This document shows positions 1-64,000 of a stretch of DNA of 64,000 nt, piece by piece. Where the stretch lies: the NCBI GenBank assembly GCA_030690305.1, contig JAUYHB010000027.1, positions 79,670-143,669 of the forward strand. Direction: 5' to 3'. A program made the position numbers and the translations under genes. Position 1 is the stretch's first letter, and each line of letters starts with the position of its first letter. The notes under the pieces were generated by a model. That model was given only the letters and a program-made list of their open reading frames with translations, did no database searches and had not been told where the DNA came from. Origin of the DNA: a bacterium (GTDB lineage Bacteria; Patescibacteriota; Minisyncoccia; Phycocordibacterales; JAGLPS01).

Positions 1-1646
1 TCAACACTATTCTTGTGCTCGTTCAAGAGAGATAGCTTTGTTTCTATTTCTTTTTCCTTGTCGGTAGTGGGTTTGGGTTTTTGTGTGTCTAATTCCCCCT
101 GCTCCTTTTCTAAATCAGCCTTCTCTTTCTTTTTGGTTTCTAAACTAAAAATATCTTCTTCCAAAGAGAAAATATCCTTATTAAGTTCTAAAATATTTCG
201 GCGGCACTCTGCTTTCCGCACCTCTATCCCTTCGGTCTTACGCCTTCTTAATTCTTCAAAAGTGGTTTCACCCAACCTATCAGAAGCAGGTATATGTTGA
301 AAAATTATATCTTCAATTTCATGTTGTAGCTCCTCAAAGTTTTCCGGACGACACCTTTTTTCAATAAAGCTCTGGGAAAGATACTTAATCTTTCTCTTGG
401 GCTGGTAGTTACTAAAATCCTTGCTAATAATAGCGATATCTTGTTCGCCGTTCTTCCAGTAAAGCGTGATTTCACAACCCTCTATCGTTTCAGCAATTTG
501 TTTTGTCGGTATAAGTGCTTTGTATATGAAAGATGCTTGATCTTCCTCATCTTGTATAAAGTCGCCTCCCGCGAAAGCGATAAAATCAGCCAAGGCCGTT
601 TTACCAGAACCCTTTTCTCCTATAACAGAAGAAAGGTTTTCATTCAATAAAATCGCTTCTATTCCAAACCAACTTTTTGAGTTCTTAATCTCAACCTTAT
701 CAATAACTTTTGAAGTATTTTTGTAGGTCGGCGGTAGTTCGCCCATAAAAACTCTTTCACCTGGGTATGGCTCGTAAAGAATTTGTTTTAAGCCGTCATA
801 TATAGGATCGGCTTTAAGCCAAGTAATTTCCTTCAGATTATCTTTGCTATTAACTCGTTTTCCTACCCATTCGTCAAATTGAGAAAACGAATGTGCGTCT
901 GAACCAGAAATTACGGGTTTGGATTTAATTTCTTCCTTGCTATCTTCCAAGCGGTCATTTTTTAAGAAATGTTCGGTATTGCTGGGGTTACCAAAAAACC
1001 CATCGCTAAACTTATCTAACTCATCAGTAATCGTGGCCTTTCTCTTTATCCCTCTTACTTTTCCGTCAATTTGTTCTGTTTCGGCTCTAATTCCGTCATT
1101 GTTTGCGGCTGTAAATATCAATACATAATTTGATATATCTGCCTTACCCCCAAATGTTTTTTCCAATGCTTCGTCTATAAACTCTCGTGTTGTTGTCGCT
1201 TTCTCGTAATCTGATTGATTTGATAATTCTGATGCTGTGATATAGCGACCCTCTCCGACAGTTTTATTTGTATTTAATTTTTGTAAAAAAGTTTTGATTT
1301 TCTGTTCAAGGTTTTCAATCTTCGTATTAAACAATAAATGGATGTTGACTTCCTCCTGTGCTTTGTTAACAACATAGCTGGTGGCTAACTCAACATTCGG
1401 AAAAAATTGTTTTTTTGATTTCGGATATTTGGTCTTAAACTTACTAATAAAAATAAAATAGTTATCGGCTGAAAAATAATCCGTAATGCCAAAAACCGCC
1501 GTATCGGATTCTTCTACCTTTTTACAAAATTCATCCCAAACATCACCATCTTTTTCTTCAAGACGGTATTGGTCATTCTTTTTGGTCTTGGGAGTGTGAA
1601 CATGTAAGTCCCATTTTCTCCAAATTGATCCTCGCGGTGAGTTCAT
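1..1646 (-). CDS. PHP-domain phosphoesterase fused to SMC/AAA-like ATPase (Ppl-like single-protein defence candidate). The N-terminus is present; the C-terminus runs off the window start.
   Basis: Manual minus-strand translation from the ATG at 1644-1646 gives MNSPRGSIWRKWDLHVHTPKT, the PHP H-x-H motif. Downstream are FGITDYF, a Walker A GEKGSGKTALADF about 345 aa in, then K/E-rich coiled coil. There is no stop before position 1. A GAGGT SD sits upstream and the start lies 4 nt after the res stop, so it is co-operonic with mod-res. Confidence 0.5.
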   Translation of the reverse strand, partial: MNSPRGSIWRKWDLHVHTPKTKKNDQYRLEEKDGDVWDEFCKKVEESDTAVFGITDYFSADNYFIFISKFKTKYPKSKKQFFPNVELATSYVVNKAQEEVNIHLLFNTKIENLEQKIKTFLQKLNTNKTVGEGRYITASELSNQSDYEKATTTREFIDEALEKTFGGKADISNYVLIFTAANNDGIRAETEQIDGKVRGIKRKATITDELDKFSDGFFGNPSNTEHFLKNDRLEDSKEEIKSKPVISGSDAHSFSQFDEWVGKRVNSKDNLKEITWLKADPIYDGLKQILYEPYPGERVFMGELPPTYKNTSKVIDKVEIKNSKSWFGIEAILLNENLSSVIGEKGSGKTALADFIAFAGGDFIQDEEDQASFIYKALIPTKQIAETIEGCEITLYWKNGEQDIAIISKDFSNYQPKRKIKYLSQSFIEKRCRPENFEELQHEIEDIIFQHIPASDRLGETTFEELRRRKTEGIEVRKAECRRNILELNKDIFSLEEDIFSLETKKKEKADLEKEQGELDTQKPKPTTDKEKEIETKLSLLNEHKNSV

Positions 1647-1650
1647 AATT

Positions 1651-4344
1651 TTATTTAACTACCTCAAAAATATCCCCCGGCTTTTCTAGCGTCTTAAATT
1701 CCCAATTGCCGAAGTTGCCATTGAGATTTACCGCTCTTACCCACTCTTGAGCCGCCGCCCACTTGGCGTCGTCCTGATCGGTTTTCTGACCCTTTACCTC
1801 CAAGATTAGATAGTGGTTATCCGTAAACTTAATTATGAAATCGGGGAAGTAGGTATGGAGCGAACCTTTCCAAAGATAGTAAATTTCAAAACCGAGATGG
1901 TCGTTTTTAGCCCACGACACCAGCCCCGGAATCCTGTCGCGTTCAAACTCAAACGCCATACTACCTTCCCACTTGCTATCGGCAACGACATGGCTTATCT
2001 GACTTTTTTTGACCGGCTGGGTTGGCTTGCTTGTATACCACACAAACGCACTTGCGGTGCTTCTTACCGGCCGCACAGTGTCAAAGATAGCGACAGGGTC
2101 TTCGGAGCTTGAACTTTTTATAAACTGTCCGAGGTGATCTACAATCTTTTGTAGATTAAGGGAGATAACTATCCGCTTGAGTAATTCTGCGTGCTCAAAC
2201 TGCGGCACTTTAGCGACAAGTTTCTCGGACGCTATGAACTCATCAATTATTTTTAGAAGTTGGCTAACATGACTTGCCGGATTGCCTTCCCAATTTTCCT
2301 TGAACCGCTCCCGAAGCCGGACGGCGGCTTGGAGCTTGAGAGTTTGGAAACGCTTTTCTTCTCCGAACTTCATCAAGTCAAGCTCGGTCAGGCGGGTCAG
2401 GTCCGGCTTTCCGTCAATGACAGGCGCAACTTCTACCACAGTTCGCGCATCCTCGGTTGAAAGCTCAAGCGGCTTTAACTTATTCCAGTCAAGCTCCAAG
2501 AAGTAGTTGAGCTTATAATCAACGCGGAGCACATGAGGCCAGCGAATCTCTAATGTCGCGCGCTCCGCTATCGGCTCAATCTTAGTTTTTGGCACTGGCG
2601 GCTTCGGTGGCTTTCCGGTGTCCTCAACGGGCAGATAAGTAAACGGCACGCCGAAGACAGTTACATACTCCGGTTCGGAAAGATTGCCATAATCAATACG
2701 GCGTAACCCGCGACCGATAACTTGCTCGCATAAAAGTTGGCTCGTGAAAGCACGGACGCCCAAGATGTGCGTTACTGTTTGCGCGTCCCAACCTTCCGAT
2801 AACATATTTACTCCTATGACGCATTGGACTTGTGCGCCGGGCTTTCCCTCTTTGCCGACTGTATTCACTTGCTCCCGAAGTTCCTCGGCAAGCTCGCGTT
2901 TGTTTTTTACAAGCTCCTCGCCCTCCTCGGCCTCAATCTTATCAAGCGCGTCCTGATCAATACGAATTAAACCATCGCCTAACTCTCGCGTTACAATGTG
3001 GCCATTTTTGATGGCGTATTCAATGCGCGCCGCCGTTTCCGTGCGGTTACAAATCATAATCATCACCGGCGGCGTTTTAATAGTAGGACGCAGTTTTTTC
3101 CAGTCGTCTTTTTCTCGCAACCAATCACCGCCCAAAATATCAATCGCGTTTGATAAAAGATCGGGCAACCCCTCGTGTGGCTCGGCGCGGCGGTTCAAAT
3201 CGTCTTTGACTTCGGGGTAAATGTGAAAAAGTTTAGAGCGCAAATCTTTGTTCATATTTACTGAATCATCACGAACCGCAATACGCGGAGTTTTTACCAA
3301 TCCGCTTTCAATTGCGTCGTTTAACCCGAAGTCGCTGACAATCCAAGTGAAAAGCTCCTCGCCACGATTATTGCTTCCGGTTGGACGAAATGGTGTTGCG
3401 GTCAAATCAAACGCTTTTAATACTCCTCGCGCGCGATGGATGCGGTCAATACCGCTAATCCAAATCGTCGCCTTCTCTTGCTCCTCTTTGTCTTCCTCTT
3501 GAGATGGCCGGTGGCAATGGTGGGCTTCGTCGTTGATAATCAAAATATTTTGAGCGTTGCCAATGTCGGGCACAACTCGGCGTGTAAACGCCTCATCGCT
3601 TTCCGGACCTTTCTTTACCACCTTCGGGCCATAGTTCTCATTGACCGGCGCAAGCGTATGCCAGTTCTCAACGACAATTTTTGCTTGTAATAATTCTTGC
3701 CACATTGAGGACGGCACGATGTTGAATTTTTGATAAAAATTGTCTTCTCGCTCCGGTTTCAAAACGCGGAGGCGATCCTTCACAGTTAATCCGGGTGCGA
3801 CAACGAAAATGTTTTTTGTAAAACGGGTATCTGTTGGACTTGCGATCTTATTTAACGCTTGCCACGCAATCAGCATTGACATCACAACTGTTTTACCCGA
3901 GCCAGTAGCCATTTTGAAGGATTGTCTTTGCCAACCTTCCGGCTCGGATGGTAAATCAATGCCTTGCTTTTCGCTTGGGCTTGCCTCGGTAAGCCAAATA
4001 GCAGTTTCAGCCGCCTCAAGCTGGCAGAAGAAAAGCGAATACTCACGCTGTTCTCTATCGCGCCAGTATTCAAGAAGTTTACGGGTCGTGCCGGTAACAT
4101 TGGGATAATTTTCGGCACGCCATTTCTGAACTCGTGAACGAATTTTATTAACCAACTCCAGCTCAACGAACTCACCAAGATCGTCGTTACCATTACGGCC
4201 TACGCCGGATAATTTCCAATATCCTGCTTTCCGTCGCCCATCACGCAATTCAAATTCCTGACTTTCTCGGATATACGCCCAATACCGAGTTGGCTCGGTG
4301 TAGGCATCGTTGATAATCAGTTTGTCTATGCTTTTTTGGCTCAT
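1651..4344 (-). CDS. res: Type III restriction enzyme Res subunit (SF2 helicase plus C-terminal PD-(D/E)xK endonuclease)
   Basis: 897-aa ORF with Walker A MATGSGKTVVM and DEAH box INDEAHHCH. The C-terminus carries a D..EVK nuclease motif (DFIIKFTDNHYLILEVKGQ). The start overlaps the mod stop (ATGA). Confidence 0.8.
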   Translation of the reverse strand: MSQKSIDKLIINDAYTEPTRYWAYIRESQEFELRDGRRKAGYWKLSGVGRNGNDDLGEFVELELVNKIRSRVQKWRAENYPNVTGTTRKLLEYWRDREQREYSLFFCQLEAAETAIWLTEASPSEKQGIDLPSEPEGWQRQSFKMATGSGKTVVMSMLIAWQALNKIASPTDTRFTKNIFVVAPGLTVKDRLRVLKPEREDNFYQKFNIVPSSMWQELLQAKIVVENWHTLAPVNENYGPKVVKKGPESDEAFTRRVVPDIGNAQNILIINDEAHHCHRPSQEEDKEEQEKATIWISGIDRIHRARGVLKAFDLTATPFRPTGSNNRGEELFTWIVSDFGLNDAIESGLVKTPRIAVRDDSVNMNKDLRSKLFHIYPEVKDDLNRRAEPHEGLPDLLSNAIDILGGDWLREKDDWKKLRPTIKTPPVMIMICNRTETAARIEYAIKNGHIVTRELGDGLIRIDQDALDKIEAEEGEELVKNKRELAEELREQVNTVGKEGKPGAQVQCVIGVNMLSEGWDAQTVTHILGVRAFTSQLLCEQVIGRGLRRIDYGNLSEPEYVTVFGVPFTYLPVEDTGKPPKPPVPKTKIEPIAERATLEIRWPHVLRVDYKLNYFLELDWNKLKPLELSTEDARTVVEVAPVIDGKPDLTRLTELDLMKFGEEKRFQTLKLQAAVRLRERFKENWEGNPASHVSQLLKIIDEFIASEKLVAKVPQFEHAELLKRIVISLNLQKIVDHLGQFIKSSSSEDPVAIFDTVRPVRSTASAFVWYTSKPTQPVKKSQISHVVADSKWEGSMAFEFERDRIPGLVSWAKNDHLGFEIYYLWKGSLHTYFPDFIIKFTDNHYLILEVKGQKTDQDDAKWAAAQEWVRAVNLNGNFGNWEFKTLEKPGDIFEVVK

Positions 4345-6839
4345 AATTTTTTGATGACAAACGATTCAATACCTCGGTCGTCAATAATTTTGATGGCAAC
4401 TTTTTTATGTTCGCCCACCTTAAACGGCAGTGATTCAACACCAATAAACGAATCCATTACTTCTTCGTTCACCGCGCCGTTCAAAGTTTTCGCAAGACCA
4501 GTCCAATCCCGCTTTTCATCTTTCATTGGGAAGAAAACTTGAACGGGTAAAATACTTTGCTCGTCGTAATCAGTATCCAACATCCACATCGCAATCCGAG
4601 TGGTATCGCCGGAATCAATCTCGCCCGTAACGGGATTATAGTAATCAAATCCATTAACGCGCACCTTGTATGTGCCGCCTTTGCTTTTAACAACCTCAAT
4701 GTCCGGCTGGCCAATAAGCCAGTAGCTTTGGCTGGACGAACGCTTCTTGCGTAAATCCGAAGTTAGAAGATCAACGCTCATCTGCGCTTTGAGTATGGAA
4801 ACACCCGGCCATTTCATCTCATCAATATCCTTTGACGCTTCGGGGTCAAAATGAAATGCCGCAAAGATGACGAGTTCCGGTTTATCGGCTAAAATGCGCG
4901 CCTCGTTGATAGCTTCCTCTACTTGGCGTTGCTCAAGCGGGCCGTAATCCGGGCCGAAACTGATAACCGCTTTTTTCTGTTTTCCTTTCTCGTCTAAAAT
5001 TTCACCTTCGGCGTGTAAATACTTTGTCCCCGCCATCGGTTCAATACGAGAAAAATTGATGATACTCCCGCCCACGGCTCGGATACCGGACGACTTCAAC
5101 TCGTCGCGCCATACTGCCTGATTCGCTGTTTCTCCGGTGCGCGCAATGTCTTCGCCGGTTGTAGTAACTTTCTGCTGACTTCCGTCAAATGGTTTAACAC
5201 GAAGTCCGGGAACAGCTTCAACTGTAAATGGACTGGCTACACGGACTTTACTTGTGTCAATTACTGGCTGGTCATAAAGAATTTCCTGTTTGTCTAATTC
5301 ATTGTTTGCGATTGATTTAATTGTGATATGAGGAACTTTCCTATATACAAAACCGCTTCCTACTCCTTCGGTTGGATGAGCAAGTTGATAGTGGTCAAAA
5401 TAAGAAGTCATAAGTCGTTGTTTCGCAAGCGTAATAGCAACGCGCGAGGTGTCGCAAGTTATCCAGCGACGACCCCACTGTTCGGCTACATGAGCAGTAG
5501 TGCCGCTTCCGCATGTTGGGTCAAACACTATATCGCTTGGATCAGTAGTCATCAAAATACATCTTTTCAAAATCTCTTTTGATGTTTGAACGGCATAAAT
5601 CTTTTTTAGTTCGCCAACTGTATCAGTCCAAACATTAGTATATTTACTAACTGGAAAATCATCAAAATAATTTACAAATCTTAATGTGTTGCCGAACGCT
5701 ACCAACCGCTTTGCGGCCTCCAATTTTTTCATACCTTCAAGATTGGTCTTCCAACTCCGATTTCTTCCGGGCTTAAAGGTTCTTCCTTCAAATTCATAAT
5801 CAAAAACACAACTTGCTGTTAAACCTGAAGAAACAAGGTCTGCCGAGCTAAATATTTTACTGCCTTTAGGGAGAAGTGAAGGGTTATGTATTTCCTCGGC
5901 CGATAAACTGCGTCGTTCTCCACTTGGAAGGTGAGCATAACCAAACGCTCCTTCGGTTGAATCTTTCTCTTTAAACAGTTGGCGATATTTAATTTTATTT
6001 CTATCCTTCGCATACCAAAGCAGATAGTTAGCAATACCAGTTAGTCCTTTACTTCCAAGTCCACTTGTTGTTCTAAAAGTAATAAGAGAAAAAAAGTTTT
6101 GACTACCGAATACTTCATCAAGTAATTCTCTGACATGGTGGATGTTTTCGTCTCCAATTTGGACAAAAATTGAACCGGAATCGCTTAACAACTCACGAGC
6201 GAGAAGGAAACGATCTTTCAAATAAGAAAGATAAGAGTGTATACCCAACTCCCATGTATCACGAAACGCTTTAATGGTTTCCGGCTCGGATGGTAAATCC
6301 TCATCTCTGTCCTTAACATCTTTACGATTAACGAACGGCTGAAAATTTGAGTTGTATGTTATACCGAAGGGAGGGTCTACATAAATCATCTGAACTTCGC
6401 CAGCCATACCCTCTTTTTGTAGCAAGCTATTCATCACAAGGAGCGAATCACCAGCGATAAGACGGTTCGTCCAATCTTGCGCGTGATGATAAAACTCAAA
6501 CGCCTTACCAATCGTGAGTTTTTTCTCAAAAGCGTCAAAGAGTGTCGCCTGTTGATTGAGTTCTTCTTCTTTCAAAAATGATTTTACAATACGCATAGGA
6601 TCAATGCGCTCGTGAATATGTAAACTCAAATTGCGGACATTGACTTCGTTGCCTTCTTGTTTACCAGCCCAAGAGAGATACGGATCAATATGCGGATCGT
6701 GCGCGTATTTTGTAATGCCATTCAACTTGTCGGTTTGTGATGACACAAGACCGACCGGCGGATTATTCTTTCGCTTTTTATCCGCGTGTGAATATGCCTC
6801 AACTGATATTCTTTTCTTTTTTGATGCTTTGCGTGGCAT
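4341..6839 (-). CDS. mod: Type III R-M Mod subunit, N6-adenine DNA methyltransferase
   Basis: 832-aa ORF with motif IV IYVDPPFGITYN (DPPF) and AdoMet motif I VFDPTCGSGTTAHVAEQ. It sits immediately upstream of and overlaps res. Confidence 0.8.
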   Translation of the reverse strand: MPRKASKKKRISVEAYSHADKKRKNNPPVGLVSSQTDKLNGITKYAHDPHIDPYLSWAGKQEGNEVNVRNLSLHIHERIDPMRIVKSFLKEEELNQQATLFDAFEKKLTIGKAFEFYHHAQDWTNRLIAGDSLLVMNSLLQKEGMAGEVQMIYVDPPFGITYNSNFQPFVNRKDVKDRDEDLPSEPETIKAFRDTWELGIHSYLSYLKDRFLLARELLSDSGSIFVQIGDENIHHVRELLDEVFGSQNFFSLITFRTTSGLGSKGLTGIANYLLWYAKDRNKIKYRQLFKEKDSTEGAFGYAHLPSGERRSLSAEEIHNPSLLPKGSKIFSSADLVSSGLTASCVFDYEFEGRTFKPGRNRSWKTNLEGMKKLEAAKRLVAFGNTLRFVNYFDDFPVSKYTNVWTDTVGELKKIYAVQTSKEILKRCILMTTDPSDIVFDPTCGSGTTAHVAEQWGRRWITCDTSRVAITLAKQRLMTSYFDHYQLAHPTEGVGSGFVYRKVPHITIKSIANNELDKQEILYDQPVIDTSKVRVASPFTVEAVPGLRVKPFDGSQQKVTTTGEDIARTGETANQAVWRDELKSSGIRAVGGSIINFSRIEPMAGTKYLHAEGEILDEKGKQKKAVISFGPDYGPLEQRQVEEAINEARILADKPELVIFAAFHFDPEASKDIDEMKWPGVSILKAQMSVDLLTSDLRKKRSSSQSYWLIGQPDIEVVKSKGGTYKVRVNGFDYYNPVTGEIDSGDTTRIAMWMLDTDYDEQSILPVQVFFPMKDEKRDWTGLAKTLNGAVNEEVMDSFIGVESLPFKVGEHKKVAIKIIDDRGIESFVIKKL

Positions 6840-6843
6840 AAGA

Positions 6844-7056
6844 TTATTTAATTAAATCCTCAATAGGCACGCCTAATGCTTTTGCTACTCGTTCGATATT
6901 TCTAAGGGCCATATTTCTTACACCTCTCTCAATGCCGCTAATGTAGGTTGGGTGTACACCTAAAACCTTGGCGAGGCTGCCTTGAGACATTTCTTTCTTC
7001 AGGCGGATCTCACGAACGCGCTTTCCAAATTTGATTGAGATATCAGGCATGGTCAA
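6844..7056 (-). CDS. XRE-family HTH transcriptional regulator, controller (C-protein)-like, leading the mod-res operon
   Basis: 70 aa with an HTH: LGVHPTYISGIERGVRNMALRNIERVAKALGVPIEDL. It ends 4 nt before the mod start. Confidence 0.6.
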   Translation of the reverse strand: MTMPDISIKFGKRVREIRLKKEMSQGSLAKVLGVHPTYISGIERGVRNMALRNIERVAKALGVPIEDLIK

Positions 7057-7159
7057 AATGTGTTTATTTTCGTTATTATAGCAACCCTTGTAACATTATT
7101 CTATATAGGATTATTATTCTACAAGATGACATTTCCTTGTTTTTTATCAGATTCAAGAT

Positions 7160-7778
<619 letters not shown>

Positions 7779-7818
7779 AAAAGAACTAAATTATTAAACT
7801 TAATAATTTAGTTCTTTT
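7779..7818. terminator. Perfect 19-bp inverted repeat hairpin, bidirectional rho-independent terminator
   Basis: AAAAGAACTAAATTATTAA-ac-TTAATAATTTAGTTCTTTT has T-runs on both strands. It separates the GC-rich element from the small minus-strand ORF at 7849-8064. Confidence 0.6.
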
Positions 7819-7848
7819 AAATTCAACCAATTCCCAATTCTAAAAGGA

Positions 7849-8064
7849 CTATCTCACAAAAGTAGTAAAGGTGAGTTTAAAGCTTTCAAACCTTTTTTTC
7901 TTAATCTTTTCTGCATCACGAAGATACTTTTCCCCTTGCTTTATGACCCATTTCTCATCAGCATAAGCATCGTGAAAAGATTGGCTTAGAGAATCCAAAA
8001 ACTCCATTTCTTCTTTCTCATCTTTGCTGGTTTTCTCTCGCTTGACTCTAGTCATTGATATCAC
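7849..8064 (-). CDS. Small hypothetical protein (71 aa), K/E-rich
   Basis: ORF directly downstream of 8086-9399 on the same strand; low-GC island. Confidence 0.3.
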   Translation of the reverse strand: MISMTRVKREKTSKDEKEEMEFLDSLSQSFHDAYADEKWVIKQGEKYLRDAEKIKKKRFESFKLTFTTFVR

Positions 8065-8085
8065 CTCCTGAGTAATTTTTTAGAA

Positions 8086-9399
8086 TTAAATTGTCAACAA
8101 ACTTATACTTCTATCTAATCGTATTCTGAAATTATAAAACATACTTGATGAAGATTGCAAATGCCTCGTTGGGTCAGCAATTATACCCACCATCATTTCC
8201 CTGCCGTTTTTCGATAATACAACCTCACAAAACCATAAATAATGCGGCAAATTTGACTTTACCATTTCCTCAAACCTACTTTTGTCCTTGTCAGATAGAG
8301 TCTTTTTCTTGGGGTTCATTAGAAAATTCTTTAATATACTATTATCCACAATTAAGAATCTTTCTGATTTTACCTCATAACCCTCTTTAAGAAATACACT
8401 TTTTACAAAACGTACATAATTTTTCTTCATATTTGGAAAAGGGATAAAAACTTTTTCCATTTCTGGGACTATCATATACCCATTTGGTTTTATATAATCT
8501 TCGATAGCTTCCCAATTTACTAAATCTACAAAAGATTTGCCTTTCCTAGTATCACCATCCAAATCTTTTTGTTGGAAAAAAGCACCAGAATCATCGTATA
8601 CTAAATATTTTCTTCGGTTGTCTATTCCAAGCGTATGCCCAATTACAGTAATAACATGATCGTTTGACGTTAAAATTATGGGCAATTTACTTTCTATATA
8701 ACTATCCGCCCATTCTCTAAAATATTCTTTATACTTGTTAAAATGTATACTTGAAATTGGAATTTTGGCATTATTAAAAATTTCTATCATGTGATAAATA
8801 GTAATACCCTCGCTGGAGATCATTTTAGTCTTAAACGAGTATCCGCCAACAATGTCAGAAAGTTTTATCAAATTATATTCCAATGTTCTTCTCACAAATT
8901 TTGTAACCATAGCTATAGCAGCATGGGCGCATATTGTGACAACACCATCTTGAGAAAAAAATGGAAAAGTATGAATAATTAATTCTTTTCCACAAATATG
9001 AACAGTTTTTTTATAAGTCATTACATATACATCTTCTCCATACGTCCTCCTAAATTCATGAGCTAACATCTTCCAATTCGGATATATAAATGACAAACTG
9101 GCAGACACCTCACCGATGGGCCGTATATTCGCAAATCCAAGATAGAAATCCGATTCAATAACCTTATCTTTGAAGAAGTGAATTCTTGCTACAAAAGGCT
9201 TGAATTGATATGTTGTGTTTATATAATGCAAAGAAACCATTTCCTTCCATTCTCTCTCGATATACTCATCTTCTAATATAAAAAACTTGGCGTATTTGAT
9301 AATCCTATCTAACCTCGATATAAGATATCTTTTAATTAGTTCTTCAGGGATATTTAGTTTCTTAGCAAGTTCTTGGGATAGTAAGGCTATATGTTGCAT
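8086..9399 (-). CDS. Hypothetical protein with a C39-like (papain-fold) cysteine peptidase domain
   Basis: 437 aa. VTICAHAAIAMV resembles the C39 Cys motif CGxAxLAM. It is followed by His (HVITVIGHTLG) and Asp (YLVYDDSG) in the Cys-His-Asp order. Local GC is very low. Confidence 0.4.
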   Translation of the reverse strand: MQHIALLSQELAKKLNIPEELIKRYLISRLDRIIKYAKFFILEDEYIEREWKEMVSLHYINTTYQFKPFVARIHFFKDKVIESDFYLGFANIRPIGEVSASLSFIYPNWKMLAHEFRRTYGEDVYVMTYKKTVHICGKELIIHTFPFFSQDGVVTICAHAAIAMVTKFVRRTLEYNLIKLSDIVGGYSFKTKMISSEGITIYHMIEIFNNAKIPISSIHFNKYKEYFREWADSYIESKLPIILTSNDHVITVIGHTLGIDNRRKYLVYDDSGAFFQQKDLDGDTRKGKSFVDLVNWEAIEDYIKPNGYMIVPEMEKVFIPFPNMKKNYVRFVKSVFLKEGYEVKSERFLIVDNSILKNFLMNPKKKTLSDKDKSRFEEMVKSNLPHYLWFCEVVLSKNGREMMVGIIADPTRHLQSSSSMFYNFRIRLDRSISLLTI

Positions 9400-9674
9400 T
9401 GGTAAACCTACTTACATTTTATAGTTAGTGACTATAATTTACACAACGGATTACCCGCGCTCTTGGCACAAAGTAATCACATTTAATGAATTTTGGGCAA
9501 GCTATATTATATTAAAAATAAAAAATCTTCACTTTTGCGAGTGAAGATTCAGGATTATTGCACAGTAATAATTTTCTTCCTCAAATTTAGCCCTTAGAGT
9601 ATGCATTCTTATATACTAAAATCTATAATAACTCAACTAATTTTTATTAGGGCAATGTGCACATAAAAAGACAA

Positions 9675-9709
9675 CCCCGACTGAATCTTTAGAAAAGATT
9701 AGCCGGGGG
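9675..9709 (-). terminator. Imperfect hairpin plus T-tract, terminator for the EEP gene
   Basis: CCCCGACTGAATCTT...AAGATTAGCCGGGGG is followed on the minus strand by TTGTCTTTTTATGT. Confidence 0.4.
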
Positions 9710-9829
9710 AAATATAATTTAATTTTAATACCAGCATTCAATCCTGCCAGTTAAATTTTTGTATTAGTTTAACTATAGCACGTATTTCATATTTCCATAT
9801 CTCTTTCTTGCTTATTTTTAGAGGATATT

Positions 9830-10873
9830 CTATCTATGCTCAAAATTATCGGCATCTCTGTTATTCCACAGCAACACAGTTAACGGCAAGTGATCAGAGG
9901 CATATGCGCCATATAACCAAATCCCTTTATTTTCCCTACCCTTAATCTTCTTAGGAATTTTAACTCCCTGTGGCGTTTGCAAATCCTCTTCCCACGCTCT
10001 ATGCACATGCGCCGAGTCTGGAACGATATCCTCATCGCTATAAATGTCCTGATACCACATCGTGTCATATTGGCTCTTGGATAGCCTGCCCCTCGCCTTA
10101 TCAAGTGTTGTCACGTCTTTCGATATTAAGACGTGCTTTATGTTGGGCAGACTTTTAAAAGAGTCCCACTCTTTCTTGTCTACGTTCGTATTGAAGTCGC
10201 CCATGAGGAAAACGTCATTTTGGCTCTCGTCTGAATCCTGTACCGTCTTGTATACGAAAACAAGTCTTCCTATTTCGTCTTTTCTCCATTGTGCGGCGGG
10301 CGAAGCGGCATGAATGGTAATAATGGTAAAGTCGAAATTGCCGTCTTTTGCTCTAAATGAGGCAATAAAAGGCTCTCTGTCAAACTGCCTTTCTTGATCG
10401 TTCAATCCGGACATTTTATTTTCAGATTCATTCCACACATGGGCCGAATCTTTAACAAGTTCAATTTTTGACTTTCTGTAAAGGAAAGCATAATACTCGA
10501 AGGTACTGAATGCCTTGCTTTTTTCAGCGTTTGCCGTTCCATTCGGCTCGGGACTGACAACATAGTCCCAATCTTCACCGAGATGAGCAACTATCTCCTG
10601 CAAGGCTTCTATACCCTTTCCGCCTAAAGGGTTATTTTTTGTGGCGCCGGTATTCATGACTTCTTGAATCGCAACGATGTCATAATTCTTGAGGATTATT
10701 GCTGCATTTTTCACTTGATACGGATTGTCTTTGCCGAGCTTCTCGATGTTAAAGGTGCCGATCCGGATTTGAGTAGTTGAGCTAAGGGAAACAGAAGGAT
10801 CAGAGTAGCAAACAGTATTTGGAGAAACAAAAAGGAGGGCAAGGAAAATGATCGTGCATATAAATTTACGCAT
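9830..10873 (-). CDS. Secreted endonuclease/exonuclease/phosphatase (EEP, DNase I-like) family protein
   Basis: N-terminal signal peptide MRKFICTIIFLALLFVSPNTVC. EEP motifs IRIGTFNIEKLG and YDIVAIQEV. Confidence 0.6.
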   Translation of the reverse strand: MRKFICTIIFLALLFVSPNTVCYSDPSVSLSSTTQIRIGTFNIEKLGKDNPYQVKNAAIILKNYDIVAIQEVMNTGATKNNPLGGKGIEALQEIVAHLGEDWDYVVSPEPNGTANAEKSKAFSTFEYYAFLYRKSKIELVKDSAHVWNESENKMSGLNDQERQFDREPFIASFRAKDGNFDFTIITIHAASPAAQWRKDEIGRLVFVYKTVQDSDESQNDVFLMGDFNTNVDKKEWDSFKSLPNIKHVLISKDVTTLDKARGRLSKSQYDTMWYQDIYSDEDIVPDSAHVHRAWEEDLQTPQGVKIPKKIKGRENKGIWLYGAYASDHLPLTVLLWNNRDADNFEHR

Positions 10874-10887
10874 ACGAACAAAATCTT

Positions 10888-11484
10888 TCAGACTCTATTA
10901 TCCAGCCAGACATCATTAACCACATTGAACAGTTCCTGATTGTCGTAATCCGCAGGCAACACATTCTCCGCGAGTTTATTAAACAGGTTGTATCCCTCTT
11001 TATAAAATCCGTTGGCAATCAGTTCCGAACAAATCAATCTCTTTCGGCTATTAAAAATGTTCCTCATATAAAGCAAAATTTTCCCCAGCCATGCGGCAAT
11101 GGGAAACCATAGGAGCTGGAGCTTGTCATAAGGGATATTATTCATGGTTGCCCACCACAACGTTACTTTAATCCTGTCATTGTCATCAATGTAGTTTTTT
11201 CTGACAACTCTTATTTCAATACCTTTATCCACGTAATCTTTCTGTAAATTGCAAACCCTTGACTGTGGGATTTGACCTTCAACCAAATCATACCCGCCCA
11301 TGCTTCCCGCAACATGAGTCCATTTGCTGCTTTCGCCGTAACCAAGCTTATGTTGAACCACAATGGTTGCTTTCGTGCCGCTCGCCACCAATATCACGTC
11401 GCCTATTTTGATTTTGTTGGGATCAATCTGTTTCTTGGAGATATTATCTTGCGACATAAGCCCTCTTTCCCACCCACAAAACAA
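10888..11484 (-). CDS. LRAT/NlpC-P60 superfamily (H-box / NCEHF-like) protein
   Basis: GDVILV resembles LRAT GDLI. It is followed by His in WTHVAG and Cys in RLICSELIANGF, resembling the NCEHF motif. Confidence 0.4.
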   Translation of the reverse strand: MFCGWERGLMSQDNISKKQIDPNKIKIGDVILVASGTKATIVVQHKLGYGESSKWTHVAGSMGGYDLVEGQIPQSRVCNLQKDYVDKGIEIRVVRKNYIDDNDRIKVTLWWATMNNIPYDKLQLLWFPIAAWLGKILLYMRNIFNSRKRLICSELIANGFYKEGYNLFNKLAENVLPADYDNQELFNVVNDVWLDNRV

Positions 11485-11625
11485 AAAACCCTCGCCTCTA
11501 AGGACGAAGGTTTGAGTTATTTTAACGTGGCAGTTCCCCCTTCAAACGTACCGCACCCGCTTTTCATTAAGCATTTTTATACACCTAAACACTCCTGAAA
11601 TCAATGATTTTCAGAAAAGCATGTC

Positions 11626-11796
11626 TACTTCATCAGCTTAAGGATCGCTTCGATATCACGGATGGCGATTTCAACGCTTTTGTCCGAGACCTTTTTCCCT
11701 GCCATGAAGCTATTAAGGACAGTCAGAGGCATTGTAAGTTTATTTCTAATCTCTGCTTCCAGTTCCTGTTTTTTTGAAAATTTTGGTTTGGTCATA
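11626..11796 (-). CDS. Possible small ORF (~56 aa), approximate coordinates
   Basis: Manual translation gives MTKPKFSKKQELEAEIRNKLTMPLTVLNSFMAGKKVSDKSVEIAIRDIEAILKLMK. It lies in the intergenic gap and is below the 60-aa track cutoff. Confidence 0.2.
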
Positions 11797-11844
11797 TTTT
11801 TTCTACGGTCATCCTACAATAAATTCCATGAAAAGACGACAACT

Positions 11845-14298
11845 TTATGTCAATCTTATTTTAAGGCCTACAACACAAAATCCCAGCATCCCTAAGACGA
11901 ACAGGACAGCTGTTGACGGTTCTGGAACAACTGAAGAGTCAATGGTTTCCTCAAATCGGTAAAGATTGATATTCCCAATTTGAGCTCGGTGCCCTTTTTC
12001 ATCGCTATCATAAAGAAAGGTCAACCACTGATTGGTTCCGGCATATTGAGAGACGTTGATCGGCGGTGATGAAAGAAACTCATTCGAATTTCTAGGGAAT
12101 GAACCACCATCAAAACCAAACAACGGATCAAGTCCGACAAAAAACCAGAGTTCGTCTTCCGGCAAGGGGTTCTCGAGCAAAAAAGCAAATGACAATGATT
12201 GACTATCTATAGGGAATGAATATTCTCTGAATAGAAATACTGGTGAGGCTGTTGCCATATGGTAATAACCATCTAGAAAATACACGTCTCCTTTTTTGAG
12301 CCAGAAATCAAACGCTCCTATGTCCACCTTCGCTGTATGCCCGGATGTCGGTCTTGTAGAAGCATCCCAAGGTAAAAGTGTATATACTGACAACGGATCT
12401 TGAAGATCATCTTCTTTAACTAAAAATGGATCATTCTGTCCCAATTCCCGACGAACAGTATCTATACTTTGTCCCTGAATACGCGGAGCAGGATTAAGCA
12501 CCTTTGACCATGCGGCTCCTACATCTGAAATTGGCATTCCATTGGATTTACTGAGTGTCCCCATCTCAATCTTATTAAAGGGATTGTGTAAATCATCATC
12601 CACTCCAAAATACCAATTAAAAGGATAACCATGATTAAACACATCTCCCAAATGAGATGTGGGAGGAAAACCTTTAGTATCTATATTAACAATGTCTCCA
12701 CCGCTTTCTACGTCTACATCCAAGAAATAATTTTTTCCAAAAGATGTTGGGTAGTTATCTATCCAAATTCCTTTTCCCAAAGCGTTCTTTTCTATCCAAC
12801 CGTCTAATTTAAGTTCAGTTAAAGAATAGGGTTGCCCTCCATCCGGCGCATCAAAGAGAGTAATCTGATCAACGTCATATCCATAACCATCAAGCAAATA
12901 TCCTCCAAAAGAAACTACACCGCCTCCATTGCTATGCCCAATCAAGTGTATCGGCGGCTGACCATTAATTTTTCCTAAAACTGTACCACTTTCTGCAAAA
13001 GTAGTCTCCAGCGCTCTCGCCATGAGCCTTCCCTCTTTCCACACTAAATTTCCCGGCCATGGTTTTTCTGTTATTGGATCTTGTCCTTGCGGAAAGGGTT
13101 GGCTTGGAGGTCCATAAGTCGTTGATGCAACGTCCATCCAATTCCAAGCCAAGACGTTAATATCTTTTCGATAATTTAGCGTCCCCGTAATAGGATTCTC
13201 AACTGTGTCCCGTATCCAAGAGGGTAAGGAAGAGTTAATTAACGCGCCCGTCCCATCTTTTTTCACATTGTTTGGTTCCCACCCATGAACAAGGACAACC
13301 GTTGGCTTTGATGAGTCAAATCCGGCTGTTCCGGGTAAAAGAACCTTCTTTCCGCCTTGCTCCTGCATTGACCATAACCCATGAAGAGGAGGAGGTTCAA
13401 TTTCAGTAGGCCTATTGTTTTTGGAAACAATCGGCTCGCCGTTTTGTGGATCTACGGAACCCGTCGGATGTTCTTGCGGTGGCGGTTCCTCATCATCTGG
13501 CGGCGGCGGTTCCGTATCGCCTCCCCCGTCATCTGGAGGTGGCGAAGGAAGAGACACTATGGAGGCAGCGCCCCATGCGTTCCCCAGTCCGGAGCCATTG
13601 TAATCAAACATTGACGTCCCGAGCCCTGTGGTGGTATCAATCGAAAAAATACTCGTTCCTGCTGCCCCGTAGAGAATCCCATTATCAGGTGATGCCAAGC
13701 CGAAAACATTGTTGAACCCTGTCGGGCCAATGACTGTGCCAGCACCCGTGGATACATCAATCTCCCTCAAGAAACTTGCAAGTGAAAAGGGATTTGAACC
13801 CAAGGAGGCACTGTACAACTTTCCATTGTGAAATGCCAAATCTCCTGACATGGGAGACCCCGTATCGCCGATCAGGGTGCTGCTCGCCGTTAGTGGATCA
13901 ATCGTGTACAGACCTTTACTAGATCCCCCTGCATACAAGGTGCCGTCGTTTCCAAAGACAAGGGAATTTGCGCCCAGAATGCTATGGAACCCTAAAGGGG
14001 TGGCCGCCGCAGTTGTTGGGTCAACCCGCCATAGCTTATCGAAAGTAAGACCATAAAGATTTGCTGATGGATCAAAGGCAATATCCGTCAACTGAAAACC
14101 AGTGTTTCCAATCAGGTCAACCGTTCCATCCTCCACATCTACCTTCGCGAGATTCCCAAGTTCATCATCAAGATAGAGGAAGGTCGCAGCGTCTGCTCGA
14201 AGTTGCCCAACAAAAGGAAAATTACATACGAGAAAAAAGAATGTTAACCCTACTACAGAGAATGTAACAAAGCCCCTCCTGAATATACCCATTTCCAA
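11845..14298 (-). CDS. Secreted multidomain protein with beta-propeller-like repeats, a Pro/Asp/Glu-rich linker, an alpha/beta-hydrolase (GHSNG) lipase/esterase domain and a C-terminal PEP-CTERM sorting signal
   Basis: 817 aa with a signal peptide. GXSXG motif HLIGHSNGGGV. The C-terminus VVPEPSTAVLFVLGMLGFCVVGLKIRLT is a PEP motif plus TM helix plus basic tail. Confidence 0.55.
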   Translation of the reverse strand: MEMGIFRRGFVTFSVVGLTFFFLVCNFPFVGQLRADAATFLYLDDELGNLAKVDVEDGTVDLIGNTGFQLTDIAFDPSANLYGLTFDKLWRVDPTTAAATPLGFHSILGANSLVFGNDGTLYAGGSSKGLYTIDPLTASSTLIGDTGSPMSGDLAFHNGKLYSASLGSNPFSLASFLREIDVSTGAGTVIGPTGFNNVFGLASPDNGILYGAAGTSIFSIDTTTGLGTSMFDYNGSGLGNAWGAASIVSLPSPPPDDGGGDTEPPPPDDEEPPPQEHPTGSVDPQNGEPIVSKNNRPTEIEPPPLHGLWSMQEQGGKKVLLPGTAGFDSSKPTVVLVHGWEPNNVKKDGTGALINSSLPSWIRDTVENPITGTLNYRKDINVLAWNWMDVASTTYGPPSQPFPQGQDPITEKPWPGNLVWKEGRLMARALETTFAESGTVLGKINGQPPIHLIGHSNGGGVVSFGGYLLDGYGYDVDQITLFDAPDGGQPYSLTELKLDGWIEKNALGKGIWIDNYPTSFGKNYFLDVDVESGGDIVNIDTKGFPPTSHLGDVFNHGYPFNWYFGVDDDLHNPFNKIEMGTLSKSNGMPISDVGAAWSKVLNPAPRIQGQSIDTVRRELGQNDPFLVKEDDLQDPLSVYTLLPWDASTRPTSGHTAKVDIGAFDFWLKKGDVYFLDGYYHMATASPVFLFREYSFPIDSQSLSFAFLLENPLPEDELWFFVGLDPLFGFDGGSFPRNSNEFLSSPPINVSQYAGTNQWLTFLYDSDEKGHRAQIGNINLYRFEETIDSSVVPEPSTAVLFVLGMLGFCVVGLKIRLT

Positions 14299-14331
14299 CC
14301 GCCTTTCCTTTGTTTACCACGTTCGTTTTCT

Positions 14332-15075
14332 TTAAAACATCCCTCCCACTTGGACTGCCAATCTGTCCGCTATGGCCGCGCAGGCTTTCGCTCTGTCGAT
14401 GTTCGTCTGCTTTGCCGTGACCACGATGCGCGTCCTATATTCCTGATGTCCTGAATCAACTTGCCTCTCCGACGTAAAGCTGGTCGCGGAGCCGTAGGTG
14501 GTATTGGTCTTCATCATGCCTTTGACTCCCCCCTCGACTCTTTCTTTGATTTGAATGTCTACCGCGCCCAAATAGGTATCGACATGGATCATCGACCCCA
14601 CGACTCCGCCGATGACAGACCCCACAAGGGTGCCTGCCACTCCTCCGGCAACGGGGCCTCTCCAGCCGCCTCTGACATTGGAACCCGCCAACCCGCCGCC
14701 AAAGCCTCCGACAAGCATGCCCTCGGCGGTCAAGTCCTGCTTTTGCGCGCCCATATAAAGGAGATTGGCCTGAAGGATATGACCTGCTTTGCTCACATCG
14801 TTAGTTACGACATACCCTCGGGAGGAAATTTTGCTTTTTAACAGCTCCGCGAAGTCTATCTCCTGAAAATCCGAGGTATTGGTGACCCGGACAAAAATGC
14901 TGTTGTTCTTGGCGAGACTTTCGGGATCGATGAATATCGTCTCCGACATTTGTGCGGAGAGGGTCATCTGCCGGTTGCTTATCGCTTCTATGGTCCCGGC
15001 GCATCCGGAAAAAGTAACTGCTACAGAGACCAATAAAAAACATACGACTGCGAATCTCGGAATTTTGTAATACAT
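14332..15075 (-). CDS. traT: TraT complement-resistance / surface-exclusion lipoprotein homologue
   Basis: 247 aa with lipobox FSGC. It aligns by eye with F-plasmid TraT: QMSETIFIDPES vs QMSETIWLEP, ILQANLLYMGAQKQDL vs IQANVLKADKMDL, and the Gly-zipper segment YRTRIVVTAKQTNI vs YQTRVVSNANKVNL. Confidence 0.65.
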   Translation of the reverse strand: MYYKIPRFAVVCFLLVSVAVTFSGCAGTIEAISNRQMTLSAQMSETIFIDPESLAKNNSIFVRVTNTSDFQEIDFAELLKSKISSRGYVVTNDVSKAGHILQANLLYMGAQKQDLTAEGMLVGGFGGGLAGSNVRGGWRGPVAGGVAGTLVGSVIGGVVGSMIHVDTYLGAVDIQIKERVEGGVKGMMKTNTTYGSATSFTSERQVDSGHQEYRTRIVVTAKQTNIDRAKACAAIADRLAVQVGGMF

Positions 15076-15091
15076 TTCGCCTCCTTCGTTG

Positions 15092-15481
15092 TCACTTACC
15101 CTGTTCGGTAATATTATAATCTTGAACGATATCCCCTTGGAACGTGATAAACATCATTTGTAATGATTGGTTTGCATGATATATTCCCACCAGCGCGAAT
15201 ACATCAGAAAGGTGCGGGCGCATTTCCATATATTGATACATCCAAGTTTCGCCGACCGAGGATTGGCTTTTGGAATAAGGCTTACCGAACATGGTTAAAA
15301 TCTCATTTTTAGTGGTTACGCCTTTCTGGATCGCTGCGGCCCGGCTGATATCAAAATTCTTTCCTGCTGTTACGCAACCCCCGACAGATAAAACCATGAC
15401 CGACAGGAACGCTATAATCAAGGTTGATAGGACGGGATTAAGTGAATAACGAGCGTTATTAACAGGCACTACCTTCTTCAT
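15092..15481 (-). CDS. Small outer-membrane lipoprotein, BamE/SmpA-OmlA-like
   Basis: Start chosen at the internal MKKVVPVNN: it gives a signal peptide with lipobox SVGGC and avoids overlap with the upstream gene. KGVTTKNEILTMFGKPYSK resembles the BamE fold signature. Confidence 0.4.
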   Translation of the reverse strand: MKKVVPVNNARYSLNPVLSTLIIAFLSVMVLSVGGCVTAGKNFDISRAAAIQKGVTTKNEILTMFGKPYSKSQSSVGETWMYQYMEMRPHLSDVFALVGIYHANQSLQMMFITFQGDIVQDYNITEQGK

Positions 15482-15555
15482 AGCAAAGATCACCATAATC
15501 AATCTCCTTGTCGGCTTTACTGCTAAGCATCGAAAGCGACTGCCGTTTTGTCGCC

Positions 15556-16464
15556 TCAAGAGAGTTTCACTCGTTGTTCTTCGAGCCAGCCCTCCACGCA
15601 TTCGATCTTTTCGCGGATTCCTTGGATGTTCTCTTCCTCTTCATCAATCCATCCCTCAACCCGCTCACGAAATTCGTCATTCCAAGCTGTGTCGCGTTTC
15701 TCACGAAGTTCTTCCAAGTGAGTCTCTCTGTTCGCCAAAATTTCCAGAAGCCGTTCGAGCCGTTGTCGGAGATTCCCGATATTGTTTTCCGCGCGTTCTT
15801 TCCATGCCGCTCGCTTCGCTTCCCGTTCTTCCCGGATTTGGCAGCGGGCCTCATACGCTTCTTGCTGAGTTTCTTTCCAACGGGCCCATTGATTATCAAG
15901 AATCTCTTTTGCCTTGGAGAGCGCTTCAAATGCTTCCTGCTTGTGGTGTCCGAGCATTTCACTTTTGTACCGGGACAGCAGTCCCCATCCTTCGCGCAAC
16001 ACCTCCGAGCACGCATTGAGCATCTCCCTGTGTTCGTCCACAGGTGACCCGGGAAGCAACCGAGAAAACGCGGCACTGAACATATTAATCGGAGCGAGGA
16101 AGGCTCCCGCCAATCCTTCTTCAAAACCGCTTGGAGGTATGGCGGAATGCGCCCGAGCGATGATCTCGTCTCTATATCTTTCCGATATACCTCTCATGGA
16201 TTCCCGGAGCTGGTTTTCCTGAGATTGGATCTCTTTGACGCGGTCGATAAGGGATTGAAAACGGGTCCACGCCGCTTCTCTTTCCTCTCGACTCGGGTAA
16301 CGGCTTCCCTTGAACCCGGCTGCGATCGCGCGAATTTGTTCCCATACAGGTTTCCATTTCGTCCGAAGCGGAGCGGCATCCTCGACCGTAGTTTCCAGTT
16401 CATCAATCAACCCATCAAGCTCGCGACTGTCCATTCTTCCCCAAAAAAGTGGTTCGGTTAACAC
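15556..16464 (-). CDS. Coiled-coil hypothetical protein (302 aa), E/R/W-rich
   Basis: Long ORF, divergent from the XRE regulator. Heptad-like EExxR repeats. Confidence 0.4.
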   Translation of the reverse strand: MLTEPLFWGRMDSRELDGLIDELETTVEDAAPLRTKWKPVWEQIRAIAAGFKGSRYPSREEREAAWTRFQSLIDRVKEIQSQENQLRESMRGISERYRDEIIARAHSAIPPSGFEEGLAGAFLAPINMFSAAFSRLLPGSPVDEHREMLNACSEVLREGWGLLSRYKSEMLGHHKQEAFEALSKAKEILDNQWARWKETQQEAYEARCQIREEREAKRAAWKERAENNIGNLRQRLERLLEILANRETHLEELREKRDTAWNDEFRERVEGWIDEEEENIQGIREKIECVEGWLEEQRVKLS

Positions 16465-16500
16465 CTAGGCCTAACCGGTAATTTCTAAAAATAATACCAC

Positions 16501-16518
16501 TGACAGCCATAGCTGTCA
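16501..16518. promoter_or_regulatory. Perfect palindrome TGACAGC-CATA-GCTGTCA in the divergent intergenic region, likely an operator for the adjacent XRE regulator
   Basis: 7-bp perfect inverted repeat 2 nt upstream of the regulator ATG, between divergent genes. A -10-like CATAAT lies at 16529-16534. Confidence 0.35.
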
Positions 16519-16519
16519 A

Positions 16520-16765
16520 ATGATTTGGCATAATGACCCTATGCCGAAGGATATACGAGTCAGGTTCGCCAAGCACCTCAAACAACTGCGGGAGCGAAGA
16601 AAGTATACGATCTCTCAATTGGCTAAACGGTCGGGGGTAAGCAGGCAGCACATTCGAGATCTTGAGCTCGATGTGCCTCAGAAAAGGGTGACGATCGTTA
16701 CTCTTGAAAAACTCGCTAAGGGGCTGGGCGTTCCGATGTGGGAATTGCTTCGTTTGCGGGATTAA
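16520..16765 (+). CDS. XRE-family HTH transcriptional regulator
   Basis: 81 aa: YTISQLAKRSGVSRQHIRDLELD...LEKLAKGLGVPMWELL. An alternative start at 16541 (MPKDIRV) is possible. Confidence 0.55.
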   Translation: MIWHNDPMPKDIRVRFAKHLKQLRERRKYTISQLAKRSGVSRQHIRDLELDVPQKRVTIVTLEKLAKGLGVPMWELLRLRD

Positions 16766-16802
16766 TACCAGATTTAAAAAATTACTGCATCGAGGCCTAA
16801 AA

Positions 16803-17864
16803 CTATGTCTTCGGTTTTAAAGATGCCTCCACTAAAGTCAGAAATTTTTGCGCCCTTTTTGCGACAAATTCTTTATCAGTTATCGGTACTAGATAGTGTT
16901 CATTATTCGGCCCAAGAGAAAATAATACAAACTCAATACGCGTATGATTTGAGTCTGGAGACTCCAAATAAATGAAAAACTTGTCGTGAGTTGGAAACCC
17001 CAACATTCCATGGCGTGAAAGGTCCGTCGTCAATGTACCTGCCGTTTGGTCGCTTGCAATGACTTTATCGCCCCGAGATTTCAATGTACGTTCTACAGCC
17101 TGCCAAACCGTTTCATAGCTGCCCTCAAACACATGAGTATGAGAATCAAAGAATCGTGCTTCGGTATAAGGTTCAATCATAGCCACCAATTTTCTCGGAA
17201 GTCTGTATCGATTGGTTCCCCCTTCTCCACCATCGGCGGCTAATCTTTCTTTACCTCGTTTTTCAAATTGTTCCAGATTCTCGATTGAAACCTGCACTGC
17301 CCCATCCATGGGAGTATTCCGGGTGAGTTGAACTGACCAAACCCCGTTGCGTTTTACAGCTTCTCCTTTTAGGAGCTCACCGCCCTCTTTCCAGAGCGAC
17401 CACTCCTTCGACTCTTTGGGATAAAAAGCGCGTGTGCGGTAAGCTGAACAAGTGACATTAAAGGTGGCGTGATCTTCAATCCCGTTAAGACGATCCGCCT
17501 CAGACATTTCTACGAGAGATATGCCGATATTAAAATTCCGTATCTCCCAGAAATCGGCTTGTTCTCCAAACTTCGCAGGAATAGAACTTATAAACTGCAT
17601 ATTCCCGTCTTGACGCTTACTATGTGTCTCAAAATGTCTGAGCACAGCCCTTTCAGCGCCACTTTTGGCATCGAACGGATTAAATGCCTTAAATTCGGCC
17701 CAAGATTGTGGAAAATTATTGGAATCACAACCAATAAGATTGATTACAAAAAATCCCACAATCAAAATCCGAGACCAAGCTTGAACGGATTTGATTATTC
17801 CATTTGCCAATGTCACGCCCTCTCTCTTTACATCGCATATTGCCTCGAACTCTCCGATAAGCAC
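16803..17864 (-). CDS. Hypothetical lipoprotein
   Basis: 353-aa ORF. A signal peptide-like SVQAWSRILIVGFFVINLIGC (lipobox LIGC) suggests the true start is a downstream GTG/TTG near 17805. Confidence 0.4.
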   Translation of the reverse strand: MLIGEFEAICDVKREGVTLANGIIKSVQAWSRILIVGFFVINLIGCDSNNFPQSWAEFKAFNPFDAKSGAERAVLRHFETHSKRQDGNMQFISSIPAKFGEQADFWEIRNFNIGISLVEMSEADRLNGIEDHATFNVTCSAYRTRAFYPKESKEWSLWKEGGELLKGEAVKRNGVWSVQLTRNTPMDGAVQVSIENLEQFEKRGKERLAADGGEGGTNRYRLPRKLVAMIEPYTEARFFDSHTHVFEGSYETVWQAVERTLKSRGDKVIASDQTAGTLTTDLSRHGMLGFPTHDKFFIYLESPDSNHTRIEFVLFSLGPNNEHYLVPITDKEFVAKRAQKFLTLVEASLKPKT

Positions 17865-17893
17865 GGGGAGTCAACAAGAATGTTTGAAGGCAG

Positions 17894-18898
17894 TTAAATT
17901 AAATCAACCTCTTTAAAATTAACCTTCTCTTCTTCAATCTGATAAGTTAACAAGGCGATATCCAATTGATTCAAAATTCCCTTAATCCCTTTAATACCTT
18001 TTTCATCAGGGAGAACTAATATCTTCCGGGCTTTCTGATGCCCTGCAGCATGGAAAACCAGCTGACCTATGGCCGTATATATGCTTTGTCTGTCCAAGGA
18101 TGATTTTATTTCGTATATGCTTAATATTTGACCATCGGATAGGACTCCCAAATCAATATAACGATTATTGAATATTTCACACTTAGAAGATTGATGTTTC
18201 GTTCGAACATATTTTTCAAGCTCGTTCACGACGAAACCATGGTATGACTCATATTCAATATTACGATGAAGATTCGCTTTTCTTCTGCCAAACGATTCAG
18301 GCGAAAATCCTAATAAAATTTTCTTATCAATGCCTCTAAGGTGATCATTGTTCTTAACGGCCGCCTTAAAATTAGCGACCTCTTGGACAAAATTGTACAA
18401 ACTCCTAAGAAAATATTTCGAATTAAAAGAGGCGATCAATATGGCCTCCTCGATTTTACCCTGATTATCAATGATGTCGCACCGTTCTCCTCTATACCAA
18501 TCTATAAATGCATTTTTCCCTATTCCGGGACTTCCCCCTCCTATCTTTCCTCTGCTTAAAACATAACAATTCCCAGTCTCATCCTTGGCAAAAATCCCCG
18601 ACAATCTTTTTTCTACACCTTGCAATGGAATGTTGATTTCTACGGCGATAGTTTGCATTCCTTTTCTGCTCACTCCCAATCCGAATCCATTCCAATATCT
18701 TGGGATAGCGACATCTTTTTTCATTAAGATTTTCGTGGCAAACCAAAGTCTATCGTCATAATAAACCGTTTCTTGAAAATTCCCACCTGGATGTCCGATT
18801 ACCAATCTCTCGACGTTATTCAATTTGGTCTTGAGTATTTTCAACATTTCCTGCTGGCAATTCGCCAACTCGTTTCTATCAGAAATAACCTTTAACAT
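17894..18898 (-). CDS. Hypothetical protein with a C-terminal PD-(D/E)xK nuclease-like motif
   Basis: 334 aa. The C-terminus DLGVLSDGQILSIYEIKSSLDRQSIYTAIGQL shows a D...EIK...QxxY pattern. Confidence 0.35.
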   Translation of the reverse strand: MLKVISDRNELANCQQEMLKILKTKLNNVERLVIGHPGGNFQETVYYDDRLWFATKILMKKDVAIPRYWNGFGLGVSRKGMQTIAVEINIPLQGVEKRLSGIFAKDETGNCYVLSRGKIGGGSPGIGKNAFIDWYRGERCDIIDNQGKIEEAILIASFNSKYFLRSLYNFVQEVANFKAAVKNNDHLRGIDKKILLGFSPESFGRRKANLHRNIEYESYHGFVVNELEKYVRTKHQSSKCEIFNNRYIDLGVLSDGQILSIYEIKSSLDRQSIYTAIGQLVFHAAGHQKARKILVLPDEKGIKGIKGILNQLDIALLTYQIEEEKVNFKEVDLI

Positions 18899-18955
18899 AT
18901 CGCATCCAGTCGTATGTCCGTCGATTCTTCTTTATTTGAATTTTATAACTCTAAT

Positions 18956-19546
18956 TCACTCTTTTAGAAAAAATATTAGTAAAAATGCAAAGACAAACAA
19001 AACAATTGCAGGTGGCAGTATTTGAAAAATGTTGTATATCAAAAATTCGGATTTGCTTATTTCAGGGTTTATCGTGATTACTTTAAAAGAAAATGTGATA
19101 AATGAAATTAAAGCAAGAAATAAACTAAAAAGAGCTATTATATTTGCTGCATGCTTGCGCATGTATTTATTGGCTGCTTTATCAATCTTTGAATCTAAAA
19201 CCTTGCTATATTTCAGTAGCTCCTCTGCCAAAACATTTGTATCTTCAGCCCTAGCTAAATCCCGATCCATTAAGCGCGGCACTTTAACCCCGTTAATCTC
19301 TATATTAGAATTTATCGGACTATCGGCATATGATTTAAGAGCGTATGTTGTAACAATAATATCTGTCTCTTCTATGCGATGCACAGTTTCAACTATTTTT
19401 TTCTCGCCAACCAACTGCTTAAGGTATTGTTTCACTTCATCCGCACTATGAATTGACAGATCGCGGAGAATTATCCCTTCTCGAACCCAGTTGGGACCTC
19501 GTTCTGATAGACATTTAATAATATCATTTCGTATTTCTCTGCCCAA
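18956..19546 (-). CDS. Hypothetical protein, N-terminal winged-helix-like domain plus C-terminal transmembrane segment
   Basis: 196 aa. The hydrophobic C-terminus is IIALFSLFLALISFITFSFKVITI...ILPPAIVLFVFAFLLIFFL. Confidence 0.35.
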   Translation of the reverse strand: MGREIRNDIIKCLSERGPNWVREGIILRDLSIHSADEVKQYLKQLVGEKKIVETVHRIEETDIIVTTYALKSYADSPINSNIEINGVKVPRLMDRDLARAEDTNVLAEELLKYSKVLDSKIDKAANKYMRKHAANIIALFSLFLALISFITFSFKVITINPEISKSEFLIYNIFQILPPAIVLFVFAFLLIFFLKE

Positions 19547-19564
19547 AATTTCCCCTTAACTTTA

Positions 19565-22500
19565 TTAACCCCTGCTTGCTAAAAATTCCTTATTAACATC
19601 TAAATGTTCCTTTATTGATTGTTCAACACTGTCCGCGCATCTTTTCAATAAATTACTTAGAGCTCCCAGAGAAGTTTTTTTCTGCATCTCTTCGTAAATT
19701 CGCTTTTTTTCCAAAAGGGCTGGTGGAGCTTGACCACCAGAAGAAGACCATCCACCCTCAGGATATGTTTTCGAAAATAACAAAGAACGAATTGTCTTTA
19801 AATTATCACTCTTGATTCCTTCTTCAGAGATTCTTAAGAATAAATCAACAGTTTCACCGTTTAGTGGGAGGTATTGAGCACAAATCAATATCTCGTTAAT
19901 TTGCTTCTTTTGAACCAGTTCATTAATATATTCTGTTATATAAAGCTGATTTGTTTTATTGTTACGGGCGAATAAAATTGGCTTTAGTATTTTCTGAACG
20001 TCATAATATTCCACTCCTTCAGAATAAATATTATGCCATTCCAGAGATTGGGAAAGAAATTTCCTATAATCCTCGTAGGATTGAATTGATCCGCTCAAAT
20101 GTTTTATTCCATCATAAGGTATCGCCTCGAATTCGGCTCGTTTGTTATGCGTCTTAGATTCCTTAAGGCGATAATCAATGAAAGCAATTAATTCATCCAC
20201 ATTTCCAATACAAAATTCCACAATTTCCTGATCGTGCCATTCCAGCTCAGGCCTATCTTTTATTAAATCGTAGAGGGCTTTGACTAACTTGTTGATATCT
20301 TTGTGCTTCTTAAAATCATCCTTTAGTGAGTGGGTAAGAAATGAAACGTTGTCAACAAACTGATTATCGATATTTTTAATTTCATTTAACGCCAATAATA
20401 ATAATCCCATCAAGTCATCAACATTCTTATTTTCCTTGAAAACGAAATAAAGGTTTCGCACTACTTTGCTTATTATTTTGTCATTACCGCACCCAATGAG
20501 TTTTCTTGACCAATCCGATCGTTCTCTTGGTTGCTTTATTGTAATCAAATGTAACAATGTGCTGATTCGCTCATCTGTCGCCTTATTAATATCTGACAGT
20601 ATCTCGTTAGCTAACCGTTGCAGATGATTAGGATCAAGGTTCGTTAATGCACCGTCAATTTCCATTTTGAAATAATCGGGTATTAATTGCCATAATGTAG
20701 TGTTATCCCGAATTTCTCTAAAAGCGTCTGAATTCAACTCAACCCAACAATAAATAAAAATGGGATATAGATGTGAATTTAAAGGTTCAATCTTCTTGGC
20801 AAAACGATTTACAAATTTTGCTATCAACTCGGCAGAGCTATATTCCTGATTTAATTGTTGGACAGGCCTTGAAAAATCATGTGATTTCAAATACCATTTT
20901 TTTGACATTACATTCTCAACTAACCACGGCCATTTATTAGCTTGGGGAGCATCCTTTGAAACTTCTTCAAAACTCTGGACAATATCTAACCGAGAGGAAA
21001 AATATCGAAAAAGCTCGTATTCAGGACTTCGAGGAATACTTTTTAATAACTCAGTAATCTTTTCTATTCCCGGAGCATCTTGGGCCCACCAGTGCAAGAA
21101 CAAATCCTCTATGTCGCTCAACAGACGAAAATCTGTATTAGGATGAATCAAGCGGCCAATGTCATCAATAATTTTAATTTTTTCTTGAACAAATCTTTCG
21201 GCTAAAGGTAGCTGAGAAGGTGAGACATGGCCCATCCTCGTTTTGCCAATGTCGCTTACAACGTCAATTGCGCAAAGCTGGTACTCAATATTGGCATGTG
21301 TAAGCAATTTATCTAATAACGCCATTGCTGCATCTCTCATTTGTAATACTTTAGGATTATTGGGCAGAGGTCTTTCACCAAATTCCATTTTATCCAAATA
21401 AGAGCGGCTATATTCGTGGGTTGCTGCTAGAACTTCTGACAATGCTGATTTGACCATGTCCGCTCTATTTTTATTCGGCTCATCCAACCACTTCTCCATT
21501 AGATTCAGCATCTCAACAATAGAATCAACATCATTTCTTAAAGGAGAAACGCAATCTTTAATTAAAGTTAACGGTTTATAGTTGTCATATGTTCCCTTCA
21601 TTTCTAATGAATATAATCTTTCAATTAAGCATAAAATTTCATTTCGGTATTTGTGGCTTCTGATTAAACCATCAATGGCCGGGCCATAATCATCTGTAGA
21701 AAGCAATACAACGCGATAATCATCGGGATAAAGGAAGCTAGTTTCTTGGGGAGGGGGAAAGTCAAAATATGTATTTATTAAATCAAGACAACCTTTGGGT
21801 ATAAATTCGACAACATTTTTTAACCATTCCAGTCTTTCTCTTCTTTCAGTCCCCGAAGTATCTTTAGCCTTGTCGATCCACTCGTTTATAAATTCCTCTA
21901 ACATAGCTGAAATAATGTTAGCTTGACCATATTTAAATGTGGCTCCCAAATTAACAAAGATATTTTTCGAAAACAGAGGCATCCATTGCAAAACTAGGTT
22001 TTTCAAGTACTCCTTACTTAACTGTTCTAGCTTATACAATAAGTAAACATCGCCTCGCATGTCAGGTGAAAATCGAATTGCGCGGCCGACTTGCCGTAAT
22101 ATATTAGACTGAACCAGCCGATCAATGGCCTTTTTTATAAGATCACTACTTTTATTTAACTGTTTAGCTATTTCGTCAATCGTTCCCTGATTATCCTTAT
22201 TAAAAGGCACAATACATGCTAGATTTAAAAGAAGTTCATCCGCGCCGTCTTGAAAAACATCAGCAAGTGACTTCTTTGCATCAACAATAATATCTTCAAT
22301 TATTTCAGCTTTAATTTTAGAAAAGTCTTTAATCCCATCCCCCCTAATACGCTTTCCGATAAGAACAATAAAGTATGGATTAGGAAAGTCATGCACAATG
22401 ATTTCCTCATCGTTAACTCTATCTTTATTTGCACAGGCACGAAGCAGTTTCAATAAATCATCCTTAGGCCACTCATTAATTTTCAGAACAGTGGTAAACC

Positions 22501-23416
22501 CGCTCGCCCTAAACTCTTGTATTCTATCTTGCAAAATATAAATTCCAGATGTCCTTAAGCTAAGCACAACTTTGATATCCACACCGCTTTTAGTTAAAAA
22601 GGCCAAAAGAGGATTTAAAGTATTTAAATCACGGTCTGCATCGTCAAGAATTAATAAGTATTTCTGTTTAGGGTCAATTTCTTCTTGTATGGCAGCTTCA
22701 AAAGATCGATAACCCGTTTTAAGCATCCATGGCTGCCGAGTGGGGTCATACTCATATGCCAAAGTTGCTATTTCTCGCAGCAAATGCGATTTGCCAAAGC
22801 CGCCGGGTGCGTGAACAACAAATAATTGGTGCTTATCTGAAGCCATAAACTTTTGAAATTCTTCTATATAAGATTTAAATGCAGTGATCTCATGGGCAGG
22901 GACATCAATTAACTGCTTCTCTAAATCATCAAAATATAGACTGGCGGGGACTAATAACGGATGCTGTGGATCACCGAAATAAGAATTTCTAAGAAAGGGC
23001 TGTCGCTCAATTCTAATTTTTAGATTTTCTCTATGCCAAACATGTAGTGATTTTATTTCCTTGGGTTTTAAATTTTCCAAAGCCTTGACTTGGTCAACCC
23101 TTAATTCTGCAGTGGTAGCAATGCGAAGGTGCTCAACCTTGTTTTTAATTGCCTTGTCGATTTCCTTACTAATTTCCGACTTTAAATGACCCTCTGCTTC
23201 ACTAAAATTCTTTTGCGTCCATTTTGATTGAATGGAAAATAAACCCTCTAAATTCTCGCTAGGGTAAAACCCTTCATAATAACCATCCCAGCCGTTATCA
23301 AAACCAATGTAAGGACTCGAAGGAATAAAAGCTGGCGAGTTACATTCAATTGCGAATAAGTGATTAACCAATCTTTGAAAATCTTTTTCGTTAGTTATTT
23401 TTCCCAGATCTACCAT
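19565..23416 (-). CDS. Giant STAND-type P-loop NTPase with an N-terminal Mrr-like restriction-endonuclease motif and a ~900-aa C-terminal helical region (Avs/AVAST-like antiviral NTPase candidate)
   Basis: 1283 aa. N-terminus GFDNGWDGYYEG...GLFSIQSKW matches the Mrr_cat DxGxDG...QxK pattern. Walker A HAPGGFGKSHLL. Walker B YLLILDDADRD (hhhhDD). The remainder is long and alpha-helical. Confidence 0.5.
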   Translation of the reverse strand: MVDLGKITNEKDFQRLVNHLFAIECNSPAFIPSSPYIGFDNGWDGYYEGFYPSENLEGLFSIQSKWTQKNFSEAEGHLKSEISKEIDKAIKNKVEHLRIATTAELRVDQVKALENLKPKEIKSLHVWHRENLKIRIERQPFLRNSYFGDPQHPLLVPASLYFDDLEKQLIDVPAHEITAFKSYIEEFQKFMASDKHQLFVVHAPGGFGKSHLLREIATLAYEYDPTRQPWMLKTGYRSFEAAIQEEIDPKQKYLLILDDADRDLNTLNPLLAFLTKSGVDIKVVLSLRTSGIYILQDRIQEFRASGFTTVLKINEWPKDDLLKLLRACANKDRVNDEEIIVHDFPNPYFIVLIGKRIRGDGIKDFSKIKAEIIEDIIVDAKKSLADVFQDGADELLLNLACIVPFNKDNQGTIDEIAKQLNKSSDLIKKAIDRLVQSNILRQVGRAIRFSPDMRGDVYLLYKLEQLSKEYLKNLVLQWMPLFSKNIFVNLGATFKYGQANIISAMLEEFINEWIDKAKDTSGTERRERLEWLKNVVEFIPKGCLDLINTYFDFPPPQETSFLYPDDYRVVLLSTDDYGPAIDGLIRSHKYRNEILCLIERLYSLEMKGTYDNYKPLTLIKDCVSPLRNDVDSIVEMLNLMEKWLDEPNKNRADMVKSALSEVLAATHEYSRSYLDKMEFGERPLPNNPKVLQMRDAAMALLDKLLTHANIEYQLCAIDVVSDIGKTRMGHVSPSQLPLAERFVQEKIKIIDDIGRLIHPNTDFRLLSDIEDLFLHWWAQDAPGIEKITELLKSIPRSPEYELFRYFSSRLDIVQSFEEVSKDAPQANKWPWLVENVMSKKWYLKSHDFSRPVQQLNQEYSSAELIAKFVNRFAKKIEPLNSHLYPIFIYCWVELNSDAFREIRDNTTLWQLIPDYFKMEIDGALTNLDPNHLQRLANEILSDINKATDERISTLLHLITIKQPRERSDWSRKLIGCGNDKIISKVVRNLYFVFKENKNVDDLMGLLLLALNEIKNIDNQFVDNVSFLTHSLKDDFKKHKDINKLVKALYDLIKDRPELEWHDQEIVEFCIGNVDELIAFIDYRLKESKTHNKRAEFEAIPYDGIKHLSGSIQSYEDYRKFLSQSLEWHNIYSEGVEYYDVQKILKPILFARNNKTNQLYITEYINELVQKKQINEILICAQYLPLNGETVDLFLRISEEGIKSDNLKTIRSLLFSKTYPEGGWSSSGGQAPPALLEKKRIYEEMQKKTSLGALSNLLKRCADSVEQSIKEHLDVNKEFLASRG

Positions 23417-23485
23417 TAAATTACTCTCATTTTAATTTTCTTTGCCTATTAGTCTTTCTTGAAATTAAGGTTATTTTAACGCACT

Positions 23486-25432
23486 TCACACCATTTTGAC
23501 ACCAAAACTTTCAAGCCATCGCTGGATTACGCCTAAATGCTTTTCCCCCAGCCCTCGGTTACCTGTTTCCCACCTTGCCAACGTCCCCGGATCAACGCCT
23601 AAACGCCTCGCCAGTTGTGCTTGGGACAGGCCTAGGGTCTTCCGACAATGTATGATTTGCTCTGTGAGTGTCTGGGCCTCTGGCAATGGATTGTAGCCTA
23701 AGAATTCAATGATCTTGGGAATAAAGCGGATTTCGGGTTCGGTAAGCCCTAGTTCCCAGTGGCAGATGGTCATTTCATCGGCGCCAATTTGTGCGGCCGC
23801 CTGTTTCTGGAACAGCCCAAGGTCTAACCTGCGCTTCTTAACATGGTCTCCGATGGTGGTAAGGCTCTTGGGATAGGCCGGATCAGGCGGCTTTTGGGCG
23901 GTACGCCTGATATGGCAAAAAGGCAACGCAAGGATGTGGTTCTGAAGCTCTTTGGCCACTTTCTTAGTGGAGGGCAAATAAAAGAGGTTGACTTCCACTT
24001 CATCCTTCCCAATGACAATGCTTTCCGTAATGTTCTCTATAATCTTGCGTTTCTCCGCAAATTCAAGCCGGGACCAGTTCCCGTACAACCCCTTTCCCTC
24101 AGCAAGGATTTCATCCGATGAGAGGTAGTTAATCTTCAAGAAGTCGATTTCGGCCTGAACGCGCGGCATCTCATCTTCCAGTTGCTTTTCTTTCTCCTCC
24201 AAGGGTAAGTAGCGCTTGCCGAACCCTTCCTTGGTGATCTGTTTGGCCATATACAGGTCATATGTTTCATCCATTTCCTTTTTAATCTTCTGATACTCCC
24301 TCTCCAAGGCCTGCATCAGTTCCGCTTTGTCCTTGATGGTGTCTTCCGCCCCGTGAAGGTACTTCTCTATATCCTCAGGGGACATGAAGAACCCTTTCAG
24401 TTCCTCAAGGTAGATTTCCTCAAGGTCGGAAATAGTGATTTTGTTTCGGCACTTGCGGCATACGTATTTGTTGGGGTAATTGGAAAGGACGTACATCTGA
24501 CCCTTGCAGGCGCAGACCGCATATCCGGCAAACAACTGTACGGCCGTTCTCGATACCCGTTTTCGTGACTTTCCCTGTTCCTCAAGAATGTGATTGCATC
24601 GCTGCCACAGTTCGGGAGAAATGATGGGCTCGACTTCCGTGAAAACCCAGTCTTTCTCCGGCTTTACTTCCCAATGCCTCTTTCTATCAAGCGTTTTACT
24701 GTAATTGGCGCGGTGCAGTCCTTTAGCAGTGGAGTCTCTCAAGAGCCGGTCAACGGTCGTGTCCGAGAATTTTGAATTGTTCCTCGTTCGATAACCGGCT
24801 TCGTTCAAAAGACGCGCAACAACCTTCTTTCGCCTGTGTTCCAAGAAAAGCTCGTACATCTGTTTTCGAATCGGCACCTCGTTCGGAGCTGGGATAAGTT
24901 TCTTGTCCTTCCACTGATAGCCAAAAGGCGCCGCTCCCCCCAAGGGTTTCCCCAATTTTGCCCTGATGGGCACGGAGGCAGCGACGCGTTCCGCAATTTC
25001 ATCTCGTTCCCATTGGGCAAGCGCACTAATCATGGTATACAGGAGGCGTCCGGCGGGACTGCTTGTATCGATTGATTCTTGCAAGCTGATCAAGTCAGCA
25101 TTGCACTCTCTAAAGATTTCGGCGAATTCCAAAAGTTCTTTGGTGTTCCGTGCAAGCCGAGCGAGTTTGGAAAAAATAAGGCCGGTGATCGTTCCCTTGC
25201 GAACGTCGCTTAACATTCTCTGAGTTTCTGGATGATTGAAGACGGTCTTCCCGCTCACGGCTTCAAGATGATACACTGTTTTTACGTCCCACCCCTTCGA
25301 TTCGGCGTAATAGCTGGCTCGCTTTTCATGGTGCTCTGGGCTCTCTCCTTTTGCCTGATCTTCGGTCGATACTCTGATCCATATGCCGACTTGCTTTTTT
25401 AATCCATTTCCCTCATGTACATTCTTAGGCAT
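23486..25432 (-). CDS. Large serine recombinase (resolvase/invertase catalytic domain plus recombinase domain) with two extra C-terminal XRE-like HTH domains
   Basis: 648 aa. N-terminus VGIWIRVSTEDQAKGES carries the catalytic Ser. C-terminal HTH-like segments are LTTIGDHVKKRRLDLGLFQKQAAAQIG and TLGLSQAQLARRLGVDPGTLARWETG. Confidence 0.7.
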   Translation of the reverse strand: MPKNVHEGNGLKKQVGIWIRVSTEDQAKGESPEHHEKRASYYAESKGWDVKTVYHLEAVSGKTVFNHPETQRMLSDVRKGTITGLIFSKLARLARNTKELLEFAEIFRECNADLISLQESIDTSSPAGRLLYTMISALAQWERDEIAERVAASVPIRAKLGKPLGGAAPFGYQWKDKKLIPAPNEVPIRKQMYELFLEHRRKKVVARLLNEAGYRTRNNSKFSDTTVDRLLRDSTAKGLHRANYSKTLDRKRHWEVKPEKDWVFTEVEPIISPELWQRCNHILEEQGKSRKRVSRTAVQLFAGYAVCACKGQMYVLSNYPNKYVCRKCRNKITISDLEEIYLEELKGFFMSPEDIEKYLHGAEDTIKDKAELMQALEREYQKIKKEMDETYDLYMAKQITKEGFGKRYLPLEEKEKQLEDEMPRVQAEIDFLKINYLSSDEILAEGKGLYGNWSRLEFAEKRKIIENITESIVIGKDEVEVNLFYLPSTKKVAKELQNHILALPFCHIRRTAQKPPDPAYPKSLTTIGDHVKKRRLDLGLFQKQAAAQIGADEMTICHWELGLTEPEIRFIPKIIEFLGYNPLPEAQTLTEQIIHCRKTLGLSQAQLARRLGVDPGTLARWETGNRGLGEKHLGVIQRWLESFGVKMV

Positions 25433-25442
25433 GGCGCCCTCC

Positions 25443-28400
25443 TCACTTCTTCAGCTCTTTGAGTTTCTTTAAAGAATTGGCAACGACCCTCACAATCGCC
25501 TGCTCGCGGATTTCTGCGCTGTCAGTCGGGCGATAATTTGTCTTTAATTTATATCCCTTCACCGTCTTTTCGGTGCTCATTGATTTCATCGCGATTTCCT
25601 GCATGAAGGGTAAGAGTTGTTCGGGAGAAAAGAAACACACCCGCTCTCTATCCTCTTCGGTAACTTCCAACGCGATAGCATTTCTTAACTGTTCGAGTTT
25701 TCTGGGATCAGCGGATATTACCGTAACATATTGGAATCCTGCGGACAAACACTTTTTAACGTTGGCCGCCTCCTGATCCACCGGCGTCGTTACGCAAATC
25801 TGGCAGGCGATGGAACACTCCCCTTTTTGAAGCGCGACATCGACGCTTCCTTTGCCGTCGAGAATGGATTTCTCGATCACGGAAAGATACCCCAAATCAT
25901 CCGCCTGTTTTTTTATGAGAAACTGAAGGTACTTATGCTCCCTGCCTCCTCTCCCCGGCTGAACTGGTATGGGAGATCTCTTTCTCTCGGCAATCGCATG
26001 GATCGGCGCGGATTCTCTTGCAGACGGAATGTCTTCTTTTAGAACTCTGACTTCTTCCTTCTTCGGTTGAACAATTGACGGCTTTTCAACTTCAAATTCC
26101 ATTCTCGGTTCAATTGGCAAGTTCTCTCGTCGAATGCCGTATTTCTCTCTCGAAAGAGCGATGATTCGCCGCCGCTTCTCCTCGGCAATCGTCTTGTCAA
26201 CCCTCGGGAGAAGTGCAGTCGTCAGATTGAAATCAAAGTCGGCCCGCTCGATTCGGCAGACAGCCTCTCCGATTCCCAAGCTCTGCATGTCATCCGACTT
26301 GAAAAAAGAAAAACCGTTCTCCAGTTTTCTCGCGTCTTGGTCTCCCAAACGAAAACAAATGCGGGTACACGCGTTCGCAAGCACCGCGCTCGCGACATCC
26401 GGGTCGCGCGCTTCCAACTGCCGTAATTCCTGATGCGCAAGCGTCAGCCCTAAACGATATTTTCGGGCGCCGGAGAGAATAGATGCCATAGAAGGCGTGG
26501 AGAAATTTTGGAATTCATCGATATACAGCCAGAAGTCCCGCCGGTCTTCTTCTCTTGTTTCTTGTCTCCCCATGACGAGCTGATGAAATTTGGAAACGAG
26601 CAGACTGCCGAAAAGATAGGCGTTCTCCTCTCCGATGGCTCCCTGCGAAAGTCTGGCGAGAAGAATCTTTCCGCCGTTCATGATTTCAGCAAAGTTGAGA
26701 CGGTTTTCTTTTTGGGAAACCATATTGCGGATAGGCTTCGGACGAAGAAAAGCGTCAAGCCGGGTAATAATCGGGGCTTGGGGTCTTCCGGACAAAAGCG
26801 GATAAGCACGGGTCCAATAATAGACAACCTCGGGGTCGGTGACTGTTTTCAAAAATTCCGTTCTGAAGGACGGCTCGATGAGAAACCTGCGCAAATCGGC
26901 TAATGTGCCGCCGCGTGTGCTTTCGAGAAATGCGATCACCGCATTCGAGAATACGGATGTCATCTGGTCTCCCCATGCTGTCGAAAGCCTGCGGAAAACG
27001 GCGACGAGATCGGAGGCAAGCAAATTCTTCTCGAGCTCGGAATGCGCGGACAAAATGTTAAAGCCGATTGCGTATTCTTCATCCGATGGGTCGAGGACGA
27101 TGACGTCCTCGAAGCGTTCTTCCGGAATGTGTTCCAATATGGTGTTCACTAAGTCACCATGCGGATCAAGAACGGCAATTCCTTCCCCATTGCGGATATC
27201 CTGCAAAATGAGATTAAGCAGCAACGTGCTCTTGCCGGTACCACTCGCGCCGATTACATGCGTATGACGCACTCTTTGGTTCGAGTTTAAGGTAACCATT
27301 CGAGTCTCGCCGAGATGAACGTTTTCCCCGAGAACCAAGTTATGGTTTAACGCCGTCTTGGGCGCGGCTTTGGTCTTCTTTGCCCTCCGGTTAAGTTTTT
27401 CCGTTTTCACTGAATCCGAGGGCAGATGGACAATGGAAATTAGTTCATCACTATTGAGAATCATGCCGCTTCTTCTCGATTTCCTTGCGATCAAATCATT
27501 CTCGCGGTCTTCTAAACTATACCGTTCATCGTCTTCAAGCGGAATCAATTCGTTGCCGGTGGGATTTGAAAAGACCGACAGACTTCCCGCAAGCGCCTTC
27601 ACGATCTCTCTTGACCTATCCATTCGCGTGCTTCGCGCGGCAATGCGCACAACTGCGGCGTATAAAGGCTTTTCGACTTTTGTCTTGGCTTGAGCGGCAA
27701 AATCCGGGGCGTTCATAAAGAATGGCGTGCCGTCGGGACAGATGACTGCTTGCAAAATGCTTTCAGCCCACGGCGCGCAAACCGGCTCGAAAATCACCTG
27801 AAATACAGCGGCTTCTCCATCCCGCATCTCCGACAATGCTCCCATGATTCCGATAAATGGATCGGGGTCTAACTTACGTGAAGTTGCAAGCGGCAACATG
27901 AACTCCTGAGCAAGTCCGAAATCAACTATGGCAGTCTCTCCATCGCCTTTGACGCCTCTCCATGAATTTCTAAAGAAATCGGAACGGATAGACATGGAGG
28001 CTTCCGGGAAATGCGCGGAGAGCTGGGCCCTTACCTGACCCAGATCACCATCCGAAACGACGATTTGAACCGTGATCGAATCGGACAAACCGATGATTTC
28101 GAAAACAAGCGGGTGCGCGCAATACGACAGGCTCAACAAAAATTGTTCAAAGACTTCTTTGGAAACTTGGGATGCGGCGGGCAGGGTTATCTGAATCTCA
28201 TGAGGCAAAGTATATGACGCCCTGTTGGATTCGATATCAAGCGGTTCCGCCTCTTCGGGAGCATCGCTCGCCGTATTCTTTCTTCGCGAGACAAGCAGAC
28301 CAAACACTTGATCTGTCACGCTACTTAAAAAAGTCTTCCTGCGTCCGTCATCGATGGAGGGTTGGGTTGAGTAATATCCGGGAAACGATACGAACGGAGG

Positions 28401-28517
28401 CTCAGGAAGAACATGAAAATCAAAAGATTGTATTCCTCTGCCCCCATATTCCCATTCGTAAAACCGGCGGGTGGCTTTGACGATTTGCGATTCGTATATA
28501 TCTTCTGCCAATGCCAT
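25443..28517 (-). CDS. FtsK/HerA-superfamily P-loop ATPase (DUF87/VirB4/VirD4-like core) with a ~400-aa N-terminal and ~240-aa C-terminal domain of unknown function
   Basis: 1024 aa. Walker A HVIGASGTGKSTLLLNL, then VLDPHGD, Walker B LYIDEFQNF, and ARKYRLGLTLAHQELRQL (RKYG...Q..QL motif). No N-terminal TM helix. Separated by 10 nt from the recombinase gene. Confidence 0.5.
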   Translation of the reverse strand: MALAEDIYESQIVKATRRFYEWEYGGRGIQSFDFHVLPEPPFVSFPGYYSTQPSIDDGRRKTFLSSVTDQVFGLLVSRRKNTASDAPEEAEPLDIESNRASYTLPHEIQITLPAASQVSKEVFEQFLLSLSYCAHPLVFEIIGLSDSITVQIVVSDGDLGQVRAQLSAHFPEASMSIRSDFFRNSWRGVKGDGETAIVDFGLAQEFMLPLATSRKLDPDPFIGIMGALSEMRDGEAAVFQVIFEPVCAPWAESILQAVICPDGTPFFMNAPDFAAQAKTKVEKPLYAAVVRIAARSTRMDRSREIVKALAGSLSVFSNPTGNELIPLEDDERYSLEDRENDLIARKSRRSGMILNSDELISIVHLPSDSVKTEKLNRRAKKTKAAPKTALNHNLVLGENVHLGETRMVTLNSNQRVRHTHVIGASGTGKSTLLLNLILQDIRNGEGIAVLDPHGDLVNTILEHIPEERFEDVIVLDPSDEEYAIGFNILSAHSELEKNLLASDLVAVFRRLSTAWGDQMTSVFSNAVIAFLESTRGGTLADLRRFLIEPSFRTEFLKTVTDPEVVYYWTRAYPLLSGRPQAPIITRLDAFLRPKPIRNMVSQKENRLNFAEIMNGGKILLARLSQGAIGEENAYLFGSLLVSKFHQLVMGRQETREEDRRDFWLYIDEFQNFSTPSMASILSGARKYRLGLTLAHQELRQLEARDPDVASAVLANACTRICFRLGDQDARKLENGFSFFKSDDMQSLGIGEAVCRIERADFDFNLTTALLPRVDKTIAEEKRRRIIALSREKYGIRRENLPIEPRMEFEVEKPSIVQPKKEEVRVLKEDIPSARESAPIHAIAERKRSPIPVQPGRGGREHKYLQFLIKKQADDLGYLSVIEKSILDGKGSVDVALQKGECSIACQICVTTPVDQEAANVKKCLSAGFQYVTVISADPRKLEQLRNAIALEVTEEDRERVCFFSPEQLLPFMQEIAMKSMSTEKTVKGYKLKTNYRPTDSAEIREQAIVRVVANSLKKLKELKK

Positions 28518-28537
28518 GCAACAATTCCTTCAATGAA

Positions 28538-29167
28538 TCATTTCCACAGGGACTTCATAATCGGTTTGCGTTGATCTTCGGTAAGTCTGATTCCCTTAGC
28601 TTTCGTCACTTCGTCTATGACTTCCAACACTGCTGAATGAACGGCATCGGCGTAGCTATTTATGGCGTCATAGCGAAAAAAAGTAACGGGCCTAAAAAAA
28701 TAATAGTAGACGGCACCAAGGAGAAGAATTTTGAGGACGATAGCATCAAAGTCCGTCAATCCTTTGCTCGCCATGCTTCTCGAAAACCAGACAAGCGAGC
28801 CGATTACTCCGGCAAGAACCACCGATCCCCAGAAGAATCCTAACGATGAAATAAACACATTGAAGAAAAGAACCACGATGACAAGCAGGACAAGCATTTG
28901 AAGAGGAGTAAGACGCGACGATATGTCCCCCAATCTCGATGAAAAGAAGAAGCCAGTCCCGAACGGTGCGGCGCATATGTAGCCGATAAGCCGCTCCCGG
29001 CTTAAACGCAGATACTCACGATTACTGGAAAGCAGTCCCCCTTCTTTCCATTCAACACGTGATATTTCCAAGTTGGGTATTTGACGCCGGGCAATGGCTT
29101 TTTCGAGGAGATCGTAAAATTCTTGAGGGGAAGTATTGAAATTTTCTATAAGGTGATGCCAACTCAA
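28538..29167 (-). CDS. Hypothetical membrane protein (209 aa)
   Basis: Central hydrophobic helices LVLLVIVVLFFNVFISSLGFFWGSVVLAGVIGSLVWF. It ends 20 nt upstream of the ATPase gene. Confidence 0.4.
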   Translation of the reverse strand: MSWHHLIENFNTSPQEFYDLLEKAIARRQIPNLEISRVEWKEGGLLSSNREYLRLSRERLIGYICAAPFGTGFFFSSRLGDISSRLTPLQMLVLLVIVVLFFNVFISSLGFFWGSVVLAGVIGSLVWFSRSMASKGLTDFDAIVLKILLLGAVYYYFFRPVTFFRYDAINSYADAVHSAVLEVIDEVTKAKGIRLTEDQRKPIMKSLWK

Positions 29168-29518
29168 AATTACATCTATTTTCTCAGCCCGTTGGATTAT
29201 AAGCCCCTTTTTTGAAATGATAACAATTTAAAAATTTATTATACCATTTCTAAGCTAATGAGTTATAAAAAATGATTGGACGGGTGCATCCCCCATACTT
29301 AATAAAGTTTCATGCCTCTTAGTTGGCAAAGTTTTAAGAATAGCTCAGGCATACCAACATTGCAGTGACACGTCTATTTGATTATCGTTTTACATCTAAA
29401 ATTTCGTACTAAAAATTGATTCAAAACCACTTCCCTTTCCTGTATAATTATATTTAAGTTGGTCTTCAATATTTATCTTGTTAGCACATATCCCTATAGT
29501 TTTCCAAGGAGGACAAAA

Positions 29519-30016
29519 ATGAAGGAAGAGGGTTTTTTGTTAACACTTGCTCAGGTTGGAATAGCGTTTGCTGGGTTTAGTGGGCTGATTACTGTATTCA
29601 GGAAATCTGAAAAACCATGGACACTTATTGAAATCGCTGCTGTAAAACTGATTTTGCAGCATACACTTGGACTATTTTGTTTTTCTCTTCTCCCTGTTTT
29701 TATTTTTTATTGGCATGGATCAGAGAAACAAATTTGGAGGATCTCAAGTATAGCGCTGGCTGGATTTTTTTGGGTAGTATTTGTATATAATTGGCAGCAA
29801 CTAAGACGACTAACTAAAGATGGTCACGTTCCGGCACACCCTAAAATGCTAAAACGTATATTTTTTCCCAAAACAGCTGCTGCGGGCATACTTCAAATTT
29901 TTAACATCTTTTTTGACCAATTTCTTCTATATTCCATTGGCCTAGCATGTCTTATTTTTTCGGCAGTAATACAATTTTGGGTTTCTACTATGCGGCACAC
30001 GAGCAACGAGCAATAA
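29519..30016 (+). CDS. Hypothetical multi-pass membrane protein
   Basis: Start chosen at the ATG with SD CCAAGGAGGacaaaaATG; the ORF track begins at 29459. Several hydrophobic segments. Confidence 0.4.
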   Translation: MKEEGFLLTLAQVGIAFAGFSGLITVFRKSEKPWTLIEIAAVKLILQHTLGLFCFSLLPVFIFYWHGSEKQIWRISSIALAGFFWVVFVYNWQQLRRLTKDGHVPAHPKMLKRIFFPKTAAAGILQIFNIFFDQFLLYSIGLACLIFSAVIQFWVSTMRHTSNEQ

Positions 30017-30021
30017 AAAAT

Positions 30022-30056
30022 AACTGCTTACTATGAAGCAGTTATTTTTAAAATTT
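30022..30056 (+). terminator. Rho-independent terminator
   Basis: AACTGCTT-actatg-AAGCAGTT followed by ATTTTTAAAATTT, 6 nt after the stop. Confidence 0.5.
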
Positions 30057-30063
30057 CGGCTAC

Positions 30064-30168
30064 TTAATCGTAGTAGTTTTGACCTGTGTAAAGCATATAA
30101 ATGCCCGATCCAATTTCAAATACGATAAAGACGCCACAAATTATCTTCACTATCAAGGGTAATTCCAT
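30064..30168 (-). CDS. 34-aa hydrophobic peptide (type I toxin-like or leader peptide candidate)
   Basis: Manual translation gives MELPLIVKIICGVFIVFEIGSGIYMLYTGQNYYD. Strong SD GGAGGAG 4 nt upstream of the ATG. Below the ORF-track length cutoff. Confidence 0.35.
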   Translation of the reverse strand: MELPLIVKIICGVFIVFEIGSGIYMLYTGQNYYD

Positions 30169-30174
30169 TACACT

Positions 30175-30242
30175 CCTCCTCTTTGGCAGTTACAGCCCAC
30201 ATGCGTGATTGCATGTGCAGCTTTTTTCTGCCAAAGAGGAGG
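30175..30242 (-). promoter_or_regulatory. Perfect 15-bp stem (CCTCCTCTTTGGCAG / CTGCCAAAGAGGAGG) enclosing an inner 7-bp hairpin plus T-tract. On the minus-strand transcript it sequesters the SD of the small peptide ORF.
   Basis: Arms at 30175-30189 and 30228-30242. Inner CACATGC-gtgatt-GCATGTG followed by CAGCTTTTTTC (reads as a plus-strand terminator). The SD GAGGAGG of the peptide ORF is part of the stem. Confidence 0.45.
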
Positions 30243-30272
30243 GCCTTCCCAAGAACACAAAATCCTTTCTTA

Positions 30273-30301
30273 ATCAAAGCATACTATCAAAAATTTGTCA
30301 A
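30273..30301 (-). promoter_or_regulatory. Sigma70-like promoter for the small peptide transcript
   Basis: Minus strand TTGACA (30296-30301), 17-nt spacer, TTTGAT (30273-30278). Confidence 0.35.
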
Positions 30302-30396
30302 TACCACGAGGAGGATCGTTCTTAGAAAATAAAATCCAGCCATATAGAGTCCCCATTTATGTTTAGATAAATTTTTAAGAGATTAAAGAATTGTGT

Positions 30397-30430
30397 CCCC
30401 TTCGTAAATGCAGTAGCATTTACGAAGGGG
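30397..30430. repeat. Perfect 15-bp palindromic hairpin CCCCTTCGTAAATGC-agta-GCATTTACGAAGGGG
   Basis: Seen directly. No adjacent convincing ORF. Confidence 0.4.
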
Positions 30431-31364
30431 AAGAAAACCCAAGGGGTTCTCCAAGGGGAAATTTTCAACGCATTTTTTGGCGCGTCCAATTATCCACTAT
30501 TCAATATGGTTCGTCATTGAGCCAGATACCAAGAGAAAGGTTTGCGACTTGTGGAAAAATAGGCTGTACCTATTTTCAATGTGCCCCTCTGCGAGGAATA
30601 AAACATCCCGCTATTTGTCACATTGCAAACGCCTAACTCTCAAAATCTCTCCGGCTCACTGATATAACTCTGCAGTGTATTTGTCCGAAAAACACAGATG
30701 GAGGCTTCTATCTATAGTTTGATCATTCCAGCCCCCTTGCCATTGCCTGCCGGTAAATGCAAAGAATAACTTCTTCGCCGGCCTTTCGGCCGCACGCAAT
30801 GGCAGCGACCTAGAATTCGATGATCTCTAGTTCATCGTCTTTACTTTCCGTGCCAAACGACTTCTCCTCTAACGAAACAATTTCAAATTCTTCATCCGGC
30901 ATAGAAGTAAAGCGGTTGGTTATTAATCTCGACCTTTCCCCCTCTTCTTATGCAAGGGAGTCTACAGATGAGAGCTGGGGTTTAAATTGATAATAAGTGG
31001 GTTCCCTTGTTTCTCTCCTCTGTAGGCTTCCATGCACAAAAGCCCAACTGATCTAAATTCAGCTGGGTTTGGAAAATTTTTAACGTCTCTAAAGTCTTAT
31101 TGTGCGACGTACCAGAGTTATCCACAGTTGTCACATTCGGGGCTACTGTCAAGCACTTCCCCTGAAGTTCATCCGCCATTTCTCAAATCCGACGATATGC
31201 GCGAAAAATAAAAAATTAATAATAATTTCTTTTTCTGAAGAAAAAATTTCAGAAGTTTTTAAAATTTTTGAGAGAAAGAAGAGGGAGTATAAAAACAAAT
31301 GTGTATTTCCCGCCACCTTCCCCCTCCCCCGACAAGGATACCGGGGAATTGTCTGTACAAAAAA

Positions 31365-31394
31365 ACCGCTACGTTAATTTATAAACGTAGCGGT
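31365..31394 (-). terminator. Rho-independent terminator for 31401-32015
   Basis: ACCGCTACGTT-aatttata-AACGTAGCGGT flanked by A7/T7 runs. Confidence 0.5.
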
Positions 31395-31400
31395 TAAAAC

Positions 31401-32015
31401 TTAAGAACGAAGAGAATTCAGAAACCTTTCCTGCATCGACTTTTCATAGTGACTATCCGCTTCCTGGCCCGCACTGATATTTTCCTGAAACACCTTTCCC
31501 GTCCTCAGGTCATCAAGGGCATATGCAACCATTTCTTCAATGTTGCCTTTAGTCACGAGCGGAAGAGACTGCCCCTTTCCCTTTTCGGAATAATGCAGTC
31601 GATTGACGACATACTGCAATCCAAAAGAAAATGCTTTTCCGAGCCCGGAGTATGAAGGGACATAGAGACTTACCCCTTCCGACCTGTTTGAAAGAACACC
31701 TGTGTTTGAAATGCCGTCATAGTGGATTTTGAACTGATAAAATCCCACGGTTAAAACCGAGAACAAACTACGGCAGTGGTTGAAAGCCCTATCTTCCGAG
31801 GGGGTGGGAATGACGCGCAGGAGATACCCCCTGTCTTTCATAAGGTTTCCTGACAGTACCGAAGAATCACCCAAGATTTTCGGGTGACGAAACAGTTTAA
31901 TACATATGTCGCCAGGACATCCCGTACCCGGTTCGGCGATGAGGATGTATCCTCTTTTGAAAATAAGCTTTGTTGCTATGCTTCCTACATTATTTTTGGT
32001 AATGATGGTAAACAT
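31401..32015 (-). CDS. Hypothetical protein (204 aa), no recognised domain
   Basis: ORF with its own downstream terminator. Confidence 0.35.
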   Translation of the reverse strand: MFTIITKNNVGSIATKLIFKRGYILIAEPGTGCPGDICIKLFRHPKILGDSSVLSGNLMKDRGYLLRVIPTPSEDRAFNHCRSLFSVLTVGFYQFKIHYDGISNTGVLSNRSEGVSLYVPSYSGLGKAFSFGLQYVVNRLHYSEKGKGQSLPLVTKGNIEEMVAYALDDLRTGKVFQENISAGQEADSHYEKSMQERFLNSLRS

Positions 32016-32144
32016 TCGCCCTCCTTTGTGCCCGTTAGTATTTGGTTATTGTCATGGAACTTTGACTAGGGCACATTCAAACACGGGCCCAGGGAAATTG
32101 CAACAAAAAACCCCGCCGTTTCCAGTAGGGGTTTTTTGTTTAGA

Positions 32145-32540
32145 TTAGTTCTTCGCTATCTCATCCGCGAGGGTAAACTTTGCCCAACATGGAGAGGATG
32201 ACATCCACGGGCGTGCCCCTTCTCTCTCATAGAGGTCGCGGGCATAGGCGAGGTTGCCATCAAGCGTATAAATGTCCAATCCCAATTTTTTTGAGCGTTC
32301 AAGGTGATAATATTCGTTAATCTGCATCACCCCGACATCGGCACGGTTCACTTCTCCACGAAGAATTTTACCGCCCTTATCATACTGACGAAATCGAGAC
32401 TCACAGTACGCAATCTTGGTCATCACGGGTGTGTCGACAAAGTAATGGCGCACATAGAGTTCAACGTTCGTAGCCTTCTCCAACTGTTCCTTCTCTTCCT
32501 TTTTCACCTGAGTAACGGCGGAGGTTTCCACCCCTGCCAC
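32145..32540 (-). CDS. Lytic transglycosylase (SLT-domain) protein, apparently N-terminally truncated (GTG start, no signal peptide)
   Basis: IAYCESRFRQYDKGGKILRGEVNRADVGVMQINE matches the SLT catalytic ES...GLMQI pattern. In frame upstream there is no ATG, and a TAG lies about 28 codons up. Confidence 0.45.
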   Translation of the reverse strand: MAGVETSAVTQVKKEEKEQLEKATNVELYVRHYFVDTPVMTKIAYCESRFRQYDKGGKILRGEVNRADVGVMQINEYYHLERSKKLGLDIYTLDGNLAYARDLYEREGARPWMSSSPCWAKFTLADEIAKN

Positions 32541-32874
32541 AGGAGAATCGGGAACGATAGTGTTGAACGAGTCGGGAATTTGAGTATTGGTTATATTTGA
32601 AAGAGCGAAGATAATGCTAAGTGCGGTAAGTTCTAAAATAGGCTAAATTTTATTTTGTAAAAGGCAACTTTCGCTTTGGTCTTATCCCCTGCGGAATGAG
32701 ATGTTGGGCGAAACGCCTCTGTCCTGCAAGCCTCCGGAAGAATCAAGAAAGTTTTTTCTATTTCAACCGAAGCGGGCTTTTAGGAAATGAAAAAATCCAG
32801 TTCTTCACTGGACTTCTCTTAATCATAGCAGATTTTAAGAAGAGTGTCAATCCCCTTTTTGTTTTATAATAGAA

Positions 32875-32898
32875 GATACGGCTTAACAAAGCCGTATC
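32875..32898 (-). terminator. Hairpin terminator downstream of the PspC-domain gene
   Basis: GATACGGCTT-aaca-AAGCCGTATC. Confidence 0.35.
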
Positions 32899-32920
32899 TC
32901 CCCTACCCTGCCAAATCAGA

Positions 32921-33121
32921 TTAAACTGCCTCTTCCGGCATAATGACCCAGGCTACGAAATAGGCCAAAATCATCGGAAAAACACCCGTTACAACACCCA
33001 AAAGGAGTGTTCCGAGGCGCACAAGAGTCGGATCAAGCTCATATGTCTCCGCAATACCTCCGCATACACCCCCCAGAATCTTGGTTTTAGTTGAGCGGTG
33101 CAATTTTTTCTTATTTTCCAT
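32921..33121 (-). CDS. PspC-domain membrane protein
   Basis: KKLHRSTKTKILGGVCGGIAETYELDPTLVRLGTLLLGVVTGVFPMILAYFVAWVIMP matches the PspC domain signature. Confidence 0.7.
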   Translation of the reverse strand: MENKKKLHRSTKTKILGGVCGGIAETYELDPTLVRLGTLLLGVVTGVFPMILAYFVAWVIMPEEAV

Positions 33122-33175
33122 TAAATTTGTATTAAATTAACAATCTTCTATCATCGCTGGCATTCTAGCACAAAA

Positions 33176-33204
33176 AACAGCCTTTTCGCAAAGAAAAGGC
33201 TGTT
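33176..33204 (-). terminator. Rho-independent terminator after the small membrane protein gene
   Basis: AACAGCCTTTTC-gcaaa-GAAAAGGCTGTT with a flanking T-run on the minus strand. Confidence 0.5.
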
Positions 33205-33217
33205 TGAAACTATTGTC

Positions 33218-33400
33218 CTACCGAAGGGGAATGGTGGGAGTAAATGAGTTGCCCAGAAAGTTTTGAGACTTTCCAAGGGCGAACTGAAATGTTTTCAGGA
33301 ACAGGACAATGGTCTGTTGTATTTCCGAAAAGATGTCGGGAACAAGAAACTTGAGGAGGATGATAAGCAACCCAAGTCCCAAAACTCGTAATATTCTCAT
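33218..33400 (-). CDS. Small membrane protein (60 aa), paralogue of 33952-34107
   Basis: MRILRVLGLGLLIILLKFLVPDIFSE... is similar to MTTILRVAGFIFLVLAFKQFFPDVFDG. Confidence 0.4.
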   Translation of the reverse strand: MRILRVLGLGLLIILLKFLVPDIFSEIQQTIVLFLKTFQFALGKSQNFLGNSFTPTIPLR

Positions 33401-33607
33401 AGAGAATGGTTTTGAGAGGGACTTGTATCGCAGACGACTATCTGCGACTGAGGCTTAATCCGCCTACTCCCCCTCTATACCGAAGGCTTTATAGAAACCT
33501 GCGATACAGAGAGGGTTTCCTCGTTCACTATCTTTCGAAACCTCAAAGAACTACCTGTAGAATAGCACGAAATTAACAAAAAATCAAGTCTGTTTTTAAT
33601 AAAAAAA

Positions 33608-33642
33608 GACCGGCGGGTTATGAGCCCGAGGCCGGTCTTTTT
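33608..33642 (+). terminator. GC hairpin plus T5, terminator-like
   Basis: GACCGGC...GCCGGTC followed by TTTTT, preceded by A7. Confidence 0.35.
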
Positions 33643-33878
33643 GGAACGGATACCTCTACAGAGAAGAACCACCGGACGAAACAGCATTTCAGACAATTGA
33701 AACACTCAACGTCGTGCTACTTCCTAAAGTATACAGTTTTTATTAAAAAAAGGTCAAGAAAAAAGGCCGGAGGGGGTGTCTATTCCTTAGCTTATGGCTT
33801 CGATATAACCGCCTTTGCCTTTTCCCCTCCAGCTTCCTGCATCCTCATTCAGTATACATATTTTTAAATAAAAACAAA

Positions 33879-33910
33879 CCACCCCTCCGCCTGTTACAGC
33901 GGAGGGGTGG
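33879..33910 (-). terminator. Rho-independent terminator
   Basis: CCACCCCTCCGC-ctgttaca-GCGGAGGGGTGG with TTTGTTTTTATTT following on the minus strand. Confidence 0.5.
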
Positions 33911-33951
33911 TGTTAATAAAAGTTACCGAACTACTGTGGGCTCCCAGTTCC

Positions 33952-34107
33952 CTATCTCGCGATAGAAGGAATGGGGCTCGCTTGGAGGAAGTCGGGGCCT
34001 AAAAGCCCAAGCATCGCTTTCTCCATCCCGTCAAACACATCCGGAAAGAATTGTTTGAACGCCAGGACGAGGAAAATGAACCCCGCTACCCGTAATATTG
34101 TCGTCAT
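33952..34107 (-). CDS. Small membrane protein (51 aa from the internal Met), paralogue of 33218-33400
   Basis: The ORF track gives 33952-34158. The internal start MTTILRVAGFIF aligns with the paralogue. Confidence 0.35.
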   Translation of the reverse strand: MTTILRVAGFIFLVLAFKQFFPDVFDGMEKAMLGLLGPDFLQASPIPSIAR

Positions 34108-34320
34108 TTCTTTGGACAGAAGAGACTTCACACGGTGCTCGACGCCCACACACCGCATGCGGAAGATTCATCCCTTGATGAAATTCATCTTTCGATGAGC
34201 CACTCCTCTGCAATTCCAATAGTACCACTTTTCAAGCCCTTCGTCAATTACGAATCACTTTTTGGCAAAAGTCAAAAAGGGCTAATTTTGCTTTAAATGT
34301 TCTATACTTAAAAAATACTT

Positions 34321-34950
34321 ATGCACAGCAAGAAGCTAATTCAATACACCATCTCCCTCGGCGCGCTTGCCGCAGTCTTCTACCCTATCTTTGTATGGTT
34401 CGGGAATTCGGATTTGTCGTGGAACAAAACGGTGGTGTTTGAAATTTTCCCCGTGCTTGGGCTGATCGCGTTTTCCATCATGTGGCTCCATATTGTCGGA
34501 GGGCCTTTCAGAGAAAAGTTGGAGCAATATTTTGATTACAAAAAGTTTATGACGATTTCTTCTATCGTTGTTTTAATCTGCATCGTTCTCCACCCCCTTT
34601 TAATCTATGTCGGTTTCTGGCTTATCGGAGTTAAAGGAAGCGGATTTACGTATGCTCCGGGCGATAAACAATACCTCGTATGGTTTGCCATTGTTGCATG
34701 GCTGATTTTTGTCGCTTATGACATTTTAAAGAAATTTAAGAATACCGATTTTTTTGTGCGACATTGGTACATCGTTAAACTCATCGCAACGCTCGGTTTC
34801 TTTCTTATCCTTTTCCATTCCCTCGGTCTCGGAGGAGATTTGCGCACAGGTTCCTTGCGGTATGTGTGGATTTTCTATGGCATTACTGCCGCAATCGCCG
34901 CGATATATACCTACGGCATTCAGCCGTTTTTCAAACTAAAAAGTGTATAA
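34321..34950 (+). CDS. Hypothetical multi-pass membrane protein
   Basis: 209 aa with at least 5 hydrophobic helices. Confidence 0.4.
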   Translation: MHSKKLIQYTISLGALAAVFYPIFVWFGNSDLSWNKTVVFEIFPVLGLIAFSIMWLHIVGGPFREKLEQYFDYKKFMTISSIVVLICIVLHPLLIYVGFWLIGVKGSGFTYAPGDKQYLVWFAIVAWLIFVAYDILKKFKNTDFFVRHWYIVKLIATLGFFLILFHSLGLGGDLRTGSLRYVWIFYGITAAIAAIYTYGIQPFFKLKSV

Positions 34951-34953
34951 CAT

Positions 34954-35421
34954 CTATTGAGTAGGCGGTGTTGATACTCGGGACGCTCCCCCAATTTGAA
35001 CTGTTTGAGCGGTTATACTGCCATCTTGGTTCGCCGTACCAGTAATAACAATTTGTTCACCGGTTTTCAAATCGTCTGCCGAACCAACTGTGTTTTCTGA
35101 TATTTTTGTACTTTCCGAAAATAGGATAATCTTTGAACCTCCGTCCTGCAGTTTAACGGTAATACTCTGTTCGTCTTTTGAAATAATTTCTCCCGTAACA
35201 AAAGAAGAGCCTCCCCGCGTACCGTTTCCTTGCATCACTATCCCCACATTTTCACCCAACTGTTGCGTACGCTCTTGCCGCTCTTCGGCGGAAAGATTGG
35301 AAAAATTACCGCCTTGAAATGTCGCGGCAGTATTGTTTTGTGCATACTTCATGCCCCCGAAAAATGAAGCGCTTCCGACAATGACTACTCCGACTACGGT
35401 TCCTGCAATGATTTTATTCAT
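34954..35421 (-). CDS. Membrane-anchored/secreted hypothetical protein (DUF5666-like beta-rich C-terminus)
   Basis: N-terminal TM, then Gly/Thr-rich beta-like segments. Confidence 0.35.
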   Translation of the reverse strand: MNKIIAGTVVGVVIVGSASFFGGMKYAQNNTAATFQGGNFSNLSAEERQERTQQLGENVGIVMQGNGTRGGSSFVTGEIISKDEQSITVKLQDGGSKIILFSESTKISENTVGSADDLKTGEQIVITGTANQDGSITAQTVQIGGASRVSTPPTQ

Positions 35422-35452
35422 AATTTTTTCTTTATTGTTTAATTTTTACTGA

Positions 35453-36676
35453 TTATTCGTATCTTAATGCTTCTATCGGATTAAGCGCCGCCGCCCGCCG
35501 TGCCGGATAATAACCGAATACTATGCCGATAACCGCCGACACGCCAAAGGCAAGAAGAATTGAAAAAATAGAAACCTCCGTTTGAATAAGTCCTAAAGCG
35601 GTAATCGTAAACGATATCCCCCACCCCAGGACAACTCCGACAAATCCTCCAACAAATGTGAGCATAATTGCTTCCGCGAGAAATTGAAGACTGATATCTC
35701 TGCGTTTTGCACCAATGGCTTTGCGCAGGCCGATTTCTCTCGTCCGTTCGGTAACGGTCGTGAGCATCATATTCATAATGCCGATGCCTCCCACGAGAAG
35801 CGAGATGCCAGCCACGGCGGCGAGTAAAATAGTAAATGTCTGCGTGATGCTTGAAGCGGTTGAAATGATGTCTTCCTGATTCAAAATACTGAAATCCGCC
35901 TGCGTGGAGTCGGAGATTTTATGTCTCATTAATAAAAGGTCGGTGATATCCTGCGCCACCTGTTTCATAACGTCCGCGTCGGCAGCTTGCACGTTGATGC
36001 TGGTTACGTACTTGTCTCCCGTAAGATACCGTTGGGCGGTAATAAGAGGAATGTATATTTGGTCGTCCTGGTTTGTGAAACCGGAACCTCCCTTTGTTTC
36101 AGTTACGCCAACAATTTTGAATTGCAGCTGGTTGATTCGGATTGTTTGTCCTATAACAGAAGCGCCTTCTCCGAACAAATCATCGCTTACGGTGGGTCCG
36201 ATTACGGCGACTTTTGACCCCGAAGCGTTATGCGTATCTGAAATGAACGAGCCTTCGGCTATGGCGACATTGCGCACCGCAGGATAACTTGAAGTAACGC
36301 CAACCACGGACGTATTCGTATTGGTGCCTTTTGCTGTCACCTGATAGCGGCTGGAAACTTCTGGCGAAATAGCGTTAACCGATGAAACTTCGGACAATAT
36401 CGCTTCGGCGTCTTCCAAAGTAAGCGTTTGTGCCGAGCCGCGGCCTGTTGATGCGCCGAATCCTATCGTACGCTGCGCACCGGGTGAAATTTGAATAAGG
36501 TTTGAACCGAGAGATTGTATGCTTGATTGAATCGTCCCTTGTGCCCCCGTGCCAATAGCGACCATCGTGATAACGGAAGAGATGCCGATAACAATGCCGA
36601 GCATGGTAAGTCCCGACCGGACTTTGTTTCCTGAAAGGGCTGTGTATGTTTCGCCTAAAATATCGGAAAATTTCAT
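35453..36676 (-). CDS. ABC transporter permease, MacB/FtsX family
   Basis: 407 aa: N-terminal TM, large periplasmic domain, three C-terminal TMs. Confidence 0.6.
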
Positions 36677-37386
36677 TGGTTTTTTTGGCCGACTTTTCGG
36701 CGAACATGCCGTTTTGAATCGTCAACAATAAGGCCGTCCCGAAGAGAAATGATGCGCTCCGCGTGTTCGGCAATATCATGTTCGTGAGTAATAAGAATTA
36801 TCGTGCGTCCATGCTCTTTATTAAGACGGTCAAAGGTTCCGAGAACGATTTCCCCCGTTTTTGTATCGAGATTTCCCGTCGGTTCGTCGGCAAGAATCAT
36901 CGTCGGGTCATTCACCAAAGCCCGGGCAATGGCAACGCGTTGAATCTGCCCGCCGGAGAGTTCGTTTGATTTATGTTCGAAGTGTTCGGAAGTTAAGCCT
37001 GCGGCGATAAGGGCTTTATGCGCACGCTGTAGCCTTTCCTCTTCGCCGATTCCCGCATATATTAAAGGAAGAACGGTATTGCGTACGACGGTTGTGCGCG
37101 GAAGAAGGTTGAATGACTGAAATACAAAGCCGATGTTTTGGTTACGTATTTCCGCCAATTCGTCATCGGAGAGCTGCGAAACGTCTTTGCCGTTGAGATG
37201 ATATGCGCCGGAAGTCGGCGTGTCGAGGCATCCCAATATATGCATAAGCGTTGATTTGCCCGAACCCGAAGGTCCCATAATTGCGACAAACTCACCGTCC
37301 TGAATGGTAAAAGAAACTCCCCGAAGCGCTTGAAAAGCGGTCTCTCCGGATCCGTATGTCTTGGTAACGTCGCGTATTTCTATCAT
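36673..37386 (-). CDS. ABC transporter ATP-binding protein (MacB/LolD-type)
   Basis: Walker [11 protein letters not shown], signature [15 protein letters not shown], Walker [12 protein letters not shown]. Confidence 0.75.
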
Positions 37387-37392
37387 ATTTTG

Positions 37393-39180
37393 TTAGCGGG
37401 AAATGGATGTGCCGCTCCGTACACCTCCACCGCCTATAAGCGATGGCGCACTTTGTGTTGTTGTTTGGGCCGTGCCTGAGGCAATAGTTCGCACGACAAT
37501 CTGTTGTCCTTCCGATACTCCGGATAGTATTTCCGTATTTGTATCATCAGTGAGGCCGATTTCCACGGGAATTCTTTCCGGTGTAACTGCCGATGGCACT
37601 CCCTGTGTACCGCCTGTCACCTGGAGAGCGGGATTGAATACCTGCACATAATTCATGCCACTTTGCGTCACAATCGCGCTTGCGGGAACCGTGAGCACGT
37701 CTTGCCGTGCCTCGGTAATAATGGAAGCGTTGACGGTCATCCCCGGTTTTATCCTTTCATCCTGCGTATCAAAAGAAATCTTAATCGCATAGGATACAAC
37801 GCCTTGCGAAACCGTACCTACCGCATCCATTTCCACAACCTCACCAGTAAGCGTAAGGTCCTCTACCGCATCAAATGTCAGCGTTACTTTGTTTCCGAGT
37901 TTTATTTTTGCCGCATCGACTTCATTGAGAGAGAGTGAAGCTATTTTTTGATTGGTAATAACAGTTGCCGCTGCAGTTCCCGTTGACACCGTATCAAACC
38001 GTTTGATATTTAAAGATGTGATTACGCCGCTAAAAGGTGCCGTAATAGTATAGTTTGCAAGATTGTTTTTAAGCTCTTGCAAACTGCGTTCCTGGTCGGA
38101 AATACTATATGCACTTGATTGAAGGCTGATTGGATTTTCGCCTGTGGGATTACCGATTTTGAGAATTTCCAAATTTCTTTCATCGTCACGTATAGATTTT
38201 TTTGAGGCATCAAGAGACTTTTGTTGGGCTAGAAGCGAACTCAATGTGCTGTTTGTAGTTGCAAGATAGCTTTTTGCATTCGTACGCATAGTGGTAATTG
38301 CAGAATTTACAGTGGTATTGTGCTGATTAGCATAATCGATTGCGGTATCAAGAAGATTGAGAACGCTTTGAAGCGCTTGGGCTATCGCGGTCGTGGTATC
38401 AATTGATTCGGTAAGAATTTTCTCAAGATCATCGCCGCTCGAGTACCGTGTAAGTGTTTTATAATTAATCAGGCCCTTGTCGTATTTACCTCTGGCAATA
38501 GAATGATCGCTTTTGGCCGTGTCGGCAAAATTATTGAAGGTCTCGTATCCCGCATCGTTGACCTGAACCACGTTTATAATAACATCCACGTTCCATTGGG
38601 ACTTACTGGGGCTTAGGTCATATCCATACAATACGTTGTAAAGCCCAGTAACAACGGTGGGTAAATTTAAATACGTGTCCGACAGTGTGTTAAAAGTATC
38701 GTTGTATGTTGAAGTGAGTTCCTTTTTCGCGTCATCAAGCGCTTCATTTGCTTTATCAAAATCAATAGGAGCTTGCGCGGAATCTTTTTGGAATTGTAGT
38801 TTTGCTTGTGCGAGTGACTGTTCGGCGTCCGCAATAGACTGTTTCGCATCCGTTGCATCAATTGAAGCAAGTGCCTGGCCCGCGTACACCGTGTCCCCTG
38901 CTTTTACTCCAACCCAGACAATGTCGCCACCGGCTTTAGGTTTTATGTCTATCGAATCGGAAGAGGAAACCTGTCCTGAAGCGGAAACTGAGGCGATAAC
39001 CGTGCCTCGCGTTACCGTTCCGAGGACATAACGAGTCTCGGTTGTTTTACCGCGCATTGCGGCAAAAGCCGTATACCCTCCGTACACGAGGGCCAGCACG
39101 ATTATCACGCTCACGATTTTATGCGCTTTAGAAAACTTAATTATATTGTTAACGATTTTGTATGAGAAAATTTTTTTCAT
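37393..39180 (-). CDS. HlyD/MacA-family periplasmic adaptor (membrane fusion protein) with a long coiled coil
   Basis: 595 aa with an N-terminal TM, coiled-coil region and C-terminal beta domains. Confidence 0.55.
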   Translation of the reverse strand: MKKIFSYKIVNNIIKFSKAHKIVSVIIVLALVYGGYTAFAAMRGKTTETRYVLGTVTRGTVIASVSASGQVSSSDSIDIKPKAGGDIVWVGVKAGDTVYAGQALASIDATDAKQSIADAEQSLAQAKLQFQKDSAQAPIDFDKANEALDDAKKELTSTYNDTFNTLSDTYLNLPTVVTGLYNVLYGYDLSPSKSQWNVDVIINVVQVNDAGYETFNNFADTAKSDHSIARGKYDKGLINYKTLTRYSSGDDLEKILTESIDTTTAIAQALQSVLNLLDTAIDYANQHNTTVNSAITTMRTNAKSYLATTNSTLSSLLAQQKSLDASKKSIRDDERNLEILKIGNPTGENPISLQSSAYSISDQERSLQELKNNLANYTITAPFSGVITSLNIKRFDTVSTGTAAATVITNQKIASLSLNEVDAAKIKLGNKVTLTFDAVEDLTLTGEVVEMDAVGTVSQGVVSYAIKISFDTQDERIKPGMTVNASIITEARQDVLTVPASAIVTQSGMNYVQVFNPALQVTGGTQGVPSAVTPERIPVEIGLTDDTNTEILSGVSEGQQIVVRTIASGTAQTTTQSAPSLIGGGGVRSGTSISR

Positions 39181-39182
39181 AT

Positions 39183-39665
39183 TTATTTAATGGGCGCCTT
39201 CCTTCCTTCAGGCGGTGCGGGAAGAACGCGTATTAGTTTTGCTTCAATTTGAGAATTCTCATTGGGCGACCCCAACACTACGGTAAAATCATCTACCTTC
39301 AAATCGGAAGCGGATATTGTCGTATCAAAATGTCTGATTTGAGTATCGTCCCCAATCAGTATGACTTTTTCAATCTCATCGGGCCCTACCATGACAAACG
39401 TCGGGAGATTGATAGTTACTATCTTCCCCACGGCACCATGCGATTCTATAAAGCCTTCCTGAAGAGGTATTTGAAATGGCCGTGGCCCATGTTCGCCAAA
39501 AGCCCTGTAATAGTTGTCTCCGAAACGGTACGAAAAAGCAGCCTTCCGATATCCGACGAACATACCTGCCTGGAAAATCAGGAGAACTATGAGGGCCAGG
39601 CCTACTCCCACAAGCACTCCCTGAAACGTTTTGGATTGAATAAATTCTTTTAAATTTTTATACAT
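39183..39665 (-). CDS. Membrane-anchored hypothetical protein (DUF5667-like)
   Basis: 160 aa, N-terminal TM. Confidence 0.35.
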   Translation of the reverse strand: MYKNLKEFIQSKTFQGVLVGVGLALIVLLIFQAGMFVGYRKAAFSYRFGDNYYRAFGEHGPRPFQIPLQEGFIESHGAVGKIVTINLPTFVMVGPDEIEKVILIGDDTQIRHFDTTISASDLKVDDFTVVLGSPNENSQIEAKLIRVLPAPPEGRKAPIK

Positions 39666-39673
39666 ACAAATGG

Positions 39674-40099
39674 TTATGAGTGGCTAAATAATGGAAATAA
39701 TCCATTTCGTGTGTTCCGTGCAAATACTTTAATTGAGACGAGTAATGCCACAATGGCCACAAGGGAAACGGTAATCCCCATGAACGGAAGAGATTCCAAA
39801 AGAGAGAGAGCAAACTCTTGCGAATGTGCGAGTACGATGTCCGTATCCGAGAACAGAAGGGAGAAATAACTGTAAAAGCTTGACTGATGCAATTGGGCAA
39901 TTAAAGACTGAATAGAAAATATAATGCCAACAGCTGAAACGGGGGTTACGACAAGGGACCAAAGAAGATACCTTTGCGCCACACGACGTTCTTCTTTTCT
40001 GATATCTAAAAGGATATTGGCCTTAAGCCTTTGAGGTACGTCCAGTTTTTCCGATTCCTTCATACCTACTATACGAAAAAGGGATGCATTTTGGTGCAC
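39674..40099 (-). CDS. Putative anti-sigma factor (small single-pass membrane protein)
   Basis: Immediately downstream of the ECF sigma gene; TM helix. Confidence 0.35.
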   Translation of the reverse strand: MHQNASLFRIVGMKESEKLDVPQRLKANILLDIRKEERRVAQRYLLWSLVVTPVSAVGIIFSIQSLIAQLHQSSFYSYFSLLFSDTDIVLAHSQEFALSLLESLPFMGITVSLVAIVALLVSIKVFARNTRNGLFPLFSHS

Positions 40100-40127
40100 C
40101 CTTTACTCAATCTGTTTATTAGAAAAT

Positions 40128-40703
40128 CTAGACCTGTTCGGCTTCAAACAGCCTGCGTAAAGAAACAAGAGCCCTTCTATACTGGCTTTTGACCGTATGG
40201 AGAGGTTTTTGCAAAATCTTTCCCATTTCGGCAAATGTAAGATTGCCCGAATGTCTAAGCACAAGTACTTCCCTGTATTGCGGATTGAGCTGTATTAAAA
40301 GCGATTCAATGAATCTGGCATCTTCGGCTCTTGCTATCAATTCGTCAGGTAAAGGCTCCCCGTCTGCGAGAGTTTCCGCAAGCATATTTACACCTTGCTC
40401 ATTTTCAAACGATGAGAAAGAAAGTTCTTTTTTCTCGCGCAACCAGTCAATCGCCGTATTGCGGGCAATCGCAAAAAGCCAGCCTTTGAAATTGCTTCCC
40501 TGCCGGTATGTCCGTATATGCTTCCAAGCTTTTATGAAAGAATCCTGGGTGATGTCTTCCGCCGCCTGGAGGTCATGCGTCAATTTGAAAGCGAAGTTGT
40601 ATACATCCTTTAAATACCTGTCTACAAGTAAATTAAGGGCTTTTTCATCCCCTTCCAAGTAATCAACAATCAATTGTTCACTCTCTCTTTTCATTGAAGT
40701 CAA
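40128..40703 (-). CDS. ECF-subfamily RNA polymerase sigma-70 factor
   Basis: Region 2 DITQDSFIKAWKHIRTY. Region 4 REVLVLRHSGNLTFAEMGKILQKPLHTVKSQYRRAL. Confidence 0.7.
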   Translation of the reverse strand: MTSMKRESEQLIVDYLEGDEKALNLLVDRYLKDVYNFAFKLTHDLQAAEDITQDSFIKAWKHIRTYRQGSNFKGWLFAIARNTAIDWLREKKELSFSSFENEQGVNMLAETLADGEPLPDELIARAEDARFIESLLIQLNPQYREVLVLRHSGNLTFAEMGKILQKPLHTVKSQYRRALVSLRRLFEAEQV

Positions 40704-40719
40704 AATTATACCACAAAAA

Positions 40720-42039
40720 TCACTGGAGTGTATTTAGGGCCGCGCGAGTTTTTGGTCCTACAATACCCAGAGGTTCAATGTCATTCGCATTTTGGAAGGC
40801 AATAACCGAAGCGCGGGTGATGGCTCCGAAGTACCCCGTCGGTTCGTCATTAAAGTATCCTTCACGCTTAAGCAAAAGCTGAAGTTCCTGCACGTCATTT
40901 CCCCGCATCCCCTGTTCAAGAAATTTTGTAAAGACAAAAAACGGTCCGGCAACAGGACTGCTTGCCGCATCAAGCGCGGCTCGTGTTCTCGGTCCCACAA
41001 TGCCGATCGGGTCGATTCCTTTCGCATTCTGGAACGCAACAACAGACGCATGCGTAATGGGTCCGAAATACCCCGTCACACCTGCTGAGAAAAAACCGAG
41101 TTCTTTGAGTTTCTGCTGTAATACACGGACGGCCTCCCCTTCCGAACCCTGGGATAACTCTGAAGTCGCAGAAGTTGTATTTGAAACCGGAAGCGTAGGC
41201 AGAAGCCTGAATGAAGCGGCTACTGCCTTGCGGGTAAGCACATCAGCGATTCCTGTCGGTGGCAATTTATTTTCATTTTGAAATTGCCTGACAGCCTCCC
41301 GCGTAACGGAATTATAAGTCTCGGCAATCGCTCCCGCGTAATAGCCAAGAGCTTTAAGTTGTTCGTGGAGTGTGAGGATATCGGGGTCAATCATTCCTTC
41401 CTGGAGGCTTCTTGTGATTAGAACTTGTTCCTCTTCTTCGAGACCGCCCTCGTTTGAATGCATTATTACGCTTCCTCCCGACTGGCCTGAGGATGTTTTG
41501 CCTCCTGAAGCGGCGAGCAAACTTTCATAGGGGTTGATGGCAGTACGGCTCGGGTCCCATATCTCAAAGTGAAGATGTGAGATAGTCGCTTCGGCATTAC
41601 CACTATCGCCGACCCAGCCGATAAGTTGTCCTTTGGTAACGGTTGTTCTACGCTTCAAGCCCGGCGCGTATGCATTCGCTTCCCCACCCTGTCCGTCGTC
41701 GGTTCCCGGTGTGTCGTTATTAAGGTGAAGATATCGGTAAGAAAAACCTTCCGAATCGCGGATGCTAATTGAATATCCCCATGATGCTTGGGGAATTGCA
41801 ATAAAGGTAATGACACCATCGGTGGCGGCTACTACAGGCGTCATTTTATCCGCAATAATATCGATACCGAGATGTGTGCGGGTTCCGCCATCGCGCGGTT
41901 CCGAAAAATCGTCCCTAAAGTTATATTTTCCATTCACCGGAAATACGATGGTTCGAGCCCCCGCGTATACTTGGAAAGAAAAAGAAAAAAAGGCGAGAGC
42001 GATGATTCCCGCGAGGAGTTGTGATGTATAAAGTTTCAT
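40720..42039 (-). CDS. M23 family metallopeptidase with three peptidoglycan-binding (PG_binding_1) repeats
   Basis: HLGIDI and ISHLHFEI motifs. Repeats like LKALGYYAGAIAETYNSVTREAVRQFQ. Confidence 0.6.
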   Translation of the reverse strand: MKLYTSQLLAGIIALAFFSFSFQVYAGARTIVFPVNGKYNFRDDFSEPRDGGTRTHLGIDIIADKMTPVVAATDGVITFIAIPQASWGYSISIRDSEGFSYRYLHLNNDTPGTDDGQGGEANAYAPGLKRRTTVTKGQLIGWVGDSGNAEATISHLHFEIWDPSRTAINPYESLLAASGGKTSSGQSGGSVIMHSNEGGLEEEEQVLITRSLQEGMIDPDILTLHEQLKALGYYAGAIAETYNSVTREAVRQFQNENKLPPTGIADVLTRKAVAASFRLLPTLPVSNTTSATSELSQGSEGEAVRVLQQKLKELGFFSAGVTGYFGPITHASVVAFQNAKGIDPIGIVGPRTRAALDAASSPVAGPFFVFTKFLEQGMRGNDVQELQLLLKREGYFNDEPTGYFGAITRASVIAFQNANDIEPLGIVGPKTRAALNTLQ

Positions 42040-42123
42040 TCTGTTGTTTAGTATGTAAACGTTTCGTGCGGCTGAATCTTACCCATTCTAAGTCAATGTA
42101 GACAGTTGGGCATCATGTAAGGA

Positions 42124-42768
42124 TTATGGATAATTTCTTCCATCTTCGGTTATTGGAATTTTTTCACCTAAATATTTCGGCTTCCTATTGAAGATAAGAT
42201 TGAGTGCTGCTTTCTCATTGGCAAGCACCTCACGGACATAATTACGAAAAAGCATATGTCCGACATCGGCATTTACTCCATAAGCTTTTATTCCAAGTTG
42301 ACGCGCGATAAAAACGGAGCGGGGCAAATGGAATGACTGGGTACAAACAAGAATTGAAGAGACTCCGAAAATGTCACGGGCGCGGTACATACTACTATAC
42401 GTGTCAAAGCCGGCGTGGTCGAGAAAAATGTCCTGGTCCGGAATGCCCTTGCTTATAAGATAGAGGCGAACAGGATTCACTTCATTATGGCTGTCAGTAC
42501 TGTTATCTCCGGAAACAAGAATCTTTGATACTTTTTTGGCTTCATATAGTTTGATGGCCATGTCCGCGCGGTCAATAAAAATGGAAGAAAGTGCGCCGTC
42601 AGGAAAAATTGCCGCTCCGGGAATAAGCGCTGTTTGCGCATCAGGAGCTTTGAGGGCGTCATTGTATATATATGCTTTTGCCCCTGTATAAATAACTATA
42701 TTGGTAGCAAAGACAAAAATAATTAAAAGCCCCAAACCCAATGCAATAAAAAGTAAGAGACGCTTCAT
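42124..42768 (-). CDS. YdcF/ElyC/SanA (DUF218) family protein
   Basis: N-terminal TM plus a DUF218-like core; architecture-based. Confidence 0.4.
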   Translation of the reverse strand: MKRLLLFIALGLGLLIIFVFATNIVIYTGAKAYIYNDALKAPDAQTALIPGAAIFPDGALSSIFIDRADMAIKLYEAKKVSKILVSGDNSTDSHNEVNPVRLYLISKGIPDQDIFLDHAGFDTYSSMYRARDIFGVSSILVCTQSFHLPRSVFIARQLGIKAYGVNADVGHMLFRNYVREVLANEKAALNLIFNRKPKYLGEKIPITEDGRNYP

Positions 42769-42797
42769 CTCTCAAGTATACCCTTTCTTACCGTCAA

Positions 42798-43691
42798 CTA
42801 TTCGGTACCCGCTTGTGCGGGTATTTGACCGTAGTAATTGAAAAGCGCCTGGATACCGGCGAGGTTTTTTCCCCATTCAATGGTCCCGTGGGTAGAAAGT
42901 TCCACGGTAATCGCGGGAATGTTTATGGAAGCAAGCCACCCTTCGGCATCTCCCGTGATTTCATATACATCGAATGATTTAACAGCCGGATATCCCGATG
43001 CGCGCGAATAGGCATTCATTATGTCGAGTGTTTCGGGAAGAATCCCCGCTTCGCATTCCGACGCGTACACGGCGTTTGATTGGCTGTGCCAGAAGATGAC
43101 GGCCTTCGGATTATTTTCTAAAACGAAATCACGGATAGCCTGCGTTTCTGGCTCGGAAAACGCTTCGGTACCGGCGCTCACCGTTTTTGTCCGCCATGTG
43201 CTTGTGGGCTTCCACTTGCAATCAAAGTTTCGGTTGAGGTCTACATCATTGGCGTTGAAGCGGCCTATCCCCGTAGTATCCGCAACCTTTGGCGCATCCG
43301 CGATTACAAAACGTCCTTCTTTGCCGATTACTTTATACACTCCATCGGGGTTGGCGGACGGAATCACGGTAACGGACACATTGTCGGGAATGACATCCAG
43401 GTTTTCGTCGAGATAATCCATAAACTCATACGAAAGAATAACACTGTTCCATTCGTAACCGCCGTGTATACCTCCGACAAACAAAAGATGCGTTTCCCCT
43501 TTCCCATACGTATATGCGTCAATGTTTCGTCCTTCAACAGACTGGCCGATGACCTCGTGTACAGGCGTGACAGATTCTACTATTGGCAATTCGGGCGTCT
43601 TTTGAAGATTTAGAAACGTAAAGACCCCGATGCCAAGCACCGCAAAAACGAGAACGATTATGACAATCGGTTTCTTAAAAAGAGGCGGCAT
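42798..43691 (-). CDS. M14-family zinc carboxypeptidase-like protein (gamma-D-Glu-diamino acid peptidase-like)
   Basis: FVGGIHGGYEWNSV and NRNFDCKW motifs. Paralogue of the next gene. Confidence 0.5.
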   Translation of the reverse strand: MPPLFKKPIVIIVLVFAVLGIGVFTFLNLQKTPELPIVESVTPVHEVIGQSVEGRNIDAYTYGKGETHLLFVGGIHGGYEWNSVILSYEFMDYLDENLDVIPDNVSVTVIPSANPDGVYKVIGKEGRFVIADAPKVADTTGIGRFNANDVDLNRNFDCKWKPTSTWRTKTVSAGTEAFSEPETQAIRDFVLENNPKAVIFWHSQSNAVYASECEAGILPETLDIMNAYSRASGYPAVKSFDVYEITGDAEGWLASINIPAITVELSTHGTIEWGKNLAGIQALFNYYGQIPAQAGTE

Positions 43692-43713
43692 AGTTCGACA
43701 AGCTCACCACAGG

Positions 43714-44613
43714 TTATTCGGTGTAGTATTCAAGGAGAGCCTTAATGCCCTTTTCGTTTTTAGACCATTCGGTATCCGTGTGATTGGTGAGAAGAACGCT
43801 GATTGCGGGAATATTGTTTTTGGCGAGCCAGTTTACCATGTCGCCCGTTATTTCATAGAAATCAAAATTTTGGAAAGCGGGATATCCCGAAGCGGTAGCG
43901 TATGTGTTGGTAAGCGTCTGTGTTTCCGAAGAAACGCCATTGTGACAGTTTGACGCGAACACTCCTCCGGCGGCACTATACCAGACGACAACCGCTTTCG
44001 GTTTGCTTGTTTCCACGTAATTTTTCATTGCAAGACTTTCAGGCTCTGAAAACGCACTGCTTCCGCCGCTCACGATCTTGTCTTGCCATTTGGCGGAAGT
44101 CTGCCAATCGCAGTCAAAGTTTCGGTTGAGGTCCACGTTGTTGGCATTGAAACGTCCCGCCACCGTCGCGTTTTGTGCCGTAGGAACATCGGCTTGCGTA
44201 AAGCGGCCCGCCGTGCCAACTGTTTTGTTTAATCCATCGGGGTTCAATGCGGGAATGACGGTAACTTTTACGTTCGCGGGAATCGCAGTCGGGTTTGCTT
44301 TGAGATAATCCATCAATTCATACGCGACAAGAACCGTATTCCATTCATACCCGCCGTGTATGCCTCCGACAAAAAGAAGTTCCGTATTACCTTCCCCGTA
44401 GTGATAGGCGGTAATGTCGCGGCCTTCCGCGGATTTTCCGATAACCGTTTGTTCTTTATTTACAGGCTCGGTGTCCGTCCCGCCGGTTTGTTCGTTCCCC
44501 GGTTGATTCGTATCGGTAACGGCCTCATTGGGAACAGCATAGTTTGCCCAAATAAAGTACCCTCCGACGCCCAAAAGAATAACAACTGCCAATATAATAA
44601 GTGTGTTTTTCAT
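43714..44613 (-). CDS. M14-family zinc carboxypeptidase-like protein (tandem paralogue)
   Basis: FVGGIHGGYEWNTV and NRNFDCDW. About 50% identical to 42798-43691 by eye. Confidence 0.5.
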   Translation of the reverse strand: MKNTLIILAVVILLGVGGYFIWANYAVPNEAVTDTNQPGNEQTGGTDTEPVNKEQTVIGKSAEGRDITAYHYGEGNTELLFVGGIHGGYEWNTVLVAYELMDYLKANPTAIPANVKVTVIPALNPDGLNKTVGTAGRFTQADVPTAQNATVAGRFNANNVDLNRNFDCDWQTSAKWQDKIVSGGSSAFSEPESLAMKNYVETSKPKAVVVWYSAAGGVFASNCHNGVSSETQTLTNTYATASGYPAFQNFDFYEITGDMVNWLAKNNIPAISVLLTNHTDTEWSKNEKGIKALLEYYTE

Positions 44614-44688
44614 ATGTTTCAGTATAACATAATGGCTTATAATAATGATTTTTAGGCATTCAGCCGTTTTTGAAACTAGAGAAAAAAG

Positions 44689-45633
44689 TTATCTGAATAT
44701 CACCGAACCGCTGTCGAATTTGAGGTCCAAAACAAGTTCGCCCCGTGAAGTGAAATGGTAGCCCGATGTATTAGTGAGAAGGTTTGCGAATTCGCTTTCC
44801 TGCGAGCCTTCGCAATACATTTTCGTTGACATCATGTCCGTAAACGAAATTTGGCCGCCGTTCGCGGAATATGTTCCGCCCATACTATTGCAATCAGTTT
44901 TAACCGAAAACTTTCCGTCCTTGGAAAAGTCCAGCGTAAACACCCCCGCTTTTTTCGGAAGTATTTCTCTTCCATCGTTGTACAGTGCTCTTATCCATGT
45001 CCAGCTTTTCATATCAAGCGTCATTCTCGATGGGTCCGCTTCTCCTTCAAAGTCCTGCACGACTTCGCCGAACTGCATTGATTGCGGGTCAAGTTTGAGC
45101 CAGATACTTTTGCCCACCGACGGCTGTGCAGTCATGGGTTCTCCGGGCACGCGGTCGGCATAGTTCACTACGATTACGTTTTTATGCGAAGGGTTTTGAC
45201 TTAATTCGGTAGTCTGCGGAGCAATGCGGTCGCCAAGAAGCAGTCCTTGCGAGCCGATATAGCCTCGTTCCGTATTGAGCGCCGCAACGACATAAAAAAA
45301 TTGCCCGCTTCCTCCCGTTTCCTGAGTAAGAAGAAACACGGCGTCCTCTCTGCCATCATCGTTAAGGTCAAGCATTACTTCGTTTCCGAAATAACGAGTG
45401 ATTATTTTTGAAGCGGAATCGGGCGAGGCGTCAATTTCGGAAAGGCCGTTTGAGAGCCTCACACGGTTGCCGTCAATGACATATTCGGCATTTTTGTAAT
45501 CCTTCCCCGCGTACGCCTGTTTTTCGTTATAAATAAAATTGTTAAAGGCAAAAAACAAGGCAACGAGGCCCGCTACGGCAAGAACGACGATGAGACCGAT
45601 GGTTCTGCCGATAAAAAATTTGTTTGGGTTCAT
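44689..45633 (-). CDS. Membrane-anchored protein with VCBS/FG-GAP-like repeat and C-terminal META (HslJ-like, DUF306) domain
   Basis: LDLNDDGREDAVFLLT, and TLDFSKDGKFSVKTDCNSMGGTYSANGGQISFTDMMSTKMYCEG. Confidence 0.45.
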   Translation of the reverse strand: MNPNKFFIGRTIGLIVVLAVAGLVALFFAFNNFIYNEKQAYAGKDYKNAEYVIDGNRVRLSNGLSEIDASPDSASKIITRYFGNEVMLDLNDDGREDAVFLLTQETGGSGQFFYVVAALNTERGYIGSQGLLLGDRIAPQTTELSQNPSHKNVIVVNYADRVPGEPMTAQPSVGKSIWLKLDPQSMQFGEVVQDFEGEADPSRMTLDMKSWTWIRALYNDGREILPKKAGVFTLDFSKDGKFSVKTDCNSMGGTYSANGGQISFTDMMSTKMYCEGSQESEFANLLTNTSGYHFTSRGELVLDLKFDSGSVIFR

Positions 45634-45653
45634 AGTTCGTATATTATAGCCTA

Positions 45654-46859
45654 TTATCTTTTCGGCAAAATATTCCAGATGGCGGGGTCCTGCCCCCCAT
45701 CCAGTTTAAAGATGGCGATGCCGCGCACCCCGAGTTTCTTCGCCAGAGCAATTTTGTCGGCAACAGAGCTCGCGTCACCCCACGTCATCATCCGGAACAC
45801 CTGATTGACATTTGTGGTGTTTGCAAACGTCAGCGCCGCTTGCGCGACATTCTGGCTGTTTTGGATAAATTGAGGTTTGGCGGTGATAGGCGTTGTTGTC
45901 GGCAGATAAGAGAAAAATATTTCCCCTTGTGCGTTTCGCGTGGGTGTAATGCCAAAGGAGTTTGCTATTGGGATTGCGTAGCCGGGATTAAAACTCCACA
46001 GCAAATCATATGCGAAACTGCCGGCATAGGCGGTAACGTTGTATTCGTAGCCGTACGTCGGCACGCCGATGACTATTTTTTTCTTGCTTATGTCTTTGGC
46101 CATAAGCGTTATGACCTTTTCAACCCATGCGGGGTCTGCCACGGGCGCGTACAGTTCCCCTTTTGCTTCCGCTTCGGCCATGAGTTTGAGGTCAATGCTC
46201 TGCTGGTCGTATGCCATAACACGCACGCGGTCGCAGTATTTGTTGATTTCTTTTAAGTCGTTCGCGTAAAGGCTTGCATCGGCAGGAGGAGTGTTGCCGA
46301 AATAGCGGTCGGCAACGGGCGTGCGGGCTTCTATGGTGCACATCACCCACTTATTGCCCATGCGCTGATATAGCCCGCGAAGAAACGTGGAGAAATAATC
46401 TCTGTCTTCCGCACGTTTGCCTTCAAAATCTATATCAATACCGTCAAAATTATTTTCCTTCACGAGCGCGGTGATGGCATCTTCAAGGGCAATACGTGAT
46501 TTCTGATTACTCAATATCTTGTGCAGAAGTTCGGAATTGCTCGTCATGATGGTCGGAATGATACGGACTTTTTGGCGTTTTGCCTCGGCGATGAAACTCA
46601 CCCAGGGCTCTTTATCAAGTGAGCCGTTATCAAGGAAAGTGCCATCGCTTTTAAGCGTATAGACGAACGGGTTTACTTCTATAAGTTGGTTGAGGTGTGG
46701 CAATACATCGGCAGTCCCTGTCGCTGTTCTCCAATACGGTATCCAACCCGAAACCTCAAACGGCGCGTAGATAGGCGCGGCAGATGCGCCGAAGGGCGCA
46801 AGCAGAAAAATAGCCAAAACAAAAAGCGAGAGGAATGATATTCTCATAAGTACTTTCAT
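45654..46859 (-). CDS. Glycoside hydrolase family 18 (chitinase-like/YaaH-like) secreted protein
   Basis: Signal peptide. FDGIDIDFEG matches the GH18 DxDxE motif. Confidence 0.5.
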   Translation of the reverse strand: MKVLMRISFLSLFVLAIFLLAPFGASAAPIYAPFEVSGWIPYWRTATGTADVLPHLNQLIEVNPFVYTLKSDGTFLDNGSLDKEPWVSFIAEAKRQKVRIIPTIMTSNSELLHKILSNQKSRIALEDAITALVKENNFDGIDIDFEGKRAEDRDYFSTFLRGLYQRMGNKWVMCTIEARTPVADRYFGNTPPADASLYANDLKEINKYCDRVRVMAYDQQSIDLKLMAEAEAKGELYAPVADPAWVEKVITLMAKDISKKKIVIGVPTYGYEYNVTAYAGSFAYDLLWSFNPGYAIPIANSFGITPTRNAQGEIFFSYLPTTTPITAKPQFIQNSQNVAQAALTFANTTNVNQVFRMMTWGDASSVADKIALAKKLGVRGIAIFKLDGGQDPAIWNILPKR

Positions 46860-46867
46860 GCTATCTA

Positions 46868-47356
46868 TTATAACGGATAAAGGTTAGGGGTATTACTTCT
46901 TTCAGGGAGCGATTCTACTATTAAAAAGTTTTCTTGGATAGCAGTTGTTTGTGACTGAAACTTATTAAATTTGAGAACATTCACTACAGCAAAAATACAT
47001 AGAAAAAGAATCCCTATCATTAGAAAAATCGCACTCCCAATAGTCAACCAGTCAGCTATCTTACCCCAAGCCCCATTATAGTTCCTTAGTGAACGTACAT
47101 CTTCTTCTTTTCTAGAAAAATGCCAATCCGCCAAAATATACGCAATAATAATCGAGAAGATTGAAAGAAGTAGTAAACTCCACGATATGAAAAGAATCAA
47201 AATATTTGATAGACCAATATTAACGATACCGGTAACAAAAGTTATAGAAAGAACAAAAGTACCCGCTGAAAAAGTGACAAGTAACTTGTCAAACTTTTCC
47301 CTTTCTCGAATACGGGCTTTTCTAATATCTGTTATGATTTCTCCAATTGTTAGCAT
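46868..47356 (-). CDS. Hypothetical membrane protein
   Basis: 162 aa with 3-4 TM helices. Confidence 0.35.
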   Translation of the reverse strand: MLTIGEIITDIRKARIREREKFDKLLVTFSAGTFVLSITFVTGIVNIGLSNILILFISWSLLLLSIFSIIIAYILADWHFSRKEEDVRSLRNYNGAWGKIADWLTIGSAIFLMIGILFLCIFAVVNVLKFNKFQSQTTAIQENFLIVESLPERSNTPNLYPL

Positions 47357-47384
47357 GCTTTAAGATATTTGGAATTTATTTTTA

Positions 47385-48170
47385 TTAATTTAGTGGCATT
47401 GTTCTGATATAGCGTGAAAGGTGGAAAGTTACAAGATGAAGGTCTTCATCATTTAAGATTACTGAGGAGTTTTTTATAAATGTCGGAAGCGCTTTTGGAT
47501 TTAGGAGCCATAAACCTTTTTTTTCTTGAGCATACTTTGAACTTGTAGAGTCAACAAACCAACCGGGAAAAACAATAACTGGTCGGACCTGAAATTCTTT
47601 TCCAGTACTTTCTTTTAAAATTTTCTTCAGCCAAATTGCTTCATCAATACTTTGAGTAATTGGGTGTTTATCAGGATAACGACTACCCACTATTACACCC
47701 TCGCCATCGAACGTAATAGATTCATTTCCACCCTTCTTGCTCCGCGCTTTAGTTTCAATGGTAAAAATTCCATGTGGAGAAACGACAACGTGGTCAATGT
47801 TAAAATTCTCTCCCAATACGTCATGGAAAACGACACAGCCTGAAACTCTGAGTTCTTCAAGGGATTGTCCCACCTCCCTCTCACCATCCCGCCCTAGTTT
47901 TATTTTTTGTATTTCAGATATATTTTTTTTAAGTCTGAAAGACAAGAAAATTATTACTATTAATCCCGCAATTAAAGTCCTTACAGGGTGAGGTTCTATT
48001 GGAAATGGAAAGTAAAAACGTATCCATTCAAAAATAATAAAGCATACACTAAATAAAATAAGAAGAGCGGGAAAAAATAATTTCTCGTATAAGGAATCCT
48101 GCAATTTTTCGTCAAGAGACTGGCCTGGAAGCCGTAATATCTGGTTTTTAAGTGGACTATTCATATTCAC
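47385..48170 (-). CDS. NERD (nuclease-related domain) protein with N-terminal TM helices
   Basis: GCVVFHDVLGENFNIDHVVVSPHGIFTIETKARSKKGG is the NERD signature. Confidence 0.55.
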   Translation of the reverse strand: MNMNSPLKNQILRLPGQSLDEKLQDSLYEKLFFPALLILFSVCFIIFEWIRFYFPFPIEPHPVRTLIAGLIVIIFLSFRLKKNISEIQKIKLGRDGEREVGQSLEELRVSGCVVFHDVLGENFNIDHVVVSPHGIFTIETKARSKKGGNESITFDGEGVIVGSRYPDKHPITQSIDEAIWLKKILKESTGKEFQVRPVIVFPGWFVDSTSSKYAQEKKGLWLLNPKALPTFIKNSSVILNDEDLHLVTFHLSRYIRTMPLN

Positions 48171-48748
48171 AAAATCGGATATTGAGCAAATTCCGAAAGC
48201 AAATTTTTTTCGTACAAGATGCGAGAAAAGGCTTCGGCTTCATAGAGAGCGCCATTGAGAGCGTTGTGCGGATGCGGTTCTACAGGAATGCCGACATATT
48301 CCATTATTGAATCGGAATTAAGAGCGCTTCTCCCCTTTTCTATGGGCGGTGTAATACCATGTTGAACCATATGCAAATACACCATTGAATGCAAATCAAG
48401 CGAACGGTGCGCCAAAGTGAAGTCCATATGATTGCGCTCGGTCGCGGCCTTTAGAAAATCTAAGTCAAAAGAAGGGTTCTGCCCTGCAATCGTATGCACC
48501 TTGCTCTCCAATAGCCATTTAAAAAATTCTTTAACAATCTCCCCTTCCGATTTTTTCGCGGGGTCCGTGAGGCTTTCTTTACTGAAACCATTTACCTCCA
48601 ACGCCTCGTCCATAATATGCGCCCCCGCCCACATTCTGCATTCTGCGTAGAAACGCCTTTCAGGGTTATTGAAATCAACCGCGCCAATACTTAACAGCGA
48701 GTGCTTGTACGGGTGCGTTCCTGTTGCTTCTACGTCTAGGATAATCAT
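48167..48748 (-). CDS. DEDDh-family 3'-5' exonuclease (DnaQ-like)
   Basis: MIILDVEATGTHPYKHSLLSIGAV (Exo I motif D-x-E). 4-nt overlap with the NERD gene start. Confidence 0.55.
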   Translation of the reverse strand: MIILDVEATGTHPYKHSLLSIGAVDFNNPERRFYAECRMWAGAHIMDEALEVNGFSKESLTDPAKKSEGEIVKEFFKWLLESKVHTIAGQNPSFDLDFLKAATERNHMDFTLAHRSLDLHSMVYLHMVQHGITPPIEKGRSALNSDSIMEYVGIPVEPHPHNALNGALYEAEAFSRILYEKNLLSEFAQYPIL

Positions 48749-48790
48749 TTGTGTTATCCTAAATGATAGAACATTTCAAAGGAGGAAACC

Positions 48791-48988
48791 ATGCCCCTTA
48801 AAAAACGTCAGAAAAACATTCTAACGGCATTAAAAGAACTGGGCGGAGAAGCGTCCACCCGTGAGATCGCGGAAAAAGTGTCATTAAATGTAAACGGTGT
48901 CTCCCAGAGCCTTGGCGCTCTTGGTAAGTATGTTGTCGGACTAGGCGGTCGAGGTGGAGAAATGCGCTGGAAATTGGTAAGTGAGTGA
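48791..48988 (+). CDS. Small winged-helix DNA-binding protein
   Basis: 65 aa: KNILTALKELGGEASTREIAEKVSLNVNGVSQSLGAL. Confidence 0.35.
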   Translation: MPLKKRQKNILTALKELGGEASTREIAEKVSLNVNGVSQSLGALGKYVVGLGGRGGEMRWKLVSE

Positions 48989-49074
48989 TTTTTTCACAAA
49001 TTAAAGAACCTCTTCCCGAGGTTCTTTTTTATCACTAACCCCTTCACGTTAAAGTGAGGAATTGCGAATGGCCT

Positions 49075-49518
49075 TTATTTAAGACCCTTGCAATTCGCCG
49101 CGGGAGTGTAACCTGCCGCGCGGGCTTCCTCGGGAGAATTAAAAGTAATTTTGTTTTCTTCCGCTATGCTTCTGGCGCCCGAACACCACGGATAGTGGTA
49201 CTTCGTCCCCTTCTTTGAAGCGACAACCATTTCCGAAGAGACCTCCTGGGAGGCGAGATTTTGGGCTTGCGTGACCTGTGCGGGAGATGCTATCTGGGAG
49301 GTGTTCTCTATCGCCACGGGCTCTTTATGGCCAAAGGAGAGCCTCCCCAAGCCAAAAGCGGCCGAGCCCACCAAAATGAGCATAAAGGCCACAAAAAGGC
49401 TTTGAATACCGTCATCGTCGTTACCGAAAGAGGCCTTGATTTTCTCCGTGATTTCTTTTATACTGTTCCCCATTACGTCAAATTGTAACACAGCACTATG
49501 GCACATAGAAAAGCCCAA
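49075..49518 (-). CDS. Membrane-anchored protein with C-terminal Ada-like metal-binding domain (degenerate)
   Basis: C-terminus [38 protein letters not shown] resembles the Ada N-terminal Zn-binding fold. Alternative start at 49473. Confidence 0.3.
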
Positions 49519-49770
49519 GGTTCTACAAAAAACGACCGAGATTCAAATGCGAAGTATCGCGGTATAAAAATCAGCAATGGAGGAACGGCTAAAACCGGAA
49601 TGATTTTGGTGCGCCAAAAAGGCACGAAGTTTATCCCCGGCAAGAACGTCGGTATGGGAAGCGACTATACTCTCTTTGCTCTCAAAGACGGAAAAGTGAA
49701 ATACGGCACGAAGCGCAAAATGCACTTCGACGATACCATCGTCTCCAAAAACATCGTCCACGTTATCTAA
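49498..49770 (+). CDS. rpmA: 50S ribosomal protein L27
   Basis: [24 protein letters not shown]... is a typical L27 N-terminus. Confidence 0.8.
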
Positions 49771-49820
49771 ATCAAAATCCGCCCTGAGCAAAGTCGAAGG
49801 GCGGATTTTTTGTTTTCTTA

Positions 49821-50273
49821 CTATTCTGAGTCTGAGGCGGTAACAATTAATTTCAGTTTTGTTGTCTTGCCGTTGGCTTCAACTTCAATCATATGCTCCC
49901 CCACTTCTTTGACGGGGTGCTCGAGCTTGATGAATCGAGGACTGATATCCAAGCGTGTTTGTTTTTTTACTTCTTCGGCAATTGTTTCTTTGTGAATACC
50001 CGCGAAGAGATGCCCTTTTTCGTTTACCTTGCCTTTGATTTCAACGGTAACTTTGGCGATGTCGCCCATGTTCTTTGCCAGTAAATCTTCCTGGATTTTG
50101 ATATCCGCTTCCATCGTCTTTTTCTTTGCCTCAACTTCCGCAACAAATCCCTCTGTTGCCAAACGGGCAAAATGGTTAGGAAAAAGGTAGTTCTGCGCGT
50201 ATCCGGCGGAAACGTTTACAATATCGTATTTTTTGCCCACTTTCGGAGCGTCTTTAACCAAAACAACTTTCAT
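49821..50273 (-). CDS. rplI: 50S ribosomal protein L9
   Basis: MKVVLVKDAPKVGKKYDIVNVSAGYAQNYLFP. Confidence 0.8.
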   Translation of the reverse strand: MKVVLVKDAPKVGKKYDIVNVSAGYAQNYLFPNHFARLATEGFVAEVEAKKKTMEADIKIQEDLLAKNMGDIAKVTVEIKGKVNEKGHLFAGIHKETIAEEVKKQTRLDISPRFIKLEHPVKEVGEHMIEVEANGKTTKLKLIVTASDSE

Positions 50274-50312
50274 ACATTAGGTTTTAGATTCCTTGGTAAT
50301 CCTGTATTTCTA

Positions 50313-51539
50313 TCACTTTTTGAGGAGAATATCAACCGCCTTCTGTAATTGGGGGTCTCTTCCCTTTTCAATATCCTCGGAAGTTATCGGCACTACAACG
50401 TCGGGCGTAAAACCGGCGACAGAAATAGAGTTGCCGTTTGGCGTCAGCCATTTGGCAATGGTAATTTTCAGAGATGTATCGGCGGTCAGTTGTACGAGTT
50501 CCTGCACCGTGCCTTTACCGAATGTCTGTTCTCCGACAACCGTTGCGACACCGTGCTCGCTTAAGGCTCCCGCCAAAATTTCAGAGGCCGAAGCGGAGCC
50601 TTGGTTTACAAGAATAACGAATTCGAGATTTTCGTTGAAAATATCATAGCCCTTGCTTCTGTGGAACTGCTGTTCTTCTTTTCCCCCGTAGTCTTCGATG
50701 GCAATAATTTTGCCCGCCGGTAGAAACCAGCTTCCGATGTCAACAGCGGCTTCCAAAAAGCCTCCAGGATTTCCACGCAAATCGAGCACCAACCGTGTTG
50801 AGCCCGAGAGAATGAATTCACGAAGGGCATTTCGGAAAAGATTCGGCGAAACTGCGGAAAAATTGTAGAGTTTTATGACAAATATGCCGTCAGAGCGAAG
50901 TTCGGTATCAAGAGTGGGAATGTCTATAACGTCGCGAACAACGCTTATTTCAAGCGCTTCACTTTCGCCTTCACGGACAATGGTAAAGGTCACTTTCGTG
51001 CCTTTCGGTCCGCGGATTTTTTGAATAGCGTCATCCACGGAAACGCGGGCCGTTGAAGTGCCGTCAATTGCTATGATTTTGTCCTGCGCCTGAATGCCCG
51101 CGCGATACGCCGGCGTGCCTTTGAGCGGGGCAACAACCGTCAGCACGTTGTCTCGGATGCCGATTTCCATTCCCACGCCCTCAAAATTTCCGCTGATTTC
51201 GCTTTCAAAGTATTTTGCTTCCACGGGCGGGAAAAAGACGGTGTACGGGTCTCCGAAGGAGTCCGCAAGGCCTGAAATAGCACCCCATACTTTGTCGGCA
51301 TCCGTTACCGTTTTCTCGGTTGTGGTTGAGACCGAAACGAATTTTGAATCAAGGATGGTCCACGCTTTCCAGAACGGGGCGAAGTCGACAGAGGAAGGCT
51401 TGCCCTCCTCTTTATTTAAAAGATTGATAGCAGCGACCGTCGCGCGCTTCTCGCCCATGTAGAATCCAATGCCAAAAGAAGCCCCGATAAGGGCCGCGGC
51501 AACGATAATAACTATTGTTTTGGTGGAAAAATTCCGCAT
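50313..51539 (-). CDS. ctpA: Carboxyl-terminal processing protease (S41) with PDZ domain
   Basis: PDZ segment plus LDLRGNPGG and the catalytic region NQGSASASEI. Confidence 0.7.
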   Translation of the reverse strand: MRNFSTKTIVIIVAAALIGASFGIGFYMGEKRATVAAINLLNKEEGKPSSVDFAPFWKAWTILDSKFVSVSTTTEKTVTDADKVWGAISGLADSFGDPYTVFFPPVEAKYFESEISGNFEGVGMEIGIRDNVLTVVAPLKGTPAYRAGIQAQDKIIAIDGTSTARVSVDDAIQKIRGPKGTKVTFTIVREGESEALEISVVRDVIDIPTLDTELRSDGIFVIKLYNFSAVSPNLFRNALREFILSGSTRLVLDLRGNPGGFLEAAVDIGSWFLPAGKIIAIEDYGGKEEQQFHRSKGYDIFNENLEFVILVNQGSASASEILAGALSEHGVATVVGEQTFGKGTVQELVQLTADTSLKITIAKWLTPNGNSISVAGFTPDVVVPITSEDIEKGRDPQLQKAVDILLKK

Positions 51540-51610
51540 GTGCTTTCCAATTATCGCACGCTCGTATCGTGATGGTCAAATAAAACATCGCAAGATATAA
51601 TAGTGCGTAT

Positions 51611-52525
51611 ATGATGAATCGGTACCAGTACGACAGTGTAACGTGGATAGACCTTAATCAGCCTACTGAAGAAGAGGTTGGTGTTGTCGCTAAAGAATTT
51701 TCCATAGACGCGGTGGTTTCTCACGACCTTCTGACACCTACACCGAAGCCTAAAGTGGAAATCGGAAATGGATATCTTTACACGGTGCTTCACTTCCCCG
51801 TATCCAAGCATACGCACATGGAAGATTGCTCGTCGCAGGAAATCGATTTTCTTGTCGGCAAAAATTTTGTCATTACCGTGCGGTATGAAATTGTGGACGC
51901 CCTCGAGCAATTGGCCAAAGAGGTTGAAGTGAAGTCCATCGTCACCGACGGCATGGACAAGAGAAGTGGAAATCTGCTCTTCTTTATCATGCTTAAAGAA
52001 TTGTACGAATCGGTGGAGAACGAACTCGGGTACCTCAACGACTGGATGCAAGGTATTGAAAAGAAGATTTTTACCGGGCAGGAAAAAGATATGGTTATTT
52101 CCCTCTCGCATGCCATCCGCGTATTGCTTGATTTCAAAAAAGTTATTCGTACTCATACCCATCTGCTTCCGGCTATCGAGATTTCCGGAAAGAAAATTTT
52201 TGGAGACGAATTTGAATATCAGATTGACGCTCTGCAAGCCGAACACGGCAACATAAGCGAATCTATCGACAGTCTCATGGAATCTGTTGTTGAATTCCGC
52301 GAAACAAACAATTCTCTGCTTGAATCGAAACAGAACGAAGTGATGAAGACACTTACTCTCATGGCGTTTATTACTCTCCCGCTTTCCTTGATTGCGAGCA
52401 TTTTCAGCATGAACACATGGCTTCCGTTTGTCGGACAGGAAAACGATTTTTTCATCGTGCTTATCATTATGGTTGTCGCCGTTTTGACTATTTTCCTTGC
52501 TTTCAAATTAAGGAAATGGATTTAA
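51611..52525 (+). CDS. corA: CorA-family Mg2+/Co2+ transporter
   Basis: Cytoplasmic domain plus two C-terminal TMs with FSMNTW (a GMN-like motif). Confidence 0.55.
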   Translation: MMNRYQYDSVTWIDLNQPTEEEVGVVAKEFSIDAVVSHDLLTPTPKPKVEIGNGYLYTVLHFPVSKHTHMEDCSSQEIDFLVGKNFVITVRYEIVDALEQLAKEVEVKSIVTDGMDKRSGNLLFFIMLKELYESVENELGYLNDWMQGIEKKIFTGQEKDMVISLSHAIRVLLDFKKVIRTHTHLLPAIEISGKKIFGDEFEYQIDALQAEHGNISESIDSLMESVVEFRETNNSLLESKQNEVMKTLTLMAFITLPLSLIASIFSMNTWLPFVGQENDFFIVLIIMVVAVLTIFLAFKLRKWI

Positions 52526-52528
52526 CCG

Positions 52529-53917
52529 ATGCTTTCGCTTTTTAATACTCTTACCGACCGCAAAGAAGAATTTGCTCCACTTCACGACAAAACCGTCGGA
52601 ATGTATCATTGCGGCCCGACGGTATATAACTATCCGCACGTCGGAAACCTCCGTGCTTACGTATTTGCCGATATCCTTAAGCGCGCCCTCTTATATGAGG
52701 GCCTTTCGGTAACCCAAGTCATCAATATTACCGATGTGGGACACCTTGTCGGAGACCATGACGAGGGAGAGGACAAAGTGGAAGCGGGCGCGCGAAAAGA
52801 AGGAAAAACCGCGCAAGAAATCACCGAGTTTTACACGCAGGCTTTTTTCGACGACATACACGCCCTCAATATCGAAACTACCGGCACCCTCTTCCCTCGC
52901 GCGACGGAAAACATTGAAGAGCAAATCGCCCTTATCAAACACCTTGGAGAAAAAGGATACACGTATGTGACATCCGATGGTGTTTATTTCGACACTTCCA
53001 AGTTTCCCGATTACGGGAAATTGGGAAATATAAATTTGGCGGGGCTTTCGGAAGGCGCGCGCGTTGCCGCCAATACGGAGAAGAAGAATCCGACTGATTT
53101 CGCATTATGGAAATTCTCTCAAAGCGCCGAAAAACGCCAGCAGGAGTGGGAATCGCCGTGGGGAACGGGATTTCCCGGATGGCATGCCGAGTGTTCGGCC
53201 ATGTCCATGAAGTTTTTGGGAGAAACGTTTGATATTCATACCGGAGGCATCGACCATATTCCCGTCCATCACAACAACGAAATCGCGCAATCCGAAGCGG
53301 CAACAGGAAAGAAATTTGTCCGTTTCTGGATGCATAATGCGTTTATCAATGCTTCGGGAGACGTGAAAATGGCAAAGTCGGAAGAAAATTTCGTACGGCT
53401 CGCGGGTATCGCCGAACATGGCATTCATCCCATCGCTTGCCGCTATTGGCTCCTCTCCGCTCATTACCGTTCACCGATGATTTTTTCCTGGGACGCGTTG
53501 GAGGCGGCGGATGTCGCGTTGCGGAAACTTAATGCGCACGTTTTACAACTTCCCGAATCCGAAGGAAAACTTGCTTCTCCATATCATGCGGAATTTAAAA
53601 AACTTATTGAAGACGATTTGGACACTCCCAAAGTGCTCGCGCTCTTGTGGAAACTTGTTAAAGATACTCAAATAAAAGAAGAGGACAAGAAAGCGACTAT
53701 TTTGGACTTTGACCGGGTACTCGGGCTCAATCTCTCCGCTTCCCTGTTTGAAGAAGGGATAATCCCCCAAAATGTCCGCGAACTTGCCGAAAAACGAGAG
53801 AAGTCCCGCGTGGAAAAAAATTGGAAAGAGGCTGATGCTCTTAGAGAACAAATTCTTTCCCTTGGCTATGAAATACGCGATACGGAACATGGTTTTTTCA
53901 TCGGGAAAAAACGCTGA
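52529..53917 (+). CDS. cysS: Cysteinyl-tRNA synthetase
   Basis: HCGPTVYNYPHVGN (HIGH region) and KMAKSEENF (KMSKS). Confidence 0.85.
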   Translation: MLSLFNTLTDRKEEFAPLHDKTVGMYHCGPTVYNYPHVGNLRAYVFADILKRALLYEGLSVTQVINITDVGHLVGDHDEGEDKVEAGARKEGKTAQEITEFYTQAFFDDIHALNIETTGTLFPRATENIEEQIALIKHLGEKGYTYVTSDGVYFDTSKFPDYGKLGNINLAGLSEGARVAANTEKKNPTDFALWKFSQSAEKRQQEWESPWGTGFPGWHAECSAMSMKFLGETFDIHTGGIDHIPVHHNNEIAQSEAATGKKFVRFWMHNAFINASGDVKMAKSEENFVRLAGIAEHGIHPIACRYWLLSAHYRSPMIFSWDALEAADVALRKLNAHVLQLPESEGKLASPYHAEFKKLIEDDLDTPKVLALLWKLVKDTQIKEEDKKATILDFDRVLGLNLSASLFEEGIIPQNVRELAEKREKSRVEKNWKEADALREQILSLGYEIRDTEHGFFIGKKR

Positions 53918-54151
53918 AAGTTAAACAAAAAAAAACTGCCGAGAGGTTTTACGCTCTCGGCAGGCAAAGAAGGAGGTACTGCTCACTACTCTAATGACTA
54001 AAGATCCCTCTTCAGTCGCTTGCCACACTCTAACACAACAAATCTGCAGGTCAAGGACTTGTTCACAATTTAGACACACCTTTTCCTCTTTTTCCTCCTC
54101 TTTTTTAATAGACGGATTTTTGGGTGTGATAGACTTAAAGTTACAAAAAAA

Positions 54152-55540
54152 ATGCCTGTTTCTCCATTTATGCAAGTCAAAAATGTCCGCGTACCTCCTC
54201 AAAACGTTGAGGCGGAAATGGCATTGTTGGGCTCGGTCATGCTTCGTCCAGAGGCATTGTATGAAATTATCGACATAATTTCTCCCGATGTTTTTTATTC
54301 AACGAGACATCGGATTATTTTTGACGGGATGCTTGATTTGTTTTCCAAAAGCACACCCGTTGACCTTCTCTCCCTTTCTTCCCGTCTTAAAGAAAAAAAT
54401 CTTCTCGACGATGTCGGAGGAAGCACATATCTTTCCGAACTCGTAAGCTCGGTTCCCTCTTCCGCCCACGTTGAACACTATGCGGAAATCGTGCGCAAAA
54501 AATATCTGATGCGCAAACTTATTGAGGCATCCGAACATATCGCCCTTCTCGGATACGAAGAGGCGCATGAGATTGAATATATTCTTGATGCCGCGGAAAA
54601 AAGAATTTTTGAAGTTACCAACACTTCCAACCTTCACAATTTCACCTCTCTCAAAGACGCTCTCGGCGAAGCGTGGGAAAGATTGGACAGGCTCCACCGT
54701 TCCGAAGACAAAATCCGCGGAGTGCCCACCGGCTACCAGGAACTCGATAACAAACTTTCAGGTTTGCAAAAATCAGACCTTATCATCCTTGCCGCACGTC
54801 CTTCCATGGGAAAAACGTCTCTTGCTCTCGACATTGCCCGCCAAACAGCGATAAAACACAATACTCCCGTCGGTATTTTTTCTCTGGAAATGAGTTCGCA
54901 ACAGCTTGTTGACCGCATGCTCGCGGCCGAGTCGCGCGTTGACGCGTGGAAATTACGCACCGGCCAGCTTTCTATAGAACAAGAATTCGGAAAAATCCGA
55001 GATTCGCTTGACGTGCTTTCCAAAGCCCCGATTTATATAGACGACCAGCCCGGCAATACAATCCTCAAAATGCGTTCCACCGCGCGACGCTTGAAGAGCG
55101 AAAAAAATCTCGGGCTTATTATCGTCGATTACCTTCAGCTCATGGCCCCGACGCATACGCGTGCTTCGGATTCTCTGGTTCAACAAGTCACGGAAATTTC
55201 CCGCTCTCTCAAACACTTGGCCCGCGAACTTGATGTGCCCGTGCTCGCGCTTTCCCAGTTATCGCGCGCCGTTGAACAGCGCGGCGGACGTCCCCGACTT
55301 TCGGACTTACGCGATTCGGGTTCCATCGAACAGGATGCGGACGTCGTGATGTTCATTCACCGAGAGGATAAATACGACGAGAACAGCGACCGGCCGAACA
55401 TCGCCGAAATACTCATTGAAAAACACCGTAATGGTCCGACCGGAAAAGTTGAACTTTATTTTGACGACAAAAAGTCAACGTTTCTCAGTATTGAAAAATC
55501 GGAAGTTCCGTCCGCCGACTCGGAATTCGGTGACCTGTAA
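54152..55540 (+). CDS. dnaB: Replicative DNA helicase DnaB
   Basis: NVEAEMALLGSVML N-terminal domain, Walker A AARPSMGKTSLAL, RecA-like core. Confidence 0.85.
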   Translation: MPVSPFMQVKNVRVPPQNVEAEMALLGSVMLRPEALYEIIDIISPDVFYSTRHRIIFDGMLDLFSKSTPVDLLSLSSRLKEKNLLDDVGGSTYLSELVSSVPSSAHVEHYAEIVRKKYLMRKLIEASEHIALLGYEEAHEIEYILDAAEKRIFEVTNTSNLHNFTSLKDALGEAWERLDRLHRSEDKIRGVPTGYQELDNKLSGLQKSDLIILAARPSMGKTSLALDIARQTAIKHNTPVGIFSLEMSSQQLVDRMLAAESRVDAWKLRTGQLSIEQEFGKIRDSLDVLSKAPIYIDDQPGNTILKMRSTARRLKSEKNLGLIIVDYLQLMAPTHTRASDSLVQQVTEISRSLKHLARELDVPVLALSQLSRAVEQRGGRPRLSDLRDSGSIEQDADVVMFIHREDKYDENSDRPNIAEILIEKHRNGPTGKVELYFDDKKSTFLSIEKSEVPSADSEFGDL

Positions 55541-55543
55541 ACC

Positions 55544-56167
55544 ATGCGAAGCGTTGATACTCTGATTGAGATATTCATGAAGTTTCCCGGCGTGGGCCCC
55601 CGTCAGGCACGCCGTTTTGTATATTTTCTTTTGGGAAAAAACGGGACGTTTATCGCGGAGTTGAACGAAGCGTTGCAGAAGCTTTCCAAAGAAATGCGTC
55701 TATGCGAATCGTGTTTCAGATATTTTCATAAAGAGAACGGCAATACGTCCGCCGTATGTTCCATATGCTCGGACACGCACCGCGACGAACATTCCCTCCT
55801 TATTGTCTCGGGAAATGTTGATTTGGAAAGTATTGAAAAAAGCGGATATTGGAAAGGGCGATATTTCGTGCTCGGAGGCATTGTTCCCATACTTGAAAAA
55901 AATCCCGAACAGAGAATCAAACTGAAAGAATTGAAACAAAAAATAGAAAAGGAGGGCAAGAAAAAAATACTTAAAGAGATTGTCCTCGCGCTCAATACCA
56001 CTCCCGAAGGAGAAAATACTTCCCTTTTCTTGCAGTCCAACCTTGAACCGCTTTTTAAAGAACATTCAATTAAAATCTCCGTGCTTGGACGCGGGCTCTC
56101 AACCGGTGCCGAGCTTGAATACGCCGACAGCGAAACCATCAAAAACGCTCTACAAAACAGGCATTAA
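55544..56167 (+). CDS. recR: Recombination protein RecR
   Basis: HhH KFPGVGPRQARR, C4 zinc finger CESC...CSIC, Toprim domain. Confidence 0.8.
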   Translation: MRSVDTLIEIFMKFPGVGPRQARRFVYFLLGKNGTFIAELNEALQKLSKEMRLCESCFRYFHKENGNTSAVCSICSDTHRDEHSLLIVSGNVDLESIEKSGYWKGRYFVLGGIVPILEKNPEQRIKLKELKQKIEKEGKKKILKEIVLALNTTPEGENTSLFLQSNLEPLFKEHSIKISVLGRGLSTGAELEYADSETIKNALQNRH

Positions 56168-56195
56168 AAAAAACAGACGCGATTTGCGTCTGTTT

Positions 56196-56594
56196 TTACT
56201 TTATAGCGTCTATTTTCACCACAGCAAAGGGCTGGCGGTGGGTATTAACTTTTCGGTAACGGCTTTTTTGTCTGTATTTTAAAACCAAAACCTTAGCTGA
56301 TCTTCCCGCTTTGGCGTATGTTGCTTCCACTTTCGCACCTGTTATATACGGTGTGCCGATGGTTGTGTCCGTGCCATTGTCCACCAAAAGCACTTTATCA
56401 AAAGTGATCTTGTCTCCTTCTTTGTGTTCTCCGGCAAGTTTTTCAATTTTTAGGGTGTCCCCCACTTTAACCGTGTACTGTTTTCCGCCAGTCAAAATAA
56501 CTGCGAATTCTTTTCCTGAAGCGGTCTTCGGGGTTTTCTTTACCGTATTCTTTTTTACTGCCTTTTCAGCCATAATGTTGCCTATTCTACACAA
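56196..56594 (-). CDS. rplU: 50S ribosomal protein L21 with Lys-rich N-terminal extension
   Basis: EFAVILTGGKQYTVKVGDTLKIEKL...YRQKSRYRKVNTHRQPFAVVKIDAI. The true start is probably MAEKAV (56573). Confidence 0.75.
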   Translation of the reverse strand: MCRIGNIMAEKAVKKNTVKKTPKTASGKEFAVILTGGKQYTVKVGDTLKIEKLAGEHKEGDKITFDKVLLVDNGTDTTIGTPYITGAKVEATYAKAGRSAKVLVLKYRQKSRYRKVNTHRQPFAVVKIDAIK

Positions 56595-56690
56595 ATATAC
56601 TCAAAATGCAAACGTTTTTACAGAGCCATATTATGTGCTAGTATCTCCAAGAGAAATTTAAACCGAAAATTCTTAAAAAACGGAGGAAAT

Positions 56691-56942
56691 ATGGCATTAA
56701 AGATAGGAAGTCTCGCTCATTTTGAAAGGTTTCTTGACAAGGGAAACAGACCGTGGGAATACGTCAAAGCATTCGAATCATCCGGGATGTCACACGAGAA
56801 AGTGGACAAAATTCAAGAGAAAAGACTACAGAGAAGTGAGGAGGCAGTATCGCTATTCATGCCAAATGACAATACAAGCGATGACTGGTTCCCCGCTCCC
56901 GGTTTCGAGACGGATGGAAAGAAAAAAGAAATCGAAGGCTGA
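56691..56942 (+). CDS. Hypothetical protein (83 aa)
   Basis: ORF with an upstream SD AACGGAGGAAAT. Confidence 0.35.
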   Translation: MALKIGSLAHFERFLDKGNRPWEYVKAFESSGMSHEKVDKIQEKRLQRSEEAVSLFMPNDNTSDDWFPAPGFETDGKKKEIEG

Positions 56943-57046
56943 CAAGAGCCGCGACGTTAGTACGTTCGCGGCTCTTTCTTTGACTTTTATTTGTTTTTTC
57001 GGTTCAATACAGAAAGAGAAGAACTTTTACAAAAGGAGTCTAACAT

Positions 57047-57266
57047 GGGACAAAAAAAAGAGTTAGGAATAAAAGAACTTGTCATCAGTGATGAACTGCG
57101 GGAAAAGTTTAAAACCGAAACCAATCCTGAAGTCAGGAGAAGACTGGAAGAACTTCACGGATGGAGAATGGAAAGCGCCCGTATCTTTCCCTACTGGCCA
57201 AAAAGAGGAGGGCATAATGCTGAAGACAGTCGACAAAAAAATGCAGGACTACTACAACGCTTATAG
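57047..57266 (+). CDS. Small hypothetical protein (~72 aa)
   Basis: SD AAAGGAG 8 nt upstream of the ATG. MGQKKELGIKELVISDELREKF... Confidence 0.35.
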
Positions 57267-57525
57267 AAGAGAAATCGGCACTCCGGCAGACTTCAAGAGA
57301 TTCTCTCGGCTTCCCGGAGAACTTACAGAAAGACTGGAAGAAAATTTCCTTGATGAGTTTCGTCAGGGAGACCAGATACTTTTAAACAAAATTGCGGCTG
57401 AAGACCGAAAAGTCCTTATCGGGAAATTGATAAGATTTTTGACGGGCGGGATTTTACTCGCTCTTCTTCTCGCTCTCTTTTTAAACACCGTCGTAGACCC
57501 TCTTTTGCGTTTTGTTGTCAGTTAA
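57217..57525 (+). CDS. Small membrane-anchored hypothetical protein (~102 aa); overlaps the previous ORF by 50 nt in another frame
   Basis: SD GAGGAGGG 4 nt upstream of the ATG. C-terminal TM GGILLALLLALFL. Confidence 0.35.
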   Translation: MLKTVDKKMQDYYNAYRREIGTPADFKRFSRLPGELTERLEENFLDEFRQGDQILLNKIAAEDRKVLIGKLIRFLTGGILLALLLALFLNTVVDPLLRFVVS

Positions 57526-57528
57526 AAG

Positions 57529-57565
57529 CCGTGAGTTTGTAAACTCACGGCTTTTTTGTTTTTCC
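57529..57565 (+). terminator. Rho-independent terminator
   Basis: AAGCCGTGAGTTT-gtaa-ACTCACGGCTT followed by TTTTGTTTTT. Confidence 0.6.
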
Positions 57566-57607
57566 TATTTTTTCATTTCTTCCCGTTGAAGTGATTATGA
57601 ACGTCTT

Positions 57608-58693
57608 TTACTCTTCCTCCCTGTCGGGCTTTTCCAAAGTCAAAACTTCTATGCCCGGGCTTTTCTCGGTAATACGTAAAACGTCTTTATCAATTTTTCC
57701 GAGTTCTTTGTATGCTTTGTTGTAATGGTTAACCGTTGTGCCAAGCGTGTTGCCCATAGCCGAAAAATACTGCTCATAGGCACCGATATGCTTACCTAAA
57801 TCCGCTACTCGCTTGATTATGTCTTTTGCCGTCTCTTCAATCTGAAGCGCGTGAAGGCCTTGAAGAACAGTCTGAAGATACGCAAAAAAAGATGTGGGGG
57901 AAACAATGATGACGTGCTTTTCTTTGAAAGCGTATTCGATAAGGTCGCGGGTATTTACTTTCGTGGCGCCTACTTCGTTTACAAGCAAGTCGTAATACAC
58001 AGCCTCATGAGGAATAAACATGAAAGCAAAATCCATAGTATTCTCGGACGGCTTTATATATTTCGAAGTCTCGTCAATGCGATTTTTCAAATCCCCTTTA
58101 AAGAGTTTTTCCAGTTCACCACGCCGTGTCGGGTCTTTTTCCTCCGTTAGACGGTTATAATTTTCCAATGAAAATTTTGAGTCTATGGGGATAATTTTTT
58201 CTTTAACAAAGACTACAGCGTCTACAACCGTGTCATCTTTGAATTTGTACTGCATCTGGTAATCCTTCGGCGCTAAAACGTTCTCAAGAAGCGTCTTTAG
58301 AAAGTATTCTCCGAGTATCCCCCGCTGTTTTGGATTTTTCAGAACATCCTGAAGCGATTTAAGCTGGTCGGCAAAAGAAACGACTTGGCGGTTGGTTTCA
58401 TCAAGCCGAGTGAGTTTCTCGGTCACATCGCGGATTATCTTCGCCGAACTCTCGCTTGTGCGGTGCAGAGAGTCCGTCATTTGGCGCGAGTTTTCCAGAA
58501 GTTTCCCGTCCACAGTTTGTGTGAGTTCGGACTGCCGGCGCGTGAGTTCGTTCATCTGCTCGAGAATGAGTTTGAGGCCGGTGTCGTTGCCTTCTTTCTC
58601 CTGAGGTTTTCTGCCTAGAAAAAACCACAGTAAAAAACCGTTTAAAACGAGTATGGCAATACCGATAAAAATAAGAACTCCCGTCTGAGACAT
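57608..58693 (-). CDS. rmuC: DNA recombination protein RmuC
   Basis: N-terminal TM, long coiled coil, C-terminal RmuC nuclease-like domain. Confidence 0.6.
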   Translation of the reverse strand: MSQTGVLIFIGIAILVLNGFLLWFFLGRKPQEKEGNDTGLKLILEQMNELTRRQSELTQTVDGKLLENSRQMTDSLHRTSESSAKIIRDVTEKLTRLDETNRQVVSFADQLKSLQDVLKNPKQRGILGEYFLKTLLENVLAPKDYQMQYKFKDDTVVDAVVFVKEKIIPIDSKFSLENYNRLTEEKDPTRRGELEKLFKGDLKNRIDETSKYIKPSENTMDFAFMFIPHEAVYYDLLVNEVGATKVNTRDLIEYAFKEKHVIIVSPTSFFAYLQTVLQGLHALQIEETAKDIIKRVADLGKHIGAYEQYFSAMGNTLGTTVNHYNKAYKELGKIDKDVLRITEKSPGIEVLTLEKPDREEE

Positions 58694-58730
58694 AGCGTCA
58701 TTATAGCAAAAATAGTATATTAGAAGGCAT

Positions 58731-59183
58731 ATGTTACACCAAGCAATACGGGGAAAGATGACTGAGGCAATGCGCGCAAAAGACGAAGTGCGTCTTCTGA
58801 CCTATCGCGGACTTATCGCCGCGTGTACCAACGAACTTGTCGCCAAGCGCCGCAAGCCCGACGAAATGCTTACCGATGAAGAAGTGCTCGCTGTTGTTTC
58901 GCGTGGAATTAAACAGCGCAAAGACTCCATTGAACAATTTACAAAAGGCGGACGCCCTGAATTGGCCGCAAGCGAGGAAGCGGAAATGAAAATTCTTGCC
59001 GAATTCCTTCCGCCCCAAATGTCCAAGGACGAGATTAAAATTGTTGCCGAAAAGAAAAAGGCGGAACTTGGCATGACCGACAAAGCGAAGGCCGGAATGC
59101 TTATGGGCGCCGTCATGAAAGAACTAAAAGGCAAAGCTGATGGAGGTGATGTGAAGGAAGTTATTGACGCTCTTTTCTCTTAG
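58731..59183 (+). CDS. GatB/YqeY-domain protein
   Basis: TEAMRAKDEVRLLTYRGLIAA...GMLMGAVMKELKGKADGGDVKEVIDALF. Confidence 0.7.
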   Translation: MLHQAIRGKMTEAMRAKDEVRLLTYRGLIAACTNELVAKRRKPDEMLTDEEVLAVVSRGIKQRKDSIEQFTKGGRPELAASEEAEMKILAEFLPPQMSKDEIKIVAEKKKAELGMTDKAKAGMLMGAVMKELKGKADGGDVKEVIDALFS

Positions 59184-59189
59184 GTTCGA

Positions 59190-59217
59190 TTGACAGAGCG
59201 GGTTTGAGGAGTACTAT
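59190..59217 (+). promoter_or_regulatory. Sigma70-like promoter (TTGACA-16-TACTAT)
   Basis: Seen directly upstream of the 59264 gene. Confidence 0.35.
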
Positions 59218-59263
59218 TTCCCTCAGACATTTTGCTCCACATACAGAACAAAAGGAGGTAGAA

Positions 59264-59485
59264 ATGGTTACTGCGCAAGACCAAGATTTTTACAACCTGT
59301 ATCGCCTATTAGGATGCAGCTCTTCCGTATTCAGAGAGATATTTCACGGGTTTTCTCCCCAAGATATCAAGTGGATGGAGAAAAATTACCGAGCGAACGA
59401 AAGACAACTGAAAATCGCTCATAGAGCCTGGTGGGAAAAATGGAAGTGCGAGAAAATAACCGACGTTTCCCCTTGTTGCGGCTAG
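59264..59485 (+). CDS. Small Cys/Trp-rich hypothetical protein (~73 aa)
   Basis: SD AAAGGAGG before the ATG. MVTAQDQDFYNLYRLLGCSS...KWKCEKITDVSPCCG. Confidence 0.35.
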   Translation: MVTAQDQDFYNLYRLLGCSSSVFREIFHGFSPQDIKWMEKNYRANERQLKIAHRAWWEKWKCEKITDVSPCCG

Positions 59486-59646
59486 ACCGCGTTTTAAGAG
59501 CCCTGAATGGCAGGGCTCTTTTTTGTTATCAACAGGCCTATATAGATGGTTGACTTTTGGGGCAAATTGTGATACTATATTGACAGGATACGTATTTTGT
59601 TACTTTTACATATATACGGCTCAGTACTTTCAAAAGGAGGCGAAAG

Positions 59647-59964
59647 ATGGTTACAACCACCCTTCCCATCATTAAGGAGCCGGGAACATTGGCAACAGAA
59701 GCAGTGGCGAAGTTCCGCAAAAACAAAAACGCAGGCATTCCAATCACATTGGAATCCGCTGTTAATTTTGTTCTTCTTCTCAACCAGGGTCAGACAATAT
59801 CCGACCCGTACAATGAACTGTCGAAAACAGTTCTCACCCTTGCATATCGACAATGCAACGGTAACCGACATAGAAGAAAAGAACAACAAATGCGTCTTGA
59901 TTTGCAGAAAACTTCCCCATTCCTTCCGCCACCTCGCCAGTGGTTTCCCTACGCGAACGATTAA
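59647..59964 (+). CDS. Hypothetical protein (105 aa)
   Basis: SD AAAGGAGG before the ATG. Confidence 0.35.
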   Translation: MVTTTLPIIKEPGTLATEAVAKFRKNKNAGIPITLESAVNFVLLLNQGQTISDPYNELSKTVLTLAYRQCNGNRHRRKEQQMRLDLQKTSPFLPPPRQWFPYAND

Positions 59965-60093
59965 GTTCGTTCCCTCCCCCTAAAAGAGCGAAAACCATAA
60001 AACGTTTCCGCTCTTTTTCTTTTAAAAAACAAATGGGTGCTATAATTTTTTAAGAAACGTTCTTCACATACAGAAAAAAGAAAGGAGGAAACC

Positions 60094-61200
60094 ATGCGTC
60101 TGCCGGGACTAAAAATCAAGAATTTTGATTTAAAAAATTGTATTTTTCAAGGCGGAATGGGAGTTGGAATATCTCTCTACCCGCTCGCCGGTAGTGTCGC
60201 AAAGGAAGGTGGACTTGGAATAATTTCAAGCGCCGGACTCGACACTGTAGTATCAAGCCGTGACAGAAAAAAACTTGATACATACAATGCAGTGCGTACC
60301 GAAATAGAACTCGCAAAAAATTCAGCCGGAAACAGCGGCGCCATCGGCATTAATGTCATGTGCGCACTCATTGGTAGTTATGAAAATACTATCCGCGGGG
60401 CAATTGACGCCGGGGCAGATGCGATTATTTCCGGTGCGGGATTTCCACTCGGTCTCCCGAGTATTACACCGCCCAAACACACCGCCCTTATTCCGATAGT
60501 TTCCTCGGCACGAGCCCTGAAAATTATTGTGGAGCGCTGGGAACGATTTCACTATCGGCCCGATGCGGTTGTTTTGGAAGGGCCTTTAGCCGGTGGCCAT
60601 CTCGGTTTCAAAATGAATGAGGTGGAAAATGCAGAGTTTGCGTTGGAACTTCTTTTACCTCCGGTATTGGATGTCACACACAAACATGGCGACTTTCCTG
60701 TTATTGTTGCCGGCGGGATTTATACGCATGAAGATATTTTGAAATTTTTGGCGATAGGTGCCAAGGGCGTACAGATCGCAACTCGTTTTCTGGCAACCTA
60801 TGAAAGTTCCGCGACAGACGCATACAAGCAAGCCGTAATCTCCGCGGGTATGGACGACATAATCGTCGTTGCGTATCCGGATTCCGTTCCGGCTTCACCG
60901 TGTATGCTCCCGTTCAGAATATTGAAGCACTCGCCAATGTACACACATGCGCGGAAGCCAAAATGTAACAGAGGATATCTTCTTCGGCGCGGTACGGACG
61001 GGAAATTATCCGTCTGCCAAGCAATGCCGGGACATCCGAAAAATAATTCTTTTCTTTGTCTCTGTAATGGATTAATTAGTTCAGCTGGATATGCTCCGGA
61101 AGAATTTCCTCTCTACACCGTTGGGGCAAACGCCTACCGAGTAGACAGGATTCTCTCGGTTAAAGAGCTCATGGATGAGCTAACAAACCGTTGCTTCTGA
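60094..61200 (+). CDS. Nitronate monooxygenase / 2-nitropropane dioxygenase (NMO, FabK-like) family oxidoreductase
   Basis: 368 aa. GGMGVGIS and a TIM-barrel FMN-binding pattern. C-terminal Cys-rich tail. Confidence 0.55.
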   Translation: MRLPGLKIKNFDLKNCIFQGGMGVGISLYPLAGSVAKEGGLGIISSAGLDTVVSSRDRKKLDTYNAVRTEIELAKNSAGNSGAIGINVMCALIGSYENTIRGAIDAGADAIISGAGFPLGLPSITPPKHTALIPIVSSARALKIIVERWERFHYRPDAVVLEGPLAGGHLGFKMNEVENAEFALELLLPPVLDVTHKHGDFPVIVAGGIYTHEDILKFLAIGAKGVQIATRFLATYESSATDAYKQAVISAGMDDIIVVAYPDSVPASPCMLPFRILKHSPMYTHARKPKCNRGYLLRRGTDGKLSVCQAMPGHPKNNSFLCLCNGLISSAGYAPEEFPLYTVGANAYRVDRILSVKELMDELTNRCF

Positions 61201-61216
61201 TTCTAGAGGCAACGGT
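61184..61216 (+). terminator. Rho-independent terminator overlapping the NMO stop
   Basis: AACCGTTGC...GCAACGGTT followed by T8. Confidence 0.55.
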
Positions 61217-61247
61217 TTTTTTTATTCAAAAAGAAAATTTAAGTTTG

Positions 61248-62135
61248 CTACCAACTTCCCGAGGAACCACCGCCCCCGGAAGAACCTCCTCCGAATCCTC
61301 CAAAGCTACCACCGGAACCGGAGGAACCTCCTCCCCCTCCAATCCACCACGGGTAAGAACGGCCTGATGATAAATTACGCTTATAGGTGCTTGAAACTAT
61401 AAAATCGAAAAATAAGCCGAAAAAGACAAGGGAGAGAAAAGCCAGAATGCCCGTGTAGAAAAACCCAAAGAATATTCCAACGATAATACCGATAATTCCA
61501 CCAACTACGCCCCCGCCCCACCACGACTTTGAGCGGGCAAGCACAGAGCCCAGATACACAAAGGAAAAGAAAATTACAAAAGCCCAGTTGAAAATGGCGT
61601 CGAAATTGACGTTCGTGCCCACTTCCGCGGTGGCCGCCTGTTCCTCGCCCGTTATAACACGTTGCATCCTGTCGGTCGCCGCGCTGATGCCACCATAGTA
61701 GTCGCCGTTTTTAAACGCCGGCGTCAGGATTTTGCTCATTATGTAAAAACTTTCGGCATCGGTTAATACAGGCTCAAGGCCGTATCCGACTTCAATGCGC
61801 ATCTTATGGTCTTCAAAAGCGATAAGAAGCAAGACACCGTTGTCCGCCCCCTTCTTGCCTATGTTCCATTCATCAAACAATTCTACGGCGTAATTTTCAA
61901 CAGTGTCGCCGTCAAGATTGGGAATCGTTACTACCGCGATTTCATTGCCTGTGTTTTGCTCGAATGCCGTCAATTGCGCGGAAAGCGTTTGTTCGTCCTC
62001 TTGGCTTAGAACGTGCGCAAAGTCGTTCACAAACCCGAGCGGCGTTCCCGGACTTGTATACGCGAACACAAAAATCGGAACGAGAACGAAACCCGCTATC
62101 AAGGCGGCTTTTTTGATGTGGGGAAAAATGTTCAT
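61248..62135 (-). CDS. TPM-domain protein with Gly-rich C-terminal tail
   Basis: Start taken at the internal MNIFPH (signal/TM). C-terminus SGSGGSFGGFGGGSSGGGGSSGSW. Confidence 0.5.
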   Translation of the reverse strand: MNIFPHIKKAALIAGFVLVPIFVFAYTSPGTPLGFVNDFAHVLSQEDEQTLSAQLTAFEQNTGNEIAVVTIPNLDGDTVENYAVELFDEWNIGKKGADNGVLLLIAFEDHKMRIEVGYGLEPVLTDAESFYIMSKILTPAFKNGDYYGGISAATDRMQRVITGEEQAATAEVGTNVNFDAIFNWAFVIFFSFVYLGSVLARSKSWWGGGVVGGIIGIIVGIFFGFFYTGILAFLSLVFFGLFFDFIVSSTYKRNLSSGRSYPWWIGGGGGSSGSGGSFGGFGGGSSGGGGSSGSW

Positions 62136-62136
62136 G

Positions 62137-62691
62137 CTAGAACTGAACCTGCGGAGCAGTGTCGGAACCGGATACGGATTCAAAGTATGCGTGTTCAATA
62201 AAGCCCGTAATTTTCGCGATAAGGCTAGAGGGCAGGGTTTTTACTTTCAGATTGTACACCTGCACCGCGTCGTTGAATCGTTTGCGCTCGGTGCTGATGC
62301 GATTTTCCGTTCCTTCAAGCTGCGCCATGAGCGTCTGCACGTTCTCGGCCGATTTCAATTGCGGATAATTTTCAACGACAACCAGAAGGCGTCCGAGAGC
62401 CGATTCAACTTCCCCCGCAGCTGCCGCTTTTTCATCCGTAGTCTGCGCGCCGGAGTAACGGGTACGTGCCTCGGCAATGGCCGTGAAGATTGTTTGCTCC
62501 TGTTGCATTATGCCCTTGACGGATTCCACCAAGTTCGGAATCAAATCAAATCTTCGCTGGTACTGCGTTTCTACCTGCGCCCACTGGTTATTAACCACTT
62601 CGTTTGAAGTAACAAGACCATTGTACGTCATAAAACCATACGCTCCCAAAACAACTGCCAAAACTAAAATTATTAAAAGTGTGTTTTTCAT
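62137..62691 (-). CDS. lemA: LemA family protein
   Basis: N-terminal TM plus NEVVNNQWAQVETQYQRRFDLIPNLVE, characteristic of LemA. Confidence 0.65.
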   Translation of the reverse strand: MKNTLLIILVLAVVLGAYGFMTYNGLVTSNEVVNNQWAQVETQYQRRFDLIPNLVESVKGIMQQEQTIFTAIAEARTRYSGAQTTDEKAAAAGEVESALGRLLVVVENYPQLKSAENVQTLMAQLEGTENRISTERKRFNDAVQVYNLKVKTLPSSLIAKITGFIEHAYFESVSGSDTAPQVQF

Positions 62692-63212
62692 GATGAGATT
62701 TTATAACGATTAGGTGGAAAATTCAAATGGGAATCGGCTATCTGTATCTGTATGGTCACGGATAATTCAATTGCCGTCGTAATTGAATTTCCTCGACCCC
62801 ACGGGGAATCGGTCACGCCTAATTTTCTGCTAAAAATCTTGCCTCACAGGTTTTCGCCTACTGGCAAAACCCGCGAGCCCACCTCCTTCACCTTCGTTCA
62901 GTCCGGTCTTGCACCGCTTCCAGTTGTCGCGGTTCACCCCACCTCGCGCCGTCGCGCTCCGTCTTTCGATTATCTCTCCCAGAGATTCATGTGCCGACAT
63001 AAAAGCCCGCATAAAGCGGACATTATGTTGGCATGAGCCCAGAGAGCTTAGGATGGAACACCTTGGAAACCATGGTACTTCGATGGAAGCAGGTGTTTCA
63101 GACAATTGATCCTAGCTACTTGGTACCTCAATTAAACCATGTTTTATAGCCATTTTGCAAAAAGTATCCTCACCGTAATACTTACCTCAATGGTAGTAGA
63201 ACAAGACACATA

Positions 63213-63965
63213 TCAGGGCATATCGAGGCCGAACTCATTGACGTAATCTCGAATGTTTCGGTTCTTGTCAGCAAGCTCTTTTTCGAAAGTAGAGATTTTA
63301 TCGAGCAGACGCTTCTCGTTTACTGATGTTGCCATGGTCTTCGCTTCCCCTAGGAGTTTACGTGCTCGTCGAAACCGATTAAACGTTCTTAGCTTTACGG
63401 CGAGGTTGTAGAGGGTGTGTGCTTGTTCGGATTTCATGCCGGCTAACTCAAATTCTATGATAGCCCTCTCGAAATACTGAATACATTTATCTCTGGATTC
63501 ATCTATTTTGAGACGAACATCTCTCCCATAGAGATATCTATCGAGGTTCCATCGCCTTACAAGATAGAGGTTAGCTATTTTGCTTTTGTACTTGCCGCCA
63601 TCTTGAAAGTCGAGTTTGTCTGCTAGGTACTTTGAGCTATAAGCGTCCCCGATAGTCGAAAGCTGGTGGCCTCTAAAATTATGATCCGGTGATTTCTCCG
63701 CGCCTTCAATGACAGCCGCCAACGTTGAATTTATCTCTTGCTCGAGTTCTTTCCGACGCTTACCAATCTCCTCATACTCTGTTTTGTCTCTTTCAAGCGA
63801 AAAATCAATCCAACCAAAAACACGGGCAGACAATACGAGATTTTTTTGTCTGTAAATTAACATTGATAAATCCGACATCAAAAAGAAACACTTCTTGCCT
63901 AAAAAGTAGTTTCGCATAGTCGCATTGTTGCTTCTTGTTGCAAGGTCGATTCCTTCATTTGCCAC
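63213..63965 (-). CDS. Hypothetical protein (250 aa), helical/TPR-like
   Basis: ORF only. Confidence 0.3.
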   Translation of the reverse strand: MANEGIDLATRSNNATMRNYFLGKKCFFLMSDLSMLIYRQKNLVLSARVFGWIDFSLERDKTEYEEIGKRRKELEQEINSTLAAVIEGAEKSPDHNFRGHQLSTIGDAYSSKYLADKLDFQDGGKYKSKIANLYLVRRWNLDRYLYGRDVRLKIDESRDKCIQYFERAIIEFELAGMKSEQAHTLYNLAVKLRTFNRFRRARKLLGEAKTMATSVNEKRLLDKISTFEKELADKNRNIRDYVNEFGLDMP

Positions 63966-63967
63966 AG

Positions 63968-64000
63968 CTAGGAGTTTGTCATTCTCCGTAACATGATCGA
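63968..64000 (-). CDS. C-terminal end of a gene continuing beyond the window end
   Basis: Open minus-strand frame ending in TAG at 63968-63970, 2 nt before the next gene's start. Confidence 0.25.
   Translation of the reverse strand, partial: SIMLRRMTNS

Follow-up and report, generated by a model that had tools for sequence, protein, structure and literature searches.

A conserved membrane protein–ATPase pair as a backbone module of a widespread integrative element family

Results

Gene order and conservation of the pair

A 209-aa membrane-like protein (Mem) and a 1024-aa ATPase, encoded side by side in the window (the whole 64-kb stretch of DNA that was analysed), are a conserved, uncharacterised pair and belong to the backbone of a widespread integrative mobile element family. 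Gene neighbourhoods were compared across 84 related loci from about 10 phyla, with flanks of ±10 kb, of which 75 were testable for Mem and 71 for the recombinase. The earlier note on this DNA had proposed such a comparison, and held that its reading would fail if homologues were never co-located with the membrane protein. This was clearly contradicted, as in 68/75 loci the same-strand gene next upstream of the ATPase was a Mem homologue. A same-strand serine recombinase was found downstream in 37/71 (as the next gene in 26 loci), about half of the loci had none within 10 kb downstream, and some carried a tyrosine integrase instead, on the opposite strand. A search of 2.9 million viral contigs returned just three loci, all with the same integrated arrangement; the family is not viral.

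The following features were annotated in the window, all on the minus strand:

23486-25432 (-), large serine recombinase, 648 aa, with two C-terminal HTH_3 domains (profile matches)
23922..23950 (-), attP-like site GAGCTTCAGAACCACATCCTTGCGTTGCC within the recombinase ORF, codon ~500 (comparison with integrated relatives)
25443-28517 (-), ATPase ORF, 1024 aa, ATG start (ORF translation)
25443..25958 (-), predicted C-terminal PD-(D/E)xK (restriction-endonuclease-fold) domain and alpha/beta tail, aa 854-1024, plus stop codon (model, Foldseek and conservation)
25959..26192 (-), helix (aa ~776-793) and Pro/Glu/Lys-rich variable linker (aa ~804-847, predicted disordered) (pLDDT, conservation)
26193..27332 (-), coupling-protein-type P-loop ATPase domain, aa 396-775 (Pfam and PDB profile matches)
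26511-26528 (-), Walker B LYIDEF, in the ATPase domain
27225-27251 (-), Walker A GASGTGKST, in the ATPase domain
27333..28517 (-), ATPase N-terminal domain, aa 1-395, Pfam DUF8128 (PF26449) (precomputed annotation and AF2/Foldseek)
28538-29167 (-), membrane-like ORF (Mem), 209 aa, TTG start (ORF, hydropathy and synteny)
29196..29223 (-), sigma-70-like promoter candidate for the three-gene unit, TTATCA-16-TATAAT (consensus match alone, 10/12 positions)
30344..31127 (-), conserved non-coding stretch upstream of the module (nucleotide alignment with the two closest elements)

Both gaps in this tight array were exact: 20 nt between Mem and the ATPase, with a Shine-Dalgarno-like GAAGGAA, and 10 nt (GGAGGGCGCC) between the ATPase and the recombinase, containing GGAGGG, by which the recombinase is predicted to be translationally coupled to the ATPase. 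These agree with the gap lengths given earlier, and the synteny backs the idea of a single membrane protein–ATPase–recombinase transcript. The promoter candidate lies directly upstream of the membrane gene, and the regional number of such sites does not exceed the shuffled expectation. No terminator-like site above chance was found between the three genes. The non-coding stretch was 96% identical over 403 nt to that of locus L087, against 77% for the coding backbone, and was detected in L087 and L088 only; it starts with a DnaA-box-like motif and matched no Rfam family. It may represent the element edge, or an origin or regulatory region.

Recurrent same-strand neighbours in the related loci were a paralogous 426-aa ATPase (a second coupling-protein-like ATPase, adjoining the relaxase), a MOB-C (Replic_Relax) relaxase, a DnaG-type primase, ArdC and RadC, with variable cargo between and around these backbone genes (type I and type III R-M, AAA_15/21, nSTAND). 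None of the five was found within the 64-kb window, in which defence genes (type III R-M, nSTAND NTPase, TraT) abound in the island around the triad and positions 34954-51539 are ordinary chromosomal DNA. The window copy is a reduced or differently integrated variant, made up of the triad and defence-type cargo. Type IV secretion or mating-pore genes were absent from the window, as the earlier note had observed, and from ±10 kb of every related locus examined.

Recombinase and comM integration

The recombinase was identified by matches to Resolvase (E 1.4e-29), Recombinase (1.9e-17) and HTH_3 (3.7e-15), and also matched CcrB- and XisF-like models. Many copies of the element were inserted at one exact point of comM, between A-M-N-P and C-P-C-G, in Acidobacteriota, Verrucomicrobiota, Bacteroidota, Desulfobacterota and others. 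In integrated relatives the gene is broken exactly at the attP-like site: a recombinase of ~500 aa adjoins the 5' half of comM, and the HTH part (2xHTH) forms a gene of its own next to the 3' half. The palindromic site was seen unsplit in locus L001. In the window the gene is also unsplit, the right arm of the site (TTGCGTTGCC) being intact and the left arm diverged. The recombinase gene carries its own attP.

Domains of the ATPase and of Mem

Every motif quoted earlier for the ATPase was found in its translation: GASGTGKST (aa 423-431), VLDPHGD (aa 449-455), YIDEFQNF (aa 665-672), RKYRLGLTLAHQELRQL (aa 685-701) and DVALQKGE...IACQI (aa 893-907). K429, D667, E668 and R685 were invariant among 69 orthologues. 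Pfam scores were all over cut-off (TrwB_AAD_bind 47.4 bits, T4SS-DNA_transf 34.7, TraG-D_C 26.9, DUF87 26.7), and the best matches in the PDB sequence/profile search were TrwB (1e9r) and IcmO/DotL. The best NCBIfam matches were TraD- and VirD4-like models, with scores far under every equivalog cut-off (e.g. SXT_TraD, 48 vs 366 bits). These matches put the ATPase, a divergent sequence, in the VirD4/TrwB coupling-protein branch of the FtsK-HerA pumps, narrowing the earlier assignment to the FtsK/HerA superfamily. Hydropathy gave no convincing transmembrane segment, in agreement with the reported lack of the N-terminal TMs of coupling proteins. More than 3,779 full-length homologues of ~1,030 aa each were found, well beyond what chance would give, and between phyla the full-length identity was ~50%. 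Cultivable carriers of homologues include Mucilaginibacter sp. OK098, Lacibacter luteus TTM-7 and Brevifollis gellanilyticus NBRC 108608. Literature searches returned nothing on the ATPase family and no paper naming DUF8128.

The first ~400 aa had been described as matching nothing recognisable, but they are not an orphan region: precomputed annotation assigns them to DUF8128, and the domain is present in 2,505 cluster representatives. An AF2 model (pTM 0.77, built from 18 sequences) was searched against the PDB with Foldseek, and TrwK/VirB4 chains were the top matches (8rtd_h, E 1.4e-5, TMq 0.43; also 8rtb and 7o43). The closest predicted fold is thus that of the VirB4/TrwK N-terminal domain, with a moderate likeness (TM about 0.4).

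The linker had pLDDT <50 (model residues 30-73) and a mean identity among orthologues of just 17%, while the core of the C-terminal domain reached pLDDT >90. All Foldseek matches of the latter were PD-(D/E)xK nucleases (R2 RLE, R.BspD6I, AF1548, Bax1, Can2, EndoMS, XisH, Hjc), and Pfam held no family for it. Candidate active-site residues (E882, D893, E906, E916, K922) were conserved in 66-69 of 69 orthologues, with Q instead of E at position 906 in the window copy and its clade. The domain is predicted to adopt a PD-(D/E)xK nuclease fold on a flexible tether, has acidic and lysine residues that hardly vary, and would presumably have nuclease activity. The per-domain structure check suggested in the earlier note thus gave a recognisable fold at both ends of the protein, and its guess that the C-terminal region may be nuclease-like was borne out by model and Foldseek.

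Mem consists of a conserved cytosolic N-terminal region of ~85 aa, 2-3 strong hydrophobic segments (aa 91-158, by hydropathy alone) and a C-terminal tail of ~50 aa. It matched no family in Pfam, NCBIfam, PADLOC or PHROG.

Plasmid and phage homologues

A Bacillus plasmid homologue of 886 aa and an Embleya plasmid homologue of 812 aa are found at the coupling-protein position next to a MOB-C relaxase: the replication-relaxation (MOB-C) gene follows immediately, and the surrounding clusters contain TcpE, TcpF/VirB4 or PrgI. Identity to the window ATPase was 24% over aa 139-734 and 31% over aa 276-773, covering part of the N-terminal domain and the ATPase domain. These proteins have no nuclease domain and no Mem-like neighbour. 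The phage family phrog_5156, found in SPO1-like phages, phage G and other Bacillus phages, matched aa 277-744 (E 8e-63), and the MobC-like partner family matched phrog_9381, 'replication initiation by nicking'. Homologues P0063 and P0111 carry a C-terminal excisionase-type HTH_17 domain.

Comparison with known systems

The window ATPase shares its family, by Pfam and PDB sequence searches, with the VirD4/TrwB/TraD coupling proteins (TrwB of R388, PDB 1E9R; IcmO/DotL) and keeps their Walker A, Walker B and arginine motifs intact. Unlike them, it has no N-terminal transmembrane domain but a separate upstream membrane protein, it adds the 395-aa DUF8128 and C-terminal PD-(D/E)xK domains, and its window has neither T4SS nor relaxase. 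On conjugative plasmids of Bacillus and Streptomycetaceae, TM-less coupling proteins of the 'DUF87 / T4SS DNA-binding domain' type are homologous over part of the N-terminal domain and the ATPase domain, and likewise have absent or weak transmembrane segments by hydropathy; they differ in having neither nuclease domain nor Mem-like neighbour, and in lying within complete Tcp/Prg-type transfer clusters.

With VirB4/TrwK and VirB3/TrwM the pair shares an N-terminal domain followed by a P-loop ATPase, the N-terminal domain being the best structural match and, in VirB4/TrwK, the part contacting VirB3. A small membrane protein gene also immediately precedes the ATPase gene in virB3-virB4, a resemblance in gene order. 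A clear VirB4/TraC assignment with a partial T4SS, which the earlier note had named as counter-evidence, was not found: VirB4_CagE scored 19.9 against a 643-bit cut-off, over the P-loop only, CagE_TrbE_VirB gave no Pfam match, and the window locus has no other mating-pore genes.

In streptococcal IME_Class_8, VirD4 coupling protein, MobC and serine integrase are compactly arranged in that order, PF13814 being classed as the MobC relaxase family (Coluzzi et al. 2017, PMC5357655). The present elements are similarly integrative, without a mating pore, and insert within a gene by a serine integrase; they have a VirD4-type ATPase and, in related loci, a PF13814/MobC relaxase. They differ in their two paralogous ATPases, Mem, primase, ArdC and RadC, in the relaxase-free window copy, in their hosts (diderm environmental phyla and CPR bacteria) and in their target, comM. 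In archaeal Ced import, two paralogous FtsK-HerA ATPases (CedB/CedD) with VirB4-NTD-like domains and membrane proteins move DNA without a full T4SS (PMC11868833). The paralogous ATPases with a membrane protein resemble this, and the window ATPase has a weak CedD NCBIfam match (21.7 vs a 600-bit cut-off), but Ced proteins bear their own transmembrane helices and the system is chromosomal, damage-induced and outside integrative elements. HerA-NurA, Sir2-HerA, DUF4297-HerA and DndH/DptH also combine an FtsK-HerA superfamily ATPase with a nuclease-fold effector; HerA models, however, matched weakly (E 1e-4 to 7e-3) and around the P-loop only, the N-terminal domain is VirB4-like instead of a HerA HAS-barrel, and the genomic role is that of backbone, not cargo.

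Discussion

An unlikely reading is that the ATPase helps excision or integration, as a translocase-nuclease controlling the large serine recombinase, either as a directionality or activation factor (cf. FtsK activating XerCD; XisH/XisI controlling XisF) or in att-junction processing. The predicted translational coupling across 10 nt, the 26 loci with the recombinase immediately downstream, the excisionase-type HTH_17 of some homologues and the position of the pair beside one element end (next to attP in the circle) in every arrangement seen are consistent with it. The C-terminal fold is common with XisH (2okf), yet at rank 20 (E 1.6e-2), and the recombinase has XisF-like matches; the XisH likeness is at fold level only, with no match in the Pfam XisH search. 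The loci with no serine recombinase downstream or with an opposite-strand tyrosine integrase argue against this role, which also leaves the membrane anchor without explanation. Large serine recombinases integrate without a motor, and their known directionality factors are small proteins. We consider it rather improbable that the pair is a membrane-associated ATPase-nuclease module that defends against or excludes phages or plasmids, in the manner of HerA-nuclease pairs or DndH/DptH-type ATPases, and is carried for the benefit of the host or for competing with other elements. The ATPase–nuclease fusion with conserved candidate catalytic residues and the defence-rich island would fit, as would the best PADLOC match, mad8 of MADS (E 6.9e-18), with weak DndH and HerA matches and DptH in the PDB search. 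The PADLOC matches, however, are confined to the generic P-loop domain (profile positions 26-259 of 314), the mad HMMs derive from HHpred/PDB homologue alignments, and PADLOC found no further mad or dnd gene. The pair is constant beside variable cargo, co-occurs with relaxase, primase, ArdC and integrases, and its full-length identity across phyla is backbone-like, unlike fast-turnover defence cargo; the HerA-type defence role raised in the earlier note was accordingly not sustained.

There is a slim chance that the pair serves replication or maintenance of the excised circle with no role in cell-to-cell transfer, a helicase-like motor and a nicking enzyme starting rolling-circle-type replication, or the pair segregating the element at the membrane. 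The phage homologues, the nicking annotation of the MobC-like partner family, the recurrent primase and the DnaA-box-like motif point this way. Against it, plasmid homologues lie inside conjugation clusters, not replication modules, and neither a membrane partner nor a VirB4-like docking domain would be needed; ArdC and RadC typically accompany DNA that is transferred by conjugation.

Our preferred reading, to which we give an even chance, is that the Mem–ATPase pair is a membrane-tethered DNA pump related to coupling proteins, the backbone translocase of an integrative, probably mobilizable element; genomic context favours this option of the earlier note, a DNA pump of mobile elements. The coupling-protein family, the plasmid slot, the Mem synteny, the comM insertion, the VirB4-like N-terminal domain and the invariant motifs argue for it. 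Against it stand the window copy without a relaxase, the moderate VirB4 likeness, the Q at one candidate catalytic position and the plasmid homologues without a Mem-like neighbour; known coupling proteins do not have a nuclease domain, and these plasmid homologues lack it too. As no mating-pore genes lie in the window or flanks, transfer would need a helper or another route, and since a second coupling-protein-like ATPase adjoins the relaxase in related elements, the large ATPase may do something else.

The domain identities, the synteny, the mobile-element setting, the comM site and the position of the plasmid homologues were observed directly, whereas for the DNA pump we infer contact between Mem and the N-terminal domain, DNA pumping, its direction, the need for a helper system and nuclease activity. 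In place of a transmembrane anchor of the ATPase's own, the VirB4-like domain would dock the hexameric motor onto Mem, as an analogy with VirB3-VirB4 suggests. The co-transcribed serine recombinase would excise the element as a circle, whose DNA the motor would then translocate, and the flexibly tethered C-terminal domain may bind or cut the DNA substrate. Export would presumably proceed via a helper type IV secretion system, presumed because none is encoded nearby, and in related elements the motor would work with the paralogous 426-aa ATPase and the MOB-C (PD-(D/E)xK) relaxase.

Domain composition and family assignment of the ATPase

The ATPase was found to be a divergent coupling-protein-type member of the FtsK-HerA superfamily, as judged by sequence, because the Pfam, NCBIfam and PDB profile results agree on this placement. 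All motifs quoted in the earlier note were found in its translation, and neither the Walker A lysine nor the Walker B aspartate-glutamate pair varies among 69 full-length orthologues. Its central 380 residues exceeded the Pfam cut-offs for TrwB_AAD_bind (47.4 bits, cut-off 20.5), T4SS-DNA_transf (34.7, cut-off 20.1), TraG-D_C (26.9, cut-off 22) and DUF87. The top NCBIfam matches were TraD- and VirD4-like models, all far under their equivalog thresholds; none of the equivalog models TraD, TraG and CD1115 was passed (best 48 bits, cut-offs 250-647). When a profile of 25 homologues was searched against PDB sequences, TrwB and IcmO/DotL were the best solved relatives and no VirB4 chains were retrieved.

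Homologues formed more than 3,779 clusters at 90% identity, nearly all of them about 1,030 aa long and, although they come from different phyla, with a full-length identity of at least 50%; the N-terminal domain alone was matched by 2,505 representatives at 50% clustering. Their public annotation is ‘type IV secretion system DNA-binding domain-containing protein’. Five homologues outside the window (P0022, P0056, P0063, P0104 and P0111) carry an excisionase/AlpA-type HTH_17 (PF12728), fused at the C-terminus in both of those inspected (P0063 and P0111).

Both ends of the protein had been described as unknown. In isolation, the N- and C-terminal domains gave nothing usable against a Pfam copy without PF26449; the N-terminal domain corresponds to Pfam DUF8128 (PF26449) in precomputed annotation, and the C-terminal domain is predicted to have a PD-(D/E)xK fold. 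No literature on DUF8128 was found. An AF2 model of residues 1-395 (pTM 0.77, core pLDDT >85) had its best PDB matches in the N-terminal domain of TrwK/VirB4 from the R388 secretion system (E 1.4e-5, TM ~0.4, about 360 aligned columns), with TrwK/VirB4 making up most of the top 18 hits. The modelled domain thus shows a moderate resemblance to VirB4 at the level of the fold. VirB4 sequence models did not match the ATPase (no CagE_TrbE_VirB; TIGR00929 19.9 against 643 bits).

The model of residues 775-1024 consists of a helix, a disordered Pro/Glu/Lys-rich linker of about 45 residues and a folded H-E-E-E-H-E domain (pLDDT >90). All significant PDB matches of this domain were PD-(D/E)xK nucleases (R2 RLE, R.BspD6I, AF1548, Bax1, Can2, EndoMS, XisH and Hjc), and no Pfam family covers it. 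The candidate active-site residues are conserved among the 69 full-length orthologues: E882 and D893 in all 69, E916 in 68, K922 in 67 and E906 in 66, position 906 being Q in the window protein and its closest relatives. By predicted fold and by these conserved acidic and lysine residues, the domain is assigned to the PD-(D/E)xK nuclease superfamily, which substantiates the earlier guess that the C-terminus is nuclease-like. MOB-C relaxases also have a PD-(D/E)xK fold. A fused MOB-C relaxase was rejected as homology (hhalign against 11 MobC proteins, probability 0.3%), while a role as an analogue of such a relaxase is possible.

The three-gene unit and its surroundings

The ATPase is encoded between a membrane protein (Mem) and a large serine recombinase, as determined by ORF calling:

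28538-29167, minus strand, Mem, 209-aa ORF
25443-28517, minus strand, ATPase, 1024-aa ORF
23486-25432, minus strand, recombinase, 648-aa ORF

The intergenic gaps of 20 and 10 nt claimed previously are exact, and both contain Shine-Dalgarno-like sequences. The gap between ATPase and recombinase reads GGAGGGCGCC, which implies that the two genes are likely to be translationally coupled. A promoter-like site was detected upstream of Mem, the first gene of the unit, and terminator signals between the three genes did not exceed chance. Hydropathy gave two or three transmembrane helices for Mem and no convincing transmembrane segment for the ATPase, consistent with the earlier statement that N-terminal transmembrane segments are lacking; the two marginal hydropathy windows of the ATPase (aa 126-155) are confidently modelled beta-strands.

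Mem (28538-29167) is 96% identical to its counterpart in L087 (~9470-9982), the element closest to the window copy, whereas the figure is only 75% for the ATPase and recombinase next to it. This difference points to a recent mosaic recombination inside the module.

An island of co-oriented minus-strand genes extends over 1651-23416, downstream of the recombinase. It includes several ORFs without a family, its G+C varies from 0.32 to 0.49, and it is probably cargo of the same element as the three-gene unit. The following features were recognised:

19565-23416, minus strand, nSTAND_NTPase5 protein, 1283 aa
14332-15075, minus strand, TraT surface-exclusion lipoprotein homologue
9830-10873, minus strand, EEP nuclease
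7384-7689, minus strand, group II intron RNA domains (Rfam RF02001, 140 bits; RF01998, 73 bits)
1651-6839, minus strand, type III restriction-modification (R-M) pair

The group II intron remnant is flanked by the gene for the type III methylase and by a 437-aa ORF (8086-9399), which had no Pfam match. On the other side of the unit, about 5 kb (29168-34320) have a very low coding density, with short ORFs only, matching no family; a 131-aa ORF (32145-32540) gave a weak lytic-transglycosylase-like match, and a 66-aa ORF is PspC-like. The boundary between element and host probably lies inside this stretch. Further right, 34954-51539 carries ordinary chromosomal functions (MacB/ABC/HlyD, a sigma factor, peptidases, ribosomal protein L9) and no secretion genes. 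The absence of T4SS genes noted earlier was confirmed across the window, which also holds no relaxase.

Genomic context of related loci

For comparison, 80 loci from a species-representative genome collection, some loci around individual homologues and three from viral contigs were annotated by tblastn and ORF clustering. A Mem homologue lies directly upstream of the ATPase on the same strand in 68 of 75 loci with enough flank. The recombinase is less constant: a large serine recombinase follows within 700 nt downstream on the same strand in 26 of 71 loci and farther downstream, same strand, in a further 11, and 11 loci have a tyrosine integrase.

Genes upstream were counted in the 58 loci with at least 9 kb on that side. 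A 426-aa ATPase, a paralogue of the central domain with about 35% identity, was present in 18/58 and a Replic_Relax/PF13814 (MobC) protein, within 10 kb, in 11/58; the 426-aa gene usually adjoins that for the Replic_Relax/MOB-C relaxase. Examples of loci with the second ATPase, which is usually next to MobC, are:

L087, 842-2122 and 1-792
L088, 3714-5993
L017, L030, L031, L032, L051, L064, L078 and others

Other recurrent upstream genes, usually co-oriented, encode a DnaG-type primase, ArdC, RadC and a 95-aa protein. The typical order is 426-aa ATPase, MobC, primase, 95-aa protein, RadC, ArdC, variable genes, Mem, ATPase and recombinase; it is exact in L017, with variants in L031, L064 and L078 (RadC not detected, ArdC earlier). 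The 426-aa gene stands directly before Mem in several loci from Bacteroidota, Planctomycetota and Gemmatimonadota. Around these constant genes the cargo differs (type I and type III R-M, AAA_15/21, nSTAND). Mating-pore (T4SS) genes were not found in any flank, and the 426-aa ATPase, MobC and the other backbone genes are absent from the window.

Distant homologues are carried by plasmids of Bacillus subtilis (886 aa) and Embleya (812 aa). Each is encoded immediately upstream of a replication-relaxation gene, and the surrounding transfer clusters include TcpE, TcpF (a true VirB4-type ATPase, 843 bits) or PrgI. These homologues occupy the coupling-protein slot and, unlike the window copy, have both relaxase and mating-pore linkage. 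They align to the window ATPase over aa 139-734 and aa 276-773, so that part of the N-terminal domain is common to them; neither a nuclease domain nor a Mem-like neighbour was found when looked for in and beside them. Bacillus phages have a related family, phrog_5156, with a match to aa 277-744 (E 8e-63); the family of MobC-like partners matches a ‘replication initiation by nicking’ PHROG family. A phage packaging ATPase was rejected, as only three of 2.9 million viral contigs matched, all in integrated-element layout.

Integration into comM and an attP inside the recombinase gene

In at least 10 loci from different phyla, the ORF of comM, a Mg-chelatase-like host gene, is truncated exactly after ...A-A-M-N-P and abuts the recombinase gene. 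In six other loci its 3' part, starting C-P-C-G, abuts the opposite element end:

Recombinase-side junctions: L007, L011, L019, L027, L033, L046, L055, L087, L088
HTH-side junctions: L023, L028, L049, L060, L079, L084

The homologues closest to the window protein, at 75% and 64% identity, both belong to elements inserted in comM in this way, and host genes follow past the junction. The window itself contains no comM fragments.

Alignments showed the fused 620-650-aa recombinase to be colinear through ...Q-x-N-x-x-x-A-L-P-F-C... Where an element is integrated in comM, its recombinase ORF diverges just past Q-R-N into antisense comM, and a separate 145-160-aa double-HTH gene begins exactly at (M/L)-P-F-C at the other junction. 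Since this split falls exactly at both junctions, the attP is placed, by sequence comparison, inside the recombinase gene at codon ~500. When an element integrates between the A-M-N-P and C-P-C-G codons of comM, its recombinase gene is thus split into one for a recombinase of about 500 aa and one for a separate double-HTH protein. An unsplit palindromic attP, GGCAACGCAAC-CTCAGA-GTTGCGTTGCC, is present in L001. The window has an attP-like site within its recombinase gene:

~23922-23950, minus strand, attP-like site, right arm intact, left arm diverged

The window recombinase gene is unsplit and continues in frame into two HTH_3 domains; with the attP-like site inside it, the window copy is therefore not integrated through this site. 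The same attP-inside-gene logic is known from SSV1-type tyrosine integrases of archaea. Our literature search found nothing on natural serine recombinases with an attP inside the gene, and no descriptions of a comM-targeting integrative element family. Splitting of the gene might act as a directionality switch.

In L007 a separate double-HTH gene (1834-2322) lies 12.8 kb from the comM-abutting recombinase and is not flanked by the comM 3' half, which suggests that this end underwent tandem accretion or a secondary insertion. L032 is the one locus in which an intact comM (13184-14713) comes straight after the ATPase, on the same strand and 58 nt away; it lacks a recombinase. A rearrangement, an assembly join or capture of comM could account for this.

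Probable edge of the window element

Homology between the window and L087 runs from 80 nt upstream of Mem to recombinase codon ~500, at 77% nucleotide identity. It is found again in a conserved, non-coding-looking stretch:

30344-31127, minus strand, conserved stretch with counterparts at L087 4074-5197 and L088 7766-8497

Over the 403 nt of the block 30725-31127, identity with L087 reaches 96%, compared with 77% in the backbone. The stretch starts with an invariant CTGTGGATAACTC (DnaA-box-like TGTGGATAA; ~31115-31127) and has conserved hairpins, among them GGCCGAAAGGCC and a perfect stem of 16 bp (30396-30431). It had no Rfam family, was found only in the two closest elements, and could be an att site, an origin, an oriT or an RNA. 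In L087 and L088 the block sits just after a tyrosine integrase gene, and the homology of the window ends at 31127, beside host-like DNA; the window element may therefore have entered via the site of that other integrase. A search left of the window for the other element end and a relaxase reached no further than a contig that ends inside the res gene.

Comparison with known systems

The ATPase would work most like a type IV coupling protein (T4CP), although it fails several T4CP features. It shares the P-loop domain family of VirD4/TrwB but has no transmembrane anchor of its own, the membrane protein being encoded separately upstream as Mem; it has no T4SS linkage, and equivalog scores were not reached. 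VirB4 is alike in layout and, moderately, in the modelled N-terminal fold, but not in sequence, and the ATPase is preceded by a small membrane protein without a family rather than lying in a mating-pore cluster with VirB3, none of which is present around it. A true VirB4 with a partial T4SS was rejected, given that no VirB4 sequence model matched and the co-directional genes at 35-52 kb are ordinary chromosome.

PF13814 is the MOB-C relaxase family, and the compact organisation ‘VirD4 coupling protein - MobC - serine integrase’ defines the streptococcal IME_Class_8 (PMC5357655). The relatives share the features of an IME backbone: comM is interrupted at a single exact position, the recombinase lies at this junction, MobC, the 426-aa ATPase, primase and ArdC lie upstream, and there is no mating pore. 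The window copy shows only one probable element edge and has no relaxase. A split, nuclease-bearing coupling-protein-like motor with a membrane partner inside comM-targeting integrative elements is a new combination within a familiar broad class.

Proposed function and alternative explanations

Mem and the ATPase are very likely mobile-element backbone genes and not a stand-alone defence system. The analysis shows the identity of the domains, the synteny, the setting in mobile elements, the site of integration and the slot on plasmids; from these we infer docking, pumping, helper dependence and nuclease activity. The pair would form the backbone module of an integrative, probably mobilizable, element, in which the ATPase would be a coupling-protein-type hexameric DNA motor. 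Its VirB4-like N-terminal domain would replace the usual transmembrane anchor and dock on Mem. VirB3 contacts the VirB4 N-terminal domain in R388, and the Mem-ATPase order would echo both this contact and the virB3-virB4 gene order. After recombinase-mediated excision, the motor would handle the circular element, with the paralogous ATPase and MOB-C relaxase where present, and the DNA would exit through a helper secretion system; the tethered PD-(D/E)xK domain would bind or cut the substrate. A T4CP links the relaxosome to a secretion channel and is needed for transfer, a role that the ATPase would have on this reading. We give this transfer-motor reading an even chance.

Alternatively, the ATPase could help the recombinase in excision or integration. 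The putative translational coupling, the constant position next to an att end, the XisH-like fold, the XisF-like recombinase and the occasional HTH_17 fusion all point this way, but many loci have tyrosine integrases or no nearby recombinase and a membrane anchor would be left unexplained, which makes a helper rather unlikely. The earlier note had raised HerA-type defence, and an ATPase-nuclease for defence or exclusion was weighed accordingly. With mad HMMs built from HHpred/PDB homologue alignments, the mad8 match (E 6.9e-18) is confined to the generic ATPase core, HerA and DndH models gave E 8e-5 or weaker, and partner genes of HerA, MADS or Dnd-Dpt systems were not found among the neighbours. 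A known defence system was rejected, PADLOC matches being those of a generic ATPase only. The defence proposal was thus not borne out, the gene behaving as backbone rather than cargo, and even its broader form with exclusion is unlikely. A replication or maintenance motor would suit the phage relatives and the neighbouring primase, but the conjugative-plasmid context of the distant homologues speaks against it and we hold it to be highly improbable.

Very unlikely, but of consequence, is that Mem, the ATPase-nuclease and the 426-aa paralogue make up a minimal DNA export/import machine independent of type IV secretion, in which the tethered nuclease would make or process the transferred strand. 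By analogy, it may be a bacterial counterpart of archaeal CedB/CedD or of Streptomyces TraB. If true, small integrative elements would move from cell to cell alone in diderm environmental phyla and even in CPR bacteria.

Significance for gene flow

Carriers of the ATPase span thousands of genomes and metagenomes, including Acidobacteriota, Verrucomicrobiota, Planctomycetota, Bacteroidota, Gemmatimonadota and candidate phyla, and no studies of the family were found. To our knowledge, canonical conjugation genes are rarely recognised in the soil and freshwater phyla that carry it. Current tools, keyed on VirB4 and relaxases, miss elements of the comM-targeting class. The recombinase, with a highly conserved comM site and its own attP, could interest genome engineers. 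The architecture is a natural experiment on membrane docking and DNA handling by coupling proteins, as it would combine a VirB4-like docking domain, a coupling-protein motor, a tethered nuclease and a split-off membrane anchor in one system. If the ATPase is the transfer motor of comM-targeting integrative elements, this would account for the spread of defence islands, with other cargo, through soil and freshwater phyla. Abundant and unstudied, the family raises testable questions on gene flow in phyla whose conjugation is poorly known.

Follow-up and report, generated by a model that had tools for sequence, protein, structure and literature searches.

A small hydrophobic peptide gene with a buried Shine-Dalgarno sequence, a plausible orphan type-I-toxin-like module in the cargo of an integrative element

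Sequence elements and predicted RNA structure indicate that the minus strand at positions 30064 to 30301 of the 64,000-nucleotide stretch of DNA analyzed here (the window) most probably carries a genuine gene for a small peptide, silent in translation as type I toxin mRNAs are. The features that an earlier note on this DNA had named are all present and far from chance. The 34-amino-acid (34-aa) open reading frame (ORF) at the center of the unit is probably a real small gene, locked through its Shine-Dalgarno (SD) sequence, and the peptide unit as a whole is a plausible orphan type-I-toxin-like module. That the locus is a type-I-toxin-like module carried as part of the variable cargo of an integrative element is the reading that we develop below, and we give it a probability of roughly 0.4. 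The case for it is built on the sequence elements, their improbability, their predicted fold and their location in the cargo.

The predicted peptide unit and its leader hairpin

Read on the minus strand, the unit runs in the order TTGACA, TTTGAT, 5' arm of the outer stem, A6 run, inner hairpin, 3' arm with the SD, ATG, and ORF. Its features are as follows.

30273 to 30301, minus strand: putative promoter, with the -35 element TTGACA at 30301-30296, a 17-nt spacer and the -10 element TTTGAT at 30278-30273 (read from sequence)
30228 to 30242, minus strand: 5' arm of the outer stem, which is the anti-SD, CCTCCTCTTTGGCAG (inverted-repeat scan and folds)
30198 to 30217, both strands: inner hairpin CACATGC(G)...(T)GCATGTG, 7 to 8 bp (8 pairs, 4 of them G-C), inside the outer stem
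30175 to 30189, minus strand: 3' arm of the outer stem, CTGCCAAAGAGGAGG, which holds the SD (inverted-repeat scan and folds)
30064 to 30168, minus strand: ORF of 34 codons, MELPLIVKIICGVFIVFEIGSGIYMLYTGQNYYD, with ATG at 30168-30166, TAA at 30066-30064 and one predicted transmembrane helix
30016 to 30049, both strands: bidirectional intrinsic terminator, AAAAATAACTGCTT, 6 nt, AAGCAGTTATTTTT, 14 bp, 100% complementary

As the earlier note had described, a perfect 15-bp stem carries the SD GAGGAGG in its 3' arm; the two arms are 15 nt long, 100% complementary and 38 nt apart. Across the 64 kb of the window, inverted repeats of 14 nt or more that lie within 80 nt number eight, this stem included, and the remainder are for the most part ordinary terminators; by our own estimate, the chance expectation for a perfect 15-bp pair is ~0.005. 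The SD makes up the last seven bases of the 3' arm (30181-30175) and lies entirely within the helix, with the ATG at 30168, 6 nt past it. Folding the leader bore out the proposed occlusion: in silico, every base of the SD is paired in both the MFE and the centroid structures, and the hairpin alone reaches -46.5 kcal/mol versus -21.9 +/- 3.2 kcal/mol for shuffled sequences (z -7.63), none of the 200 shuffles being as stable. When all SD-like motifs with a start codon behind them were scanned, both in the window and in six related loci, this leader ranked first in stability among 490 SD-start pairs.

Sequestration of the SD is a major hallmark of type I toxin-antitoxin loci, and the leader shows in silico the SD/anti-SD pairing that characterizes a nontranslatable primary transcript (PMC6733600). 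At -46.5 kcal/mol it is far more stable than the SD-sequestering hairpins of the AapA3 study, for which energies of -21 to -29 kcal/mol are given (PMC6733600). No alternative pairing partner for the anti-SD was seen. The bases that come after the 3' arm on the sense strand are AGUGUAAUGG, and a sense-strand attenuator or terminator was dropped as a candidate function of the hairpin for want of a U-run 3' of that arm. The 15-bp outer stem belongs to no terminator; it is the inner hairpin only, and on the antisense strand, that shows the terminator-like combination of a G+C-containing hairpin with a U-run immediately behind it.

The promoter had been described as a consensus promoter. TTGACA-17-TTTGAT is indeed present with a flawless -35 element, but position 2 of the -10 element TTTGAT is not the conserved A, because of which the consensus promoter scan did not list it. 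A TG extension lies 5' of the -10 element (TG at 30281-30280, giving TGcTTTGAT), and an overlapping alternative extended -10 element, TGaTAGTAT, occupies 30289-30281 of the minus strand; together, these motifs make minus-strand transcription of the peptide unit plausible. From these signals alone, the predicted transcript would span ~255 nt, from ~30266 to ~30010 of the minus strand, and as a whole it folds at -86.5 kcal/mol (z -6.25). Type I toxin-antitoxin loci have, by definition, an mRNA of 150 to 400 nt, a usually hydrophobic peptide of 20 to 60 aa whose expression harms the host and an antisense RNA of 60 to 200 nt that base-pairs with this mRNA (PMC8594479); the predicted transcript and the small hydrophobic 34-aa product both lie within the respective ranges. 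The terminator at 30016-30049, on which the earlier note was silent, begins 14 bases past the peptide stop codon, has an A-tract and a T-tract on its flanks, and is common to the peptide unit and a convergent 165-aa gene.

The 34-aa ORF with a single transmembrane helix was confirmed at 30168 to 30064. Its best 19-residue Kyte-Doolittle window scores 2.22, which places it among the top 6 of the 276 small ORFs in the window (first-ATG ORFs of 25 to 60 aa, six frames). Six of the 276 have a strongly hydrophobic 19-residue window and six have an SD; the peptide ORF is the only one with both, where ~0.13 would be expected if the two properties were independent. The peptide has a net charge of about -2, one Lys, an acidic C terminus and no cationic tail. 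We estimate that ~13% of random 34-codon frames would stay open at this composition, and PGAP/Prodigal-type gene calls on the identical sequence, which is also found in the Logan assembly SRR13727534 (L001), omit the ORF.

The antisense strand and searches for relatives

The earlier note had also reported that the 7-bp hairpin, read on the plus strand, is followed by T6 and could terminate an antisense RNA. The hairpin and the T6 are present at 30198-30227, and the scan lists them as terminator-like. Two features of the plus strand are relevant here.

30194 to 30227, plus strand: terminator-like element, the inner hairpin with an AGC/GCU extension, then T6 (terminator scan and fold)
30115 to 30144, plus strand: best candidate antisense promoter, weak, TTCAAA-18-AATTAT, matching at 8/12 positions (read from sequence)

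On this strand the inner hairpin is followed by CAGC and then by T6 at 30222-30227, and the extra AGC/GCU pairing carries the helix right to the U-run. The segment from 30150 to 30232 (plus strand) folds at -22.8 kcal/mol (z -2.87). It is possible that the element forms the 3' end of a cis-antisense RNA, or that it stops read-through from the convergent gene. The consensus scan found no plus-strand promoter at the locus, TTCAAA-18-AATTAT being below its threshold; an RNA predicted from that candidate would be ~75 nt long and end at the T6. No trans-complementary small RNA (sRNA) segment was found nearby upstream of the unit. The sole pointer to a putative antisense antitoxin is the terminator-like hairpin with its T6; the best promoter candidate matches at 8/12. 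Of the type I toxin-antitoxin locus that the earlier note proposed, the toxin-mRNA half holds up in silico (unit size, hydrophobic peptide, sequestered SD), whereas the other half has no convincing antisense promoter and the locus matches no known family.

Searches for relatives of the peptide covered protein families, proteins and DNA. No family was matched in Pfam even at E <= 10, in NCBIfam at the default E <= 0.001 or in PADLOC at E <= 0.01, and PHROGs gave only chance-level hydrophobic matches. A phmmer search of 1.84 billion cluster representatives returned a spurious repeat protein alone; exact look-ups gave no match for the peptide, for a 185-aa form of the neighboring gene or for a 30-aa acidic ORF, and the window holds no paralogue of the peptide. 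A degenerate pattern for the peptide core FEIGSGIYM had 0 matches in viral contigs and 0 in the contigs of species-representative genomes. Its sole match in JGI metagenomes was rejected as chance, with a stop codon at the degenerate serine position. A DNA pattern for the stem had 0 matches in viral contigs. In Rfam, the locus region had no match at the gathering threshold. Relaxing the cutoff to E <= 10 brought up nothing beyond generic hairpins, such as OrzO-P on the terminator with 17.7 bits versus a gathering threshold of 60. The locus falls outside the known type I toxin families (Hok/Gef, Ldr, Fst, TisB, Ibs, ShoB, TxpA/BsrG and others) and outside the Rfam antitoxin families (Sok, IstR, OrzO, RatA, Sib, RdlD, SymR and others). 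The absence of homologues is weak evidence, because small ORFs are under-called and the DNA patterns required a conserved 9-residue core. The earlier note had suggested looking for similar loci of peptide plus hairpin; what emerged was no homologue, only an analogous hairpin ahead of a different ORF in the related element L003, which is described below.

The integrative element, its cargo slot and its relatives

The unit lies within the variable part of an integrative element, for which the following features were assigned.

23486 to 25432, left of the locus: large serine recombinase gene
25443 to 28517, left of the locus: gene for a 1024-aa DUF8128/TrwB-type ATPase
28538 to 29167, left of the locus: gene for a ~210-aa protein
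29201 to 30343, both strands: variable cargo slot (homology to relatives ends at 30344-30351 and at 29200-29249)
29519 to 30016, plus strand: convergent 165-aa gene (GenBank MDP2705517.1), with its own promoter at 29420-29448 and an SD
30344 to 31127, minus strand: conserved backbone block of ~785 nt, upstream of the peptide promoter (blastn to relatives)

The position of the unit had been given as the junction between an island and a gene-poor region, which the comparison with related sequences corrects. Coming from the chromosomal side, identity between the window and L002, a contig of a different sample, ends at 31098, and the sequence that related elements share with the window starts at 31127 and runs downwards. 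The 30 nt between these limits, CTGTGGATAACTCTGGTACGTCGCACAATA, are therefore att-core-like, and 31098-31127 looks like the att-type junction of the element; the stretch from 30344 to 31127 is its backbone block. The window has no second copy of the core and none of the L002 tail, and the cargo ends lack direct as well as terminal repeats.

The backbone block shares 96% and 86% nucleotide identity with L003, 69% with L004, 71% with L006 and 74% with L011. It contains a small acidic ORF whose frame is conserved and ends in a 16-bp terminator-like hairpin (30431-30396), the L003 copy of which was also scanned as terminator-like. The end facing the cargo reads ...ACATAAATGGGGA, and the slot extends from there to the ~210-aa gene. 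In the window, this 1.1-kb slot is taken up by just two genes, convergent with each other: the peptide unit and the 165-aa gene. The latter encodes a strongly hydrophobic orphan protein, which we read as a multi-pass membrane protein; its sole homologue is a weak match, with 43% identity across 48% of the length, and is encoded on an uninformative contig, 1.2 kb long and GC-rich, with 106 nt downstream.

We found no description of an integrative-element family with the ~785-nt block and a three-gene cassette. A blastn search of plasmids with 29400-31500 gave no match, patterns for the backbone block had 0 matches in the contigs of species-representative genomes and 0 in viral contigs, and a relative of the 1024-aa ATPase in IMG/VR is just 31% identical to it. 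In the source metagenome-assembled genome, which bears locus tags Q8O71_ and in which MDP2705515.1 and MDP2705517.1 are neighboring proteins, the host chromosomal genes are mostly without an SD. Several have TATAAT 6 to 9 nt before the ATG and look leaderless. Since the host is mostly SD-less or leaderless, a peptide gene that depends on an SD and is locked through it is foreign not only by where it lies but also by its style.

The three-gene cassette recurs in related elements. Its ATPase shares 75% amino acid identity with that of the window in L003, 74% in L006 and 64% in L004; the L011 cassette is 92% identical in nucleotides over all three genes. The cassette adjoins a comM-like gene in L003, L004 and L011. 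The slot is filled differently in each relative.

L003: small ORFs and TPR genes
L004 and L010: an NYN-domain gene
L006: a 271-aa gene
L011: IS remnants and genes of 64 aa and 540 aa

None of the five related elements has the peptide locus, not even the one with the 92% identical cassette, and an SD-burying leader or repeat is missing in L004, L006 and L011. No comparable block plus slot occurs in L009 and L010 (ATPase relatives with 55 to 58% identity) or in L007.

In L003, a parallel architecture was found. A TTGACA-17-(TGc)TAATGT motif lies ~20 nt past the end of the conserved block, a position analogous to that of the promoter in the window. The leader that follows folds at -37.6 kcal/mol (z -6.05), with CCUCUUUUUAUGGGGU pairing with ACCUUAUAAAGGAGG around an inner hairpin so that the SD is buried. 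Past this SD lie a 7-codon ORF, a 59-aa ORF with two helices, a terminator and then a 43-aa hydrophobic ORF. Multiple alignment of the two leaders revealed no clear sequence homology; from promoter to ATG the two align collinearly, outdoing 295 of 300 shuffles, and have only the spacing of motifs in common. Two of the five full-length slots compared (window, L003, L004, L006 and L011) thus have at their entry a promoter, a hairpin that pairs anti-SD with SD, small hydrophobic ORF(s) and a terminator, which speaks for a function of this pairing, and for one that concerns translation.

Interpretation, alternative explanations and known type I systems

What we infer from these elements concerns transcription, silencing, the route of activation, toxicity and an antisense RNA. 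The TTGACA/extended -10 promoter would give rise to an mRNA in which the anti-SD CCUCCUCUUUGGCAG is made ahead of the SD. On emerging, the SD would be trapped co-transcriptionally in the -46.5-kcal/mol helix by the anti-SD made earlier, and the primary transcript would therefore be translationally silent. The 34-aa peptide would be made only once the 5' arm had been removed or the helix cut or opened; candidate routes are 5' trimming (compare tisB, dinQ and zorO; PMC5066626) and RNase III cutting of the 15- to 17-bp duplex. An optional cis-antisense RNA of ~75 to 120 nt would end at the T6 (30227) in the leader loop, and its CU-rich stretch would re-block the SD of a processed mRNA. The product would be a membrane-active peptide held off by the structure of its own mRNA, plausibly in the service of element maintenance or defence.

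Several lines of evidence favor a type-I-toxin-like module. The 15-bp stem is accompanied by z scores of -7.63 for the leader fold and -6.25 for the whole unit by first rank among 490 for the leader, and by an ORF that alone among 276 combines an SD with a hydrophobic helix; the terminator follows directly past the stop codon; the antisense hairpin and its T6 lie in the leader loop; and the sizes and the occlusion of the SD match the published definition (PMC8594479, PMC6733600). Location in the cargo slot of a mobile element also fits this reading, and L003 has an analogous slot architecture (295/300 shuffles). Against it stand the lack of an acceptable antisense promoter (best 8/12, and none on the plus strand in the scan), the sense -10 element without its conserved A, and a peptide that has no homologue or paralogue, is missing from five related elements and matches no toxin family, nor does the RNA match an antitoxin family. 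The peptide is also net acidic and has no cationic tail, unlike most type I toxins, Fst with its acidic tail being an exception (PMC8309996). Moreover, the hairpin is far more stable than those of the AapA3 study, the anti-SD has no visible alternative partner, and in L003 the hairpin is immediately followed by an ORF of no more than 7 codons.

An alternative explanation for these data could be an ordinary, nontoxic small membrane protein gene with a translation-gating leader and no antitoxin RNA. The peptide might then be an accessory or regulatory subunit, for instance with the convergent 165-aa hydrophobic protein, and the hairpin a device for translational control in cis (by temperature, a helicase, a protein or an RNase signal) or an expression gate for the cargo slot. 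All of the evidence for a real ORF and an SD lock supports this explanation as well, as do the lack of an antisense promoter, a cargo of exactly two convergent genes with hydrophobic products, and the acidity of the peptide, which is atypical of type I toxins (PMC8309996); the L003 leader, which precedes a 7-codon upstream ORF (uORF) and a 59-aa two-helix ORF, looks more like a regulatory leader than like the lock of a toxin. We nevertheless find it somewhat doubtful, as a perfect helix of -46.5 kcal/mol with no visible alternative fold goes far beyond the needs of tunable control, the antisense hairpin and T6 in the loop would be left unexplained, and the leader is missing in L004, L006 and L011. 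A related proposal takes the L003 arrangement further: with a 7-codon ORF directly behind the hairpin, the hairpin could be a general expression gate and not a toxin-specific lock. The SD-burying hairpin would on that proposal be an element-encoded "locked expression port" at the cargo-slot entry of an undescribed integrative-element family, not private to one toxin gene, in a toxin or exclusion system that is locked in cis and has no antitoxin. Translation of the small membrane-active peptides (34 aa in the window, 7 plus 59 aa in L003) would await an element-specific event that opens the helix, for example excision, transfer or RNase cleavage. We rate this as quite unlikely.

Two further explanations dispense with the gene altogether or make the hairpin act as DNA. 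The nested hairpins and T6 might insulate transcription by stopping read-through of the 165-aa gene into the backbone block, with a fortuitous ORF behind a coincidental SD-like purine run and ATG. The terminator-like site on the plus strand agrees with this, as do an ORF that is conserved nowhere and is omitted by PGAP/Prodigal-type calls, and an estimated ~13% of random 34-codon frames that stay open. It is an unlikely explanation all the same: a strong bidirectional terminator already stands at 30016-30049, the outer 15-bp stem is superfluous for a terminator, a 7-nt SD at the ideal 6-nt spacing with an ATG, a hydrophobic helix and a terminator would hardly come together by chance, and L003 independently pairs an SD and ATG with an anti-SD in the same slot. 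The perfect inverted repeat could also be a DNA hairpin or cruciform used by the element as a recombination or cassette-insertion site, like integron attC; it lies ~100 nt inward from the right-hand edge of a slot that holds something different in each relative. This is highly improbable, as the other cargo boundary has no matching repeat, terminal repeats are lacking, the arms are exactly an SD/anti-SD pair followed by an ATG, and the other slot variants (L004, L006 and L011) have no such repeat.

Returning to the type-I-toxin-like module, should the peptide be toxic and be locked by the hairpin, an uncultivated bacterium would carry a type-I-like toxin module that no known family matches. 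An extreme, local lock of -46.5 kcal/mol for which no alternative fold was seen would then offer a clean model for mRNA unlocking, and the unrelated small hydrophobic ORF behind the analogous L003 hairpin hints at recurrent carriage of dangerous small genes. If the product is merely a small membrane protein with a structured leader, the locus is an ordinary unannotated small ORF. In either case it marks a cargo hotspot of an integrative-element family for which we found no description. More unusual than the peptide unit itself is its setting: the element family, the conserved ~785-nt block, the cargo hotspot and the largely leaderless-looking host.

Set beside known systems, the locus would act like the toxin half of aapA/IsoA or of the enterobacterial systems activated by 5' processing, and it is at most a putative orphan member of the type I kind, outside all known families tested. 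With the plasmid addiction module hok/sok it shares the logic of mobile-element maintenance and a folded, silent toxin mRNA, and the 7-codon uORF before the 59-aa hydrophobic ORF of L003 recalls mok/hok coupling; unlike hok/sok, it has no HOK_GEF match and no overlapping leader ORF in the window. Activation of hok proceeds by 3' processing. The mRNAs of tisB/istR-1, zorO/orzO, dinQ/agrB and shoB/ohsC, in turn, are inert at full length and translatable once their 5' part is removed (PMC5066626), and 5' processing is the most obvious unlocking for the mRNA of the window because the anti-SD is the 5' arm. However, the antitoxins of these systems are divergent, nonoverlapping sRNAs encoded 5' of the toxin (PMC8594479), whereas the window has no direct repeat or complementary segment upstream and no family match (OrzO-P, 17.7 versus 60).

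Fst, the toxin of fst/RNAII (par, pAD1), one of the Gram-positive convergent type I loci, is a 33-aa helix with an acidic C-terminal tail (PMC8309996), and its locus, too, is on mobile DNA and has a convergent toxin and partner that share a bidirectional terminator. The window differs in that its convergent partner codes for a protein of 165 aa, in place of a small RNA, and the peptide has neither a match to the Fst_toxin family of Pfam nor a PxxxG motif at the equivalent place. In the aapA/IsoA systems of Helicobacter pylori, silencing combines a long-distance 5'-3' interaction with 3' trimming, in contrast to the local and much more stable hairpin seen here; AapA termini are cationic and the peptide is acidic; the IsoA promoter is clear and none is evident here; and there is neither sequence similarity nor the presence of multiple copies. 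The likeness to aapA/IsoA lies in a single-helix peptide of ~30 aa and an SD/anti-SD-silenced primary transcript with an upstream anti-SD acting co-transcriptionally (PMC6733600, PMC5416894), and the hypothetical antisense RNA would cover the SD and the start codon, as IsoA does (PMC8594479).

A conserved block at the chromosomal edge of the element

Between the cargo slot and the chromosome lies a block shared by five related integrative elements at 69-96% nucleotide identity, a conservation higher than that of the neighboring proteins. Comparison of these elements revealed compensatory changes in its hairpins. Copies occupy positions 2074-3197 of L003, 5766-6497 of L004, 11-618 of L006, and 1315-1983 of L011, all contigs carrying related elements. 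The features in the window are as follows.

30344-31127, minus-strand orientation: conserved block, ~785 nt
30431-30396: 16-bp hairpin in which C/A changes covary with G/T
near 30790: hairpin GGCC-GAAA-GGCC, with compensatory changes
30810-30902, minus strand: 30-codon acidic open reading frame (ORF), MPDEEFEIVSLEEKSFGTESKDDELEIIEF
31067-31043: hairpin with compensatory changes
31098-31127: 30-nt att-like core, CTGTGGATAACTCTGGTACGTCGCACAATA

No Rfam family matched the block; it may represent a structured RNA, or else serve the element as an origin or a transfer region. The acidic ORF within it had no family match. Its frame is preserved in L003, L004, and L006: indel lengths are multiples of three, synonymous changes occur, and the C terminus (LEIIEF) is conserved. 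The ORF probably encodes a genuine small backbone protein of the element that has escaped annotation.

The att-like core, which contains a DnaA-box-like TGTGGATAA, is where contig L002, from another sample and representing the chromosome side, overlaps the homology to L003 and L004 on the element side. A tyrosine integrase gene lies directly past the core in L003, L004, and L011 but is absent there in the window, and no second copy of the core was found within the window.

Variable cargo and the left part of the island

Despite 92% nucleotide identity of the three-gene cassette, the cargo of the window (29201-30343) differs from that of L011 (1984-5265), which includes insertion sequence (DDE transposase) remnants and 64-aa and 540-aa genes. 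In L004 and in L010, a contig with an ATPase relative, the slot contains an NYN-domain gene. The corresponding slot of L003 holds a unit analogous to the membrane-peptide unit of the window, with the following features.

L003 3218-3640: promoter-like TTGACA-17-TAATGT, predicted hairpin burying the Shine-Dalgarno sequence (SD; -37.6 kcal/mol), 7-codon upstream ORF (MFLKRKS), 59-aa ORF with two helices and no SD of its own, and terminator
L003 3738-3869: additional hydrophobic ORF, 43 aa

The slot is a hotspot for variable cargo, possibly with a role in defense or addiction.

Further left, the window contains the following.

1651-4344: ResIII/TnsA-like gene (restriction-modification-like)
4341-6839: N6_N4 methylase (restriction-modification-like)
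7384-7689, minus strand: group II intron RNA domains (Rfam RF02001, 140 bits; RF01998, 73 bits)
14332-15075: TraT-like lipoprotein
19565-23416, minus strand: STAND-type NTPase, 1283 aa, next after the recombinase
23486-25432, minus strand: serine recombinase, 648 aa, C-terminal Xre-type HTH

The intron domains lie within the island, close to the restriction-modification-like and TraT-like genes. Because the recombinase is longer than in relatives (506-525 aa) and the NTPase replaces the comM-like gene adjoining it in L003, L004, and L011, this part of the island is arranged differently from those elements.

Translation signals of host and island

Most chromosomal genes in 32000-64000 (minus-strand examples start at 44613, 45633, 46859, and 58693) lack an SD, and several carry TATAAT or TATACT 6-9 nt 5' of the ATG, which suggests that leaderless mRNAs are widespread in this uncultivated host. 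In contrast, several island genes have strong SDs.
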